From: Abditibacterium sp.
Lineage (GTDB): Bacteria > Armatimonadota > Abditibacteriia > Abditibacteriales > Abditibacteriaceae
Assembly: GCA_965199495.1 (NCBI GenBank)
Contig: CBDASK010000003.1
Span: 3,520,001-3,584,000, forward strand
Length of the DNA: 64,000 nucleotides
Direction: 5' to 3'
In this document: positions 1 to 64,000 of the stretch, piece after piece
Layout of the letters: every line of letters starts with the position of its first letter
Position numbering within the stretch: position 1 is the first letter of the stretch
Position numbers and translations under genes: made by a program
The notes under the pieces: generated by a model
Seen by the model: only the letters and a program-made list of their open reading frames with translations
What the model was told of the DNA's origin: nothing
Databases searched by the model: none

Positions 1-92
1 ACAACGGTTATTACGAAGGCAACGGTTTCGAGGTCTGGAAGTTCGACGGGAAAAAGCTCGAATCCGTCATCAACGCCGGTTGGGGCGTGTAA
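1..92 (+). CDS. 3' end of a hypothetical protein (partial, begins upstream of window)
   Basis: Open frame from position 3 reading NGYYEGNGFEVWKFDGKKLESVINAGWGV to TAA at 90-92 with host-like codon usage. Confidence 0.6.
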   Translation, partial: NGYYEGNGFEVWKFDGKKLESVINAGWGV

Positions 93-177
93 TTGCGATC
101 GCAGATTTGCGACGGGTGACAATGGATGACGGATAATAAATACCGTCCGAAGAAAATCTGACATCTAATTATCCGAA

Positions 178-1368
178 ATGTATAAAACCTCCGATGCCTT
201 GGTCATCCGTTATGTTGGGTTTGGGTTGCTTTTTATCGCCGCCGCCACGCTGGTTTATCTGGTGCGCGATGCGTTGCCTGTTTTTATCGTGGCGGGTCTG
301 CTGGCGTTTGCGCTCGAACCCATTTTGCAACGTCTGGAAAAGAGCGGGCGCTCGCGCTTGAAAGCGGTCGGTTTTGTCTTTGTTGTTATCTTGCTGCTGG
401 GTTCGATTCTACTGTCATTGTTGGCGGCGGCGTTCCAGCAGGGACAAGTCTTTGTCACCAACATTGATACCTATAACAAGGAAGTTCTGGATTTAATTGA
501 CTCGAATAAAACACGTTTGGACAACTCGAAGTTACCCGCGCCAGTCAAGAAGTCCATCCACGAAGCCATCGAAAACAACTTGCAAAATTTGAACGAGCGG
601 GTGCCCGCATTAGCCACCGGTTTCGCGGCGCGCACGCTGGCGGGCACCGGATCGTTTCTGGCCAATTTATTTTTGCTCAACCTGCTGACGTTTGGATTCA
701 TGCTCGAAGCCAAGCGCATTAAAGCGCGTTTGCTGATGACCGTGCCGCCCTTCTACCGGCGCGATGTTATTGATTTGGCGACTTCAATCAATGAATTATT
801 GGGCCGTTACGTGCGCGGCCAACTCATCGTGTGCGCGTTTTTCGGCGCGTGTTGTACCGTCGCCTTCGAGATCATTAGCCGCGTCTTTGGCATGCAATAC
901 CCGCTCGTGCTGGGCGCGATTGCGGCGGTGATTTATGTGTTGCCCTACTTCGGTCTGGCGGTCGTTTTCGTGATTTCTATCGCGACGGCCTACCTCACCT
1001 CCGACCAGCCACTGGCGGCGGCTGGCGCGGTTTTGGCCAGTATCCTCGTGATCAATTTGACGACCGACTACGCCGTGGCTCCTCGCGTGCTGGGGCGCGG
1101 CGTGGGTTTGCATCCGCTTTTGGTTATCTTCGCCCTCGTCTGCGGCTTTCACGTCGGCGGCCCATTGGGAACGGTCGTCGCCGTCCCGTTGCTGGCGTCG
1201 CTCCGTGTAATCGCGATTTATTTATTCCCCCAATTGGCCGCGCCCATTCCCACCGAAGAAGCGATTTTCCCCGATTTGCCCACGCCGCCCGAACCCCAAG
1301 CGACAATTGCTCAAGTCGCCGCTGCCGAAAATTCGGTGGAAGGCCCACTGGAAGCGCAAACTAATTAA
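178..1368 (+). CDS. AI-2E family transporter (PerM/YhhT-like)
   Basis: Multi-TM protein with family motifs LLGRYVRGQLIV, LPYFG, PRVLGRGVGLHPLLVIFAL, GTVVAVPL. Confidence 0.9.
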   Translation: MYKTSDALVIRYVGFGLLFIAAATLVYLVRDALPVFIVAGLLAFALEPILQRLEKSGRSRLKAVGFVFVVILLLGSILLSLLAAAFQQGQVFVTNIDTYNKEVLDLIDSNKTRLDNSKLPAPVKKSIHEAIENNLQNLNERVPALATGFAARTLAGTGSFLANLFLLNLLTFGFMLEAKRIKARLLMTVPPFYRRDVIDLATSINELLGRYVRGQLIVCAFFGACCTVAFEIISRVFGMQYPLVLGAIAAVIYVLPYFGLAVVFVISIATAYLTSDQPLAAAGAVLASILVINLTTDYAVAPRVLGRGVGLHPLLVIFALVCGFHVGGPLGTVVAVPLLASLRVIAIYLFPQLAAPIPTEEAIFPDLPTPPEPQATIAQVAAAENSVEGPLEAQTN

Positions 1369-1407
1369 AGGTTCTTTGTGGTTTTTAAAACGGTAACGCC
1401 TTTTCCA

Positions 1408-2571
1408 TCAACCGTTTGTTTTCCCGAAAACCAAACACGTCGGATCGTTTTTCACGCCCTCGAACTTGCTGGAAAACCTCAGCTCTCCCGTTTTCGCATC
1501 AAAAGCAAAAACTGAAATCGAGCGTTCTTTTTGATTGCCAACCGAAACCCATTTACCCGTCGGATCGAAGGTGAAATGGCGCGGTTCCTTGCCGACTTTC
1601 GTCCAACCCAAAACTTTCAACGTGCCGTCGCGCCCAATCGCGTAACGCGCGATGCTGTCGTAGCCGCGATTGGACGCGTAGAGATATTTGCCGTCGGGCG
1701 AAACCACAATTTCGGCGCCCGTGCTATAACCGGTGAAATCGGCGGGCAAAGTCGAAATCGTCTGAATCGCGCCCGGCACTCCGCGCGCGCCTTGAAACAC
1801 CGAAACCGTATCGCCCAGTTCGCTGACGATATAGACGAATTGACCGTTGCGGCCAAACGCCAGATGGCGCGGCCCACTGCCGGGCGCGACCGCCGCAAAC
1901 GCGGGCACGCTCGGTTTGACGGCGCCGGTTTGCGCATCGAAATCGTAAATCATCGCCTTGTCAATGCCCAAATCCACGATCCAAATGCGTTTGTTATCCG
2001 GCGAAATCATCGCTTGATGCGCGTGCGGACTTTGCTGGCGACCCGCGTTGGGGCCGCTGCCTTGGTGTTGAAATGTCTCTTTGAGCGGGCCGACTTTGCC
2101 ATCGCTTTCGAGCGGCCAAATGCTCCATGTGCCGGAATTATAGTAAGCGCCGACCAGCCACTGACCAGTCGCATCTATAGCGAGAGAAACCGGATTGTCA
2201 GCGCCGACTTGCTCCGAAATCGCGCGCAATTCGCCATCGCTTTCGACAGAAAACGCGGTCAACCCGCTTTTACCGGCGAGCGTGCCGCCCGCGTAAAGTC
2301 TGTGGCCGTTGGGCGATAAAGTCAGCCAGTCGGGATTGGAAATTTGCGCGACCACGCGCAAATCGTGGAGCGTGCCGGTGGCTGCATCGAAGCGCAAGGC
2401 GCACAGGCCCTCGCCCTCTTTCGAGGTGTAGCCACCGGCATAGAGATCGTAAGTTTTGTTTTCGATAGGGTCTTTGCCCTCGGCGCGCGCGACCGATTTC
2501 CAGAGCAGCGATGCGGAAAGGAATGCGCCCATCAGAGCGAGGGCGGCCCAAGGCCAGCGAGAGCGAATCAT
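1408..2571 (-). CDS. pgl: Lactonase family beta-propeller (6-phosphogluconolactonase-like) with signal peptide
   Basis: GSGPNAGRQQSPHAHQ, DLGIDK, PGSGPRHL, YASNRGYDSI, PRHF motifs. Confidence 0.85.
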   Translation of the reverse strand: MIRSRWPWAALALMGAFLSASLLWKSVARAEGKDPIENKTYDLYAGGYTSKEGEGLCALRFDAATGTLHDLRVVAQISNPDWLTLSPNGHRLYAGGTLAGKSGLTAFSVESDGELRAISEQVGADNPVSLAIDATGQWLVGAYYNSGTWSIWPLESDGKVGPLKETFQHQGSGPNAGRQQSPHAHQAMISPDNKRIWIVDLGIDKAMIYDFDAQTGAVKPSVPAFAAVAPGSGPRHLAFGRNGQFVYIVSELGDTVSVFQGARGVPGAIQTISTLPADFTGYSTGAEIVVSPDGKYLYASNRGYDSIARYAIGRDGTLKVLGWTKVGKEPRHFTFDPTGKWVSVGNQKERSISVFAFDAKTGELRFSSKFEGVKNDPTCLVFGKTNG

Positions 2572-2756
2572 GGAGAAGTGTTGGAGTTATAACGCGTATT
2601 GTTGAGGAATTGCGCGTTGATTGATGGATGAGCGCAGAGTTTGCGCGAATTAATGTCAATGCGCGCGACGCGCGGGCAGGAAGCAAAAGTCAAACTGGGA
2701 TTTCCTCGAAAACCGTTCGCCATTTCGCGACAAATGTGAGCGGTTCCGATCACGCG

Positions 2757-4187
2757 ATGAGTTTATTTCTCAAGATATTCCTCTGGTTCTGGGGCGCAAT
2801 GGCGATTTTGGCGCTGGCGCTGTCGGCGGTGCAGGTGACTACGCGTGACGATCTGGTTTTCTCCCCCAAATCGAGCTTAATGGTGGACGCTTTGGGGGCT
2901 TATGGCATCGCGGCGGTGGACAAATACGAGAGATACGGCTCTGCTGCTCTGGGGAAATATCTGCGCGATATAGAAAAGAAAAAGAAGGTGCAGGTCTATC
3001 TCTTCGATCCGACGGGCATGCAAATCGGCAACGCCGCCGATGAACAAGCGCCCGCCGATGTGCTTTATCTGGCCGACCAGACCGCTCGTTCCTTTCCGGG
3101 CAACTTCCAAATTTCGACGTTTCGCGTGATGGCGACGGTGCCGATTATTTCGCCGAATGGGCGCGGAGTTTATGTTTTTTGCGGCGCCGTCTCGCGCAAC
3201 CAACTTTCGGCGACGCGCACGGCGTTGTCCACGCGACTGATTCAGTTGGTGATTATCGGTCTGGTCACCGGCCTGTTTTGTTACAGTTTGGCGCGTTATC
3301 TGGCGGCGCCCGTCGGCAAAATTCGGTCGGCGGCGCAGCGTCTGGCGCAGGGCGATCTGTCGGCGCGCGTCGAACCCAACCACTTCCCGCGCGGCAAAGA
3401 CGAGATCTCCCGACTGGCGCGCGATTTCGACACGATGGCGAGCCGTCTCGAAGGTTTGGTCACGGCGCAAAACCGCTTGCTGGGCGACGTTTCGCACGAA
3501 CTACGCACGCCTTTAACGCGCCTCAATTTGGCGCTCGAACTGGCGCGGCGCGGCGAAGAAGTCAAGCGCGAAGCGGCGCTCAATCGCATTGAGCGCGAAT
3601 CGCAGCGTTTGGAGGAATTGATTCGCGAATTGCTGACGCTTTCGCGATTGGAAAATGGTTTGCCCGCCTCCAAACTGAACACGCCACTCGATTTGGCCGA
3701 ACTGGCCCACGAAATCGCCGCCGACGCCGACTTCGAGGCGCGCGGCGCCGGGCGCGGCGTGCGCGTTCAATATCTGGGCGCGCAGAATCATGTGATGACG
3801 CGTGGTGATGGCGAACTTTTGCGACGCGCCATCGAAAACCTGACGCGCAATGCGTTGCGCCACACCTTTAACGATACCGTCGTCGAAATCGAACTGAGCG
3901 CGCGCAATGGCGACTTGATTTTAGCCGTCAAAGATCGCGGCCCCGGCGTGCCACCCGAAGAGTTGGAAGCGATTTTTCGTCCGTTCTATCGCGTGGAAAA
4001 CGCGCGCGAACGCGGCGAGGCCGACCGGGGCACTGGTCTGGGACTGGCCATCGCCGAACGCGCTGTCAGCGCTCACGGTGGACACATCGAAGCCATGAAT
4101 CGCGAAGACGGCGGTTTGTGTGTCGCCATCGAATTGCCGCAGGTCAAAGAAAACGGACGCAATCATCACGAGGGCAAAACGGGCTGA
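2757..4187 (+). CDS. HAMP-domain sensor histidine kinase (CpxA-like)
   Basis: MSLFLKIFLWFW N-terminal TM, second TM, HAMP, H-box DVSHELRTPL, N-box ENLTRNA, DRGPG and GTGLGLAI; start moved to ATG 2757. Confidence 0.9.
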   Translation: MSLFLKIFLWFWGAMAILALALSAVQVTTRDDLVFSPKSSLMVDALGAYGIAAVDKYERYGSAALGKYLRDIEKKKKVQVYLFDPTGMQIGNAADEQAPADVLYLADQTARSFPGNFQISTFRVMATVPIISPNGRGVYVFCGAVSRNQLSATRTALSTRLIQLVIIGLVTGLFCYSLARYLAAPVGKIRSAAQRLAQGDLSARVEPNHFPRGKDEISRLARDFDTMASRLEGLVTAQNRLLGDVSHELRTPLTRLNLALELARRGEEVKREAALNRIERESQRLEELIRELLTLSRLENGLPASKLNTPLDLAELAHEIAADADFEARGAGRGVRVQYLGAQNHVMTRGDGELLRRAIENLTRNALRHTFNDTVVEIELSARNGDLILAVKDRGPGVPPEELEAIFRPFYRVENARERGEADRGTGLGLAIAERAVSAHGGHIEAMNREDGGLCVAIELPQVKENGRNHHEGKTG

Positions 4188-4435
4188 TTATACCTCGATC
4201 AACCTAAGCCACCGGTTCACGGTCACAAATAATTTCTCCAAACTCAACGGGTCGTTTTTGAGTTGCCTTCGCAAAATTGTTCTTTGTTTTCACCCATAAA
4301 TTTAAATTTTGAATCAAGCTGGTTTTATGTGGTTTTACTATCTTGACCAATAAAGGATTCGAGTTGCGCGCCGTCCGATATTTAATTAATTCTGAGGCAA
4401 AGAGCATGGCGCGGTAAAAAGTTGTCAGGTTCTGT

Positions 4436-4485
4436 GCAACAAACCACAATTCTAAAAAACGCAACAAACCACAATTCTAAAAAAC
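4436..4485. repeat. Perfect 25-bp tandem duplication in an AT-rich intergenic region
   Basis: gcaacaaaccacaattctaaaaaac at 4436-4460 and 4461-4485. Confidence 0.9.
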
Positions 4486-4660
4486 GGAAAATTCAATGTT
4501 TTTCCAACGGATTTGGTGAACGCGTGCAATTTGCGCGCGCTTGAGTTAAAATAGCGGCGTTGCTTTTTATACGTCGTTTATTTTTGACGTATACCTTTTT
4601 CCCGTCATAAGTTGATAAAGAAGTTTCATCGTTTTGACCATTTTGCAATCTTTACCCCTC

Positions 4661-7600
4661 ATGGATCCTCTCTCTTTCTCTCGCGTGTCCGCATCGCGCC
4701 GTGTTCTGGCGTTCGCTTCGAGCGCTGCGCTGTTGGCGGTTATCGCGCCCGGTCTGGCCCAGTCGCAGAGCAGTTTCCCCGTGTTGCCCGCTGCGCCTGC
4801 GATGCCCGAATCGGTGGCGATGACGCGCGCCAATATGAGCGCTTCGCCCACGGCGACCAACAAGCTGACGCCGATCCCGTTTCGGGCGCCGACGGCGCGC
4901 ACGATTCGCGTTTCTAAAATCAACGCGGCCAACGCTTATCCCTACGTCAACCGCGCTGCCAAAGCGCTGGGCGCGGGCAACACGGCGGAGGCGCTCTCGC
5001 TTTATCGCCGCGCTTACCAACTCGATCCGACCAATCCCTACGCGGCGCCCGGCGTGGGCACCGCGCTGCTAATTCAGGGTAAGTTCGCCGAAGCGGCCAC
5101 GACGTTTCGCAATCATTTGGTGACCAATCCGGGCGACATGCAATCGCTGCGTGGTCTGGCCGATGCGCTGACTTTCTCGCGCAAATATCGCGAGGCGTTG
5201 GGCGTCAACAATTACATTTTGGCGCGCTCGCCGCGCAACTTCGATTCGCTCTTTCAAAACGCGCAAATCGCGACTTACGCGGGCGATTACAAACTGTCGG
5301 AAACCTACTTCAACCGCGCTTCGGGCGTCAACAAAAGCAACGCCAAGTTTTGGACGAGCTGGGGCGAATCGCTTTCTTACCGCCGCAATCCGCGCGCGCT
5401 CAACGCGTTCAATCGCGCGTTGCAGTTGCAGCCGAACGATGTGCGCGCCACGATGGGCATCGCCGATTATTATATTTACACCTCGCAGTTCGGTAAAGCC
5501 GTCGAGCCGCTGCAAACCGTGCTGGCGTTACAGCCCAACAACACCGAAGCCTTGATTGGTCTGGGCGATTCGCTCTCCTATATCAACCAGCCGCGCGACG
5601 CCGTGGCTCCTTATCAAAAGGCGCTGCAACTCAAGCCCAATGACCTCAAAGCGCGTTTGGGATTGGGCCGCGCCCTCGTTTATTCGGGCCGCGACGCGCA
5701 GGGCGAAACCGAACTGCGTCGTGTTTTGGCGGTTCAGCCGGGCAATCGCGAGGCTTTGGAAGCTCTCGCCGTTGCGCAAAACGCGACGGCGCCGACGCAG
5801 GCGTTGCAGACTTATCGTACCTTGCTCAATGGCACCAAAGATAGCGCCAAGCGCGCGAGCATTTTGGCTTCGATGGGCGATTTGCAGTTGGGCGCGGGCG
5901 ACTTGAACGCGGCGGCCAGTTCGTATCAACAGGCGTCGCAATTGGCGCCGACTAACGCCGAAATCAATTTGAGCTACGCCCAGATTTTGGGCTACAACGA
6001 CGATTACGCGACGGCTGGCCCCATCGTCGAGCAGGTTTTGGCGGTCGAGCCGACCAACCCGCGCGCCCTCGCGTTGCAGGTGCAGGTCGCGGCCAAGGGC
6101 GGCGACAAAGCGCGCGCGACCGAACTCGCGGCCAAACTGCGCGACATTACGCCCGCAACCGCCGAAGACGCCCTTGCTTTGGCTGACGCTTTGCGCGACG
6201 CGGGCGACCAGAAGGCAGCCACGGCGCTGCTCGTGCGCGCTTCGGGGCTTTCGAGCGACCCGGCAATTGGTCTGCGCATCGCCAACGCGACGCGCGACGG
6301 CGGCGATTACGCCGGTTCGGTCGAACTTTATAACCGTCTGCTGCGCGCCAATCCCAACGATGTTCCGGCCCGCGTCAATCTGTCGCGCGCGCTTTATTAC
6401 GACAACAATCTGAGCGAAGCGACCAATCAGATTGACCAAGTTTTGCAGTTAGACGCGCAGAATCAGGACGCGCTGTTGGTGCGCGCCGAAGTGTTGCTGG
6501 CGGGCGATACCGATCAGGGCCGCACGCAGGCCCAGGACATCGCCAACACGATTTTGGCGGGCGGCGCCAACGCGACGGCTTCCAACATCGCGGGCGAAGT
6601 TTTGACTTCGCGCCAGCAGTTCTCCGCCGCCATTGACCAGTTCCGCAAAACCCTGCAAACCGATCCGAATAACCTGCAAGCGCAGTTGGGTTTGGCGCGC
6701 AACCTTTATTATTCGCGCCAAGTGGACGATTCGATTAGCGCCTATCAAAAGCTGATCGGCGAGGCGCCCGCCGACACCCTGCCGCGTTTGGAATTGGCGC
6801 AGATTTTTCTGGATCGCAACCGTTTCAGCGAGGCCGAAGTGCTGTTCAACGAGGTTCTGACGTTGCAGCAACGCGGCGTGGCTGCCTTGCCCGCCGCGCG
6901 CCGCGCCAGCGAGCGCGGCGAGTTGGCCCGGCTCAATCCGGGCGCATTGCGCAACTCGATCCTCAAAGACAAAACGCTCGCCAAGTTGGCCAGCCTCAAC
7001 GTCAACGATGGCATCGGCAGTCCCGTTGATGCGGGCGCGCTTAAAGTCGTCACCGTCGCGTTTGCGCAGATGAAGCCCAAATCTGCCGCGCACAAAATTG
7101 TTGCGTCAAAAGCCGTCGCGCACAAAGCTGTCGCGCCCAAGCGTTTGGCTCAGTCCGCGTCGCCGACGGTAGGCGTTGGTGGCGATTTGGGCACGGCGGC
7201 ACCGCCCGCCGTTTCGTCACCGATTACTCCCGCCGCGCCGACGCCGGGTGCCGGAGTGCCCGATGCCGGAGCGCCGGGCGCCGATGCTCCGACGATGACG
7301 CCCGACGACACGTTCGTGCCGACCGCGCCGTTGCCCGAAGGCGGCATGCGCGGGCGTCAGATCGTGCCGCGCGTGCCGACGGGCGTGGGCGAAAATAATA
7401 TCTTCACCTCGCCGCTTTCGCCGGGCGCGACGGTCAACTCCACGACTTCCGACAAAGTCAAGGCCTATACCGGCCTGGGCGAAGTCCGTTTGCGTCAGGG
7501 CCGCTACGCCGAGGCGCTCGAACTGTTCAAACAGGCGCTGCAACTCGATCCCAACGCCGTCCCGCCGCGCATCGGCGCGGCGCGTTCGTTGCGTGGCCAG

Positions 7601-10084
7601 AGCCAATTCACCGACGCCCTGACCGAAGTCGGGCGCGCGTTGCAGGTCGCGCCTACCGATTTGAAGGCGCGCGTGCTGCGCGCGCAATTGTTGGCCGACA
7701 CTGGACAAGGCGCCGCCGCGCAAACCGAATTGGACAATCTGATCGGTTCGCTGCCAGAAAATGCGCCGCTCGACACGATTTTGACGTTGTCGGAATCGCT
7801 CAATTCGCTGCGCAACTACACATCGTCTTTGCAATTGCTGGATGTGGCGCTTCAGCTTTATCCCAATGAACCGGCGCCGCTTCGCCTCAAGGCCGAAACG
7901 CTGAACTTTGCCGGACGCTACGACGATTCGCTGAAACTTTACGATCAACTCATCGCCGCCGACCCGCAGGATGGCGACGCGATTCTGGGCAAGGCGCGCG
8001 TTTACAATTATTCCAACCGCTTACCCGAAGCCGAAACGACTTATCGCAGCGTTTTGGCGGTGCAGCCCGAGAACTATCAGGCGGCGACCGAGTTGGCCGA
8101 TGTGTTGGGCCGTCGCGGCAACTATCCCGACGCGATTCAGCTTTACGCTTTGGCGATTCAGGGCAACCCGTCCGATTTGGCGACGCGCGTCGAACTGGCG
8201 CGCGTGCAGCGTTACGCCGGGCGCGAATCGGACGCCGAAGCGACTTTAACGCAGGTGCTCGATTCGGATGGAAACAACGTCGGCGCTTTGACCGAGCGCG
8301 GCATTTTGCGTGGCGTGCAGGGCAGCTATGCGCCCGCCATCGCCGATTTGCAGCAGGCCTTGCAAATCGCGCCCGAAGACACGAATGCGCAATTGGGTTT
8401 GGCCGAAGTTCAGGGCTACGCCGGACAATACGAGCAGAGCATCGCCGGTTATCGCGCGGTTTTGACGCGCGAGCCGAACAACGAAAAGGCGCGCGCCGAA
8501 CTGGGCGAAGTTTTGTCCTATTCGGGCGACGACGCGGGCGCATTGCAGGAATTGGACGCCGTTTTGGCGACCAATCCGACCAACCTGACGGCGCGTCTGA
8601 CTAAAGCCAGCGTGCTGGGACGAGGCAACCGCACAACGGAAGCGGTCAAAATCTACAACGATGTTTTGGCCGCAGACCCGCGCAACGCGCGCGCTCGTTC
8701 TGGTTTAGCCGATACCTACGTGACGAGTCGCCGCTACGCCGACGCGATCAAGGTTTACGATCAACTCATCGCCGACGCGCCGGACAACACGACTTACAAA
8801 ATCGCCCGCGCAAGGGCGTTGGGCTATAACCGCCAATACGTCGCGGCTTCGGATTCGTTGCGCCAAGTCATCACCGCCGAGCCGGATAATCTGGCGGCGC
8901 GTCTGGCGTTTGCCGAAGTCGGCACCAATTCGGGCAATCGCGGACTTCGCAACGGCGCCATCGCCGAATATCAACGTTTGGTCGCCGCCGATGCGACCAA
9001 CGTTCCGGCGCGCGTCGGGTTGGCGCGCGCGCTTTCCTATAACGGTCAATTCAAAGGGGCCGAAGCAACGTTGACGCCGATTGTGGCCGCCGATCCGAAA
9101 AACACCGATGCGCGCATCGCGTTGGCTGATGCGCAGCGTTTCGGTGGCAAGCCGTTCGCCGCGCGCGACAACTACAAAGAAGTTTTGGCCGCCGATCCGA
9201 ACAACGTCGGCGCGAAAAACGGCTTGGACGCGACGCGCCGGGGCACGCGGCCTTCGGTTGGCGTTTCGGGTTCGTATTACAACGATACCAACGGCGTTCG
9301 TTTGCGTTCGATCAACGAGAACGCGGCGCTTCGCACGCGCGGCGGCGTCATCGGCGTCATCGCCGAGCAGGGCCGTTTCCAGCAGGGGCCATACCGCGCC
9401 AATCGTAATAACATTGGCCTCTCGTATGGCAAATCGTTCGGCCCGATTCAGGCCGTGGCTGCCATCAGTCGTCTGAAATATAGCGGCGTCAGCGAGAAAT
9501 TCCTCTACGATTTGTCGCTCGTCAATTCGAGCGTCGAGCGCCGTCGCTACTTCCTGGGAACCGGTCGCCGCGATGTTTACGAGAGCGCCCAGGCCGTCGC
9601 GCAGGGCATCACAGCGACGACCTATCGTGGCGGATTCAACGTGCCAATCGGCAGCAAACTCGACTTCGAGTTGCAGGGCGTCTACTACCGCTATTCGGAC
9701 GACAACTCGCGCTACTCGATTTTGCCTGCGCTCTACTATCGTTTGCGCCCAACGACGCCAACGCTGCGCGTCGGCCTGGGCTACGCCTACGACGATACCA
9801 AGAACCTGCGCAACATCTACTACACGCCGCAAGGCTACTCGGCCTTTTCGGTGTTGGCCGATTACTCCCACGACATCGGCAAGACGCGCTACGGCTTCAA
9901 CGCGGGCGTGCCTTTGACCAGCTCGACCGGTACCAACGGCGTCAACCGTCCGTCCGACACGCTGTTTGGCTACATCTCGCGCGATTTGGGCAACTCGCTC
10001 GAAGTGTTCGCCAACGGCGGCATCGTAAGGTCGCCCGATTTCCATTCGGATCAAATCAATTTCGGCGGCAATTTGTGGTTCTAA
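4661..10084 (+). CDS. Giant secreted TPR protein with C-terminal outer-membrane beta-barrel (PgaA/BcsC/PelB-like architecture)
   Basis: Signal-like N-terminus, two long TPR arrays split by a Pro/Ala/Thr-rich linker, final ~270 aa of amphipathic beta-strands ending NFGGNLWF; start uncertain (4634 or 4661). Confidence 0.8.
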   Translation: MDPLSFSRVSASRRVLAFASSAALLAVIAPGLAQSQSSFPVLPAAPAMPESVAMTRANMSASPTATNKLTPIPFRAPTARTIRVSKINAANAYPYVNRAAKALGAGNTAEALSLYRRAYQLDPTNPYAAPGVGTALLIQGKFAEAATTFRNHLVTNPGDMQSLRGLADALTFSRKYREALGVNNYILARSPRNFDSLFQNAQIATYAGDYKLSETYFNRASGVNKSNAKFWTSWGESLSYRRNPRALNAFNRALQLQPNDVRATMGIADYYIYTSQFGKAVEPLQTVLALQPNNTEALIGLGDSLSYINQPRDAVAPYQKALQLKPNDLKARLGLGRALVYSGRDAQGETELRRVLAVQPGNREALEALAVAQNATAPTQALQTYRTLLNGTKDSAKRASILASMGDLQLGAGDLNAAASSYQQASQLAPTNAEINLSYAQILGYNDDYATAGPIVEQVLAVEPTNPRALALQVQVAAKGGDKARATELAAKLRDITPATAEDALALADALRDAGDQKAATALLVRASGLSSDPAIGLRIANATRDGGDYAGSVELYNRLLRANPNDVPARVNLSRALYYDNNLSEATNQIDQVLQLDAQNQDALLVRAEVLLAGDTDQGRTQAQDIANTILAGGANATASNIAGEVLTSRQQFSAAIDQFRKTLQTDPNNLQAQLGLARNLYYSRQVDDSISAYQKLIGEAPADTLPRLELAQIFLDRNRFSEAEVLFNEVLTLQQRGVAALPAARRASERGELARLNPGALRNSILKDKTLAKLASLNVNDGIGSPVDAGALKVVTVAFAQMKPKSAAHKIVASKAVAHKAVAPKRLAQSASPTVGVGGDLGTAAPPAVSSPITPAAPTPGAGVPDAGAPGADAPTMTPDDTFVPTAPLPEGGMRGRQIVPRVPTGVGENNIFTSPLSPGATVNSTTSDKVKAYTGLGEVRLRQGRYAEALELFKQALQLDPNAVPPRIGAARSLRGQSQFTDALTEVGRALQVAPTDLKARVLRAQLLADTGQGAAAQTELDNLIGSLPENAPLDTILTLSESLNSLRNYTSSLQLLDVALQLYPNEPAPLRLKAETLNFAGRYDDSLKLYDQLIAADPQDGDAILGKARVYNYSNRLPEAETTYRSVLAVQPENYQAATELADVLGRRGNYPDAIQLYALAIQGNPSDLATRVELARVQRYAGRESDAEATLTQVLDSDGNNVGALTERGILRGVQGSYAPAIADLQQALQIAPEDTNAQLGLAEVQGYAGQYEQSIAGYRAVLTREPNNEKARAELGEVLSYSGDDAGALQELDAVLATNPTNLTARLTKASVLGRGNRTTEAVKIYNDVLAADPRNARARSGLADTYVTSRRYADAIKVYDQLIADAPDNTTYKIARARALGYNRQYVAASDSLRQVITAEPDNLAARLAFAEVGTNSGNRGLRNGAIAEYQRLVAADATNVPARVGLARALSYNGQFKGAEATLTPIVAADPKNTDARIALADAQRFGGKPFAARDNYKEVLAADPNNVGAKNGLDATRRGTRPSVGVSGSYYNDTNGVRLRSINENAALRTRGGVIGVIAEQGRFQQGPYRANRNNIGLSYGKSFGPIQAVAAISRLKYSGVSEKFLYDLSLVNSSVERRRYFLGTGRRDVYESAQAVAQGITATTYRGGFNVPIGSKLDFELQGVYYRYSDDNSRYSILPALYYRLRPTTPTLRVGLGYAYDDTKNLRNIYYTPQGYSAFSVLADYSHDIGKTRYGFNAGVPLTSSTGTNGVNRPSDTLFGYISRDLGNSLEVFANGGIVRSPDFHSDQINFGGNLWF

Positions 10085-10101
10085 ATTGCGCCGGACAATT
10101 C

Positions 10102-10139
10102 AAAAAAACGCCTCGACGAAAGTCGGGGCGATTTTTTTT
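10102..10139 (+). terminator. Rho-independent terminator after TPR-barrel gene
   Basis: aaaaaaa-cgcctcgac-gaaa-gtcggggcg-a-T8 hairpin. Confidence 0.75.
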
Positions 10140-10376
10140 GCGTTTATCGCGTGATTTAGAGGCAATTGCGACTCTCACCCCCTCTGGGCTTCGCCCATCT
10201 CCCCCTCCGAAAGGGGGAGAATGCGCACTTACTGTTTATTATTCGCGAAACTTGTGGCTATGTCGAAGGTTTGAGCGCATTCTCCCCCTTTCGGAGGGGG
10301 AGATGGGCGAAGCCCAGAGGGGGTGAGAGTCGCAATTGCCTCTAAATCACGCGATAAACGCAAAAAAAATCGCCCC
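10125..10376. repeat. Perfect 102-bp inverted repeat (fold-back element with CCCCCTCC/GGGGGAGA REP-like core)
   Basis: 10125-10226 is the exact reverse complement of 10275-10376; 48-bp spacer. Confidence 0.95.
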
Positions 10377-10414
10377 CGAAATATTTCGGAAGCGATTTCA
10401 TCTTCAACTCAATT

Positions 10415-10804
10415 TCAAGCCCGTGCCATCTGCGGCCCAAAAATCGGTGCGGACATTTTTTTCTCGCCGATGCTATCGTGCAATACTTCGCCCAGACGAG
10501 CCACGTCGAGCGGCTTGGGCATGAAATGTTGTGCCGGGCTGTCTTCGATGTCAATATCGAGCGCCGAAGTTAAAACGATAACGGGCGCGTTGGGCAAATC
10601 GCTGGCGCGCTCGGCCAGTTCCAATCCGGTCATGCCGGGCATTTTTACGTCGGAAATCAAAAACTCAAAAGCGCCGCGCCGCAGCAAGTTGAGCGCCTGC
10701 CAACCGTTCTGGGCGACCGTCACTTCGTGACCACCGCGTCGCAGAGCAATCGCGAGCGTGAGCAGCACGTTAGTGTCGTCGTCTACCAGAAGAATGTGGG
10801 CCAT
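10415..10804 (-). CDS. Single-domain response regulator (receiver)
   Basis: ILLVDDD, ISDVKMPGMTG (phospho-Asp), VLTS, FMPKP motifs. Confidence 0.9.
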   Translation of the reverse strand: MAHILLVDDDTNVLLTLAIALRRGGHEVTVAQNGWQALNLLRRGAFEFLISDVKMPGMTGLELAERASDLPNAPVIVLTSALDIDIEDSPAQHFMPKPLDVARLGEVLHDSIGEKKMSAPIFGPQMARA

Positions 10805-10896
10805 CATGATCACGGCGATGAATAATAAGAGGGAATCGCCAAAATTGGATAAGGCAAATCAAATGCCGAGTTAATAAACGATTTAGCCAAAAGTCG

Positions 10897-11460
10897 CTAA
10901 TTCAATCCCAAGCGTCTTTGCCATTTGTAAACGCGCTTTTTGTTGCGGCGCCGCGTATCAGCCCATTCGACCAATTGTTCGCGCAATTGCGGCTTCATTT
11001 TGAGCGGCGCGTAAATCGCGTGAATATGTTCGCCGCCCTTCCAATGGCCCTTTTCTCGATAAAAAGCGGCAAAACCTTGGCTCGCCAATCCTTCCAATAA
11101 ATTGTTGATTTGCGCCCGCGATAAATCCTGCGTGCCGATGTCAACGGCGGCGCAGTAATCCAATTTTTGGCCGCGATATTTTACCGTTCCATCGCGATGG
11201 TGATAACCAAACGATTTGGGATTGTCGCCAATCGTTTGTCCGATACGCCGTGGCTGCACCTTCGCGCGGTAACAGGCGCGCATAAATCCATCAAAGGCGG
11301 CGGGCGCCATTCCGTAAGGGCGCGTCGGTGGCGGCAACGGCACCATCGAAGACAATCCGTAGGGCGTCACGATTTGGTTGAGCGCGAGCAACCACGGCAC
11401 GCCGATAGCGAACAGAGCGCACAAAACGACGAAGAAAAATAAACGCTTGAAAACGCGCAT
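10897..11460 (-). CDS. Membrane-anchored hypothetical protein, possible M15/hedgehog-like zinc peptidase fold
   Basis: N-terminal TM; SFGYH...AAVDI...GEHIHA resembles the H...D...HxH zinc-ligand pattern. Confidence 0.55.
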   Translation of the reverse strand: MRVFKRLFFFVVLCALFAIGVPWLLALNQIVTPYGLSSMVPLPPPTRPYGMAPAAFDGFMRACYRAKVQPRRIGQTIGDNPKSFGYHHRDGTVKYRGQKLDYCAAVDIGTQDLSRAQINNLLEGLASQGFAAFYREKGHWKGGEHIHAIYAPLKMKPQLREQLVEWADTRRRNKKRVYKWQRRLGLN

Positions 11461-11532
11461 TGCGCAGAGTTTAAAGCAGAAAATCAATCCGCCATCTTTA
11501 TCCGCTGGCTTTTTGCATCTATCCTTTTTCCC

Positions 11533-12108
11533 ATGTCTCCGCACGAACGCGCCATTATCCGCGATTTTCCCGCTCGTCTTTATTCGGAAAGATTGGAATT
11601 TCGCGCGCCCACGCCCGACGACGCGACTTTTATGAATCCGGCGATCTTAGCTTCGATGAGTTCGCTGCAACCGTGGATGAGTTGGGCCAAGACGCCGCCT
11701 TCGATGGACGAGACGCGGCTTTATTGTCGCCGCGCTTTACTCGAATGGCACGACCGCGAAAGCCTCGATTATCGCTTGTTTCTGAACGATAATTTCGTCG
11801 GCAACTGCGCGGTTCACACCATTAACTGGGACTTGCCGGGCGCGCAGTTGGGTTATTGGCTGCACACCGATTACCAAGGTCAAGGTTTAATGAACGAAGC
11901 CGTCGAGCGTCTGACGCAATTCGCGTTTGACGAATTGAAACTGGTGAGATTAGAAATTCGCTGCAACGCGCGCAACCTCGCCTCAGCGGGCGTGGCTGCT
12001 CGCGCTGGCTTTGAGCAAGAAGCACATTTGCGCAAAAGCTATCGCAGCGCCGACGGCACGCTCAACGACGCGTTTTTCTTCGCCAAAGTTCGGGAAGACG
12101 CGCGTTGA
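11533..12108 (+). CDS. GNAT family N-acetyltransferase (RimJ/RimL-like)
   Basis: SERLEFR, LGYWL...QGQGLMNEAV, RLEIRCNARNLASAGVA motifs. Confidence 0.9.
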   Translation: MSPHERAIIRDFPARLYSERLEFRAPTPDDATFMNPAILASMSSLQPWMSWAKTPPSMDETRLYCRRALLEWHDRESLDYRLFLNDNFVGNCAVHTINWDLPGAQLGYWLHTDYQGQGLMNEAVERLTQFAFDELKLVRLEIRCNARNLASAGVAARAGFEQEAHLRKSYRSADGTLNDAFFFAKVREDAR

Positions 12109-12150
12109 ATCGTTGAATTGAGGTGCTCTATCGCACTTCGGCGCATTAAT

Positions 12151-12246
12151 AATGTAGGGGCGGGGTTCTCCCGCCCAAAATGTCAGCTATCATAATCGTT
12201 CGTGATCCATTGTGCCTTTTGGGCGGGAGAACCCCGCCCCTACATT
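12151..12246. repeat. GTAG-type REP doublet (REPIN-like)
   Basis: 30-bp arms aatgtaggggcggggttctcccgcccaaaa (12151-12180) and its reverse complement (12217-12246); GTAG foot followed by hairpin. Confidence 0.9.
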
Positions 12247-12518
12247 GTCGAATGGCTGCGCTCCAAACAACGCCCTTAATCGCCCGATTATCTCATTCTA
12301 TCTCACAACAATATTACGGCGAATCATCTATAATTTTGCCGCAATACAATTGATAATCGATAATTATATCAAAATTCCGCACGCGATATTGGGAAGATGT
12401 AAGATATGTATTGTGCCGCCAACGAGAGGCAATTCCCCCAAGTAAAGGGCGCCGAGGACGGCATAAAAGTTTTGCAGTTTCGCTTTGATTGAACTGCTTT
12501 AAAAGGAAAGTGAGAGCA

Positions 12519-14330
12519 ATGAAATTGACCCCAGTGGGCAAAGTGACGGTGTTGGTTGTGGTGGCGGGCGCCGCGTTTGGCGTCTACCGTTCGTGGGACA
12601 AAATCGCGCCCGGAGCGGCCAACAAAGATTCGGTGACACCACAGAAAATTGACCTGCCGACCAATGGAGCCACGGCGGGTTCGTTGACCCAGACCGACTT
12701 TCAGGTCGCGGGCGACAATCCAGGTTGCACCGACAAAGCCGAAGTCCGCGTTTTGGGCTACGCCTGGAATGCTCAGCAGGGAATGTTGCTGGCCAATGGC
12801 GGCCCGCAGGCGACGCAGGGCAGCTTGATGTGCGAGAACGGCGTGAACCTGAAATGGGCGCGCCAGGACGACAACTCCAAATTGCAGGAATCGTTGGTCA
12901 CGTTCGCGACGGCGCTGAGCCGGGGCGAGAAGAACCCGACCAAAGGCGCGCATTTCGTGACGATTATGGGTGACGGTGGCGCGGCGTTTATCAAGCCGCT
13001 CAACGATTCGCTGCGCAGAATCGGGCCGGAATATGGGGCGAAAATCGTTGATGCCATCGGCTATTCGCGCGGCGAAGATAAGTTCATGGGGCCAGTCGCG
13101 TGGCGCGACAATCCCGCCGCTTCCAAAGGCGGCGTGGTTGCCGGAGTTTTGCGCGATGGCGACTGGAATATCGCGCAGAAATGGTTGGGCGACAACGGTC
13201 TCAAAACCAATCCCGACGAGAAAACCTGGGATCCCGACGCGCTCAACTGGATTTCGGCCAACGATTATCTCGATGCCGTCGAGAAGTATGTCGCCGGTTA
13301 TTCCGAGACGCGGCCCGTGGTGCGCAACGGCGTGAAAACCGGCGAAACCAAAACGATTCGCGTTGATGGCGTCGTGACATGGACGCCGGGCGATGTCACG
13401 GTCGCTCAGAAAAAGGGCGGTCTGGTTTCGATTATTTCGACGCGCGAATACTCGTCGCAGATGCCGTGCATCGTGATCGGCATCGACAAATGGTGCCGCG
13501 AGAATAAGGGCACCGTGCAAAGCATGATCAAGGCGATTGGCGAGGGCAGCCAACAGATTCAGAGCAACCCGGCGGCTCTCAAGCGTTCGAGCGCGATTGC
13601 CGCGCAGGTTTTCGCCGAAAAGGGCGCCGATGCCGGTTACTGGGAGAAGTATTTCAAGGGTACGACCGAGCGCGACGCGACCGGCGAAATGGTGCAGTTG
13701 GGTGGTTCGTCGGTGAACAATCTGGCCGATAGCCTGCTGGCGTTTGGCCAGGTGCCGGGCAGCGCGAATTTGGTGGCGACGACTTACACCGTCTTTGGCA
13801 ACCTGGTGAAGTCGCAATACCCGGAATTCGTGCCGTCGTTCGACCCGGCGTCGAGCGTGATAGACGGTTCATATTTGAAGGCAGTCGCCGACAAGATGAC
13901 GAATCGCCAGAAATCGCTCATTGCCAAAGCCAAGCCGTCGTTTGTAGCCGCCAAACAGAACGGAGCCACGCGCAAATTGGTGAGCCGCCGTCAGTGGAAC
14001 ATCCAGTTCAACCCCGGCAAGGCGACGTTTACACCCGCCGCCAAAGCCGAGTTGAACCAGTTGGGCCGCGACCTGCTCATCGCGGGCGGCACGACGGTTG
14101 AAGTTCACGGGCACACCGATAACAGCGGCGACCCGCGCACTTCGATGCCGTTGTCGGAAGCGCGCGCGTTCGCGGTCTCGAATTACCTGAAAACGTTGTC
14201 GCCGGTCAACTTTCCGGCGGGACGAGTTCAGGTTTTCGCGCACGGCGAGAGCCAGCCGCTCGTGCCCAACACGTCGGCGGCGAATAAAGCCAAAAATCGT
14301 CGCGTCGAGATCGTGTTGCGCGCGGCGTAA
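12519..14330 (+). CDS. Membrane-anchored ABC substrate-binding (NMT1/SsuA-like) domain fused to C-terminal OmpA-like peptidoglycan-binding domain
   Basis: N-terminal TM after SD aaggaaag; C-terminal VEVHGHTDNSG, LSEARA, GESQP, NRRVEI OmpA_C motifs; adjacent ABC genes. Confidence 0.85.
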   Translation: MKLTPVGKVTVLVVVAGAAFGVYRSWDKIAPGAANKDSVTPQKIDLPTNGATAGSLTQTDFQVAGDNPGCTDKAEVRVLGYAWNAQQGMLLANGGPQATQGSLMCENGVNLKWARQDDNSKLQESLVTFATALSRGEKNPTKGAHFVTIMGDGGAAFIKPLNDSLRRIGPEYGAKIVDAIGYSRGEDKFMGPVAWRDNPAASKGGVVAGVLRDGDWNIAQKWLGDNGLKTNPDEKTWDPDALNWISANDYLDAVEKYVAGYSETRPVVRNGVKTGETKTIRVDGVVTWTPGDVTVAQKKGGLVSIISTREYSSQMPCIVIGIDKWCRENKGTVQSMIKAIGEGSQQIQSNPAALKRSSAIAAQVFAEKGADAGYWEKYFKGTTERDATGEMVQLGGSSVNNLADSLLAFGQVPGSANLVATTYTVFGNLVKSQYPEFVPSFDPASSVIDGSYLKAVADKMTNRQKSLIAKAKPSFVAAKQNGATRKLVSRRQWNIQFNPGKATFTPAAKAELNQLGRDLLIAGGTTVEVHGHTDNSGDPRTSMPLSEARAFAVSNYLKTLSPVNFPAGRVQVFAHGESQPLVPNTSAANKAKNRRVEIVLRAA

Positions 14331-14380
14331 ATTATGTTTCGATTCGCGACGAGCCTTTCGGGGTTCGTCGCGGGTTGAAC

Positions 14381-14573
14381 GTTGGAGGAAAGCGCTGACG
14401 CGTGCCCCTCACCCTAACCCTCTCCCACAGGAGAGGGGACACTCGCTCGAAAGTTGGAATTGCTTCAACTTGCTTAATAAGTGAGTTGAAAACGCTTTGG
14501 CCTACGAGCAGGTGTCCCCTCTCCTGAGGGAGAGGGTTAGGGTGAGGGGCACGCGTCAGCGCTTTCCTCCAAC
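14381..14573. repeat. Near-perfect ~65-bp inverted repeat with CCCCTCACCCTAACCCTCTCCC core
   Basis: gttggaggaaagcgctgacgcgtgcccctcaccctaaccctctccc... (from 14381) mirrored ending at 14573; preceded by a hairpin at ~14345-14372. Confidence 0.9.
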
Positions 14574-14638
14574 CCAAAACTCCAACACGCTAAAAATCAG
14601 TGAAGAGGCCAAACGTCACCGCTTTCTTCCCCACTCCC

Positions 14639-15484
14639 ATGCTCCAAAAACTCTTCGTCCAGTCCGCTCCAACGCTCGCGCCCAAACGCGCGCGACGTTT
14701 GGAACCGTTGGCGCTCTTGCTCCCCAATCGCGTCGTCGCGCGGCCACTTTTAGTTCTTGTCGCCGTCGCCGAAGCGATGATTTTTCTCGCACTCTGGATC
14801 GCTTCGCCGTTCAAAGTTTTGCCCAATCCGCTCGACGTGGCTGCTGCGCTGCAACGACTGTGGCTCGAACAGGGATTGGGCCGCGAACTCGCCACCTCGT
14901 TCGCGCTCAATCTCGAAGCGTTGATAATTGCTTCGATTCTGTCGCTGGGATTGGCTTACCTCACGGTTTTCCCGTTTATGCGACCGCTTGTCGCGGCGCT
15001 CAGCAAAGGCCGCTTTTTGTCGCTAACCGGATTCACGCTCCTATTCACGCTCGCGCTGGGCGGCGGACACGCGCTGAAACTGGGATTATTGGTCTTCGCC
15101 GTCACGGTGTTTTACCTGACTTCGATGGCGTCGGTGATTCAATCCATCCCGCGCAGCGAATTCGATCACGCGCGCACCTTGCGCATGAGCGAGGCGCGCG
15201 TGACATGGGAAGTCGTAATTCTCGGCACGCTTTCGCAGGCGTTTGAAGTGTTGCGTCAAAACGCCGCCATCGGCTGGATGATGCTCACGCTTGTGGAAGG
15301 CATCGTGCGCGGCGAAGGCGGCATCGGCGCGATGCTGTTGAACGAGAACAAACATTTTTTGATCGCCGAAGTTTTCGCCATTCAACTGGTGATTTTGAGC
15401 TTCGGCCTGATGCAGGATTACGGACTGCAACTGTTGCGCAAATTGGCGTGTCCCTACGCCGATTTGACGCTTGAACGCCGATGA
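14639..15484 (+). CDS. ABC transporter permease, NitT/TauT/SsuC-like
   Basis: Multi-TM; LPNPLDVAAAL, EAA-like loop FDHARTLRMS, GIGAML; ATGA overlap with ATPase. Confidence 0.85.
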   Translation: MLQKLFVQSAPTLAPKRARRLEPLALLLPNRVVARPLLVLVAVAEAMIFLALWIASPFKVLPNPLDVAAALQRLWLEQGLGRELATSFALNLEALIIASILSLGLAYLTVFPFMRPLVAALSKGRFLSLTGFTLLFTLALGGGHALKLGLLVFAVTVFYLTSMASVIQSIPRSEFDHARTLRMSEARVTWEVVILGTLSQAFEVLRQNAAIGWMMLTLVEGIVRGEGGIGAMLLNENKHFLIAEVFAIQLVILSFGLMQDYGLQLLRKLACPYADLTLERR

Positions 15485-16308
15485 ACTATCTTTACGAAAC
15501 GCGCGAGACGTTGCTGCAAATCGAGAACGTCTCGTTTTCGCACGGGCCAAACCTGATTTTGCGCGATGTCGATTTGACCGTCAAAAACTTGGTGCGTCCC
15601 GAACTGCAACAGGGACAAGTCGTCGCTTTGCTCGGCCCATCGGGTGTCGGCAAAACGACATTATTGCGTTTGTTGGCCGGACTCGAAACGCCCGACGCGG
15701 GCACGATTTGCCTCTCGGATGGAAAGCCAATCGCGCGTGGACAAATCGGCGTTGTGGCTCAGCATTATCCGTTGTTTGCGCATCGAACCGTGCTGAGCAA
15801 CTTAATCGTCGCCGGAAAACAGGCACATTTGGGCGGACGCGAAGCGCGCAACAAAGCCGTCGAATTGTTGGATCGATTCGATTTGCGCGAGCAATCTGAG
15901 CAGTTCCCGTCGCAACTGTCGGGCGGGCAGCGCCAACGCGTCGCAATCGCTCAACAGTTCATGGGCTGCGATGGGTTTCTGTTGTTGGACGAACCGTTTT
16001 CGGGCTTGGACATCATCGCGCAAGACGCCGTGATTCGGTTTATCGCCGAAATGGCAAGTCGCGACGAGAAAATGACGTTTTTGGTGATTACCCACGACAT
16101 CGCGGCGGCGATGCAGATCGCTGACACGATTTATCTAATGGGCCGCGACCGCGACGCCGACAACAGCAGCCACGCCGTGCCGGGCGCGCGCATTCAGGAA
16201 CGTTACGACTTGGCCGCGCGCGGTTTGGCGTGGCGGCCCAACATCGTGGAGTTGCCGGAGTTCGATGAACTGCGCCACGAAATTCGGGCGCGCTTCGCGA
16301 GTTTGTAG
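15481..16308 (+). CDS. ABC transporter ATP-binding protein, NitT/TauT/SsuB-like
   Basis: Walker A GPSGVGKT, signature LSGGQRQR, Walker B LLLDEPF, H-loop ITHD. Confidence 0.95.
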   Translation: MNYLYETRETLLQIENVSFSHGPNLILRDVDLTVKNLVRPELQQGQVVALLGPSGVGKTTLLRLLAGLETPDAGTICLSDGKPIARGQIGVVAQHYPLFAHRTVLSNLIVAGKQAHLGGREARNKAVELLDRFDLREQSEQFPSQLSGGQRQRVAIAQQFMGCDGFLLLDEPFSGLDIIAQDAVIRFIAEMASRDEKMTFLVITHDIAAAMQIADTIYLMGRDRDADNSSHAVPGARIQERYDLAARGLAWRPNIVELPEFDELRHEIRARFASL

Positions 16309-16319
16309 GTTTTGCTAAA

Positions 16320-16442
16320 TGTAGAGACACCGACCGGGTGCCCCTTGGGCGGATGTCTAAAAAGGTAATGAACCCGCTAATTCTAAAGCAAGTTCGACGT
16401 TTTAGACATCCGCCCAAAGGGCACCCAGTCGGTGTCTCTACA
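16320..16442. repeat. GTAG-type REP doublet carrying a gggtgcccYttggg micro-insert in each arm
   Basis: tgtagagacaccgaccgggtgccccttgggcggatgtctaaaa and near-exact reverse complement ending 16442. Confidence 0.85.
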
Positions 16443-16517
16443 AGTGGATCGGCGACCGTTGGAATATATAAAGCCGATTTTCAGTAAAATAACCATACGG
16501 CATTCGCCGTTTCTTCG

Positions 16518-17348
16518 ATGAAAAACCGTTATCTGGCCGCGTTGCAGGAGCAATATAATTTGTTGGGTATCGGTTCTATCGCGGCGGTCTCGGCGGCGAT
16601 GGTGAGTCCACTGCCGCTTTTGGTCGGTCTGGTTGTCGAGGCGGCGTATCTGATTTTTGTGCCCGACAGCAAATGGTATGCGGCGCGTTTATCGCGCCAG
16701 CACGATGCCGAGATTCAGGCGCAACGCGACAAAATCAAAGCCGAGATTTTGCCTCAACTGCGACCTCCACTGCAAAAGCGTTTCGCCAAGCTGGAAGAAG
16801 ATCGTGCCGATATTGACAAGCAAGTCGCCGACGATAAAGTTTGGATGATGGAAGTCGTGCGCAAACTCGATTATCTGTTGGACAAATTTTTGCAATTTGC
16901 GCTCAAAGACGAACAATTTCGCGTTTATTTGTATGAAGCCCGTCTGGAAAAGTTGGGTGGCAACAACAAACGCCCGCCCGAACCGACCGACCAATGGGCG
17001 CGCGAAACTGTCGGCTTGCTTCAACAAGATTACGATAAAGACATCGCCGAATTGACCGCGCAATTCGAGCGCGAAACCGACGAAAACACCGGCGCGGTTT
17101 TGCAAAAGCGCCTCGAAGTTTTGCAAAGGCGGCGCGAGTTCGTGGCGCGCATCGGAAAAATCGTAGTGAATTTGTCCCAACAGTTGCACCTTTTGGAAGA
17201 TACTTTTGGTCTGATCAACGACGAACTGTTGGCGCGTCCGCCCGAACAGGTGTTGGGCGACATCGAAGACGTGGTGTCACAGACCAAAATCATGACCGAC
17301 GTTTTGGAAGAAATGGCGCCTTACGAACGGATGTTGGCCTCGATATGA
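16518..17348 (+). CDS. Hypothetical protein: N-terminal hydrophobic hairpin plus coiled-coil
   Basis: Hydrophobic residues ~14-48 followed by charged heptad-rich helices; host codon usage; in cluster with PspA. Confidence 0.8.
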   Translation: MKNRYLAALQEQYNLLGIGSIAAVSAAMVSPLPLLVGLVVEAAYLIFVPDSKWYAARLSRQHDAEIQAQRDKIKAEILPQLRPPLQKRFAKLEEDRADIDKQVADDKVWMMEVVRKLDYLLDKFLQFALKDEQFRVYLYEARLEKLGGNNKRPPEPTDQWARETVGLLQQDYDKDIAELTAQFERETDENTGAVLQKRLEVLQRRREFVARIGKIVVNLSQQLHLLEDTFGLINDELLARPPEQVLGDIEDVVSQTKIMTDVLEEMAPYERMLASI

Positions 17349-17462
17349 GGGACAAGTGGCAAGGAGCAGGGAACAAGGATGTGTCGAGCGATTGTATCTT
17401 CGCCCGATAGTTATAATTTCTGCCCTTGCGCCGTGTTCCTTGCCCCTTATCCCCTGTCCCTA
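17348..17462. repeat. Inverted arrays of degenerate 7-mers (agggaca/aggagca type)
   Basis: Purine-rich 7-nt periodic tract 17348-17378 and pyrimidine-rich mirror 17424-17462. Confidence 0.75.
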
Positions 17463-17470
17463 AAATTACT

Positions 17471-18190
17471 ATGTCCCTGCGCGATACTTTGCGAAAAGCG
17501 GCGAGCCTGGTCGTCGAACTGCCGCCGCAAGCCACCGAACTCGATTTGAAGTCGAGCGATATTGATCTCGACGATTGGCCCGACACCGATTTGCCCGCCG
17601 ACGCGCGCTTGCCGGGCGCCGTGGCTGCATCGCCGACTGGCTCGCAAACCATCGCACAGTTGGTGCGCAAAGCGGACGGGCCAAATCTCGATCAAATCGA
17701 AATTACGCAGGTGCCCGCTGGTGCCGTGGGCGAAAACGCGCTCGATTTCGCGGCGATTTACGCGGCGGCGAAATTGCCAAAGACGCCGTTTGGCGCCGAC
17801 GAAATGTTGAATGTTTTGGGTTCGATGCCCGCCGATGTGCCGTTGCAAACCAAACGCGTCACGGTCAAAGCGGTTTTGGGCGGCATGGCGGGCATGGGCG
17901 CGTCACCCGAAAACATCGTGGCCGATGCTTCGCGTAAACTGGCGGCGCTGCAAGCGTTTCATGGCTTTATGGAGCGCAAGACAAACGAAACTCTCGAAAA
18001 CGGTCGAAGTCAAATCGCCGAACTCGAACGTCAAATCGAAGCGCATCGTCAAGCGATGCAGAACGCGCAAAGCGAATTGGCGCGCGTCACGCAAGGTTGC
18101 GAGAGCGAAGCCGAAAAATTAAACGAAGTGCTGGAATTTTTCAGCCTCAACTTAGGGGACAAGGAGCAAGGAGCAGGGGACAAGGTTTGA
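17471..18190 (+). CDS. Hypothetical helical/coiled-coil protein upstream of PspA
   Basis: ATG 17471 (MSLRDTLRKAA); low-complexity linker, helical core LDFAAIYAAAKLP...IVADASRKLAAL, C-terminal coiled coil. Confidence 0.8.
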   Translation: MSLRDTLRKAASLVVELPPQATELDLKSSDIDLDDWPDTDLPADARLPGAVAASPTGSQTIAQLVRKADGPNLDQIEITQVPAGAVGENALDFAAIYAAAKLPKTPFGADEMLNVLGSMPADVPLQTKRVTVKAVLGGMAGMGASPENIVADASRKLAALQAFHGFMERKTNETLENGRSQIAELERQIEAHRQAMQNAQSELARVTQGCESEAEKLNEVLEFFSLNLGDKEQGAGDKV

Positions 18191-18256
18191 GCGCGCGACA
18201 TCACTTCCAACTTCCCAATCGCTGACCCTGTTCCCTGTTCCTTGCCACTTGTCCCT
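18152..18256. repeat. Inverted arrays of degenerate 7-mers
   Basis: ttaggggacaaggagcaaggagcaggggacaagg (18152-18185) and ccctgttccctgttccttgccacttgtccct (18226-18256). Confidence 0.75.
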
Positions 18257-18264
18257 TTAACACT

Positions 18265-19026
18265 ATGTTCAAACGAATTTCCAATCTTTTTAGCGCGATA
18301 ATGAACGCCTTCGTTTCGGGCGCCGAGCGCGCCAATCCCAAGATGATGCTCGAACAGGAAAAAGAAAACCTGCGCAAGCAAATCGCGAATTATAATCAGG
18401 GTTTGGCCGCGCACGCCGGTTTGTGCGAGCGCCTGATGACGCAGGTCAAAAAAGACGAGGCGCTCGAAAAAGATTTGCGCGCCAAAACGACCGCCAACCT
18501 GCGCGCGGGCAACCGCGAATATGCCGGACAACTCGCGCTCCAACTGCAAGCCACGTCGGCGCGCTTGCAAGAAAATAGCGCGCAATTGGCCGAAGCCGAG
18601 ACGACTTATAAAGAGTTGGTTAAGGCGCGCGACGTTTCGATTCAGGGCGCCAAGAAGAAAATCGAAGATTTGAAATACGCGATTTCCGACATGGAAGTCA
18701 AGAAAGCGACCGCCGAAATGACCGAAATGGCGAGCGGAATGATCTCCTCGATTGGCGGTAGTGGCGACACCTTGAATCGTTTGGAAGAGATGGTCGGCGA
18801 AGAGCGCGAGAAAGCGGCGGGCCGCGCCCGCGTCGCGCGCGATAGTCTGAATACGACCGATTTTCAAATGGCCGAGGCCGAACAGCACGCTCTGGCCGAT
18901 CAAGCTCTGGCCGATTTCGCCGCCGCCGAAGGCATGGCGCTCGACCCGGTGATGCCCAAAGATACCAACGCCACGCCCGCACTGAATAAGCAGATGGGGC
19001 CGCCGGATCAAATCGAATTGAGCTGA
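18265..19026 (+). CDS. pspA: PspA/IM30 (Vipp1, ESCRT-III-like) family protein
   Basis: Amphipathic MFKRISNLFSA start, E.aNPKMMLEQ motif, GNREYA, long coiled coil, LNRLEEMV...A.ARVA. Confidence 0.85.
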   Translation: MFKRISNLFSAIMNAFVSGAERANPKMMLEQEKENLRKQIANYNQGLAAHAGLCERLMTQVKKDEALEKDLRAKTTANLRAGNREYAGQLALQLQATSARLQENSAQLAEAETTYKELVKARDVSIQGAKKKIEDLKYAISDMEVKKATAEMTEMASGMISSIGGSGDTLNRLEEMVGEEREKAAGRARVARDSLNTTDFQMAEAEQHALADQALADFAAAEGMALDPVMPKDTNATPALNKQMGPPDQIELS

Positions 19027-19044
19027 TTGATTCAATGCGTAACG

Positions 19045-19076
19045 AAAACCCGTCGCGAATTTCGCGGCGGGTTTTT
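19045..19076 (+). terminator. Rho-independent terminator after pspA
   Basis: aaaacccgtcgcgaa-t-ttcgcggcgggttttt. Confidence 0.75.
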
Positions 19077-19081
19077 CGCTA

Positions 19082-19232
19082 TGCTCCGTAGGTTTCACCT
19101 ACGGCAGAGGGCGCGAGCACCGGACGTGCTTCGCACTCTTGAAATTAAATATTTCGAGGGTCTTTCCGAATTTTCAAGTGCGAAGCACGCCCGGCGTTCG
19201 CGCCCTCTGCCGTAGGTGAAACCTACGGAGCA
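19082..19232. repeat. ~60-bp imperfect inverted repeat with internal CCGTAGGT..ACCTACGG palindromes
   Basis: tgctccgtaggtttcacctacggcagagggcgcga... mirrored by ...tcgcgccctctgccgtaggtgaaacctacggagca. Confidence 0.85.
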
Positions 19233-19254
19233 GGGAAAGCCCTATCCCTATTTT

Positions 19255-19863
19255 ATGAACCTCGCCCGCATCTTCACCGCCATCCATCGCCGCGCGCGTT
19301 TAATCTATTTGCGCACCCGTTTTCCTCGCGCGAACTTTGGCGCGCGCAACGATATTCGGTCTGGCCTCAAACTGCGACTGGCGCCCGATGCAAAGTTTCA
19401 AGTTGGCGCTGGCTGCATTTTGGATTACGATACGACTATCGAATGTTCCGGCACTCTGAACATCGGCGAACGGGTGATTTTCGGGCATCATTGCACCATT
19501 GGCTGCAAAGAACGCATCGAAATCGGCGACGATTGTCTGCTGGCGGAAATGGTTTCGATTCGCGATCACGATCATAATTTCGAGAGCTTGATCATTCCGA
19601 TTCGCGCGCAGGGCGCGACTTGCGCGCCCGTGAAAATCGGGCGCGACGTTTGGCTGGGCGCCAAAGTGACGGTTCTCAAAGGCGTAACGATTGGCGATGG
19701 CGCGATTATCGGTGCCAACGCCGTTGTCACTCGCGATATTCCCGCGCTGGCGATTGCCGTCGGCATTCCGGCGCGCGTAATTCGGATGCGCGATGGTTCT
19801 CCATTAGCCACAGAGGACACAGAGGACGCACAGAGAAAAACAGAGAGAACGAAGGAATTGTAA
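19255..19863 (+). CDS. Hexapeptide-repeat (left-handed beta-helix) O-acyltransferase
   Basis: IEIGDDCLLA, DHDH, VKIGRDVWLGAKVTVLKGVTIGDGAIIGANAVVTRDIP, GIPARVI. Confidence 0.9.
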   Translation: MNLARIFTAIHRRARLIYLRTRFPRANFGARNDIRSGLKLRLAPDAKFQVGAGCILDYDTTIECSGTLNIGERVIFGHHCTIGCKERIEIGDDCLLAEMVSIRDHDHNFESLIIPIRAQGATCAPVKIGRDVWLGAKVTVLKGVTIGDGAIIGANAVVTRDIPALAIAVGIPARVIRMRDGSPLATEDTEDAQRKTERTKEL

Positions 19864-19956
19864 ACCAAAAGAATATCGAATTTTGACTATCTTTTCCTTT
19901 TTTCTTCGTTCCCTCTGTTTTTCTCTGTGCGTCCTCCGTGTCCTCTGTGGCTAATG
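19802..19956. repeat. Fold-back element of 9-nt periodic CACAGAG repeats
   Basis: cattagccacagaggacacagaggacgcacagagaaaaacagagagaacgaag and near-exact mirror at 19904-19956. Confidence 0.9.
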
Positions 19957-19978
19957 AATATCATACTCTATTCACTTT

Positions 19979-21304
19979 ATGATTCATCTCGTTTTGAAGC
20001 CGCACCGCGATAATTTGCACGCGGGCACGACCGATTTGCAGAAATTATTCGTGTTGCTCAAAGTGATTCCAACGGCAGCGTTATCGCAGGTGCGCCCGCC
20101 TCTGGCGCTGGCGGTCGTGATTGACACCAGCGGCTCGATGCGCGATGGTGTCGGCGCTTCCAAGTTGGAGCAAGCCGTATCAGCCACGGCGGCGATTTTG
20201 AGCGATCCGCGTTTGTCGCCCAATGATTTGGTGACGCTCGTTCAATTCGACGATGTCGCCCGCGTCATTTTGCCGCTTTGCCCGTTGGGCGATGGGCAAA
20301 GCGCGCGCGCGGCGTTGAAACGATTCGAGGATTATTCGGGCGGCACGCAGGTCGGCCAGGGATTATTGGCGGCGCGCCACGAACTTTCGCGCATCGAGCA
20401 GGGCGGCGTGGCTCAACGCGTGCTGCTGCTCACCGACGGTCAGGCGTTCGACCCGCAGGATTGTCGCGTGGCGGCGGGGCAGTTGGCGCAACTCAACGCG
20501 CCGCTCGTGACGATTGGCGTGGGCGACGATTACAACGAAGAGTTGCTGCGCGATTTGGCCGAAATCGGGCGCGGGCGGCCCTATCACATGGAAGCGATGG
20601 AGCGGTTGGGCGAGATTTTTCAACTCGAAGTTCAAAGCTCGTTGCGCGAAGTCATCACCGATTTAAAAGCGCAAATCCAAACCGTCGCGGGCGTCAAACT
20701 CGACAGCGTGACGCGGGTTTACCCCGATTTGGCCGAAATGCACGTCGTCGGCGCGGGTGAGAAAATGAACGATGTCGCGCTGGGCAATGTGCAGGCGGGC
20801 GATTATACCGTCTTCGTTTTGGAACTCACGCTCGAAGGCCGCGCCCGCAACGAAGGCCGCGCGCGCTTGGCACAACTCAAATTATCAGGCGCCGTTCCCA
20901 ACTCGGCGAGCGCGGTCGAATCGCCGGTTGAAGATATTGTCGTGGCGTTTAGCGCCGAAGAAGAGGCCGCCGAAACCGTGGACGAAGAAGTTTTGGGCTA
21001 CGTCCAGCAGCGCAACGCCGACCGGTTGGTGCAAAATGCGCTACGCCTCGCGCCCGGCGATTTGTCCGCCGCGCGCGCTTCGCTGCAAAGCGCGCTCGAA
21101 CTGACCAAACGCATCGGCAACCCCGCCGTGACGCGCTTGCTGCAAGATTCGCTTGACGAACTGGCCGACCGGGGCAAATTGTCGTCGGGCACGCGCAAAA
21201 CTATCGCATTGGAAACGCGCACGCGCACCATTAAAACGCAAAGCGCCGACGCGCTCTCGGATGTGCCGGGCGAAGACGAAATTCGGCGCTTGACGGGCGC
21301 GTAG
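19979..21304 (+). CDS. vWA domain protein (YfbK/CLCA-like)
   Basis: MIDAS motif DTSGS, GGT, LLLTDG, TIGVGDDYNEELL. Confidence 0.9.
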   Translation: MIHLVLKPHRDNLHAGTTDLQKLFVLLKVIPTAALSQVRPPLALAVVIDTSGSMRDGVGASKLEQAVSATAAILSDPRLSPNDLVTLVQFDDVARVILPLCPLGDGQSARAALKRFEDYSGGTQVGQGLLAARHELSRIEQGGVAQRVLLLTDGQAFDPQDCRVAAGQLAQLNAPLVTIGVGDDYNEELLRDLAEIGRGRPYHMEAMERLGEIFQLEVQSSLREVITDLKAQIQTVAGVKLDSVTRVYPDLAEMHVVGAGEKMNDVALGNVQAGDYTVFVLELTLEGRARNEGRARLAQLKLSGAVPNSASAVESPVEDIVVAFSAEEEAAETVDEEVLGYVQQRNADRLVQNALRLAPGDLSAARASLQSALELTKRIGNPAVTRLLQDSLDELADRGKLSSGTRKTIALETRTRTIKTQSADALSDVPGEDEIRRLTGA

Positions 21305-21323
21305 TTTTTATCGGACTCTTATC

Positions 21324-21490
21324 CACACCCCTCTGTCCTACGGACATCTCCCCCTCCGAAAGGGGGAGAGGCGCTCGAAACCTCGGCATCGCCGCAACTT
21401 GCGCGAGTAATGAACGGTTCATGTGCATTCTCCCCTTTTGGAGGGGGCGGGTGCCCTTTGGGCGGATCGCGGAGCGACAGAGGGGGTGTG
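21324..21490. repeat. Imperfect inverted repeat of the same CCCCCTCCGAAAGGGGGAGA family as 10125-10376, with micro-insert in right arm
   Basis: catctccccctccgaaagggggaga shared with ~10196-10220; mirror at ~21428-21490. Confidence 0.8.
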
Positions 21491-21579
21491 GGTCATGCCT
21501 ACCAAAACATTAGCAAATCCTTAATCATTGCGATAAAATATGACAAGCGGCTTTGCGCTGCACAAACATCCGACGTTCG

Positions 21580-24500
21580 ATGAATTGCCCCCTCTGTCAA
21601 TCCGCTAATCCCGCCGAGACCCGGCGCTGCCGCGCGTGTGGCGCGGCGTTGAAATCTCAATCGAGTGCAAACGGCGCGGCGCATTTGCCCGATGCGTTGC
21701 CCGATGGCGCCCTGCTCATCGGCACCTACGCCGTCGAAGGCGTGTTGGGTCAGGGCGGGTTTGGTATTACCTATCGCTCGCACGACCAAATGTTAGATCG
21801 GCACGTCGCGATCAAAGAATTTTTCCCGTCCGGTTGCCGCCGCGAAAACGCCGAAGTGTGGCCCGCACGCGGATTATCCGACACCGATTATCGTGAGGCG
21901 CGCGCGCAGTTTTTGGCCGAGGCGCGCGTTTTGGCGCGTTGCCATCACGCGGGCATCGTCAGCGTGCATACGGCGTTCGAGGCCAACAAAACCGCCTATA
22001 TGGTGATGGAAATGCTGCACGGCAAGACGCTGGCGCAACTCATCACGGCGCGCGGTGGCCGCATGAACGAAACCGAAGCCGTCGAGATCATCGAGCGCGT
22101 CGGCGACGCGTTGGGTTTCGTTCACGATTTGGATTTGCTGCACCGCGACATCAAGCCCGATAACATTATCGTGTGCGACGATGGCCGCGTGATGTTGATT
22201 GATTTCGGCACGGCGCGCGAGTTCGTCAAAGGTCAGGCGCAGGGCCAAACCGTCGTCGTCACGCCGGGCTACGCGCCGCTCGAACAATATGCCAAACAGG
22301 CCAAGCGCGGCGCTTTTACCGATATTTACAGCTTGGCCGCGACGCTCTATCATCTGCTGACGGGCCAGATGCCGCCGTCGGCTTCGGATCGAGCGATGGG
22401 CGTGCAATTGCGGCCCGTGCGCGAGTTCAATCCGAACGTGAGCGCGAGCGTGGCTTATGCGACCGAAACCGGGTTGCGAATGGAAATCGCCAAACGCCCG
22501 CAGAGCGTGACCGAATTTCTCGATTTGCTGCACGCGCCCGTTCCGCAAGTCGAAGCCGAACCGCTTTTCCAATCGCGATTAATTGATTTATCGCTCGACG
22601 AAGAGGCCGATGCCGACGCGAATTTGTTGCCGCCGACGCTTCCGCCCGATGCCGTGCGCGCGCGCCAGCAATTGTGGCAAAGCGCGATGCCCTCCGCCAA
22701 CGCGCAACCGGTGCAAATCGCGCCGCAACGCGTGTTCGACCCCAATGGACAACCGACTGCGCCTGTGCCGCCGTCGGCTTATAACCCGGCGAGCGGACGC
22801 ATTCAGGTCCAAACTTCCAACGACTCCGACGGTTCGATGGCCGGTTTTTGGTGGTTGCTGGCGATTATCGTGATTATCGGCTTATTTGCTCTCGCGGGTT
22901 CCTCCGGTAGTCGTCGCAATAACTCGCCGTATCCTTCGTCCGGTTCTTCGTCTGGCGGTTATTCGTCCTCTCCCAATTATCGCTCACCAAGCTTTAACCC
23001 GTCGTCTTCGAGCGATTATAATTCGTGGTCTGCCAGCGAACGCGAGATTAAAACTAATGCTGCTCAGGGCGCCTGGGATGTCTTGCCAGTCATCGCTCCG
23101 GCTTCGGTCAAAGAGTTGCCGACAACTAATAACAGCGCCGCTCCACCGATCCAATTTTCTAACATGGGCGGCGGAATCGAATTTTCGCCCGACGGCAAAA
23201 GGTTGGCCTACATTGACGGTCAGGCGGTTTTGCGCGTTTTGCGCTTGCCGGGGCGTCAACTCGTGCGTTCGATCAAACTCGATAAAACTTACCCGCCAAT
23301 TGACGTAAAATTTTCGCCGGATAACGAAACAATCGCGGTGACGCAAAGCAAAAAAGCCGATTCTAACGGACGATATTCAGAAGGCATTCGCGCGGAAATT
23401 TGGAGTTTGCGAAATGGCAAAAAACTGGGGGTTGTTGATGGGAATTCATCAAAAGACTATATCAATCCGCTGGCGATTTTGAATGACGGGCAATTGTTAT
23501 TGCGCAAATTAGCGAGTGGCAACGAAAATATCGAAGTCGCTGCATTGGATCCGAAAACCGGGAAGATTGGCAAAACGCAGGTTTCGTTTCCCAATACCAC
23601 CGAGGTGACGTATAGCGTGATTTCGCCCGATGGAAAAAAGCTCGTCTTTGGCGATTCGCTGGGGCGTTTGCGCTGGCTTGATTTGAAAACCGGAGAGCAA
23701 ATCGCCGAGCATTCCGCTACGATGAGCCAGAGCGATTTATTAAAAAACTTTGGTCGAAGCTATAACGGGAGTGGTGATCCTTCTCTGCCAATAATGGGCA
23801 TTGACTATGCGCTCAACGGCGAGTGGCTGGCCAGTCGCACCGAGGGAGGAATTCAAGTTTTCGATTCTAAAGCTCACGAAGTCGGTTCGCTAATTATTGA
23901 TAACACAGGCCTGTTTTTCTCCATGTCGCCCGATGGACAATGGTTGGCGGCGCGCGGCAGTTTGCCCTATAGTCCCGAAGGCACGTTGCTTTACAACATC
24001 AAGACCAAACAAAAAATCCGATTGGATGCGCCTTACGATACGATGCGCGATTTCGGCTTTTCGCAGGACGGCAAGCAGCTTTATGGCATTTTTGCGGACG
24101 GTGCAAAACAACAGTTCGTTACTTGGAATGTGGATGCGAACGCGAAAGTGGCGGAAACGCCGAGTCTTTTTGCTTACTCCAGCGTCTCTACTTTTACGTC
24201 AATTTCCGGTTCTTTGGCTTCATCGGACGAATATATCGCAATTGTCGGAGAAGACTATGTTGAGATTTGCTTTAACAATGGCTCGTATATGAAAAATTTG
24301 GGTGTATCGGGCGCCTCTGCGATTCTGTTCTCGCCCGACGGCAAACTGTTGGCGGTGCGCAAAAAAGAAGCGGATACGATTCAACTCTGGGATGTGGCTA
24401 ATGGGCAAATGATACGTCAATTGAGTAAAAATACGACGACTTCATCTGCAACAGACATCGGCGAAAAAAACGCGCGTTCGATGGCGTTCTCGGCGGATAA

Positions 24501-25134
24501 CAATCTGCTGGCTTATGTGCGCCCCAACGGCGATGCCGATGTCCTCGAATTGTGGAGCGTCAAAGGCACGCCACGCCGTCTGGCTTCGCTGGCTGAAAAA
24601 GAACCCGTGAACGCATTAGTGTTTTCGCCCGATAATAAAAGTTTGATTTGCGGCGGCGAAAAAGGACTTTTGCAATGGGTGGACGTGGCGACGCGCAAAC
24701 CGAAAAGCCAGATTAAAACCGGCGAACCTATCTTCGATATCGCTTACGCCGCGCGCAATCTGGTCGTGATGGGCGAATCGAATTCTGCGGTTTATGATGT
24801 GCCCGCGAATTCCGCCGACCCTTTGCAAAAGGCGGACAAGACGAAACTGCCTCAACTATTCAATCGCAGCCGTGACGTTTACACGCCATCGGCAATTTCG
24901 CCCAACGGAAAATTTTTGGCCACAACGCAGGGCTACAAAGACGTTCAAATCTGGGAATTGCCATCGGGTAAAATGCTGCAAACGTTGCCGAGCGAGCAAA
25001 CACACACACAAATACAAGCGACTCCATCATCTTTGGCGCTGTCTTTCTCCGCTGATTCGATGGAATTTACCTCCGTCACAATAGGCAGTGCATCACTAAC
25101 CGTCACAACTTATAGTCGCCCCAAAGGCAATTAA
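21580..25134 (+). CDS. Zinc-ribbon / Hanks-type Ser/Thr kinase / TM / WD40-like beta-propeller protein
   Basis: CPLC...CRAC; LGQGGFG, VAIKE, HRDIKPDN, DFG, TPGYAPLE; TM FWWLLAIIVIIGLFAL; many FSPDG repeats. Confidence 0.9.
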   Translation: MNCPLCQSANPAETRRCRACGAALKSQSSANGAAHLPDALPDGALLIGTYAVEGVLGQGGFGITYRSHDQMLDRHVAIKEFFPSGCRRENAEVWPARGLSDTDYREARAQFLAEARVLARCHHAGIVSVHTAFEANKTAYMVMEMLHGKTLAQLITARGGRMNETEAVEIIERVGDALGFVHDLDLLHRDIKPDNIIVCDDGRVMLIDFGTAREFVKGQAQGQTVVVTPGYAPLEQYAKQAKRGAFTDIYSLAATLYHLLTGQMPPSASDRAMGVQLRPVREFNPNVSASVAYATETGLRMEIAKRPQSVTEFLDLLHAPVPQVEAEPLFQSRLIDLSLDEEADADANLLPPTLPPDAVRARQQLWQSAMPSANAQPVQIAPQRVFDPNGQPTAPVPPSAYNPASGRIQVQTSNDSDGSMAGFWWLLAIIVIIGLFALAGSSGSRRNNSPYPSSGSSSGGYSSSPNYRSPSFNPSSSSDYNSWSASEREIKTNAAQGAWDVLPVIAPASVKELPTTNNSAAPPIQFSNMGGGIEFSPDGKRLAYIDGQAVLRVLRLPGRQLVRSIKLDKTYPPIDVKFSPDNETIAVTQSKKADSNGRYSEGIRAEIWSLRNGKKLGVVDGNSSKDYINPLAILNDGQLLLRKLASGNENIEVAALDPKTGKIGKTQVSFPNTTEVTYSVISPDGKKLVFGDSLGRLRWLDLKTGEQIAEHSATMSQSDLLKNFGRSYNGSGDPSLPIMGIDYALNGEWLASRTEGGIQVFDSKAHEVGSLIIDNTGLFFSMSPDGQWLAARGSLPYSPEGTLLYNIKTKQKIRLDAPYDTMRDFGFSQDGKQLYGIFADGAKQQFVTWNVDANAKVAETPSLFAYSSVSTFTSISGSLASSDEYIAIVGEDYVEICFNNGSYMKNLGVSGASAILFSPDGKLLAVRKKEADTIQLWDVANGQMIRQLSKNTTTSSATDIGEKNARSMAFSADNNLLAYVRPNGDADVLELWSVKGTPRRLASLAEKEPVNALVFSPDNKSLICGGEKGLLQWVDVATRKPKSQIKTGEPIFDIAYAARNLVVMGESNSAVYDVPANSADPLQKADKTKLPQLFNRSRDVYTPSAISPNGKFLATTQGYKDVQIWELPSGKMLQTLPSEQTHTQIQATPSSLALSFSADSMEFTSVTIGSASLTVTTYSRPKGN

Positions 25135-25143
25135 TTTCGATTC

Positions 25144-26208
25144 ATGACGTGTCCCTTTTGCCACAGCGCCAATGCAGCCACGGCGCGCGCCTGTCGGGTT
25201 TGCGGCAGTCCGTTGCACAAAGCCAAAGCGCCGCCCAACGTTGCCGTCGCGCCAAAAATCGCCGCATTTCCCGTTATCTCAACGGTTGCGCCGATGCCGA
25301 CGCTTTCAGCGCGCCAAACCTTCGCTCCAAAAAGTGCGCCGTTGGTAAACGCCGGATTTCTGTCCGACGAAAAATTAATGATCTGGCTGGTGCGCGCCGA
25401 CGGCGCCGTGCAATTGTGGAATGCCGATAACGACGAAACTTTCGCGTTTCCTATCGGGCGATTTTTGCGTAAGTCCAGTCCGACTTGTTGCGCAATGTTG
25501 GCGTGTAATTGCATCGCGACCGGCCACGAAAACGGCGAAGTTCGCTTGCACGGTTTGGACGGAAAAGAAGCGCGCCAACCGTCGTCGCACGTCGGCCCTG
25601 CGTTGGCATTGGCGGCGACATCGGCGCATTTGTATAGCGGCGGCAGCGATGGCGTCGTCTGGCAAACGCCGTTGCCCGCCGCGAAATCGCGCGGCAAGTC
25701 GGCGGCGTGGCTGGAAGGTTTGGGCGCCATGACGACTTTAGCGATTGCGCCCGACGAAAAATCGCTCGCCGTCGGTTGCGACGAGGGCGCCGTGCAATTG
25801 TGGCGTTGGAACGAAGACGACGAAACTCCAACGCCCCGGCTCGATTGGTCGCGCAGTGGACACGCGACGCCGATTCAATCGGTTTTGTTTTCGCCCAACG
25901 GCAACATGATTCTCAGCCGCGACGCCGAAGGCGAATTGTGTTTATGGGCCGCGCAAACCAGTTATCAATTGCCGCTTCCCACTGGCGCGCATAGCAGCCA
26001 CGTCGCCCCGGCGTTTTCGAGCGACAGCCGATTTTTAGCCATCGCGAACGCCGAAAACGGCGTTGATATTTTCGAGGTTGCGACCGAAAAATTGATTTAT
26101 TCTGTGGCGCCGCCAAACGAGAAAACGCAAACGTTGGCGTTTTCGTCCGATGGGAAATCGTTGTTGTTGGCGGGGACGCGAGAAATCGCGATTTGGAAAA
26201 TTACGTAA
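25144..26208 (+). CDS. Zinc-ribbon plus WD40 repeat protein (no kinase domain)
   Basis: CPFC...CRVC; GH..PIQSVLFSPNG, AFSSDS, AFSSDG repeats. Confidence 0.85.
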   Translation: MTCPFCHSANAATARACRVCGSPLHKAKAPPNVAVAPKIAAFPVISTVAPMPTLSARQTFAPKSAPLVNAGFLSDEKLMIWLVRADGAVQLWNADNDETFAFPIGRFLRKSSPTCCAMLACNCIATGHENGEVRLHGLDGKEARQPSSHVGPALALAATSAHLYSGGSDGVVWQTPLPAAKSRGKSAAWLEGLGAMTTLAIAPDEKSLAVGCDEGAVQLWRWNEDDETPTPRLDWSRSGHATPIQSVLFSPNGNMILSRDAEGELCLWAAQTSYQLPLPTGAHSSHVAPAFSSDSRFLAIANAENGVDIFEVATEKLIYSVAPPNEKTQTLAFSSDGKSLLLAGTREIAIWKIT

Positions 26209-26308
26209 CGTTGATTTGTCCCCGCCAAATTTAGCCAACTTAATCGGAATCGCCATAACGCGATAAAATATGAAAGATGCGCGCTGTTTAGCGCTCCCAC
26301 ATCGCCCG

Positions 26309-29300
26309 ATGAACTGTCCTCTTTGCCACTTCGCTAATCCCGCCGACGCCCGTCGTTGTCGTTCGTGCGGCGCGACGTTGCGCGCGCGCATTAACGAAAA
26401 TGGCGCGCCTTCATCCGATGCTTTGCCCGCCGGAACTCTGTTGGCGGGCGCCTATTTGGTCGAAGATGTGTTGGGGCAGGGTGGCTTTGGCATCACCTAT
26501 CGTTGCCACGATCGGATGTTAGATCGGCGCGTGGCGGTTAAAGAGTTTTTCCCGTCGCGTTGTCGCCGCTTGGGCGCCGAAGTCGCGCCGTCGCGCGGCT
26601 TATCGGACACCGATTTTCGCGAGGCGCGCGCGCAGTTTTTGGCCGAGGCGCGCACCCTCGCGCGTTGCCATCACGTCGGCATCGTCGGCGTTTATGCGGC
26701 GTTCGAGGCGAACCAAACCGCCTATATGGTGATGGAACTGTTGCACGGCAAAAGTCTGGCGCAACTCATCACGGCGCGCGGTGGCCGCATGATCGAAACC
26801 GAAGCCGTCGCGATTATCGAGCGCGTCGGCGAGGCGCTCCAATTCGTTCACGAGCAGAATCTGTTGCATCGCGACATCAAGCCCGACAACATCATCGCCT
26901 GCGACGATGGGCGCACAATGCTGATCGATTTCGGCACGGCGCGCGCAACAATTCAAGACCAAGTTCAAGGGCAAACTGTTATCGTCACGCCCGGTTACGC
27001 GCCGCTCGAACAATACGCGCGCCAAGCCAAACGCGGCGCGTTTAGCGATATTTACAGTCTGGCCGCCACGCTTTATCATCTGTTGACGGGCCAAATGCCG
27101 CCCGCCGCTTCGGATCGGGCAATGGGCGTGCAACTGCGTCCGGTTCGCGAATTCAATCCAAACGTCAGCGCGAGCGTAGCGCACGCAACTGAACGCGCGT
27201 TGCAGATGGAAATCGCCCGTCGCCCGCAAAGCGTGCGCGAATTTTTGGATTTGCTGCACGCGCCGTTTGACGAAATCGCGAACGGGATTTCTCCCGCGCT
27301 GCAATCGGTGATAAAACGCGGGGATTTGTTGTCCCGCGAAGATGCCGAAGTCGAAGCGTTATTTTCGCCACCGCACAAAAGTTCGCCCGCAGTCGCGCTC
27401 TTTTCTGATTCGTTGCAAGCGGGCCAAACGCAATTGGACAATCTGCTGCCCAATGCCAGTGAAGATGCGAACAAGCCGCCCATAAATCCGCATCTTACCA
27501 CGTTGTTTTCCGATGCGTTGCAAGAGAATCAGCAATTACTGGGCAATCTGCTGCCTCCGGCTCTCGCGCAACCGGTGCAACTCGCGCCGCCGCGCGCGTT
27601 TCCCCTATCGGCCAATCCGCCCAAAGTTTCAACAGCAGCCACGCCGGTGGCTGGTAGTGGCGCTGGCGGCGTAAACGTCAAAGATGCGGTGGACGCTTAC
27701 AGTTCGGGAAAGGCGTTTGCGTGGGTGGTCGGGGTTCTGCTTGTGGTCTTTGGAATCATTTTTCTCGTGACACCGCGCTCCAATGAGAGATTTGCGAGTT
27801 CGTCCACTTCTGGAATTTCGTCCAGTCGTTCATCCGCATCTTTCGACGATCCAATGAACTCGACTCAAGCGGCAGCCGAAAAAGCGTGGGATGAAATGCC
27901 GGTTTTTTTGCCGGTTTCGACGGAAACTTTGCCGTCCGGCACTGCGGCAAATGTGCCGAAATCCGCCGCGACTCAACAGAAATATTCTCCGAAAAACGTC
28001 GCGTTTTCGTCCGATGGCAAACGCTTGGCTTATGTAGATAATCAATCCGTTTTGCGCGTTTGGAGCGCGACGGCACGGCGCGTTGTGCGTTCGCTGGCGC
28101 TCGACAAAAATCGCGATGTCGAACGCATACTGTTTGCGTCCGATAATCAAACCATCACTCTGGTTCAAAAACCACAGAACGACCAATCATCGGGCTTCTG
28201 CTGGACCGAAGTCTGGAATATAGCCACCGGTAAACGTATCGGCGTTTTGGAGTCCGGGCCGAAAGCCTATGACCTTTGGGCGCAGGGCATTTTAAATGAT
28301 GGACGGATGCTGTTGCGCACAATTTCGGGCGACAAAACAACCGCGAAAATGATGCTATGGAATCCGCAAACTGGCGAGCAGACCAGTTCGCCGCTTCCGT
28401 TTGTTGACCAACTGAGTTCCAGCGTTTTATCGCCCGACGGCAACGAATTGGTGACTGGAAGTGGCGCCGGCATTTTGCAGTGGTTCGACGTGGCTGCTGG
28501 CAACCAGAAGAACCGGCATTCGATGGAAATGACACAATCCGATTACGACGACCGTTTTAGCGATGGCCGCTCAACGCGCAACGATCGGCCCGACGATCCG
28601 TTGTGGATTCGCGGCCTAAAGTTTTCGTCGGACGGTTCTTGGCTCGCCGCGCGCAACGACGCCGAAATTAACGTGTTCGATTCCAACGCCAACCAAATCG
28701 GTTCGTGGACAATTCGCGGCAGGGACACGATTTCGTTCGCGGTTTCGCCGATGGGACAACGCGTGGCGGCGCGCGGTTCGTTGCTTTACGGCCCCGATGC
28801 CAATATGCTGTGGGATGTCAACACCAACCAAAAAACTCGATTGGAAGGCGCGGGCTATAACTTGCTCGGCCTTGGTTTTTCGTCCGATGGCAAACAACTT
28901 TACGGCATTTCGAGCGACGGCAAACAATTCCACTTCTCGGCGTGGGATGTCAACGCCAAAACGACCGCGTCTTTCGCCAATCCCCAGAAAACCTCGTTTC
29001 AACCCGCCGGAATGCACATCAGCCCCTTTGCTCCCATCGCCCAATCGGGCGACTTGACCGCGATGCCAGTGCAATCGTCGGTCGAAATTCGGCGTCAGGA
29101 CGGGACTTTGGTGAACACGTTGAATATCGGCAATTCCAGCGTTGCGACGATGGATTTTTCGTCGGACGGGCAACTTCTGGCGATAAGCAAATTCGATGGC
29201 CCCATTCAAATTTGGAACGTCAATCAAGGGACATTAATGGGACAGTTGAATGCCGCGAAATTCGCTCGTCAAGGCGCGCGCAATCCTTTTGGCGCGGGCA

Positions 29301-29986
29301 AAAGTTCGTCTGATATGGTCTTCTCGCCCGATAATAAATTTTTCGTCTGCGAGCGTTTCGGGAGCGATTCTTCCGTCGTCGAATTATGGAGTCTGGAAGG
29401 GCAGCCACGGCGCCTGACCTCTCTGGCTCAGAAAGAGAACCGCAACGCGCTGGCATTTTCGCCCGACAGCAAAATTCTGGCGTGTGGCGGCGAAAAAGGG
29501 CTGGTTCAGTTGTATGACGTGGCCACGCATCAGTTGCAAACTCAATTGAGAACCGCAGGGAAAGTTTTGGACATCGTGGGCACGCCCGAAAATTGGGTTG
29601 TCGTGGGCGCGGCACAGACGACGACATATCGGTTTTCTTCGGATTCTAAGCCCCAATTGCAACAGGTTTCGCAAGTCGCAATTCCGCTGCAATTGGAATT
29701 GCGACCGGGGCTAATCAACGGCGCCGCTTTCCAATGGGCGGTCTCCCCCGACGGACAACTGCTGGCAACCGCAGAGATGAGTGCGCATATCCGAATATTC
29801 GATTTGAAAACTGGATTTTTGCTGCAATCTCTGGACACCGATAATTATGGAACTCGCACTTTTCCACCTGACCAATGCACGGGATTGAAATTTTCTGCCG
29901 ATGGTTCGCAACTCACCAGTTTGGGAACATCTTTTAGCGAACGTTCGCTATCCGTCGTGACGTGGAGCCGCATTATTGCGTCTTGA
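26309..29986 (+). CDS. Second zinc-ribbon / Ser/Thr kinase / TM / WD40-like protein, paralogue of 21580-25134
   Basis: Same architecture and kinase motifs; long identical DNA stretches with the first kinase domain. Confidence 0.9.
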   Translation: MNCPLCHFANPADARRCRSCGATLRARINENGAPSSDALPAGTLLAGAYLVEDVLGQGGFGITYRCHDRMLDRRVAVKEFFPSRCRRLGAEVAPSRGLSDTDFREARAQFLAEARTLARCHHVGIVGVYAAFEANQTAYMVMELLHGKSLAQLITARGGRMIETEAVAIIERVGEALQFVHEQNLLHRDIKPDNIIACDDGRTMLIDFGTARATIQDQVQGQTVIVTPGYAPLEQYARQAKRGAFSDIYSLAATLYHLLTGQMPPAASDRAMGVQLRPVREFNPNVSASVAHATERALQMEIARRPQSVREFLDLLHAPFDEIANGISPALQSVIKRGDLLSREDAEVEALFSPPHKSSPAVALFSDSLQAGQTQLDNLLPNASEDANKPPINPHLTTLFSDALQENQQLLGNLLPPALAQPVQLAPPRAFPLSANPPKVSTAATPVAGSGAGGVNVKDAVDAYSSGKAFAWVVGVLLVVFGIIFLVTPRSNERFASSSTSGISSSRSSASFDDPMNSTQAAAEKAWDEMPVFLPVSTETLPSGTAANVPKSAATQQKYSPKNVAFSSDGKRLAYVDNQSVLRVWSATARRVVRSLALDKNRDVERILFASDNQTITLVQKPQNDQSSGFCWTEVWNIATGKRIGVLESGPKAYDLWAQGILNDGRMLLRTISGDKTTAKMMLWNPQTGEQTSSPLPFVDQLSSSVLSPDGNELVTGSGAGILQWFDVAAGNQKNRHSMEMTQSDYDDRFSDGRSTRNDRPDDPLWIRGLKFSSDGSWLAARNDAEINVFDSNANQIGSWTIRGRDTISFAVSPMGQRVAARGSLLYGPDANMLWDVNTNQKTRLEGAGYNLLGLGFSSDGKQLYGISSDGKQFHFSAWDVNAKTTASFANPQKTSFQPAGMHISPFAPIAQSGDLTAMPVQSSVEIRRQDGTLVNTLNIGNSSVATMDFSSDGQLLAISKFDGPIQIWNVNQGTLMGQLNAAKFARQGARNPFGAGKSSSDMVFSPDNKFFVCERFGSDSSVVELWSLEGQPRRLTSLAQKENRNALAFSPDSKILACGGEKGLVQLYDVATHQLQTQLRTAGKVLDIVGTPENWVVVGAAQTTTYRFSSDSKPQLQQVSQVAIPLQLELRPGLINGAAFQWAVSPDGQLLATAEMSAHIRIFDLKTGFLLQSLDTDNYGTRTFPPDQCTGLKFSADGSQLTSLGTSFSERSLSVVTWSRIIAS

Positions 29987-30020
29987 TTTTCTAATTCCGA
30001 CTTTTGTCGCGGCTTTAACA

Positions 30021-30095
30021 GCGGGGCTGACGCCCTCTTCCAATCAGTGGGCTTTGGACGAACGTCTACCGATTGGAAGAGGGCGTCAGCCCTGC
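30021..30095. repeat. REP-like doublet (TGGAAG-foot type)
   Basis: gcggggctgacgccctcttccaatc / gattggaagagggcgtcagccctgc. Confidence 0.8.
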
Positions 30096-30231
30096 AAATC
30101 GTTTGCTCGCTTCAAAAGTCGGATTGGATTGTCAAAGTGCAAAATTTTCATAAATACGCTAACAAAGGCACCAAGAAACCGTGCGATTTCTCATACGTTA
30201 GACTCTGTTGCTCCACAAAATGGAAAATAAC

Positions 30232-31662
30232 ATGTCGAACGCTCCGAAAACTCTGTTCCAGAAGATCTGGGATTCTCACGTCGTCCACGAAGAAAATGGC
30301 CGCGCGCTGCTCTACATTGACCTGCATTTGGTTCACGAAGTCACCTCGCCGCAAGCCTTCGAGGCTTTGCGCCTGACAAATCGCAAAGTGCGCCGTCCCG
30401 AATTGACTTTGGCCACGATGGATCACAACGTCCCAACGACCAATCGCAGCTTGCCGATTGTGGACGAAATCAGTGCCAAACAGATGCAGACGCTGACCGA
30501 TAATTGCCGCGAATTTGGCGTCACGCTCTACGATTTGAACGATATTCGTCAGGGCATCGTTCACGTCATCGGGCCGGAACAGGGACTCACGCAGCCCGGC
30601 ATGACGATTGTGTGCGGCGATTCGCATACCTCGACGCACGGCGCCTTTGGCGCCCTCGCGTTTGGCATCGGCACGTCGGAAGTTGAACACGTTTTGGCGA
30701 CGCAGACTTTGCCGCAGCAGAAGCCCAAAACGATGGAAATTCACATCGAAGGCGACGGCGCTTTGCCACCGGGCGTGACCAGCAAAGATATTATTCTGGC
30801 GATTATCGGCAAAATCGGCACGGCGGGCGCGACCGGCTATGTCGTCGAATATACCGGCGCGCCGATTCGCAATTTGTCAATGGAAGGCCGCATGACGATC
30901 TGCAACATGAGCATCGAAGCGGGGGCGCGCGCCGGTTTAATCGCGCCCGACGAGACGACGTTTGGTTATTTGCAGGGCCGCCATTTCGCGCCCAAAGGTA
31001 CCGATTGGGACGCCGCCGTCGAAAACTGGAAGACGCTCCAAACCGACGAAGGCGCGATTTACGACGAGCGCATCGTCTTGACGCAGGAGGAACTGGCGCC
31101 GATGGTTTCGTGGGGCACCAATCCCGGCCAAACCCTGCCGATCACGGCGAATGTGCCGTCGCCGTCGGATTTCGAGAACGAAACCGATGCCAAAACCTGC
31201 GCCAATTCGCTCGATTATATGGGCTTGACGGGCGGCGCGGCATTGGAAAATTTGGCGATTGATCGCGTGTTTATCGGCTCTTGCACCAACGGACGCATCG
31301 AAGATTTGCGTCTGGCGGCGCATTTGGCCGAAGGCAAACGCGTTTCGGGTAACGTCAACGCGATGGTCGTGCCCGGTTCGGGTTTGGTCAAACAACAGGC
31401 CGAAGCCGAAGGTTTGGACAAAGTTTTCGTTGATGCCGGATTTGAATGGCGCGAAGCCGGTTGCTCGATGTGTCTGGGCATGAATCCCGACATTTTGCAG
31501 CCCGGCCAACGTTGCGCTTCGACATCGAATCGAAATTTTGAAGGGCGTCAGGGCAAAGGCGGGCGCACTCATTTGGTTTCTGTTCCGATGGCCGTGGCTG
31601 CTGCTATCGAAGGTCGCTTGGTGGACGTGCGGCGTTGGGATAAAGAAAAATTCGGCAAATAG
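30232..31662 (+). CDS. leuC: 3-isopropylmalate dehydratase large subunit
   Basis: [54 protein letters not shown]. Confidence 0.97.
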
Positions 31663-31672
31663 AACGTAAATT

Positions 31673-31783
31673 TTCACACAAAGAACACAAAGGGAACGAA
31701 GAGAAATAAACCAAAAGAAAAAGTGAAAACTCGTTCTTCTGATTTTAAAAGTCTCTTCGTTCCCTTTGTGTTCTTTGTGTGAA
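31673..31783. repeat. Fold-back element of 9-nt periodic CACAAAG repeats (32-bp perfect arms)
   Basis: ttcacacaaagaacacaaagggaacgaagaga mirrored at 31752-31783. Confidence 0.9.
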
Positions 31784-31843
31784 CCAAAAGGCGGAAACCG
31801 ATTTGCAGCTATTCGCGGCTCAACCTTTAAAAGGAGCTACTGA

Positions 31844-32959
31844 ATGGATAAAAAACAAATTGTCGAACTTCAAGCCCAACGCGGAAATCCCTCGATCTCG
31901 ATTACCCTGCCGGTTTATTACTCGTCGCCGACCGACTTGCAGCAGACCGAAATTCGGTTGAAGAACCAGCTCAAAGAAACCGAAGAGCGGTTGCTGAAAA
32001 CCAACGAAGCGCGCGAAATTTCGCCTTTGATGAATCGTCTGCACGCTCTGGCCGATAGCGTTGACGTGCATCGCCGCGCTGGTGGCATCGCGATTTTCGC
32101 CAATCCCAATTTTGGCCGCGTGATGTATCTGGCGACGCCTCTGGAAGAACGTATCGTGATTGACGATAACTTCGCCACGCGCGAAATCGTGCGCGCTTTG
32201 CTGACTTCGCCGCGTTATCGCGTTTTGAGTTTGACCGAGGAATCGGCGCAACTTTACGAAGGGCGCCGCGACCGTTTGCACGCTGTCAAAAACGAACATT
32301 TTCCGATGACGCGCGGCATCGAAGGCGTGCAAACCGAGTTGACCAGCACTTATGGCGTCGAAGTCAGCGAATTGCAAAAAGCCGAACAGCGCGATTTTGC
32401 CGAACGTGTCAAACACGCTTTGAAGGAAGTTTCCGATCACGATCCGCTTCCGTTGGCTCTGGTTGGCGTCGAGCGCACTTTGGCTTCGTTCGATGCAGCC
32501 ACGGCGGGCCAAGCCGACGAGAAATTTAATGTCATCGCGCGCATGCACGGCAATTACGAGAAAGTCGGTATCGCCGAACTCGAAAGCAAATTGTGGCCCC
32601 TCGTCGAACCGGCGCTGCACGGCGCCCGCGAACGCGCCAAAGAACGTTTGGAAGAAGCTGTCGGCGTGGACAAAGCCGCTTTTGGCCTCGCCAAAGTTTG
32701 GGAACACGCCAACACCGGGCGCATTGATACGCTTTTGGTCGAGCGCGATTATATGCAGAGCGCGCGCGTCATCGAAAGCGATATGCCCTTTGGCACGCTC
32801 GAAACCTGCGACGATTGCGACAGCAAAGAGCCGAACGTTTTGGCCGATGCCGTGGACGAGATCGTCGAAATCGTGATGCGCAATAGCGGCGATGTCGTTT
32901 TCGTGGACGCCAACGAACTGGAAGAACCCGGCCACATCGCCGCGATTTTGCGCTATTAG
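31844..32959 (+). CDS. Bacterial archaeo-eukaryotic release factor (baeRF, family 3-like) protein
   Basis: PSISITLP...IRLKNQL, GIAIFA, YRVLSL, GRIDTLLVE, C-terminal IAAILRY typical of aeRF1/Pelota-like proteins; SD aaggag. Confidence 0.8.
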   Translation: MDKKQIVELQAQRGNPSISITLPVYYSSPTDLQQTEIRLKNQLKETEERLLKTNEAREISPLMNRLHALADSVDVHRRAGGIAIFANPNFGRVMYLATPLEERIVIDDNFATREIVRALLTSPRYRVLSLTEESAQLYEGRRDRLHAVKNEHFPMTRGIEGVQTELTSTYGVEVSELQKAEQRDFAERVKHALKEVSDHDPLPLALVGVERTLASFDAATAGQADEKFNVIARMHGNYEKVGIAELESKLWPLVEPALHGARERAKERLEEAVGVDKAAFGLAKVWEHANTGRIDTLLVERDYMQSARVIESDMPFGTLETCDDCDSKEPNVLADAVDEIVEIVMRNSGDVVFVDANELEEPGHIAAILRY

Positions 32960-32979
32960 CTCACGTAACTCATGTAACA

Positions 32980-33038
32980 GGTTTTGCGCGGCAAGCCCCT
33001 AAATCACACAAAAATCGTAGGGGCTTGCCGCGCAAGCC
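32980..33038. repeat. Short GTAG-type REP doublet
   Basis: ttgcgcggcaagccccta / gtaggggcttgccgcgcaa. Confidence 0.7.
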
Positions 33039-33067
33039 TTTCACTTCACAAAATAGGAGAGTCATCC

Positions 33068-33277
33068 ATGTCAGAACAAAACACCGAACAAACGCCACTC
33101 GAACAAAAACAGGAACAGCAGGAAAAATCCAGCCCACTCGATCAAGTCCGCGAGCGTCAGGAGGCAAACCAACAGGCGTTGCAAGCCAAAGAAACCGAGG
33201 CGCAAAATCATCGCCCGCCACCCGAACATGACCCGGCGGGCAACCGCAAGGAAAACCCGCAACGACAACTGGGTTAA
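33068..33277 (+). CDS. Small hydrophilic Gln/Glu-rich hypothetical protein (69 aa)
   Basis: SD aggaga before ATG 33068; followed directly by terminator. Confidence 0.65.
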   Translation: MSEQNTEQTPLEQKQEQQEKSSPLDQVRERQEANQQALQAKETEAQNHRPPPEHDPAGNRKENPQRQLG

Positions 33278-33283
33278 ATCCAG

Positions 33284-33317
33284 AAAAGAGCCAACGAAAT
33301 CAATCGTTGGCTCTTTT
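33284..33317. terminator. Bidirectional Rho-independent terminator
   Basis: aaaagagccaacga...tcgttggctctttt between convergent genes. Confidence 0.8.
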
Positions 33318-33353
33318 GTTTTTGTCGTCGCGGAAAATTACGCCAGCCATTGT

Positions 33354-33424
33354 AGCGGGGCTTGCGCACCCTTCCAAATCATTGGTCTCGCGAAGAACGA
33401 TTGGAAGGCTGCGCAAGCCCCGCT
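33354..33424. repeat. REP-like doublet related to 30021-30095
   Basis: agcggggcttgcgcacccttccaa / ttggaaggctgcgcaagccccgct. Confidence 0.75.
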
Positions 33425-33440
33425 GTCAAACACTTTATCC

Positions 33441-36401
33441 TCATAACTCGTCGCGCACGCGCTCGAATATGCGTCGCACGTTGCTCGTATGTTGCAGCCA
33501 CGCCGCCTCGAAGCGGGTTTTGGCTTCGTCAATTGGCACGCCAGGGAACGTCGCGCGCGCCCAAATCGTGAAGTCGGGCGATTCGCGTTTGATGGCCGAG
33601 GCGCCGCCTTCGCGCGCGATTTGTAGTCGTAGTTCGGCGCGGCGCAGCCAAATATAAGCCAGTTCCAATTGCTCAAATTCTGCGGGCGAAATCAGTTCGG
33701 CCTCGCGTGCCGCTTCGAGTTGGCGCATCGTGCCCGGCGTTTGCAAACTCAAAAAACGCGCGCCCCAACGCATCGCCAGCCACTGCGCGCTCCACTCGAT
33801 GTCGCGCAACGCGCCTCGCCCCAATTTGACATCGAAACTCACGCCGCCGCGCGCGTTCAGGGGCGCGAAATCGCCGCCCAATTCGTGTTCGATGCGGCTT
33901 TTCATGTGGCGCAGATCGTCGCTCCACTGGGGATTCCATGCGTCGGGAAACGCGACGTTGCGAATGAGCGCCATCGCGCGCGCGCCGACGCGCACATCGC
34001 CCGCCACGATGCGCGCCCGCAGCAACGCCTGGCGCTCCCAAGTCGCGAAACCCGAGCGCTGCGGGTTCTCGAAATACTCGCGCATCGCATCGGGCGAACT
34101 GGCGAGCGGCCCGCTCGCGCCGTGTGGGCGCAAGCGCGCGTCCACTTCCCAGCCCGCGCCGTCCGACGTGCGCTGACCCATAAATCGCATGATGCCCTCG
34201 GCCCAGCGCGCCGCCGTGGCTGCATTGGCGCCATCGTTTTTGCCGCCGGGCGCCTGATACACAAACAGCGCGTCGCAGTCCGATGCGTAGTGCATTTCGA
34301 CGCCGCCCAGTTTGCCCATGCCCAGAACCGCGAACTCGATATTGTAGGAATCGGGCCGCAGCGTTTGTCCAATTTCGTCGGTCGCGAGTTCCAGACAAGC
34401 GCCCGCCAAAAAGGTAATTTCGTCGGTGATTTCGAGCGGCGAAATATCCAAAACTAAATCGCGAAGTCCGATGCGCAGAAACTCGCGCGCGCGCCAACGC
34501 CGCAAAGCTCCGGCGCGGTCGCGAAACGCCAGACAATACGAACGGCAATGGGCGCGCGCGCCGTCGCGACTGCGCGGGTTTTTTAAGAGTTCGCGATTGG
34601 CCGTCAAATCTAACAATTCGGGAAAGCGCACCAAGGTTTCGGCCAGAAATTGCGAGCCGCCCAAAATCGTCCAAATCGCATCGGACAAACGCGGCGTGCC
34701 GTCCAAAGCGCGCAATAGCGACAGCCGGTTGCCCGATGCCTCGCACAAATTCTCGAACGCAACCAGCGCTTTTTCGGGATTGGCCGCGCGATCCAGACCG
34801 CGCAAAGCGCCCGGCAAAACCGCGCGAATCTGACGCGACAACGGCGCCGGAAGCGGGTTGTTCGCGGTGCCGCCCGCCAATCGTTCGATGCGCGCTCTGG
34901 CGTTTTGGTCTTCCAAAACCAAGGGCGGCAAGCGCGCGTCCCAATCGGCGCTATCGGCGGAAAACGCCCAGAACAAACGTTCGCACAAGGCCCGGATTTC
35001 GGTTCGCACGCGCGTGTTTTCTTCGTCGAGCCAGCGCGCCGCACTCGCCCCGCGCCACGCGCAACCCAAGCGCCGCGCCAGCGCCGCTTTTTCGTCGGGC
35101 TTGTCGGGCAACTGGCGCACGGCCTGTTCTTTCCACAACTGCAAACGATGCTCGGCTACGCGCAGCCACAAATAACCCGCGCGCAACTGGCGCGCTTCTT
35201 CGGGCGCCAAAACGTTGATTGCGTCCAAAACTTCGATGGCGCCGAGGGTATCAGCCACGCGCGCCGGAGAATGCGTTGGGCCGACCATCATCTGCAATTG
35301 CTGCACGATCCATTCGGCGTCGCGAATGCCGCCCGGCCCGCTTTTCAAATCGCGTTCATCGCTGCCCGCGCGCGTCTTTTCGCTGCGCCGTTTCATTTCC
35401 CAGACTTCGCGCAAATGCGCGTCGTCGGCGCGGCGCGCCCACGCGACCGAACGCGTAAATTTGCGAAAACGCCGCGCTAACTTCCAATCGCCCGCAATCG
35501 CGCGCGTCTTAATCAGCGCTTGCCATTCCCACGCGGCGGCATAAGATTCATAATAGGAAAGCGCGTAACCCAACGGCGAAACCAGCGGGCCTTTGCTGCC
35601 TTCGGGCCGCAAGCGCAAATCGGCGCGCCACAATTGCCCGGACGCCGTGATTTGGCTTAGCGCACGCAACAACCGTTCGCCAATTTGCGCGGCATCTGGG
35701 CGATTTTCGCTGATGAAAATCAAGTCAATATCGCTCGAATAATTCAGTTCGCGCGCGCCGCCTTTGCCCATTAGCAGCACGCAAAATCCGGCGCAATTGT
35801 CGTCGCTCACCAAATTCAGAACGCGTTCGACGATGATTTGCGCCAAGTCGGAAATCTGGCGCACGACCAGATTAAAATCGGTTTCGTTGCGCCAAGTTTG
35901 GCGTTCCAAATCGAGCAGCCCGATGCGCAAAAACTGGCTTTTACGAAAGCGGCGCAGTTCGTCCAGATCGGCGCAATCGTTGGCCAAGGCGCGCAACTCG
36001 CCGCGACTCAACGAGTAGCCACCGGCAAAGACTTCGTCCAGATTATCGGCGCTGCCAATGACGGCATCGGCGAGGGCTTGCGACCAACTCAGCAGTTCCA
36101 TCAAGCGCGCGTGCGCCGCCGTATGCGTTTCCAAACGCGCGAAAAACGCGGCGCGCTTGGGCACGCGGTCGCACAAATTGGTGAGGTTGAGTAAGGCGCG
36201 TTCGGGATCGGCGGAGCGGCTCAAGTTTTCCAATAATTCATCGAAAATTGGCGCGAGCGCGCTTTGGTCGGCGTCGGTTTTCGCCAAGCTGCGCAACAAC
36301 CGTTCGGCGCGCGGCGCATCGGCAAAACCGAAGGCGTGGAGCGTGAAATGAAACGTGGCGGCGTCGAAATCGGTGGCGAAGAGTTGGGCGGCGAGGGACA
36401 C
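33441..36401 (-). CDS. glnE: Glutamine synthetase adenylyltransferase/deadenylase
   Basis: Two nucleotidyltransferase modules: MGKGGARELNYSSDIDL / DLRLRPEG and MGKLGGVEMHYASDCD / VDARLRPHG; start GTG 36401 or TTG 36407. Confidence 0.92.
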   Translation of the reverse strand: MSLAAQLFATDFDAATFHFTLHAFGFADAPRAERLLRSLAKTDADQSALAPIFDELLENLSRSADPERALLNLTNLCDRVPKRAAFFARLETHTAAHARLMELLSWSQALADAVIGSADNLDEVFAGGYSLSRGELRALANDCADLDELRRFRKSQFLRIGLLDLERQTWRNETDFNLVVRQISDLAQIIVERVLNLVSDDNCAGFCVLLMGKGGARELNYSSDIDLIFISENRPDAAQIGERLLRALSQITASGQLWRADLRLRPEGSKGPLVSPLGYALSYYESYAAAWEWQALIKTRAIAGDWKLARRFRKFTRSVAWARRADDAHLREVWEMKRRSEKTRAGSDERDLKSGPGGIRDAEWIVQQLQMMVGPTHSPARVADTLGAIEVLDAINVLAPEEARQLRAGYLWLRVAEHRLQLWKEQAVRQLPDKPDEKAALARRLGCAWRGASAARWLDEENTRVRTEIRALCERLFWAFSADSADWDARLPPLVLEDQNARARIERLAGGTANNPLPAPLSRQIRAVLPGALRGLDRAANPEKALVAFENLCEASGNRLSLLRALDGTPRLSDAIWTILGGSQFLAETLVRFPELLDLTANRELLKNPRSRDGARAHCRSYCLAFRDRAGALRRWRAREFLRIGLRDLVLDISPLEITDEITFLAGACLELATDEIGQTLRPDSYNIEFAVLGMGKLGGVEMHYASDCDALFVYQAPGGKNDGANAATAARWAEGIMRFMGQRTSDGAGWEVDARLRPHGASGPLASSPDAMREYFENPQRSGFATWERQALLRARIVAGDVRVGARAMALIRNVAFPDAWNPQWSDDLRHMKSRIEHELGGDFAPLNARGGVSFDVKLGRGALRDIEWSAQWLAMRWGARFLSLQTPGTMRQLEAAREAELISPAEFEQLELAYIWLRRAELRLQIAREGGASAIKRESPDFTIWARATFPGVPIDEAKTRFEAAWLQHTSNVRRIFERVRDEL

Positions 36402-36441
36402 GGACAAAGTTTAATCGCCTTCTGGCGTTTTCACGCGGCAT

Positions 36442-36894
36442 TTATTTGGGTTCGCTCGGTGGCATGAACGCGGCTTTATATTCTGGAGTTGCCAGTCCGA
36501 GCAAGGTCGCAACGCCGCCGCCGATACCCGCTGTAATCGAATAGCAGACCAGCAATCCAAACGCGAGCAAAAGTGGGCGCAGCGATTTTTTGCCGCGCGT
36601 TTTGAAGAGGTAAAACGGCACCGCTAACAGCGAAAATAAAACGAAGAAAAAAAACCAGCCCTGCGTCAGTTTAAAGCGATGCTGCGCGGCATCGAGCGTG
36701 ACCCAGCGCACGACGAAAATCGTGTTGCACAGCCCAAAGCCCAATTGATAGAGCGGATAGTAACTCGACTTGTCGGGGATCATCGCGCCAAATCAACCGG
36801 CGACGAAGAACATCGCCAGCAAAATCCATAACGTCTGGCGCTTTTCGATTTTGCGGTCGGGGGCCGTTTGAGGCGCGTGAGGTTCTTGATTCAT
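36442..36894 (-). pseudogene. Small membrane protein gene interrupted by an in-frame TGA
   Basis: ATG 36894 reads MNQEPHAPQTAPDRKIEKRQTLWILLAMFFVAG*FGAM, in frame with the 113-aa ORF; stop at 36793-36795 inside a hydrophobic helix. Confidence 0.65.
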
Positions 36895-37005
36895 TTTTCG
36901 ATTTTCGACTTGACGTTGAAGTTTAGTTTGACACGCGCTGGCGTCCCGTCAAATTTTGCGTTGCCTGAGACGCTCGTTCTCGTCTGCAAATATCGAAATT
37001 TCCCG

Positions 37006-37230
37006 ATGCTACGCCAACTTTTGCAGGCTTTGCGCTTGTCCATTGCCGATTTTTTCGATGTGCCGTGGCCCGCCGTGGCTGCAATGCTCGCCATGATCGT
37101 TTTGCTGTGCGCCTACGCTTACCTGCGCACGAATTATTTCGCGCTTTCGTATGGCGTGCCGGGCAAATTGTTATGGTTGGGCGTTTTTATCGCGCTGGGC
37201 GTTGCGGGCAATCATCTGAGACGCCGCTAA
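37006..37230 (+). CDS. Small two-TM hypothetical protein
   Basis: MLRQLLQALR...; two hydrophobic segments; ends 6 bp before iscS. Confidence 0.6.
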   Translation: MLRQLLQALRLSIADFFDVPWPAVAAMLAMIVLLCAYAYLRTNYFALSYGVPGKLLWLGVFIALGVAGNHLRRR

Positions 37231-37236
37231 AAACTA

Positions 37237-38379
37237 ATGAATCGCACGCAAATTTATTTCGATAACGCCGCCACGACGCCGCTTTTGCCTGCGGTCAAAG
37301 CCGCGATGGAACCGTTTTGGAACGAGACTTATGGCAACGCTTCCAGCCCCTACGCCACGTCGCGCGTGGCGCGCATGGCTTTGGACGGCGCGCGAACGCA
37401 GGTCGCCAAACTCATCGGCGCGCACGCCGACGAGATCGCGTGGACGGGCGGCGGCACCGAATCCGACAACTGGGCGCTACTCGGCGTGGCCTTCGCCAAT
37501 CTGGAAAAACGCGGGCATTTCATCGTCTCGCAAATCGAACATCACGCGGTTTTAGAACCCGCACAAACGCTGCGCGAATTGGGTTTTGAAGTGGATTTCG
37601 CGCGTCCCAATTCCAACGGCGTTGTCGAACCGGACGAAATCGCGCGTCTGCTGCGCCCCGACACGCTTTTAGTCAGCGTGATGAGTTTGAACAACGAAAC
37701 CGGCGTATTGCAGCCGGTCGCGCCCATCGCCAAATTGTGCCGCGCGCGCGGCGTGTTGTTTCACACCGACGCCACGCAAAGCGCGGGCAAAGAACCGCTC
37801 GATGTGGATTTCGCGCTCGAAAACGGAATGGATGGCGGCGCGGATTTGCTGACGTTATCGGCGCACAAAATCGGCGGGCCAAAAGGCGTCGGCGCGCTCT
37901 ACATCCGGCGCGGCACACGGATGAAACCGCTACTTCGCGGCGGTGCGCAAGAACGCGGACGGCGCGCGGGAACCGAAAATGTGCCCGGCATCGCGGGACT
38001 GGGCGCAGCAGCCACGGCGGCGCGCGAAGGTTTGGTGGCGAATTCTGCGCATTTGGAAAAATTGCGCGCGCGCTTTGAAAGTGACTTGCACGAAATCGGC
38101 GCGCAAATCATCGCCGAACGCGCGCCGCGCGGGCCGCATATCAGCGCGTTTATTATCGAAAATAAGCGCGCCGAATCGCTGGCGTTGACGCTCGATTTGC
38201 GCGGGATCGCGGTGGGAACTGGCAGCGCGTGCGCATCGGGCGCGCTCGAACCGTCGCACGTTCTGGGCGCGATGGGATTTGATGCGAAATCGGCGAAATC
38301 GGCGTTGCGGGTTTCGTTCGGCGCGCAAAATACGATGGCGGAAGTGGACGAAGTGTTGAGCGTTTTGAGCGAAAAATAG
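37237..38379 (+). CDS. iscS: Cysteine desulfurase IscS/NifS
   Basis: YFDNAATTP, GGTESDN, HTDATQ, SAHKIGGPKGVG (PLP Lys), GSACASG. Confidence 0.92.
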   Translation: MNRTQIYFDNAATTPLLPAVKAAMEPFWNETYGNASSPYATSRVARMALDGARTQVAKLIGAHADEIAWTGGGTESDNWALLGVAFANLEKRGHFIVSQIEHHAVLEPAQTLRELGFEVDFARPNSNGVVEPDEIARLLRPDTLLVSVMSLNNETGVLQPVAPIAKLCRARGVLFHTDATQSAGKEPLDVDFALENGMDGGADLLTLSAHKIGGPKGVGALYIRRGTRMKPLLRGGAQERGRRAGTENVPGIAGLGAAATAAREGLVANSAHLEKLRARFESDLHEIGAQIIAERAPRGPHISAFIIENKRAESLALTLDLRGIAVGTGSACASGALEPSHVLGAMGFDAKSAKSALRVSFGAQNTMAEVDEVLSVLSEK

Positions 38380-38521
38380 CCACAGAAGACACGGAGAACG
38401 CACAGAGGGGCACAGAGAAAACGAAGAAACTAAACACACGAAGGACAGTTCGAGCGAACGAGTTTTAATTTCTTCGTTTTCTCTGTGCCCCTCTGTGCGT
38501 TCTCCGTGTCTTCTGTGGCTA
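38377..38521. repeat. Fold-back element of 9-nt periodic CACAGAG repeats (53-bp perfect arms)
   Basis: 38377-38429 is the exact reverse complement of 38469-38521; begins at the iscS TAG stop. Confidence 0.92.
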
Positions 38522-38574
38522 AAAATCCCAAACTGCAACGTGTGCGATAGTTTTTCGTCTGTGTTCGGTTGAAA

Positions 38575-39648
38575 ATGAACAATCGAGTTTTAATGGCGAT
38601 GAGTGGCGGCGTCGATTCGAGCGTGGCGGCGGCGCTTTTGGTCGAGCAGGGTTATGAAGTGATCGGCGTCACCATGAAGTTGTGGGCGGGCGAAGATGAC
38701 CCGTTTGCGGCGCATCGCTTCGGCGGTTGCTGCACCGTCGGCTCGTCCGAAGATGCGCGGCGCGTGGCGCACCAACTCGATATTCCGTATTACGTTTTGA
38801 ATTTGCAGGACGAATTCAATGAGCGCGTGGTGGATAATTTCGTGAGCGAATATGCGGCGGGCCGCACGCCCAATCCGTGCGCGCGTTGCAACGAGTTCAT
38901 CAAGTTTCGCGCGTTCATCGAACGCGCCGACGAGTTGGATTGCGGGTTTATCGCCACCGGACACTACGCGCGCTTGGAACGCGACGAAGATGGCACGGCG
39001 CACCTGCGACGTGGCTTGGATGTTCGTAAAGATCAATCTTACGTTTTGGGAATGCTCACGCAAACCGAATTGCAGCGCGTTTTGTTGCCGATTGGTTCGA
39101 TGGAAAAGCCAATTGTGCGCGAGCGGGCGGGCGAATTGGGCATGGGCGTGGCGAACAAGCCCGATTCGCAGGAAATTTGTTTCGTTGAAGATGGCGATTA
39201 CGCCAAATTCGTGATTAACCGCGCGCCGCAAATGGCGGCGCCCGGCCCTATTTTGAATAGCGACGGCGAAAAGTTGGGCGAACATCGCGGGTTGGCGCAT
39301 TACACGGTCGGGCAGCGCAAAGGTCTGGGTATTGCGGCGGCCAATCCTTTGTTCGTCAATCGCATTGATGTCGAAAATAATGCGGTTATCGTCGGGCCGC
39401 GCGCATCGCTGGCGCACGAGGGTTTGAGTTGCGACAACGCGACATGGACGCAAACAGTAGCCACGGCGGGCGCGAAGTTGGAAGCGCAGACGCGCGCGCA
39501 TGGAATTTCGTATACGGGCACACTTCTAAGCGCTGACGAAAACGATTTCGCGCTCCGATTCGACGAGCCAAGCGGCGGCGTGACGCCCGGCCAATTGTGC
39601 GTTTTGTATGACGGCGACGAAGTCGTCGGCGCGGGCACGATCAGGTAG
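38575..39648 (+). CDS. mnmA: tRNA 2-thiouridine(34) synthase
   Basis: AMSGGVDSS, GRTPNPC..CN, ATGHYAR, KDQSY, SQEICF, YTVGQRKGL, TPGQ. Confidence 0.97.
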   Translation: MNNRVLMAMSGGVDSSVAAALLVEQGYEVIGVTMKLWAGEDDPFAAHRFGGCCTVGSSEDARRVAHQLDIPYYVLNLQDEFNERVVDNFVSEYAAGRTPNPCARCNEFIKFRAFIERADELDCGFIATGHYARLERDEDGTAHLRRGLDVRKDQSYVLGMLTQTELQRVLLPIGSMEKPIVRERAGELGMGVANKPDSQEICFVEDGDYAKFVINRAPQMAAPGPILNSDGEKLGEHRGLAHYTVGQRKGLGIAAANPLFVNRIDVENNAVIVGPRASLAHEGLSCDNATWTQTVATAGAKLEAQTRAHGISYTGTLLSADENDFALRFDEPSGGVTPGQLCVLYDGDEVVGAGTIR

Positions 39649-39764
39649 GTGACAAGTAACAGGTAACAAGTGGCAAGGGAAGAGGTTAAAGTGAGTTCGA
39701 TAGCGCCAACTTGCCGCCACTTGTTACCTACCACTTGCTACTTGTCACCTGTTACTTGCCACCT
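39646..39764. repeat. Inverted arrays of degenerate 7-mers (aagtaac/aggtaac/aagtggc)
   Basis: aggtgacaagtaacaggtaacaagtggc mirrored by gccacttgttacct...cttgtcacctgttacttgccacct. Confidence 0.8.
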
Positions 39765-39769
39765 TTAAA

Positions 39770-40840
39770 ATGAAATCCAGACAACAAGCGATTCTTGCGG
39801 CGGTGATCGAAAAATACGTCGCGACCGCCGAGCCGGTTGGGTCGGGCGCGATTGCCTCCGATGCGGCTTTGCTCGCCCAATTTGGTGCGCTTTCGCCCGC
39901 GACGGTGCGTAGCGAACTGGCTTTTCTCGAAGGCGAAGGTTTGCTCAAGCAGCCGCACACTTCGGCGGGCCGCGTGCCAACCGACGCCGGTTATCGGTTT
40001 TATGTGAGCGAGATGATTCGTCCGCGCCGCATTTCGCGCGCCGAGCAGACGCAACTCGAAGTTGTCGCTCCGCCCGCCGCCTCGGTCGAAGACGCGATGC
40101 AAGAAGCGATGATCGTGCTGGCGAAATTGACGGGCTATCCCGCCGTGGCTTCTCTGCCGTCGGGCGTGCGCGATAACGTGCGTATGCTGCAACTCAGTCC
40201 GCTTCCGCCGCGCCGTTTGGTGCTGGTTTTGGTGACGCAGGCCGGACGATTGGAACATCGCGTCTTTGAAATTGACGACGATGTGGCGCCACAAACTTTG
40301 CACACGGTTGTTCAGTTCCTCAACGAAAACATCGGTGGACAATCTCTGGCGGGGGCGCGCAGTCTGGACTTCGAGAACGTTGCGGGCGGTCTGCACGAGG
40401 CCGCAACGATTAATCTGGCGCGGCGCGCGTGGGAAATGGTGCGCGATTCGGTGTCGGATATCGCCGACGAAAAAATCGTGGTGCAAGGTTTGATTACCTT
40501 GCTCGATGAACCCGAATTTGCCGAGATTAGTCAGGCGCGCGCCGCGATGCGCTTGCTCGATGGCGGCGCAAGTTTGGGCGAACTGTTGCGTAGCGCGCAG
40601 CAAATCGCGCCCGATTCACCCGCCGCCAATGGCGTGAAAATTGGTGCAGAAATGAGCGATTTGCCCCTCGATTATGCGGGCGCGCGCGTCTTATCGTTCG
40701 TCGGAGTTTCGTATGGCGTTGCGGGCGAAACAGTGGGCGCGTTGGGCGTTTTAGGCCCGGCTCGCATGCGATATGGCGACGTTTTGACGATTGTGCCCGC
40801 GTTGGCCGCGCGTCTGCAACTCACGCTCGAATCGTTTTGA
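39770..40840 (+). CDS. hrcA: Heat-inducible transcription repressor
   Basis: YVATAEPVGS, SPATVRSEL, QPHTSAGRVPTDAGYRFYV, GVLGPARMRY. Confidence 0.95.
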   Translation: MKSRQQAILAAVIEKYVATAEPVGSGAIASDAALLAQFGALSPATVRSELAFLEGEGLLKQPHTSAGRVPTDAGYRFYVSEMIRPRRISRAEQTQLEVVAPPAASVEDAMQEAMIVLAKLTGYPAVASLPSGVRDNVRMLQLSPLPPRRLVLVLVTQAGRLEHRVFEIDDDVAPQTLHTVVQFLNENIGGQSLAGARSLDFENVAGGLHEAATINLARRAWEMVRDSVSDIADEKIVVQGLITLLDEPEFAEISQARAAMRLLDGGASLGELLRSAQQIAPDSPAANGVKIGAEMSDLPLDYAGARVLSFVGVSYGVAGETVGALGVLGPARMRYGDVLTIVPALAARLQLTLESF

Positions 40841-40933
40841 ACGTTTGCTCAGCGAATTCATGCGCTTGCCCAAACCGCAACTCCCAACATTTGCCGTTCT
40901 GACAAACTTAACTCTGACAAAAGGTGTAATCCA

Positions 40934-41467
40934 TTGAACCATTCCGAAGAAACTTTAGATCCCGAAATCGCGCCCGAAGCGCAAGTCCACGCGGGCAGCG
41001 CGGGCGAAACCGATGTGCCCGACGCGCAAACCGAAGATTTGGCGCAACAACTCGCCGATTCGCAGGAAAAATTGGCGTATTTAGCCGCCGAACTCGAAAA
41101 TTACAAGCGCCAAACCGCGCGCCGCATGGACGAAGAGCGTGACCGCACCGCGCGCCGCACCTTCGAGCAACTCTTGCCCGCGCTCGATACGTTCGGCATG
41201 GCGATGCAATACGCCGATCAGGCCAAAGATGTCGCGACGCTGAGAACTGGCCTCGATTTCGTTGATCAACAAATGGCGACAGCTTTGCAAAATGCCGGAA
41301 TCGAAGCGATTCCCGCTGTCGGCGAAACGTTCGATCCGCAAAAGCATGAGGCCATCGAAGAAGTCGAATCGGACTTGGCAAGCGGCGTCGTCGCGCAGGA
41401 AGCGCAGCGCGGTTATATGTATAAAGGCAGCGTTTTGCGTCCGGCGCGCGTGAAAGTAGCGAAATAA
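40934..41467 (+). CDS. grpE: Nucleotide exchange factor GrpE
   Basis: AELENYKR, LLPALD, FDPQKHEA, GYMYKGSVLRPARVKVA. Confidence 0.95.
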   Translation: MNHSEETLDPEIAPEAQVHAGSAGETDVPDAQTEDLAQQLADSQEKLAYLAAELENYKRQTARRMDEERDRTARRTFEQLLPALDTFGMAMQYADQAKDVATLRTGLDFVDQQMATALQNAGIEAIPAVGETFDPQKHEAIEEVESDLASGVVAQEAQRGYMYKGSVLRPARVKVAK

Positions 41468-41934
41468 TGCACCCATTTCAAATAACCGCGCGCCAGATGC
41501 GTTGGGCCGCCAACAGTATCGCGCTCAATCTCGATTATATTCCCGACGACAAACTCCGTTGGAAACCAGCAGCCACGGCGCCGAGCGCTCTGGAAATCGT
41601 GGATCATTTACTTCAAGTTTTGCAGCGCATGACGCCGCTCGTTGGCGGTTTTGAAAGCTCCGAAGAATCACCGCAGCCGGTGCAAAACCGCGAGGATGCC
41701 AAGGCGCGTTTGGTTGAAGCGGGCGAAAAATATCGCGCGATGTTGCTCGAATTAACGCCACAACAATTGGACGAAACCGTCGAAATCCGCGCCGGGAATA
41801 TGCCGCGCCGTGTTGTGGCGTTGATGCCGGTGAACGACATCGTGCATCACAATGGGCAAATTGCTTATATTCAAATGCTGCTTGGCGATGAAGAAACGCA
41901 TCGTGACTTATCGGCGTTAATAGACGACAACTGA
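41467..41934 (+). CDS. DinB/YfiT-like family protein
   Basis: IPDDKLRWKP, SALEIVDH, HHNGQIAYIQMLLG; TAATG overlap with grpE. Confidence 0.8.
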   Translation: MHPFQITARQMRWAANSIALNLDYIPDDKLRWKPAATAPSALEIVDHLLQVLQRMTPLVGGFESSEESPQPVQNREDAKARLVEAGEKYRAMLLELTPQQLDETVEIRAGNMPRRVVALMPVNDIVHHNGQIAYIQMLLGDEETHRDLSALIDDN

Positions 41935-41935
41935 A

Positions 41936-43102
41936 ATGTCAAACACAATGACCATTGATTATTACGAAACGTTGGAAGTGACGCGCACCGCGACGCCCGA
42001 CGAAATTCGCAAAGCCTATCGCCAGATGGCGAAGAAACATCACCCCGATGTCAACCCCGATAATCGCGAGGAAGCCGAAGCGAAATTTAAAGAAGTCTCG
42101 CAGGCTTACGCGGTTTTGTCCGACGAAAACAAGCGCAGCGTTTACGACCGTTATGGCGCCGATGCCGTCAACGGCATGAGCCAAAACGGCGCGGCGGGCG
42201 CCGATTTCGGCGGCGGACTGGGCGACTTATTCGACGTGTTTTTCGGCGGCGCTCAGGGTGGCGCTGGCGGCGGCACGCGGGCGCGCGAAGATTTGCAGCG
42301 TGGCTCCGATTTGCGCTACGACTTGTCGCTGACCTTGCAAGAGTGTTGGGCGGGCGTCACCAAAGATTTGCGCGTGCCGTCGTTGCTCAAATGCAAAACC
42401 TGTGCGGGCAGCGGCGCGGCGCCCGGCACCAAACCCGAAACCTGCCAGCAGTGCAGTGGCAGTGGCCGCGTGCGCGAAGTGCGCCAGACGTTTTTCGGCC
42501 AGTTCGTGCAAGAGGCGCCCTGTTCGCGCTGCAACGGGCGCGGCAAAATTATCCCGAATCCGTGCCCGACCTGTCGCGGCGATGGCCGCACGCGCGCCGA
42601 CCGTCAGGTCACGGTTTCGATTCCGCCCGGCGTGGACGAAGGTGACCGCGTGCGCGTCACCGGCGCGGGCGAAGACGGCACCAACGGCAGTCCGGCGGGC
42701 GATTTGTATTGTTTCGTTTATGTCGAAGAAGACCCACAATTTCAGCGCCGCGACAACGACGTTTTGCACTTGATGAACATCTCGTATGCGCAAGCGGCAC
42801 TGGGCGATAATATCTCGGTTCCGACGCTGGAGCGGAGCGATGGCAAACCGGTGATGGCCGAAGTGCGCGTGCCCGCCGGAACGCAAAACAACGCGATGTT
42901 TCGCGTGAGCGGCAAAGGCTTTACCACACGCGGCGGCTATCGCGGCGATCAGGTTTGCGTCGCGCGCGTCGTGGTGCCCAAAAAGCTGAGCGAACGCCAG
43001 AAAGAACTGTTGCGCGAGTTCTCCGAAATCGAAGCAGAACACCCCCACGAAGTGCCGCGCGGCTTTTTCAATAAGTTGAAAGACGTTATTGGTCTGGATT
43101 AA
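41936..43102 (+). CDS. dnaJ: Chaperone DnaJ
   Basis: J domain HPD, G/F region, four CxxCxGxG repeats. Confidence 0.97.
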   Translation: MSNTMTIDYYETLEVTRTATPDEIRKAYRQMAKKHHPDVNPDNREEAEAKFKEVSQAYAVLSDENKRSVYDRYGADAVNGMSQNGAAGADFGGGLGDLFDVFFGGAQGGAGGGTRAREDLQRGSDLRYDLSLTLQECWAGVTKDLRVPSLLKCKTCAGSGAAPGTKPETCQQCSGSGRVREVRQTFFGQFVQEAPCSRCNGRGKIIPNPCPTCRGDGRTRADRQVTVSIPPGVDEGDRVRVTGAGEDGTNGSPAGDLYCFVYVEEDPQFQRRDNDVLHLMNISYAQAALGDNISVPTLERSDGKPVMAEVRVPAGTQNNAMFRVSGKGFTTRGGYRGDQVCVARVVVPKKLSERQKELLREFSEIEAEHPHEVPRGFFNKLKDVIGLD

Positions 43103-43112
43103 TTTGATGAAC

Positions 43113-43257
43113 AAACTCAATTAGCCACAAAAACGCAAAAATCACAAAAGGCACAAAAAAGTCAAAAATAGCTGGTCGAACTTGCTTTATGGAAAAGTGT
43201 TCTTCAAGCTTTTTTGTGCCTTTTGTGATTTTTGCGTTTTTGTGGCTAATTGAGTTT
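43113..43257. repeat. Fold-back element of 9-nt periodic CACAAAA repeats (49-bp arms)
   Basis: aaactcaattagccacaaaaacgcaaaaatcacaaaaggcacaaaaaag mirrored at 43209-43257. Confidence 0.9.
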
Positions 43258-43306
43258 TTGGTGTCCCTTTTGCTTTGGATTTGCGCCGGAGGAAGTTTCA
43301 AATCCG

Positions 43307-43519
43307 ATGGCAGAAAAATCATTCAAAAAAGGCGATAAAGTCGAGTGGGATTACGCCGATAACAAAGTCGAAGGCGAAGTCGTGGAGAAAGTGACCAGCG
43401 ACACCAAAATTAAAGGCCACAAAGCCAAGGCCAGCAAAGACGACCCGCAATACAAAGTGAAAAGTGAGAAAACCGGCAAAACCGCGATTCACAAACCCGA
43501 CGAATTGAAGAAAAAGTAG
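43307..43519 (+). CDS. DUF2945 / hypervirulence-associated Tudor-like small protein
   Basis: FKKGDKVEW...ASKDDPQYKVKSEKTGKTAIHKP; SD ggagg. Confidence 0.85.
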   Translation: MAEKSFKKGDKVEWDYADNKVEGEVVEKVTSDTKIKGHKAKASKDDPQYKVKSEKTGKTAIHKPDELKKK

Positions 43520-43549
43520 GGTTTGGTTTTCGTGGCTAATCATTTATGA

Positions 43550-43730
43550 TTCAAGTTTTGTTCTCGCCTTCATTGTCATTCTGAGCGTAGAGAGGAACGA
43601 ACGCAGTCGAAGAATCCACCGCTTGCGTATTGACTTCGCTTTCGTTGATGCCGTTACGTCATGGATTCTTCGACTGCGTTCGTTCCTCTCTACGCTCAGA
43701 ATGACAATGAAGGCGAGAACAAAACTTGAA
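43550..43730. repeat. Perfect 69-bp inverted repeat with GTCATTCTGAGCG...GAAGAATC core
   Basis: 43550-43618 is the exact reverse complement of 43662-43730. Confidence 0.95.
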
Positions 43731-43738
43731 CGCCGTGG

Positions 43739-45064
43739 CTAATTCATTTCTTCCAATTTCATCCACAGCGGCCCGCGTGGTCGCATCGTGACACTGGGTT
43801 CCAAATCTAAAACGCCCGCCGGAAACGCGCGAAACCTTTGGTTTAATGTCGCCAGACAGAGCGTCGCTTCCATCCACGCGAAGTTTTCGGCCAAGCACGC
43901 GCGCGAACCAGCGCCGAACGGAAAATAAGTCCCGCGCGCTGGCTCGAAATCGTTTTGCCAGCGCGATGGATCGAAATGGCGCGCGTTGGGCCAAAACCGT
44001 TCGTCGCGCTGAATGATGAATTGACCGATCAAAATCGTGGTGCCGCGTGGCACAACTGTCGGGCCGTCTTGCCATTCGAGCGTTACATCTTCGACGGCGC
44101 GCCGACCGACGATCCACGCGGGCGGCAACAATCGCATCGCTTCGGACAGAACGGCGCGCGTATATTCTAAATTCGGCAAATCCTCATAAGTCGCGCGGCG
44201 ATTGTTCAAAACTTCGTCAACTTCCAATTTCAGTTGCTCCCAAACTTTGGGATGGCGACCGACCAGCCAGAACGCGAAAGTTAAGGCATTGGCCGTGGTT
44301 TCGTGGCCCGCCATCAGAAGCGTCATCGCTTCATCGCGGATGTTTTCGTCGGTCAAACCGTCGCCGTTTTCGTCGCGCGCATTCAGCAAAATGCTCAAAA
44401 CATCGTCGCCGTGGCTGCTGCCTTCGATGCAGCCACGGCGACGGGTTTCGATCAGATCATAAACGATTTCGTCGAGCGCCCCGCGTGCGTTGCGGAACTT
44501 TCTATCCACCATCGGCAGGCGTTCCAGCCAATCGCCGCCGGGCATCATCGAAATGTTGAACAAACCCATCGCGTCATCTAATGAACGCGCGATTTTCTCT
44601 TCGCGCCCCGGCACGCCGACACCGAACACGCCGCGCGTCACGATGGCTAAAGCCAGCTTCGACATTTCGCCGCCGATGTCCACGGTTTGCCCACCGCGCC
44701 AACTGTCGCGCGTTTCGAGCGCGCAATCGAGAATCGTCTCGGTATAAACCGGCAAGCGCGCCACGGCAAATAACGGTTGCAACAAACGCCGCCGCCCGCG
44801 ATGAAGTTCGCCGTGCGAACCCAGCAAACCTTCGCCTAATAAGCGTTTGGTCTTTTCGACGCCGCGCGCTTTGCTCCACTTTTGCGGGTTGGCGACCAAA
44901 ATTTGCCGCACCAGATCGGGATGCGAAGCCAGCCAGACGCCGTCGCGCAATTGAATCAAATCGCCGTAACGTTTGGCACTGCGACGCAGGAAAAACGGCA
45001 GCGAATGGCGCCATAACAACGTGCGCAACAACGCGGGCGAAATCGGTAGTTTGGGCGGAATCAT
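43739..45064 (-). CDS. Cytochrome P450
   Basis: AGHETT I-helix, EAMR (ExxR), FDPSRW, heme motif FPFGAGSRACLA. Confidence 0.95.
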   Translation of the reverse strand: MIPPKLPISPALLRTLLWRHSLPFFLRRSAKRYGDLIQLRDGVWLASHPDLVRQILVANPQKWSKARGVEKTKRLLGEGLLGSHGELHRGRRRLLQPLFAVARLPVYTETILDCALETRDSWRGGQTVDIGGEMSKLALAIVTRGVFGVGVPGREEKIARSLDDAMGLFNISMMPGGDWLERLPMVDRKFRNARGALDEIVYDLIETRRRGCIEGSSHGDDVLSILLNARDENGDGLTDENIRDEAMTLLMAGHETTANALTFAFWLVGRHPKVWEQLKLEVDEVLNNRRATYEDLPNLEYTRAVLSEAMRLLPPAWIVGRRAVEDVTLEWQDGPTVVPRGTTILIGQFIIQRDERFWPNARHFDPSRWQNDFEPARGTYFPFGAGSRACLAENFAWMEATLCLATLNQRFRAFPAGVLDLEPSVTMRPRGPLWMKLEEMN

Positions 45065-45234
45065 GTGTTTACAGGCGATTATTGGGCGCGCGATTTTCGT
45101 TGGATTTAGCAAAGCAAAATTAGGTTCGCTGCGAAAAGCGATGTTCGAAAAAGAGCCAAATCAATGCTTCAACACAGCGCTTTTACATCCTTATATACAA
45201 CTCAAACTCGAAACCTGAACCCGCACGTATTCGT

Positions 45235-45275
45235 CTTTAGTGCATAACACTCAACCTGAGTGAGAATAACTCAAG
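45235..45275 (+). promoter_or_regulatory. Two tandem HAIR-like (HspR operator) boxes upstream of clpB
   Basis: CTTTAGT-N7-ACTCAAC (45235-45255) and CCTGAGT-N7-ACTCAAG (45255-45275) versus consensus CTTGAGT-N7-ACTCAAG. Confidence 0.8.
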
Positions 45276-45290
45276 GAGAATAAACGAACA

Positions 45291-47948
45291 ATGGCATTAG
45301 ATTTCAATAAATGGACGGTCAAAGCGCAAGAAGCCTTGAACGGCGCGCGCGACGTGGCTGTTGAATACCAACAGCAAGAGATGGATGTGGAACATTTGCT
45401 TTTGGCATTGTTGCGACAAAGCGAGGGCACGACGGCGCCGTTGTTGGGCAAAATCGGCGCGTCGCCGCAAACAATGGCGCGCGAAGTCGAGGGCGAACTG
45501 AGCAAACGGCCCAAAGTCGCGGGCGTCGAACCGGCGACGATTTTGTCGGTTCGTCTGGCGGGCAACGGGCGCGATGGGCAGGGCGGCGTCTTGGGCGCGG
45601 CGAATAAGGCGATGGGCCAGCTCAAAGACGAGTTTCTGGCGACCGAGCATCTGCTTTTGGGCATCAGCGACGACAAAGGTTTCGCGGGCGGACTTCTCAA
45701 AAGTAGCGGCATTTCGCGCGAGGCGATTTTGCAGGCGTTGGCGCAGATTCGCGGCGGGCAGCGCGTGACCGACCAAAACCCGGAAGAGAAGTATCAGGCG
45801 CTGGAAAAGTTCACGCGCGATTTGACGGCGGAGGCGCGCCAAGGCAAAATGGATCCGGTCATCGGGCGCGACGAAGAGATTCGCCGCGTGGTGCAGGTTT
45901 TGAGTCGGCGCACCAAGAATAATCCGGTTTTGATCGGCGAGCCTGGCGTGGGCAAAACGGCGATTGTCGAAGGTTTGGCGCAGCGCGTGGCCAACGGCGA
46001 TGTGCCGGAAACGCTGGCCGACAAGAAAGTTCTGTCCTTAGATTTGGGTGCTTTGATCGCGGGCGCCAAATATCGCGGCGAATTTGAGGATCGGTTGAAG
46101 GCGGTTTTGAAGGAAATCGAGCGCGCCGATGGGCAAATCGTTTTGTTCATTGACGAGATGCACACGCTTGTGGGCGCGGGCGCTGCCGAGGGCGCGGTTG
46201 ACGCGGCCAACTTGCTCAAGCCGATGCTGGCGCGCGGCGAACTGCGCTGTGTCGGCGCGACGACGCTCAACGAATATCGCAAATATATCGAGAAAGACGC
46301 GGCCTTGGAACGGCGCTTTCAGCCGATTTACGTCGGCGAGCCGAGCGTCGAAGATACGATTGCGATTCTGCGCGGCTTGAAGGAACGCTACGAAGTGCAT
46401 CATCATGTGCGCATCACCGACGCGGCTCTGGTGAGCGCGGCGGTTTTGAGCAATCGCTATTTGACCGACCGCTTTTTGCCCGATAAAGCGATTGACTTAG
46501 TGGACGAAGCGGCGTCGAAACTGCGCATCGAAATCGCTTCGATGCCGACCGAAATTGACGAAATCGAGCGGCGCATTTTGCAACTGGACATCGAACGCGA
46601 GGCGTTGTCGCGCGAAACCAAAGGCGGCTTGTTTGGCAAGCAGTCCGATGCAGCCACGGCGGAGCGGTTGGCGGTAATCGAGCGGATTTTGGCCGATTTG
46701 CGCGAGGAATCTTCCACGCTCAAGGCGCAGTGGCAGAGCGAAAAAGACGCGATTGGGCGGGTTTCGGATTTGAAGGAGCAGTTGGAAACCGTGCAATTCG
46801 AGATCGAGCGCGCCACGCAAAGCGCCGATTTGGGTAAGGCGGCGGAGTTGCGTTATGGGACTTTGCCGCAGTTGCAGCGCGATTTGGAAGAGCATCTGCG
46901 CCATTTGCAGGAGCGGCAGGGCGCCGGGCAGATGCTCAAAGAGGAAGTCGATGCCGAGGATATCGCCGAAGTCGTCGCCAAATGGACGGGCGTGCCGGTC
47001 GCCCGATTGGTCGAAAGCGAGATGCAGAAACTGCTGCAAATGGAAGACAATTTGCGCGGGCGCGTCGTCGGCCAGGAAGACGCTCTGGTCGCCGTGGGGG
47101 ATGCCGTGCGCCGCAGTCGCGCCGGGTTGTCCGACCCGAATCGGCCCATCGGTTCGTTCCTGTTTCTGGGGCCGACCGGCGTGGGCAAAACCGAACTGGC
47201 GCGCGCTCTGGCCGAGTTTCTGTTCGACGACGAGCGCGCCCTGGTGCGCCTCGACATGAGCGAATACGGCGAAAAACACACCGTCGCCCGCTTGATCGGC
47301 GCGCCTCCGGGCTACGTCGGCTACGAGGAAGGCGGGCAGTTGACCGAGGCCATTCGGCGCCGTCCGTATGCCGTGATTCTGCTGGACGAAATCGAGAAAG
47401 CGCATCCCGACGTGTTCAACGTGCTGCTGCAACTCCTGGATGATGGCCGCCTCACCGACGGTCAGGGCCGCGTGGTGAGCTTCAAAAACTGCGTGGTGAT
47501 CATGACGAGCAACCTCGCCTCGCACCTCATCGCCGACGCCGACCCCAGCGATTTCACGCTCAAAGACCGCGTTTTCGAGTCGCTGCGCGCGCATTTCCGC
47601 CCGGAGTTTTTGAATCGCATCGACGAAGTGATCGTGTTCAACTCGCTGCAACGCGAACAGTTGAGTTCTATCGTCGAGATTCAACTCGAAGGCCTACGCA
47701 AACGCTTGGCCGAGCGCGGCATCAACATCACGTTAAGCGAAGCGGCGCGTCAGGTGATCGGCGAAGAGGGTTACGACCCGCAGTTCGGCGCGCGCCCGCT
47801 CAAGCGCGCGATTCAGCGCTTGGTTCAAGACCCGCTCGCGCGCCGCGTGCTAAGCGGCGAAGTCCGCGACGGCGACACGGTCGAAATCGACGCGGGCCAC
47901 GAAGGTCAGTTGGTGTTCCACGCGGTGGATGAGAAAGCCGAAGTTTAG
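45291..47948 (+). CDS. clpB: ATP-dependent chaperone ClpB
   Basis: Two AAA+ modules ([16 protein letters not shown]), long middle coiled coil with [15 protein letters not shown]. Confidence 0.97.
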
Positions 47949-47956
47949 GTTTGGGG

Positions 47957-47986
47957 CCGCGCTCGCGTTGGTGAGCGCGGTTTTTT
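47957..47986 (+). terminator. Rho-independent terminator after clpB
   Basis: ccgcgctcgc-gttg-gtgagcgcgg-tttttt. Confidence 0.8.
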
Positions 47987-48039
47987 GTTAGCTTGCGCAC
48001 AGTCTATTCATGTGAGATAATTTCTGGAAAGAAAACGAT

Positions 48040-48345
48040 ATGAAAATACAAGTTGAACCACAACTCGGCAGATTGAGCCAAGACAATCAAGTGATTGCAC
48101 AAAATTTGTTGGTATGGGTCACTGAGCCGGGCGATCTCCCTGAAGATCAAGGGTTTAGTCTTAAGGGGCTTATCCAGTTGCCAAGTAATCCTATCAGCAT
48201 GGGGAAATATTCGTTAGAGCTATTTAATCCCGATGCAAACCGTTATGATAGGGCAGAAGGAATAATTATTGACGGAATTGACGAAAAGATGGTGAAAGGA
48301 AATTCTCATCTCGTAGGAGCATTTATTTTGTCGGATGAACTATAA
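48040..48345 (+). CDS. Hypothetical protein, AT-rich
   Basis: 101-aa ORF in low-GC DNA where long chance ORFs are less likely. Confidence 0.55.
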   Translation: MKIQVEPQLGRLSQDNQVIAQNLLVWVTEPGDLPEDQGFSLKGLIQLPSNPISMGKYSLELFNPDANRYDRAEGIIIDGIDEKMVKGNSHLVGAFILSDEL

Positions 48346-48383
48346 AATATCTTACATTATTAAAAATCTACTGTGGAGGGATC

Positions 48384-49622
48384 ATGCTCAATATATTCGC
48401 AAAACGTAAATTAGAAAAAGAACGACAAAAGTTGCAGGAAGAGCTGACGCGTTTAGTACCCACGAAAGGTGTTGGATGGTTTGACAATTATGAATTGGTG
48501 CTGATAAACCTGCGGGAAAAATTTCCTAACCAAATTACCGATGTCAGAGCGCTCTGCTGCGTGGTGGCCTATGGTATTTCCGATTTGATGTCGTTGCCTG
48601 AAAATATCATCGACGAATCGAAAACAATTGATTTGGTGCATTACATAAAGCAACATTCATTACCTGAAGAAACGGCGCAGTGGGCTATCATCTGTTGGGC
48701 TGATGTGCTGTCGCAATTGCCTCGCTCCAAACGCTATGAGATGGCACCCGAAATAAAAAAACGGGAAGAAGCGCAACGTCAGGCTAAGGCCGAGAGAGAA
48801 GTGCGTGAACGACAAGCTGAGGCTGAGAGAGAAGAGATCCGACGCCAAAATGCCATTGAAGCAAAGGAGCGTCCTCATCTTGTTGCATGTTGGAGGGCTG
48901 CTTTTGCCAGCGAAACTGCTGCTATTGAAAGGGCTGCTACGGTCGTCCAACAAGAAGCGATAAAGGTGGCAACAATCGCTGGACGTGCTGAGGCGGACCA
49001 GTTAATCGCCAGTAATTACTCTTGGGGATGGCAGGAGAGACATACGTTCACGGTATATGAGAAGGGTGGGTTTAGCGACTCAGAATCCATGAAACTATCA
49101 AAGGCCAGAGATGAAAAAGAGAAACGGGAAAAGGCTGGTGAGCGAAAAGCAGCTATCGAGCGCTTGGTAGAAAACAAAATTAGACAAGACAAAAACGCAG
49201 GTGATATACGACCTGTCGTAGATGATGAAATTTGGCGCCGAATTAAAGCGACGCCTGACCGAGCGGCACTTCACACCAAGTTGGAACAAGCTTGGCAGGA
49301 CAAACTTCAGCAAGACAAAATCGATGCTGAACAAAAGCGTGTTGAGGATGAGAAAAAGCGTGTCGAGGACGGACGTAAACGGGTATTGCAGCAGGAGCAA
49401 CAAAAAATCAAAGATCAAGAAGTTGCTCGCCAGCGTGTAATAGACGCCGAATATAACCGTAAGAAGATGGAGAGAGAAGCGGCAGAAAAGAAACTCGCCA
49501 AAATCCGGGATTACCGCAAGCAGTTCCCGTTGCGCTGTGCTGGAGTCAGCGATGATGAAGTCTGGAAACAGATTAATGCATCGTTAGCGGATGAATCCGA
49601 TGGCTATTCTGCGTTTGAATAG
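48384..49622 (+). CDS. Hypothetical protein with helical N-terminal domain and long charged coiled coils, atypical codon usage
   Basis: SD ggagg; 412-aa ORF; E/K/R/Q-rich; EETAQWAIICWADVL helix. Confidence 0.75.
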   Translation: MLNIFAKRKLEKERQKLQEELTRLVPTKGVGWFDNYELVLINLREKFPNQITDVRALCCVVAYGISDLMSLPENIIDESKTIDLVHYIKQHSLPEETAQWAIICWADVLSQLPRSKRYEMAPEIKKREEAQRQAKAEREVRERQAEAEREEIRRQNAIEAKERPHLVACWRAAFASETAAIERAATVVQQEAIKVATIAGRAEADQLIASNYSWGWQERHTFTVYEKGGFSDSESMKLSKARDEKEKREKAGERKAAIERLVENKIRQDKNAGDIRPVVDDEIWRRIKATPDRAALHTKLEQAWQDKLQQDKIDAEQKRVEDEKKRVEDGRKRVLQQEQQKIKDQEVARQRVIDAEYNRKKMEREAAEKKLAKIRDYRKQFPLRCAGVSDDEVWKQINASLADESDGYSAFE

Positions 49623-49880
49623 CGCATCGCGTCGGCGTGGCTGCTTGAGTGTGGTGGGCGAAAGTGGGGCGCGGGCGAGAGATGGGGCGCCGTGAAATGT
49701 CGCGTCGGCCCGCTTCCGCGCGGGCGGACAATCGAAGCCGCAATCGCGCGATTGGCGCGCCGAGTTATCGCTTTGGTTCGAGGCGTTGTGACAGTAGCCA
49801 CGCCGAACGGTTGGAGAATGGCGAGAACCGCGATTGAAACGCTCGGATGGTGAAATCGAGGGCGAGTGCGTTCAGGCCAT

Positions 49881-50019
49881 CGAAGCCGCAAGCGCGCGAT
49901 TAGCGCGTTACGGAAGGAGCAAGTTGTCGCGCGGGTTCGAGGCGTTGTGTTGCCAAATGGGGCATGAGCCAATAGAACGCGATGTTAAAGTGGGGCGGTT
50001 TGATGAATAAATCGAGCGG
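49881..50019. repeat. ~135-bp direct repeat, copy 1 (partial third copy at ~49732-49790)
   Basis: cgaagccgcaagcgcgcgatt...gttcgaggcgt...ccaaatgg(g)gcatgagccaat...atcgagcgg also at 52187-52319. Confidence 0.8.
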
Positions 50020-50075
50020 GGTAAAGCGCGATGGGCGGCGGGGCGAGTCGCGGTTAATCGGGTATAATTTAGCTT

Positions 50076-50282
50076 ATGAATTTGCACATCGAAACCGAAC
50101 TTGAAGACGACGGGCGTTGGATTGCCGAAGTGCCGGAATTGCCCGGCGTTTTGGCTTACGGCGCAGACCGCGCGCGCGCCGTGGCTGCTGTTGAGGCGTT
50201 GGCTTTGCGCGTTATCGCCGAACGGTTGGAGAATGGCGAAGAGATGCCGGAGTTGGCGAATTTGTTCTTGGTGGCGGCTTAA
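50076..50282 (+). CDS. hicB: Type II TA antitoxin, HicB family (short form)
   Basis: EDDGRWIAEVPELPGVLAYG motif. Confidence 0.88.
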   Translation: MNLHIETELEDDGRWIAEVPELPGVLAYGADRARAVAAVEALALRVIAERLENGEEMPELANLFLVAA

Positions 50283-50491
50283 TGCAGTGGAAATCGGCCA
50301 AAGCGCGTCGCGTTTTGGCGGCGCTCATTCGCATCGGCTGGAGCGTTAAGAGGCAGAGCGGTTCGCACAAAACGTTGGAGCGCGCTGGTTGGGCGAACTA
50401 TACGTTTTCATTTCACGACAACGATGAGATTGGGCCGGTGATGTTGGGGCGTATTGCCAAACAAACGGGATTGACGCCCGATGATTTGTAA
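50282..50491 (+). CDS. hicA: Type II TA toxin, HicA family
   Basis: RIGW..KRQSGSHKTL, FHDNDEIGP..L..IAKQTGL; TAATG overlap. Confidence 0.88.
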   Translation: MQWKSAKARRVLAALIRIGWSVKRQSGSHKTLERAGWANYTFSFHDNDEIGPVMLGRIAKQTGLTPDDL

Positions 50492-50544
50492 TTTGCCGCG
50501 TTTGAAATTAGCGATTGAAACGTTTGGATGGTAAAATAGAAGCC

Positions 50545-50742
50545 ATGAGCGTTAAAGAAATCGAAGCGGCCATTGCGCAGTTGCCGCGTCACGAAATTAG
50601 CGAGTTATCGCGTTGGTTCGAGGAGTTCCAAAACCAAATGTGGGATGAGCAAATCGAACGCGACGTCAAGGCGGGGCGGTTCGACCAACTCATTGAGCAA
50701 GCCAAGGCCCAATATGCGGCGGGGCAGTGCAAGCCGTTATGA
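50545..50742 (+). CDS. Putative type II antitoxin
   Basis: MSVKEIEAAIAQLP...WDEQIERDVKAGRFD; ATGA overlap with the toxin-like frame. Confidence 0.75.
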   Translation: MSVKEIEAAIAQLPRHEISELSRWFEEFQNQMWDEQIERDVKAGRFDQLIEQAKAQYAAGQCKPL

Positions 50743-50993
50743 AGCATCGTGCCACGCCTGAATTACAGCAAATGTAGGCGAAGTTGCCGGTGAACATTCA
50801 GCAACTCGCCGATAGGAATTTCCAACTGCTCAAGGCTGACCCGCGACATCCGTCGTTGCATTTTAAGAAAATAGGTGGAATGTGGTCGGCGCGTGTCGGC
50901 GCCCATTATCGAGTGTTGGGCTTCGATGTTGATGACGGCGTTTTATGGTTTTGGATCGGTTCGCACGCAGAATACGATAAGATGATGCCGTGA
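50739..50993 (+). pseudogene. RelE/ParE-like toxin with premature TAG at codon 13
   Basis: MKHRATPELQQM*AKLP...DPRHPSLHFKK...WSARVG..YR...WFWIGSHAEYDK; TAG at 50775-50777. Confidence 0.8.
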
Positions 50994-51119
50994 TTCGGAA
51001 CAGCCAGCGAATTATTTCGCTGGCTGTTTCTCGTTCTATAGGTAGCCACGCCGACGAGTAATTGTAAACATGACTTGACTTTTGGGTGAATATGGGTGTA
51101 AATATGGGTGTTGCCCGTT

Positions 51120-52169
51120 ATGATTCGCACCGATACCATTTGTATTACGCCCGAAATTTTGGCGCTCGTTGCAGAAATTGATGAGTTCAAAGGCGCCTGG
51201 CGTGCCTTGGGATTGCTGGCGCCCGACCGTTTGCTGGCGTTGCGGCGCACGGCGACTATCGAGAGCATCGGTTCTTCGACGCGCATCGAAGGCAGTCGGC
51301 TTTCCGATAGCGAAGTCGAGCGATTGTTGACGGATTTGGATGTTCAAACGTTCGCTTCGCGCGACGAGCAGGAAGTCGCGGGTTATGCAGCGGCGATGGA
51401 GACGATTTTCGAGGCGTGGGACGAAATGATGGTGACGGAAAATCATATCAAGGGTTTGCATCAACAGCTTTTGTTGCATAGCGAAAAAGACGAGTGGCAT
51501 TGTGGCAACTACAAAAAGTTTCCCAATAGCGTGGCGGCGTTTGACGAAAATGGGCGGCAAATCGGCATCGTCTTCGAGACAGCCATGCCGTTCGAGACGC
51601 CGCGACGCATGGAAGAATTGGTGAGTTGGCTCAACCAAGCGCGCGAGGAAAAGCGGCTTCATCCGCTACTCCTTATCGCGGTATTTGCCGTCGTATTTCT
51701 GGAGATTCATCCGTTTCAAGACGGCAATGGCCGCTTGAGCCGAGTTTTGACGACGCTTTTGCTGCTGCAAGCGGGCTACGCTTATGTGCCGTATAGTTCG
51801 CTCGAAAGCGTGATCGAAAACTCGAAAGAAGGTTATTATCTGGCATTACGTCAAACGCAGGGCACGATTCGCACGGATTCTCCGAATTGGCAGCCGTGGC
51901 TCGGATTTTTCCTGCGCGCATTGCAAGGGCAAAAGCGGCGATTGTCCGCCAAAGTCGAACGCGAAAAGCTGGTTTTGGCGCCATTGCCGGAATTGTCGGC
52001 GCGCATTCTCGAAGAGGTCGGCGAGCAGGGACGCGTCACGATGGGCGAGATGATTCGGCTGACGGGCGCCAGTCGCAATACGCTCAAAGAACATTTTCGG
52101 CGTTTACTGGCGGCGGGGCAACTCGTTCAACACGGTTCCGGCAAAGCAACGTGGTATGGTTTGGCTTGA
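51120..52169 (+). CDS. Fic family protein with N-terminal autoinhibitory motif and C-terminal HTH
   Basis: Fic motif HPFQDGNGRLSR; SSTRIEG inhibitory motif; C-terminal wHTH-like region. Confidence 0.92.
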   Translation: MIRTDTICITPEILALVAEIDEFKGAWRALGLLAPDRLLALRRTATIESIGSSTRIEGSRLSDSEVERLLTDLDVQTFASRDEQEVAGYAAAMETIFEAWDEMMVTENHIKGLHQQLLLHSEKDEWHCGNYKKFPNSVAAFDENGRQIGIVFETAMPFETPRRMEELVSWLNQAREEKRLHPLLLIAVFAVVFLEIHPFQDGNGRLSRVLTTLLLLQAGYAYVPYSSLESVIENSKEGYYLALRQTQGTIRTDSPNWQPWLGFFLRALQGQKRRLSAKVEREKLVLAPLPELSARILEEVGEQGRVTMGEMIRLTGASRNTLKEHFRRLLAAGQLVQHGSGKATWYGLA

Positions 52170-52186
52170 TATTTTCATTTAATCGC

Positions 52187-52319
52187 CGAAGCCGCAAGCG
52201 CGCGATTGGCGCGTCACCAAAGGAGTGAGTCGTCGCGCCAGTTCGAGGCGTGGTGTCACCAAATGGGCATGAGCCAATCGAACGCGACGCCAAAGTAGCG
52301 GGTTCGATGGATCGAGCGG
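52187..52319. repeat. ~135-bp direct repeat, copy 2
   Basis: Colinear similarity to 49881-50019. Confidence 0.8.
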
Positions 52320-52339
52320 ACTAAAACGCAGGACGCAGC

Positions 52340-53980
52340 TTAACTGTCTGGCGGCGCGTTCATCGTGGCGGTTTGCACGCCGCGACGGTCGTTTTCGACG
52401 GCGAACGAGGCCAGCGTATAAATCGGTGCGTCGGGTTGCGCGACGGTCGTCACCATGCGCAAATCGGATAGCCATTTTTGATGATCGACGGTGCAGCGAA
52501 TGTAGCCACGGCGGTCGCCATCGAAAAATTTGATGTGCGGATTAAACGGCACAGCCGGGCCGTAATGCGCGCCGTAATCGTTGTGCGGGCCGCCGCTCGT
52601 CACCGAAGTGCAGAGAAACTCCGACGCGACCGTGGGCGATTTTGGATCGGAGAAATCCAGGTTCAAATCGTTGACGAACGTCGAATGCCAGTCGCCGGTA
52701 ATCACGATGGGATTGCGGATTTTACGGCTGTGCAGATGGCTCAAAATGCGGTTGCGCGCCGCCGGATAACCGTCCCACGCGTCTTGCCAGAACTTGGTTT
52801 CGTGGCCGCCGCTCAAGTCGAATTGCGCCATCAAAACCTGCTGCGCGATGACGTTCCAGCGCGCCTTCGATTGGTCTAAACCGGCCAACAACCAACGCTC
52901 TTGCTGCGGCCCAGCCATGGTGACGCGCGGATCGAGAGAGGCCGCGCAACGCGCGACTTCGCCGTGTCCGCACGGCGGCTGGCTGCGATATTGACGATTA
53001 TCCAAAACGCTCATTTCGGCCAAATCGCCCCAACTCAAACGCCGATACATCTGCGCATACGGCCCGCGCGGCAGCGAAGTCTTGCGCAACGGCAAATGCT
53101 CGTAAAACGCCTGATACGCCGCCGCGCGCCGCGCGAACAATCGCTCGGCTTCATACGCTTGCGAATTTGGATCGGTGTAGGGCGGGCCGCCCGCGTAATC
53201 GTCGGTGACATCGTGGTCGTCCCATGTCATAATCCACGGAAAACGCGCGTGCGCCGCCTGCAAATCGGGGTCGAGTTTGTAAAGCGCGTGCTGCAAACGA
53301 TATCGATCCAATGTCACCGTCGGCTCGCGAAATTCGGAAGGCAATTCGACGCCACGCACGCCGCCTTTGGCGTCAATGCCATATTCGTAGGTGTAATCGC
53401 CCAGAAAAACCACGAAATCCAAATCTTCGCGCGCCATGTTGCGGTAAGCCGAATAAAACCCGTCGCGCCAATCCTGACACGAAGCCATCGCGAAAACCAA
53501 TTTATCAACCGGCGCGCCCGGCGCCGGAGCGGTGCGCGTGCGGCCAATCGGGCTGGCGTATTTGCCCAAAATGAAGCGATAAAAATAGGTGCGCGCGGGC
53601 TGCAAATTTTCGACTTCGACGTGAACCGAATGCGCCAACTGTGCGCTGGCCAAAGCCGTCCCGCGTTGCACGACGTGGCCAAACGTTTCGTCGTCGGCGA
53701 TTTCCCATTGAACCGGCACTTCTTGGTTGGGCGCCATGCCGCCGTTTGGCTCAAACGGTTTGGGCGCGAGGCGCGTCCACAAAACCACGCCTGTCGGCAA
53801 CGGATCGCCCGATGCGACGCCGAGCGTAAACGGATTTTCATTCGGCAAATCGGCAGCGCGCGCATTTTCGCCGCCGACGTGGCTCCATGCGGCCAGCGCC
53901 AGCATCGAGCCGGAAAGTTGCAAAAAATGGCGGCGATTCAAGTGCGCCGTGGCTGCGGTTTCGAGGGACGATTTGCTCAT
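52340..53980 (-). CDS. phoD: Alkaline phosphatase D family, Tat-exported
   Basis: RRHFL Tat signal, FTLGVASGDP, ASCQ, LGDYTYE, WDDHD, TGDWH. Confidence 0.93.
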   Translation of the reverse strand: MSKSSLETAATAHLNRRHFLQLSGSMLALAAWSHVGGENARAADLPNENPFTLGVASGDPLPTGVVLWTRLAPKPFEPNGGMAPNQEVPVQWEIADDETFGHVVQRGTALASAQLAHSVHVEVENLQPARTYFYRFILGKYASPIGRTRTAPAPGAPVDKLVFAMASCQDWRDGFYSAYRNMAREDLDFVVFLGDYTYEYGIDAKGGVRGVELPSEFREPTVTLDRYRLQHALYKLDPDLQAAHARFPWIMTWDDHDVTDDYAGGPPYTDPNSQAYEAERLFARRAAAYQAFYEHLPLRKTSLPRGPYAQMYRRLSWGDLAEMSVLDNRQYRSQPPCGHGEVARCAASLDPRVTMAGPQQERWLLAGLDQSKARWNVIAQQVLMAQFDLSGGHETKFWQDAWDGYPAARNRILSHLHSRKIRNPIVITGDWHSTFVNDLNLDFSDPKSPTVASEFLCTSVTSGGPHNDYGAHYGPAVPFNPHIKFFDGDRRGYIRCTVDHQKWLSDLRMVTTVAQPDAPIYTLASFAVENDRRGVQTATMNAPPDS

Positions 53981-54011
53981 GTTAATGAAGTGTTTGGCAA
54001 AAATTCCGAGT

Positions 54012-55025
54012 TCAGCGCGCCGCTTTTTCGCGCGGTTTGACCAACAGATACGCCGCCAGCGCCAAAGCCGTCAGCGCGGCGAATGCCATTTTAAAATTGG
54101 GCGAAATATCGGCGGGCGTGATAAAACCCTCGATGAGTCCGGCGATGACCAGCAAAGCTGCCACGCCCGCCATGAGTTGCGCGGCTTCGCCTCCGGCGAG
54201 TTTGAGCGCGTCGCGGCGCGGCAAATCGCCGGGCGCGAAAATCGCGCGCGCGATGACGAATCCCGCGCCGCCCGCGATGGCAATCGCCGAAAGTTCGATG
54301 ATGCCATGCGGCAAAATCACGCTCCAAAACAGGTAATCCACGTTATTATTGGAAGCGACCGCTGCCAAGCTGCCGACCATCAGGCCGTTTTGAATCAATA
54401 CCAAACCGGTTCCCAAGCCCGCCGTGACGCCCAGCGCGACGGCTAACATCGAAACGCGAATGTTGTTGGTCATGATGAACCCCGAAATCGCGGGCGATTC
54501 GACGACGCCTTTATAGGAAGTGTTGCCGCCCCAACCGGTCGTTAATTTCTTTTGCGCGCGCTCTTCGACGGTTTTGACGACCTCGTCGGGCAAAAACAAT
54601 CGCGTATCGGCGGCGTTGCTCCACACGGCGATGTAAGCAGCCACGGCGGGGGCATACATCAAAATCGCGGCGAACATAATGGTGCGCCAGTGACGGCGAA
54701 ACGCGGCGGGAAATCCGAAAAACAGCCAATCAAAAGCGGCTCTGGGCGCCGAATTCGCGGCGGGCGCGGCATAAATCTGGGCGTGCGCGCGCCGCACCAG
54801 AGCGTTGAGTGTGCGCACCAATTCCTGTCCGGCCAAAGTCGAATTGTAGCGCGTCTGGGCGCGCGCCAAATCCGCCGAGGTGCGGCGATAGAGCGTGCCC
54901 ATTTCGTGCAGCTCGTCGTTGGAGAGCGCGTTTTGGCGCGCGCTCTGGGCGCGATCTACCAAATCTTCGAGGCGCTCCCACGCGTCGCGGCGAGAGCGCA
55001 CAAATTGTTCAGGCGTGCGGGGCAT
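54012..55025 (-). CDS. Stage II sporulation protein M family (DUF95) membrane protein
   Basis: LYRRTSADLA, IMTNNIRV, ILPHGIIEL, AGLIEGFITP. Confidence 0.88.
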   Translation of the reverse strand: MPRTPEQFVRSRRDAWERLEDLVDRAQSARQNALSNDELHEMGTLYRRTSADLARAQTRYNSTLAGQELVRTLNALVRRAHAQIYAAPAANSAPRAAFDWLFFGFPAAFRRHWRTIMFAAILMYAPAVAAYIAVWSNAADTRLFLPDEVVKTVEERAQKKLTTGWGGNTSYKGVVESPAISGFIMTNNIRVSMLAVALGVTAGLGTGLVLIQNGLMVGSLAAVASNNNVDYLFWSVILPHGIIELSAIAIAGGAGFVIARAIFAPGDLPRRDALKLAGGEAAQLMAGVAALLVIAGLIEGFITPADISPNFKMAFAALTALALAAYLLVKPREKAAR

Positions 55026-55165
55026 TGGGAAAATTGTAGGCGAAAAAGGTTAAGATTGCGCCCGTTTTTTTTGCTCTCAGGCAGTTCTTAATTGACGGAT
55101 GGCGCAATTGAGATTAGCCTTTATGCGTCCTCGCCAAGTTTACCTTTGAACGGTGGGCGCGTTTT

Positions 55166-55831
55166 ATGGAATTTTTTCACGATTTGCACAGCCCCGACGG
55201 TTTGCAAAAACTCATTGCGGCGGGCGGCCCGTTGCTGCTGTGCGCCATTATCTTCGCCGAAACCGGTTTGCTCGTCGGTTTCTTTTTGCCGGGTGATTCG
55301 CTTTTGTTCATCGCCGGATTTTACGTCGCCAGCACGGGCACGATCTCTATGCCGCTATTAATGGTTATGCTGAGCGCCGCCGCCGTTATCGGCGATACGG
55401 TCGGCTATTTTATCGGGCGCAAAGCCGGGCCAGCGATCTTTTCGCGGCCCGATAGCCGGTTTTTCAAGCGTAAACATCTGGACAGCGCGCACGAATTTTA
55501 CGAAAAACACGGCCCCAAAACCATCGTTTTGGCGCGTTTCGTTCCCATCGTGCGCACCTTTGCGCCCACCGTGGCTGGTGCGGCTGGCATGAATTATCGC
55601 CAGTTCATCGTCTATAATATCATGGGCGGCATCGGCTGGATTTGCTCGATGCTGTTGCTCGGATACTTTCTGGGCGGCATTCCGATTATCCAGAAAAATC
55701 TGGAGAAAGCCGTGATTGGCATTGTGATCCTCTCGATTTTACCGATGATTTTGCACGCGATTAAAGAACGCAAAAGCAAGCCCACAACAGTTGCAACGGA
55801 ACGCGAGTCGAAAGTGACGTTGGGAAAATAG
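55166..55831 (+). CDS. DedA/VTT family membrane protein
   Basis: FAETGLLVGFFLPGDSLLF, GDTVGYFIGR, ARFVPIVRTFAP. Confidence 0.93.
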   Translation: MEFFHDLHSPDGLQKLIAAGGPLLLCAIIFAETGLLVGFFLPGDSLLFIAGFYVASTGTISMPLLMVMLSAAAVIGDTVGYFIGRKAGPAIFSRPDSRFFKRKHLDSAHEFYEKHGPKTIVLARFVPIVRTFAPTVAGAAGMNYRQFIVYNIMGGIGWICSMLLLGYFLGGIPIIQKNLEKAVIGIVILSILPMILHAIKERKSKPTTVATERESKVTLGK

Positions 55832-55832
55832 C

Positions 55833-55861
55833 TTGACGTGGCGTGCGGTTTGTTTTATAAT
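55833..55861 (+). promoter_or_regulatory. Near-consensus sigma70 promoter
   Basis: TTGACG (55833-55838), 17-bp spacer, TATAAT (55856-55861). Confidence 0.8.
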
Positions 55862-55940
55862 TACTTGGCCCGGACGGAGACAGATTTCAATTTAACCCAT
55901 CGATGACAATTCAAGCGACAACTAAAAAAGGAGCCTCAAT

Positions 55941-56039
55941 TTGAGTTCAGACAAGAAAAAGCACAAGCGCAAAGTGAAAACTCACTGGATGAAAAAGCGC
56001 CGTCGCGCTCAGCGAGCTTTGCGCCGTCGTGGCCGCTAA
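55941..56039 (+). CDS. 32-aa basic peptide, bS22 / AURKAIP1-COX24 (DUF1713)-like small ribosomal protein candidate
   Basis: SD aaggag, TTG start, MSSDKKKHKRKVKTHWMKKRRRAQRALRRRGR*; below the ORF-track cutoff. Confidence 0.75.
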   Translation: MSSDKKKHKRKVKTHWMKKRRRAQRALRRRGR

Positions 56040-56131
56040 GCCTTTTTAGCACCAAACTCGCGTAAACCACTTTTTAGGCGCGAGTCGAGATTTCATCCGG
56101 GGCCACAGCTTGCAAATCAACAATCATCGGT

Positions 56132-56170
56132 AAAAAAGCGGCGCATCCATTTTCGGGATGCGCCGCTTTT
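56132..56170 (+). terminator. Rho-independent terminator
   Basis: aaaaaagcggcgcatcc-attttcg-ggatgcgccgctttt. Confidence 0.8.
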
Positions 56171-56188
56171 GCTTGACGGCTTTGTTTC

Positions 56189-56267
56189 TCCAACAGAACC
56201 CGGAGCGGAAGCGACGCGGCTTGAATGCTGAATCAGCCGCGTCGCTTCCGCTCCGGGTTCTGTTGGA
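56189..56267. repeat. REP-like doublet with 33-bp perfect arms
   Basis: tccaacagaacccggagcggaagcgacgcggct / agccgcgtcgcttccgctccgggttctgttgga. Confidence 0.9.
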
Positions 56268-56299
56268 AATTTTACGTCTTTACTTCCCCATCGGTTATT

Positions 56300-57028
56300 A
56301 TGTCAACCGCATTAACTTCCGGCACTTTATGGGTTTGCGCCACGCCCATCGGCCATCTCGATGACGTTTCGCCGCGCCTGTTGCAAACGCTGCGCGAAGT
56401 CGCGTGTATTTGCGCCGAAGATACGCGTCACACCGGCAAACTGTTGGCGCGCTTCGAGATCAAGACGCCGCAAACTTCGGTTCACGAGCATACTTCGCCC
56501 GCCAAAATCGCGGTTTTGGTAGAGCGTTTGCAAAACGGCGAAAGCATGGCTTTGGTCACCGATGCGGGCACGCCGGGCGTTTCCGATCCGGGGCCAGTTT
56601 TGGTGCAAGCGGCAGCCACGGCGGGCGTTGTGGTTTCGCCAATTCCAGGCCCGTGCGCGCTCGTGGCGGCTTTGTCGGTATCGGGATTCGACGCGCAACG
56701 CTTCAGTTTTCTGGGTTTCTTACCGCGCAAACCGGGCAAAATTCGCAAAGCGTTCGTCGCGGCATTCGAGCGCGACGAGACGTTTATCTTCTACGAATCG
56801 CCGTTTCGCATCGCCAAAACGTTAGAGTTTTTGGGCGAAGTCGCGCCTGATGTGCGCGTGTGCGCGTGCCGCGAAATCACCAAGCATTTCGAGGAAACTC
56901 TGCGCGGAACGCCGCTTAAAATCGCCGCAAATTTGCGCGCGCGCAAAGAGGTCAAGGGCGAATTCGCTGTTGTTGTGCAAGCGAGTGAAAGCGTCGCGGT
57001 AAATGACGAAAACGCCGACGATGAATAA
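56300..57028 (+). CDS. rsmI: 16S rRNA (cytidine1402-2'-O)-methyltransferase
   Basis: ATPIGHLDD, AEDTR, DAGTPGVSDPG, PIPGP, YESPFR, REITKHFEE. Confidence 0.95.
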   Translation: MSTALTSGTLWVCATPIGHLDDVSPRLLQTLREVACICAEDTRHTGKLLARFEIKTPQTSVHEHTSPAKIAVLVERLQNGESMALVTDAGTPGVSDPGPVLVQAAATAGVVVSPIPGPCALVAALSVSGFDAQRFSFLGFLPRKPGKIRKAFVAAFERDETFIFYESPFRIAKTLEFLGEVAPDVRVCACREITKHFEETLRGTPLKIAANLRARKEVKGEFAVVVQASESVAVNDENADDE

Positions 57029-57060
57029 AGATCGTCGGCGTTTGCATTTCCAGTTCACGC

Positions 57061-57609
57061 TCACACTTTGCCTTTGACGCCCTGCCATTTTGCATACGCT
57101 TCTTGCATCGTCGAAACCAATTGTGGCGCATCCATGTAACCGGTTGTCGAAGCGACTGGTTTGCCGTTGCTCTGCGCGAACAACAGCGTCGGATAACCAG
57201 TGATGCCATACGCCTGCATCACGTCAGGACGTTTTTCGCCATTGACTTTCACCGTTATCCAGTTTTGACTCTGCTCGATGACGTTGCTATCGGGATAAGT
57301 GCGCGCTTCCATGTCTTTGCAGGGGCCGCACCAATCGGCGTAAAAATCGATCAAAATCGGCTTGCCTTCGGTGCGCGCGCGCTGCATCGCGCCCTCGAAC
57401 GTGTCTTGCCATTGGATTTCTTTGGGCACAACTACCGCTTGGGTTCCCACGGACGCCGTGCCCGTGGCTGATGCGTCCGCGTGCGAGGCAGGAGCGTGAC
57501 CGGTCAAATCAACCAGTTGAGGCGCTTCGCCCGACCAAGAAGCGATGGCGACGGCGCCAACCAAAACCCACACAAATATCGAACCGACAATCCAGGGACG
57601 TTTTTTCAT
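57061..57609 (-). CDS. Membrane-anchored thioredoxin family protein
   Basis: N-terminal TM; DFYADWCGPCK; cis-Pro motif GYPT. Confidence 0.88.
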   Translation of the reverse strand: MKKRPWIVGSIFVWVLVGAVAIASWSGEAPQLVDLTGHAPASHADASATGTASVGTQAVVVPKEIQWQDTFEGAMQRARTEGKPILIDFYADWCGPCKDMEARTYPDSNVIEQSQNWITVKVNGEKRPDVMQAYGITGYPTLLFAQSNGKPVASTTGYMDAPQLVSTMQEAYAKWQGVKGKV

Positions 57610-57669
57610 GATGCTTTTCCAACGAAGAAACCCCCGTTTTGTTCCGGCAGTTCCCGCGTCATTGTTCAA

Positions 57670-58155
57670 TTAACGATTCTGCGCCCACTCTTCAACCCAC
57701 GTCAAAACTTCGTCGGCGTGTTCCGAAGGCACGACCTTATCCCACAATTGCACGACTTTGCCACCCTCGACAAACATCGTGATGCGCGAAACTTTGGTGA
57801 CGGGCTTGCCATACATTTTGGAATCGTAAATCAAGCCCCAACTATTAAGCGTGGAATGTCTTTCGTCGGCGATGAGCGAGTAGGGCAATTCCGACTTCTT
57901 GATGAACTTCTCGTGCGACTTGATGCTGTCGCGCGACAATCCATAAATTTCGACGCCCAGATCGCGCAGTTCGATGAAGATTTCGCGGAAACCTTCGGCT
58001 TCCATCGTGCAGCCCGGCGTTTGATCTTTGGGATAGACGAACAGAATATAAGGCCGGTCGGCGAGTTTGTCGTTGTTGAGTTGCGTGTGGACGCCGCGAT
58101 AATTGACGGCGGGCAAATCGAATGGCGGCAACGGTTGGTCAATTTTAATTTTCAT
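57670..58155 (-). CDS. bcp: Peroxiredoxin BCP/PrxQ
   Basis: YPKDQTPGCTMEA, GLSRD, SHEKF. Confidence 0.9.
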   Translation of the reverse strand: MKIKIDQPLPPFDLPAVNYRGVHTQLNNDKLADRPYILFVYPKDQTPGCTMEAEGFREIFIELRDLGVEIYGLSRDSIKSHEKFIKKSELPYSLIADERHSTLNSWGLIYDSKMYGKPVTKVSRITMFVEGGKVVQLWDKVVPSEHADEVLTWVEEWAQNR

Positions 58156-58179
58156 GAACTCAGAGTTTGGCAAAGAACG

Positions 58180-59532
58180 CTATAAGTGCGCCGCCAACGA
58201 CAGGCCAAAAAACAAAAGCAAGCTCCCGAAAAAAATTAGGGCGAGCCACAATTTCTCTTTCAATTTCTCGTGTCCCGAAAAATGCGTGTGACTGGTGAGC
58301 GCCAAAGCCAAAATCCATAATATCAAACCGCCGACGATGAACGGTTTCCAGCCCGCTTTGGCTGGCCCCAAAAAAGCGCGCAGCAACGCCAACCAACCAT
58401 ACCCCAGCAACACGCACAGCGGCAATAGTATTCCGCATCCCATGTGTTCGACGCGGCAAGCCTCGAACGCGCGAAACAGACTTTGCAGCGCGCGATTCAG
58501 CGCGCCGCCGCGCGGAACCGAGGGCCACGCGCGATACCACAAATTCGCCGCTTGCCCGCGCAATAACATCGGCCAATCGTCCAAATTCAGCGCCGCCGCC
58601 AAATCGCGCGTTGAGGGCGCGAAAGGCTTTAATTCCTCGTGGTGACTTTGCCACCAATTCAGATAGGCTTCGATGGCGACCGGATCGTCCAAGCGCGCGC
58701 AATCCGACAAAAACGTTTGCAACGCGCGCCCCGGCGCGAGCTTAATCAGGCAATTCAGCAACAACAAACGGCCCGCCGATATCTCGTTTTGCGTGGTAAT
58801 CGCTTCTTCAATTAACGGCAAAACTGTGTCGTCGTCGCGTTGCATTAATCTGCTCAACAAAATTCCGGTCGCGTTTCGGTCGCGGCCCCACGGCAACGAT
58901 ATAAGATAGTTCCGCGTCAACTCGCGCGATTCGTCGTCGGTGCGCTGTGCGAGGGCACCAACTGCGACGCCCAAATCTCTGTCGTCGGGACTCCACTGAA
59001 AATGGAACGTCGAAATTGTTTTCTGATGCGTGCTCAATTTCCGCCCGCTTTTTTTCTCCGCCGAAGTCCGTTCGTCTATCCAACTATGCAGCCACGCCGT
59101 CATAGCGGCATCGGGTGAGGCGACGATGCGCTCGAATAATTGCGGCGAACCGTTGAAATATGGGAATCCGAAAGCCTCGGCCAATTGCCGAATTTGCGCG
59201 TCGCTCAGTTCGTCGGAGAGTTCATTGAGACCTTTGAGAATCTCGAACTTGGAAAGCGTTTTTTGAAAGGAAAGTCGCAGAAATTGCTCGAACGGCAAAC
59301 TCCGCAATAAGAACCGCACGATTTGCGCTTGTTGCTCGAACTCCCAGGCGTGCCACCACGGATAATTTGAATAAAAATACTGTTTGTCCGCCTCGCTCAA
59401 CAGTTCGCACAAGCGCTCGGCCTCATTGGTGTGCCACGCCTCTATGATCGCCGCGTGCAAGCGGTCGCCTTCTTCGGCTTCGGCCAGCGAAATACCGTAT
59501 TTCAAGCCAACGCGTTTGCCAAAAAGCTGCAT
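58180..59532 (-). CDS. Hypothetical helical protein with three C-terminal TM segments
   Basis: 450-aa ORF filling the gap between bcp and dnaE; hydrophobic C-terminus. Confidence 0.7.
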   Translation of the reverse strand: MQLFGKRVGLKYGISLAEAEEGDRLHAAIIEAWHTNEAERLCELLSEADKQYFYSNYPWWHAWEFEQQAQIVRFLLRSLPFEQFLRLSFQKTLSKFEILKGLNELSDELSDAQIRQLAEAFGFPYFNGSPQLFERIVASPDAAMTAWLHSWIDERTSAEKKSGRKLSTHQKTISTFHFQWSPDDRDLGVAVGALAQRTDDESRELTRNYLISLPWGRDRNATGILLSRLMQRDDDTVLPLIEEAITTQNEISAGRLLLLNCLIKLAPGRALQTFLSDCARLDDPVAIEAYLNWWQSHHEELKPFAPSTRDLAAALNLDDWPMLLRGQAANLWYRAWPSVPRGGALNRALQSLFRAFEACRVEHMGCGILLPLCVLLGYGWLALLRAFLGPAKAGWKPFIVGGLILWILALALTSHTHFSGHEKLKEKLWLALIFFGSLLLFFGLSLAAHL

Positions 59533-59635
59533 AAGATTCTTCCGTTAGTTTCGGCGAAAAGTCCCAAAGTTGCCGCGAAATTCGGTAAAATCTAATGTGG
59601 CCCCCGCGTTTTCGCGGCGCGCTAAACTCCCTTTT

Positions 59636-62600
59636 ATGTCCAAGTGTCTCTGCGGTTTCTGCCATCTCCACGTTCATTCCGAGTATTCTTTGCTCGACGG
59701 CGCCAATCGAATCAAAGACATGGCCAAGCGCGCCGCCGCGATGGATATGCCCGCGCTCGCCATCACCGATCACGGCGTGATGTATGGCGCGATTGACCAT
59801 TACGAAGCGTGCGTGAAAGAGGGCATTAAACCGATAATCGGGTGCGAAATGTATGTTGCCCCGCGCTCACATAAGAGCAAAGATTCGCAGTTGGACGGGC
59901 AAAAGCAGACGCGCCACTTGACGTTGTGGGCGAAGAACAAGCAGGGCTACGAAAACCTCGTCAAGCTGACGACACGCGCGCATCTGGACGGATTTTACTA
60001 CAAGCCGCGCGTTGACCACGAACTGCTGGCCAAGTATTCCGAGGGCATTATTTGCGGCTCGGCGTGTCTGGGCGGCGAGGTGCCGCAACTGATCATGGCT
60101 AAGAAGTTCGACGAGGCCGTCGAGCGCGCCGAGATGTATCAGGACATTTTCGGCAAGGGCAACTATTTTCTCGAATTGATGGATCACGACCTGACGGGCC
60201 AAGCTGAGGTCAACGACCGCGTGATTGATATTCATCACAAAACCGGCATTCCGTTGATTTGCACCAACGACGCGCATTATCTGGAAAAGAAAGACGAGGA
60301 AATGCACAAAATTTTGGTGGCGATTGGCACCAACTCGCAAATCGATTCGATGGCGCTGCACTATGGGCCAAACTTCTATCTCAAAGATAAAGAAGAGATG
60401 TGGTCGAAATTTAAACATGTTCCCGAAGCCCTCGAAAACACCCTTCGTATCGCCGATATGGTGGACTTGGAGTTGGATTTAAAAACAACACATTTTCCCA
60501 ATTTTGACGTGCCCGATGGACACGATAAAGTTTCTTATTTAAAACAACTGTGCAAAGAACGTTTCGACAAACGTTATCCGGTCGGTCATGCCTATCGCGC
60601 CGAAGCGATTCCGCGCATGGAATACGAGCTGAAAGTTATTATTGACAAAGGTTATCCGGGCTACTTTTTGGTGGTTCAAGACTTTATCAACTGGTCGAAA
60701 GAACGCGGTATTTTGGTCGGCTGTCGCGGAAGTGCGGCGGGTTGTTTGGTTTCTTATGTTTTGGGTATTACGAACCTCGATCCGTTGCCTTACGGATTAT
60801 TGTTTGAGCGATTTTTAAATCCTGAACGCGTCTCAATGCCCGATATTGATGTGGACTTTCCCGATAAACGTCGTGAAGAAGTTATGACGTATGTCACGGA
60901 TAAATACGGCAAAGATAAAGTCGCGCAAATCATCACTTTCGGAACGCTGGCCGCGCGCGCTGCCGTGAAAGATACGGCGCGCGCGACGGGTTTAGATTTG
61001 AAGTTGGCCGATCAGGTTTCCAAGCTGATTCCGGCGATTCCCAGTCAACCGATTACGATTTCCAGAGCCATCGAAGAAGTCAAAGAGTTGGGCGACCTTT
61101 ACGCTAACGATTCGACCGTCAAGCGTTTGCTCGACCGCGCGATGGCCATCGAAGGCATGACGCGCCATTCGTCGCGCCACGCCTGCGGCGTGGTTATTGG
61201 CAACGAACCATTGGATACGCTCGTGCCGCTCGAAGAAAAAGATGGTTTGGTCGTCACGCAGTATCACGCCAAAGCGGTCGAAAAAATCGGTCTGGTCAAG
61301 ATGGACTTTTTGGGCCTGACCAACAACTCGGTGATTGACGATACGCTGGGACTTATCAAGGAGCGTTATAACGAGGACATTGATTTAGAAAACCTCGATT
61401 TGACCGATAAAAAGGTTTACGACATGATGGGGCGCGGCGACGGCATCGCGGTGTTTCAGATGGAAGGCGCCGGAATGCGCAATTTGCTGCGCGAAATGAA
61501 ACCGGAAAACTTGGAACATATCATCGCGCAAATTTCGTTGTATCGGCCCGGCCCGATGGAAGAAATTCCGCGTTACATCAACGGTCGCCACGGCGGGAAA
61601 GTGACGTATCCGCACCCGCGTTTGGAGCCGATTCTCAAGAACACTTACGGGATGTTGTTGTATCAGGAACAGGTGATGCAAGCGGCGCAGGAATTGGCGG
61701 GATTTACCGGCGGCCAAGCCGACGAATTGCGCGGAGCAATGGCTAAAAAGAAGGCCGACATGATGGCTAAATTAAAGCCAATGTTTATTGATGGCTGCGT
61801 GAAAAATAGAATAGATAGAGCTTCGGCCACTGATATTTTTCAGCGCATGGAGGATTTTGCGAAATATGCTTTTAATAAATGTATTTTTGGCAATGTATAT
61901 ATTACTAAAAGTGACGGAAGTAAAATTCGGCTTTCGCGCGCTTACAAAGAACAGCCCGCCGAAATCATTGCGATGTGGCCCGATGGCGAGATTCGCCCGC
62001 ACAAAGTCGCGCGCATCGTGCGAAGCGGCAAAAAAGATTTGCTGGAAATTCGCACCAAAGCCGGGCGCGTCATTCAAGTGACGCCTGAACATCGTTTGCT
62101 CACGACGTTAGGTTACATGGAAGCCGAACGCATGGAAGTCGGGCAGGAGTTGATTACACAACCGATTATTTCGGAGAAGCAGCGTGCGGCTCGGCGCGAG
62201 AATATGCGGCTCGTCAATGCGCATCCCGACCGCCAAAAGTGGGCCGATGAAGCAGCCACGCGCATGACGGCTTATCAGGCGGCGCGTCCGATGGAAGAGA
62301 AAGTCGCGCACATGAAGCGGATGCACGACGAACATCCCGATTTAACCCGCGCGGGCGTGGCTGCGATGCACGAGCGTTTGAAATGGCTGATTGCCAACGA
62401 CGCGGAGTGGAAGCGCAACTGGCTGGAAAAATCGCTGGCCAACGTGCGCGACTGCTACGATTCCGGGCCGGGTTTCGGGCGTTGCTCGATTGCCTCCAAC
62501 GGAATGTGGTGCACATCTAATTGCGAACGCGAAATGTGCGAATGGCTCATCGCGCAAGGTATCGAGTTCGAGATGCACAAAGTGTTGGCGAATGGTCGCA

Positions 62601-64000
62601 TTTGTGATTTCTATTTCGATGGCGTTTATTGGGAAATGGACGGCATGGATCGTGTTGCGCAATACTTTGAAAGTAAATACGGTGAACTGCCATTTGTAGT
62701 TGTTACGCCCGAAGATTATAAGTTTGTGGTCGAGCATCATTTGCAATTGGCGCACGCCCAAAACGGCGATCCAATTGTCTCGATTGAACCTTGGGGATCG
62801 GCGATGACTTACGATGTCGAAATGGCACCCGATGGGCCGCTGAACTTTATCGCTAACGGCATTGTATCGCATAACTCCCACGCGGCTTACTATGGTTTAG
62901 TTTCGTATTGGACGGGTTACTTAAAAACCAATTATACATCCGAATTTCTCGCGTCAACGATGACTTCGCGCTTGGATGCGAAGCCGAAATTGTTGGCGGT
63001 TATCGAGGACGCACGCAAACATGACATCGAAGTTTTGCCGCCCGATGTCAACGAATCGCGACAGGATTTTACCGTCGTCGGCAGAGAGAAAAATTCGCCG
63101 ATTCGGTTCGGGTTGCTGGCGATTAAAGGTATCGGCGAAGGGCCGGTGAACGCGATTTTAGACGCGCGCGCCGAGGGCGGCAAGTTCATTTCGCTGCACG
63201 ACTTCTGTGAGCGCGTGCCGATTCGTGGCTGCAATAAATCGTGCATTGAAACCTTAATTCGCTGCGGCGCGTTCGACGAAATTCATCCGAATCGTTGCGC
63301 TTTATTAGAAGGTTTGGAAGGCGCGATTGCGGCGGGCGCGCGCGCTCAGATGGATGCGCTGACGGGTCAGCAATCCATGTTCGGCGAATCGGAGCCAACC
63401 GAAAGCGGGCGACCCAAAACAATGGGCGAATTGCCCGACTGCGATGACGTTTCGCGCGAACAACGTTTGGCGTGGGAAAAAGAATATATTGGACTCTATG
63501 TTTCCGATCATCCGCTCAATACTTTGAGGGAATACTTGGAAGCCAATACGATTCCGATTTCGCTGCTAACCGAGCCGGGCGGCGGTTTGCAGGACAACTC
63601 GATTGGCACGCTGGGCGGATTGGTGACGGCGATTCAACGGCGACTGGACAAAAACGGGCGTCCGTGGGCGATTATCACGCTCGAAGATTTGAGCGGCTCG
63701 ACCGAAATTCTGTGCTTTGCCAAAGTGTGGGGCAAAGTCAGCGAGAGCGTTCAGGAAGACGGCAAATTTCTGATTACCGGACGCCTGACCGTGGATTCGC
63801 GCGGCGGCGGACGACCAAACGGCGGCGACGAAGAAGGCGCCGCCGACGAAACGAGGTTTAAAATGATGGCCGATAGCATCGAACCGATTAAAACCGACGA
63901 AGCCGAAGCGCAATCCGCCGACATCGCCGCGCGCAACGAAATGGCGGCGGGCGCCGACAATGGCGACGTGGCTGCTGATGCGGTCGAAGTCGAAAATACC
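59636..64000 (+). CDS. dnaE: DNA polymerase III alpha subunit (intein-containing; runs off window end)
   Basis: ATG 59636: HLHVHSEYSLLDG, AITDHG, RGSAAG, PDIDVDF, KMDFLGL, LYRPGP, YAFNK/SH; missing from the ORF track because it has no stop in the window. Confidence 0.97.
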   Translation, partial: MSKCLCGFCHLHVHSEYSLLDGANRIKDMAKRAAAMDMPALAITDHGVMYGAIDHYEACVKEGIKPIIGCEMYVAPRSHKSKDSQLDGQKQTRHLTLWAKNKQGYENLVKLTTRAHLDGFYYKPRVDHELLAKYSEGIICGSACLGGEVPQLIMAKKFDEAVERAEMYQDIFGKGNYFLELMDHDLTGQAEVNDRVIDIHHKTGIPLICTNDAHYLEKKDEEMHKILVAIGTNSQIDSMALHYGPNFYLKDKEEMWSKFKHVPEALENTLRIADMVDLELDLKTTHFPNFDVPDGHDKVSYLKQLCKERFDKRYPVGHAYRAEAIPRMEYELKVIIDKGYPGYFLVVQDFINWSKERGILVGCRGSAAGCLVSYVLGITNLDPLPYGLLFERFLNPERVSMPDIDVDFPDKRREEVMTYVTDKYGKDKVAQIITFGTLAARAAVKDTARATGLDLKLADQVSKLIPAIPSQPITISRAIEEVKELGDLYANDSTVKRLLDRAMAIEGMTRHSSRHACGVVIGNEPLDTLVPLEEKDGLVVTQYHAKAVEKIGLVKMDFLGLTNNSVIDDTLGLIKERYNEDIDLENLDLTDKKVYDMMGRGDGIAVFQMEGAGMRNLLREMKPENLEHIIAQISLYRPGPMEEIPRYINGRHGGKVTYPHPRLEPILKNTYGMLLYQEQVMQAAQELAGFTGGQADELRGAMAKKKADMMAKLKPMFIDGCVKNRIDRASATDIFQRMEDFAKYAFNKCIFGNVYITKSDGSKIRLSRAYKEQPAEIIAMWPDGEIRPHKVARIVRSGKKDLLEIRTKAGRVIQVTPEHRLLTTLGYMEAERMEVGQELITQPIISEKQRAARRENMRLVNAHPDRQKWADEAATRMTAYQAARPMEEKVAHMKRMHDEHPDLTRAGVAAMHERLKWLIANDAEWKRNWLEKSLANVRDCYDSGPGFGRCSIASNGMWCTSNCEREMCEWLIAQGIEFEMHKVLANGRICDFYFDGVYWEMDGMDRVAQYFESKYGELPFVVVTPEDYKFVVEHHLQLAHAQNGDPIVSIEPWGSAMTYDVEMAPDGPLNFIANGIVSHNSHAAYYGLVSYWTGYLKTNYTSEFLASTMTSRLDAKPKLLAVIEDARKHDIEVLPPDVNESRQDFTVVGREKNSPIRFGLLAIKGIGEGPVNAILDARAEGGKFISLHDFCERVPIRGCNKSCIETLIRCGAFDEIHPNRCALLEGLEGAIAAGARAQMDALTGQQSMFGESEPTESGRPKTMGELPDCDDVSREQRLAWEKEYIGLYVSDHPLNTLREYLEANTIPISLLTEPGGGLQDNSIGTLGGLVTAIQRRLDKNGRPWAIITLEDLSGSTEILCFAKVWGKVSESVQEDGKFLITGRLTVDSRGGGRPNGGDEEGAADETRFKMMADSIEPIKTDEAEAQSADIAARNEMAAGADNGDVAADAVEVENT
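61880..62875 (+). mobile_element. In-frame 332-aa intein in DnaE with internal PD-(D/E)xK/Vsr-like endonuclease domain
   Basis: Splits conserved FNK|SH; begins Cys (CIFG), block B TPEH, block F TYDVEM, block G NFIANGIVSHN followed by Ser+1. Confidence 0.93.

Follow-up and report, generated by a model that had tools for sequence, protein, structure and literature searches.

Why should a gene for a divergent PspA close a row of genes that opens with an ABC transporter? The question arises from a six-gene cluster in the window, by which is meant a 64,000-nucleotide stretch of Abditibacterium sp. DNA. All six ORFs, confirmed as real, are co-oriented (+) between window positions 12519 and 19026. 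An earlier note, made from the sequence alone, saw in them a candidate envelope system made up of an ABC trio and a PspA trio. The cluster contains the following features:

12519-14330, + strand: SBP-OmpA fusion, 603 aa (PF00691 and family profile)
14600 (likely 14639)-15484, + strand: ABC permease, NitT/TauT-type (weak NtrB/TauC/SaoP matches)
15481-16308, + strand: ABC ATPase (PF00005; ATGA overlap with the permease)
16518-17348, + strand: 16518 protein, 276 aa, predicted hydrophobic-hairpin-anchored and all-helical (AF2 model; without a Pfam family)
17471-18190, + strand: 17471 protein, 239 aa, predicted soluble (AF2 model; position after 16518)
18265-19026, + strand: PspA/IM30, divergent, ESCRT-III-like (PF04012 above cut-off)
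19043-19078, + strand: intrinsic-terminator-like hairpin with T run (folding energy -24.7 kcal/mol)
14381-14573, no strand: intergenic inverted repeat with 69-nt arms (only 2 genome matches)
16320-16442, no strand: intergenic inverted repeat, one of a family spread over the genome (31 genome matches)

The six genes described in the earlier note are present, as is the terminator-like hairpin near 19045-19076, though the latter is not among the entries of the consensus terminator scan. The search listed no RNA holder.

The first three products are much as they had been read. In the SBP-OmpA protein, a Pfam scan places the OmpA domain (PF00691) at residues 497-594 (E 2e-16), and hydropathy indicates a single N-terminal hydrophobic segment. 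The match of its binding domain to NMT1 is weak (E 0.085); SBPs at related loci reach E 5e-15, and the family profile matches the SsuA structure 3uif (E 4e-4). The protein is read as an SsuA/NMT1-like solute-binding domain, TM-anchored at its N-terminus and fused to a C-terminal OmpA_C peptidoglycan-binding domain. Among 65 homologues, the OmpA-like motifs are well kept (GHTD-type in 58, LSxxRA in 62, NRR in 63). A plasmid search with the SBP gave no match among 72,556 records. The permease, for which ATG 14639 is the likelier start (a homologue at locus L031 starts at the equivalent Met), best matches NtrB/TauC/SaoP at E 3-8e-5, all under the family cut-offs. NtrB/TauC is the closest (E 3e-5), and the gene is labelled a NitT/TauT-type permease; its ATGA overlap couples it to the ATPase gene. 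The ATPase matches ABC_tran (PF00005) at E 7e-30, and its Walker A, LSGGQ, Walker B, D-loop, and H-loop are all intact, as are Walker A (53), the signature (52), Walker B (53), and the H-loop (53) among 53 homologues.

The SBP-OmpA protein shares its N-terminus with other proteins. A "GK + TM helix" anchor is found in three groups of SBPs (47/50, 13/14, and 15/20 proteins) and in 10/681 control ORFs, counts that apply to a pattern drafted post hoc from the sequences and that include kin, hence non-independent, proteins. The soluble domain of SBP2 is unrelated to the SBP domain (hhalign 0.3%), yet the same anchor is present. One N-terminal GK+TM anchor thus appears, from sequence comparison, to be common to unrelated periplasmic binding domains of these loci. 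The motif is present also at locus L157, but there with a TM-PspA-like gene instead of 16518.

The 16518 protein has the hydrophobic hairpin claimed for it: hydropathy finds a hydrophobic stretch at residues 15-50, and the AF2 model (pLDDT 93) puts two helices there. Its family, found in 44/201 genomes of the phylum, resembles little else. A Pfam scan of 105 members found no family in more than 4 of them, Foldseek against PDB and BFVD found nothing at E<=0.001, and sequence searches of the PDB came back empty at E<0.01, whether 16518 profiles or this PspA served as the query. In fold searches with VIA, the best match (Z 10.6) was to a designed helical repeat; the matches were generic helical ones, and an ESCRT-III fold was absent among those listed. 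PHROGs has no family for 16518, 17471, or PspA. Profile comparisons gave hhalign values of 0.1-0.3% against PspA and 3.6% against the 2TM-PspA-like family, so that homology of 16518 to either was undetectable. Snf7 (PF03357) had no match in this genome at E<=1, a negative to be read beside the control genomes, which all stayed under the cut-off too. The Pfam scans, listing neither Halogen_Hydrol (XpaC) nor TelA, give no sign that 16518 and 17471 are an XpaC/TelA pair. In a cluster look-up, the sole label was "flavodoxin," for one cluster.

One lead concerns the mycobacterial protein PspM (Rv2743c), which is nearest to 16518 among the Pfam-labelled clusters of the ESM Atlas (score 0.87). Pfam scans of the 16518 family (including the 105 members) and its distant homologues did not match PF25587 (PspM/Rv2743c), no match in the 201 genomes was over the cut-off, and none was listed at a 16518 locus. 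Remote kinship may nevertheless exist, because control genomes failed the PF25587 cut-off as well. Like the PspA-PspM pair (Rv2744c-Rv2743c), the present cluster places beside PspA a membrane protein of two helices whose soluble part is helical as well; unlike it, the cluster has no PF25587 match, no ClgR, and no PspN. In a 2025 review (PMC7619361), Rv2744c is described as forming a complex with Rv2743c. PspM is reportedly limited to mycobacteria and corynebacteria.

The two remaining proteins are predicted to be soluble. The 17471 protein, without a hydrophobic membrane segment by hydropathy, is helical in its AF2 model (pLDDT 84), as the earlier note expected, with an amphipathic-type N-terminal helix (hydrophobic moment 0.55-0.66), a disordered linker, a small helical domain, and an 83-residue helix. 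Its best fold matches (Z 5.9) are to generic coiled coils and hardly cover the small helical domain. An apparent relationship to TAL effectors was rejected as an artefact, since its rows were sums of repeats with 0 significant stretches. PspA scores 44 bits against PF04012 (cut-off 33.9), which upholds the PspA/IM30 call, and it is the sole PF04012 match in this genome. It has an amphipathic N-terminal helix and, by hydropathy, no hydrophobic membrane segment. In agreement with the earlier note, no family of its classical partners, PspBCF or LiaIFRS, was matched among the scanned neighbours in the window.

Are the six genes a unit? Comparison with relatives indicates that they are a real, conserved cluster, with internal boundaries other than those proposed. 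The module is present in 17/18 genomes of its bacterial family, in stable gene order. Across the phylum, a strong SBP match occurs in 28/201 genomes, and 16518 is present in 28/28 of these, compared with 44/201 for all genomes. Among 39 well-flanked loci, a co-oriented SBP-OmpA gene is present in 31 (26 of the same subfamily, 5 NMT1-type), 17471 in 35, PspA in 10, and an AAA gene in 7; 17471 follows 16518 in 68/80 loci. PspA is linked in 6/25 well-flanked transporter loci, all six from Abditibacteriaceae, and absent from the other 19. The split into two trios is therefore wrong, because 16518 and 17471 keep with the transporter while PspA is mostly missing. The Armatimonadota core is SBP-OmpA, permease, ATPase, 16518, and 17471, and PspA is an optional add-on. 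That the genes form one conserved envelope system is supported.

The association of 16518 with PspA nonetheless recurs in gene neighbourhoods, as had been suggested. Around genes of this PspA subfamily, a 16518-family gene is present in 12 of the 16 flanked loci, a tandem-type AAA in 12, and a permease in 3. The 16518 copies beside PspA/AAA genes are distant but true homologues (hhalign 98.5%; others 95-96%). One protein, P0359, fuses an ABC ATPase to the soluble part of 16518. From these comparisons, 16518 would seem to be the hub of the system. A complex prediction with 16518, PspA(1-228), and 17471(57-230) scored 0.00, which is uninformative either way.

This PspA subfamily is found in 19/201 genomes of the phylum. 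Within the family, it and a close AAA orthologue each occur in the present genome and in 17/18 others. Outside the family, 12 genomes have a strong SBP match, and in none of them was either detected at the thresholds used. The AAA gene of this genome (G000:C3:743487-745121), its product 72% identical to its orthologue, lies on the same contig but unlinked, about 2.8 Mb from the cluster, and was overlooked by the earlier note. The Pfam AAA match spans only residues ~309-436 of 545-553.

Whether such a context had already been catalogued was a question the earlier note left standing; it is in print, as a genome prediction. Ravi et al. 2024 (PMC11237479) describe operons with PspA, PBPB-OmpA, a permease, an ABC ATPase, "TM+Snf7," and a tandem AAA whose N-terminal AAA domain is inactive (example OGG56892.1). 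The present cluster is a variant of that cassette. It shares PspA, the PBPB-OmpA fusion, the permease, the ABC ATPase with a TM-anchored helical gene directly after it, and (linked in its relatives) the partner AAA. The Archangium order of Ravi et al., PspA->SIG+PBPB->TM-helical, is seen again at locus L135. Here, however, PspA is last rather than first, the AAA is unlinked (it is linked in 7/39 well-flanked relatives), 17471 comes in as an additional soluble gene, and PspA is optional across the phylum. Also, 16518 matches the "SIG+TM+Snf7" gene in position and topology but has no detectable Snf7/PspA homology. Since it resembles neither PspA nor the 2TM-PspA-like family, 16518 is equated with "TM+Snf7" on gene position only. 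A protein search with distant 16518 homologues gave 8 proteins, none tied by name to OGG56892.1. Among the papers searched, none is an experimental study of the cassette, and in the main text of Popp et al. 2022, OmpA and NMT1 each occur 0 times.

A sister cassette, at locus L157 and at viral loci L152, L153, and L154, has the same SBP-OmpA family (32-45% identical), a permease, an ATPase, and a coiled-coil gene whose profile matches that of 17471 (hhalign 83.7%). It differs in that a membrane-anchored PspA homologue, not detectably homologous to 16518, replaces both 16518 and soluble PspA.

Probably the cluster encodes an inner-membrane envelope-maintenance machine, in which a wall-tethered SBP feeds an active ABC importer while 16518 would serve as the membrane scaffold for 17471 and the membrane-repair protein PspA. 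We give this reading a probability of about 0.5; every protein-protein interaction in it is inferred. Against it count the 19 transporter loci without PspA, the 12 outside genomes without this PspA subfamily and the AAA, the scarcity of the permease around PspA, the undetectable homology of 16518 to PspA, and the gene content of L157. According to the model, SBP-OmpA would span from the inner membrane to peptidoglycan and would bind and import a small solute, which would probably be anionic or come from the envelope. The anchor helix of SBP-OmpA, a conserved element, might dock onto the 16518 hairpin. The 16518 protein would recruit 17471 and, in this family, PspA, whose polymers it may set at sites of membrane-wall attachment, and the AAA encoded in trans could take those polymers apart. 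A bolder version, which we regard as rather unlikely, makes the 16518 family an undescribed, non-Snf7, multi-phylum PspA-recruiting membrane receptor into which interchangeable binding domains (with or without OmpA, with or without ABC) plug by the GK+TM anchor, giving wall-to-ESCRT-III signalling with its own AAA, captured by giant phages.

The earlier note favoured sensing of wall-to-membrane stress over import. Worked out further, this would have the TM helix of SBP-OmpA convey wall-membrane strain or the presence of a periplasmic ligand, with the ABC proteins as a mechanotransmitter switching 16518/PspA. A sensing role keeps some standing, since TM-anchored SBPs adjoin 16518-family, PspA, and AAA genes where the fetched stretch has no permease (L177, L180, L181, L187, L135, L147, L148), and the sharing of the anchor by unrelated SBP folds would suit it. 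So would the permease coupling loop, HARTLRMS in most homologues, which departs from the usual EAA loop with its Gly at the corresponding place. But both permease and ATPase belong with the NitT/TauT importers, not with the MacB/FtsEX type known for mechanotransmission, and a binding domain 43% identical in another phylum is what a specific ligand site would lead one to expect. Like NitT/TauT/SsuABC importers, the cluster has that permease and ATPase type, an SsuA/NMT1-like domain, and ATGA coupling; unlike them, it has a binding protein for which a TM anchor and an OmpA_C tether to the wall are predicted, with all matches below family cut-offs. Because the transport motifs are intact, coupling of a PspA scaffold to ligand binding or import seems more likely than pure mechanosensing, and a sensor that does not transport is an unlikely reading overall.

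The absence of PspA from most transporter loci, the unlinked AAA, and three genomes (G003, G033, G059) in which the transporter is unlinked from 16518-17471-PspA could instead mean a nutrient importer with accessory 16518 and 17471, to which PspA (with AAA) was appended in Abditibacteriaceae and left functionally uncoupled. We consider this improbable: the 16518 family recurs, at low identity and in more than one gene order, beside PspA and AAA, a 2TM-PspA-like gene precedes SBP-OmpA in the sister cassettes, and the same combination has been published for another lineage. Phages suggest a further possibility, a conflict module for membrane protection in infection or for superinfection exclusion, captured by large phages. 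The five-gene core is found on a complete 479-kb virus record, related cassettes on virus records of 143, 165, and 462 kb, and a 2026 preprint places ABC systems next to 15/189 huge-phage pspA genes. Pattern scans of viral sequences, made with 17471 and PspA, yielded no confirmed match, but they were evidently insensitive, because viral locus L151 contains a 17471 homologue. A near-universal module in stable order is unlike patchy defence islands, however, and the neighbours scanned in the window (GNAT, hexapeptide acetyltransferase, vWA, kinase, and WD40 proteins, by Pfam-type scans) include no defence genes. A phage-conflict role is considered very unlikely.

The envelope-maintenance reading touches on a gap: the 2025 review (PMC7619361) considers a Vps4-like ATPase for PspA polymers apparently absent from bacteria and the roles of novel PspA partners undetermined. 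The cluster is a compact version, near-universal in one bacterial family, of a candidate answer to the missing disassembly ATPase, and in this genome the sole detected PspA co-distributes with a dedicated AAA. Because the outline is already in print, the gain lies in refinement and testability rather than in a new system. What is new, relative to the papers searched, is the five-gene core, the putative hub role of 16518, its lack of detected homology to PspA, Snf7, and Rv2743c, the apparently common GK+TM anchor, and the phage-borne core. Relatives offer natural variants in which the core lacks PspA, PspA lacks the transporter, or TM-PspA takes the place of 16518, and these may serve as a guide to testable interactions.

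A smaller observation, overlooked by the earlier note, concerns the spacers of 269, 209, 122, and 74 nt, which have inverted repeats inside them. Two of the repeats are members of genome-wide families (31 and 17 matches). In a relative, G072, several spacers are only 10-40 nt.

All six co-oriented genes that the earlier note had placed at 12519 to 19026 are present in the window as it described them. The first (12519-14330) encodes a binding protein, SBP-OmpA, with a single hydrophobic helix at its N-terminus and an OmpA_C domain at its C-terminus (PF00691, E 2e-16). Its middle domain taken alone scores weakly against NMT1 (E 0.085); a related protein reaches E 5e-15, and a 22-sequence profile of the gene 1 family matches SsuA (3uif) at E 4e-4. 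Permease and ATPase genes follow, then two genes for helical proteins, named here by their starts, 16518 (16518-17348) and 17471 (17471-18190). The final gene (18265-19026) is above the PspA_IM30 cut-off and is the sole PF04012 match in its genome, G000. The terminator proposed after it was recovered as a hairpin with a T run (-24.7 kcal/mol) and was absent from the list of a consensus terminator scan. Named close homologues of the cluster belong to Abditibacteriota/Armatimonadota. The cluster is a real, conserved variant of a system already published in silico (Ravi et al., 2024, PMC11237479); no experimental study of the cassette was found in the literature searched.

In a survey of 201 genomes of the phylum, 16518 was matched in 44 and the SBP domain in 30, strongly in 28. 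All 28 also have 16518, which lies co-oriented within about 6 kb of the SBP gene in 20, adjacent and inverted in one, and unlinked or on a different contig in seven. A scan of named genomes retained the 80 best of its 132 loci, and 39 of these have 6 kb or more of upstream and 4 kb or more of downstream sequence. Within this well-flanked set 17471 occurs in 35, the same SBP-OmpA, co-oriented, in 26, an NMT1-type SBP-OmpA in 5, another TM-anchored SBP, from a different family (SBP_bac_11), in 10, PspA in 10 and a tandem-type AAA ATPase in 7, counts that are not independent, since the surveyed genomes are kin. Among the 25 of these loci with SBP-OmpA, permease and ATPase, PspA is linked in 6, in Abditibacteriaceae, and is missing from 19, where a broader PspA profile (112 bits for an unrelated canonical PspA) found none either. 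From linkage and genome occurrence, therefore, SBP-OmpA, permease, ATPase, 16518 and 17471 are a stable core in Armatimonadota, and PspA and AAA are an add-on. The earlier division into an ABC trio and a PspA trio fails, as 16518 and 17471 stay with the transporter and it is PspA that is so often absent. The SBP_bac_11-type protein (about 400 aa; L032:3497-4750, L033:12795-13988, and loci L045, L047 and L048) stands ahead of the cluster or, where ABC genes are lacking, immediately precedes the 16518 homologue; tblastn found no match to it in G000.

The cluster's PspA subfamily is found in 19 of the 201 genomes (G000, 17 of 18 family members, and G010), and a close AAA orthologue in G000 and 17 of 18 family members. 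In G000 the latter lies apart:

G000, contig C3, 743487-745121 (outside the window): orphan AAA ATPase, 544 aa, 72% identical to the AAA following PspA in relatives

Outside the family, 12 genomes match the SBP strongly, and neither a PspA of this subfamily nor the AAA was found in them at the thresholds used. Each does encode a canonical PspA at another place: at a distance of 1 to 3 Mb in five (G036, G052, G103, G147, G184), on a different contig in six, and about 6.5 kb upstream, on the opposite strand, in G075. A metagenome scan seeded with the cluster's PspA gave 35 loci, 16 with enough flank (including two pairs of identical sequence), of which 12 have a 16518-family gene, 12 AAA, 7 a protein of SBP2, the second, TM-anchored binding-protein group, 4 17471 and 3 the permease. 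Gene order is PspA-AAA-16518like-SBP in L177 and L187, and SBP2-SBP2-PspA-16518like-AAA in L180 and L181; profile comparison by hhalign (98.5%) shows the distant copies to be homologues of 16518. With its family recurring at transporter loci and at those twelve, 16518 is the single gene shared by the two sides. Around distant AAA or PspA hits, 14 further stretches were chosen; PspA adjoins AAA in 9, and 3 of these have a more distant 2TM helical gene immediately upstream (95-96% against the 16518 family). A variant in genomes of family f8 (L131:8491-11246, L135:345-3954) has, in this order, a TonB_C protein, PspA, in some arrangements a TM-anchored SBP-like protein, and a 16518-like gene.

In its model (pLDDT 93), 16518 forms a hydrophobic hairpin of two helices followed by long ones. 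The 17471 model starts with a helix about as amphipathic as the first helix of PspA, after which come a disordered linker, a small helical domain and a helix of 83 residues. No Pfam family and no clear fold match was found for either, and 16518 matched neither a PspA profile (0.1-0.3%), nor Snf7 by an insensitive test, nor Rv2743c, whose Atlas cluster is its nearest labelled one (0.87, a lead only). ESM Atlas clusters that score 0.95 against 16518 come, wherever a phylum is assigned, mostly from Verrucomicrobiota, Acidobacteriota and Planctomycetota. In one database protein (P0359, 539 aa) an ABC ATPase is joined to the soluble portion of a 16518-family member; as a lone sequence it may be an artefact of assembly or deletion.

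A second type of cassette occurs in one of 151 genomes of a different phylum (probably Bacteroidota) and on three viral records of 143-462 kb:

L152:8211-14339; L153:8355-13930; L154:5999-11688; L157:5775-10763: 17471-like coiled coil (83.7%), 2TM PspA-like protein, SBP-OmpA, permease, ATPase

The 2TM protein scores 40-67% against PspA (PF04012 E 0.013 for the L157 copy) and has no detectable relation to 16518 (3.6%), which suggests that two different membrane-anchored helical families serve a transporter of this type. Either could be the TM+Snf7 component of Ravi et al. Just upstream of the cassette, at L152:2615-5980, lies a phage portal-like protein with a C-terminal 2H-phosphoesterase/Acb1-like domain (1121 aa).

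An N-terminal GK or GR immediately before the TM helix is found in 47 of 50 SBP-OmpA, 13 of 14 NMT1-OmpA and 15 of 20 SBP2 proteins. Among own-genome ORFs whose hydrophobic helix comes early, it is found in 10 of 681, gene 1 itself included; the pattern was devised after the sequences had been seen, and a cruder window gives 27/48, 8/14 and 7/19 against 7/551. Since the soluble domains of SBP2 and SBP-OmpA are unrelated (0.3%), the shared anchor suggests a docking element. L157 has the motif without 16518.

On the observed anatomy and co-occurrence, from which we infer every interaction, the ligand and the role of AAA, we put at about 0.5 the reading that the SBP, tied to the wall and anchored in the membrane, would supply an active ABC importer, that 16518 would be a membrane scaffold collecting 17471 and PspA, and that AAA, encoded in trans, would recycle the PspA polymer. 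That the cluster is instead a sensor that transports nothing seems to us unlikely; the permease is closest to NtrB/TauC, but below cut-offs, and all 53 ATPase homologues keep Walker A, Walker B and the H-loop, 52 the signature. Somewhat less probable still is a set of uncoupled modules, and a role in conflict with phages we consider improbable.

Two of the inverted repeats in the cluster's own spacers belong to genome-wide families, and nearly all intergenic spaces around here hold long repeats of this kind (REP/BIME-like):

window 12151-12246, 14381-14573, 16320-16442, 17348-17453, 18144-18256, 19082-19232, 19802-19956

Four of five repeat arms tested give 9-38 matches in G000, and several spacers are only 10-40 nt long in the relative G072, so the spacers look like insertions rather than borders between modules. 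The five-gene core also occurs, without PspA, on a virus record of 479 kb that has terminal repeats and that CheckV rates as 100% complete:

L151:6006-11639 (IMGVR_UViG_3300044957_000763, virus set G203): SBP-OmpA, permease, ATPase, gp30.3-family gene, 16518, 17471

Here the gp30.3-family gene separates the ATPase gene from the 16518 homologue. The phage SBP shares 57-62% identity with Armatimonadota copies, and about 70 kb from the cassette the record also has a canonical PspA, next to a possible vWA gene.

Downstream of the cluster in the window (19979-26208) are genes for a vWA protein, a zinc-ribbon Ser/Thr kinase with WD40 repeats and a zinc-ribbon WD40 protein, neighbours that did not appear conserved beside the cluster in relatives. 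Read from sequence alone, the product of 4634-10084 is an 1816-aa protein built of long TPR-like repeats, with a possible beta-barrel C-terminus.
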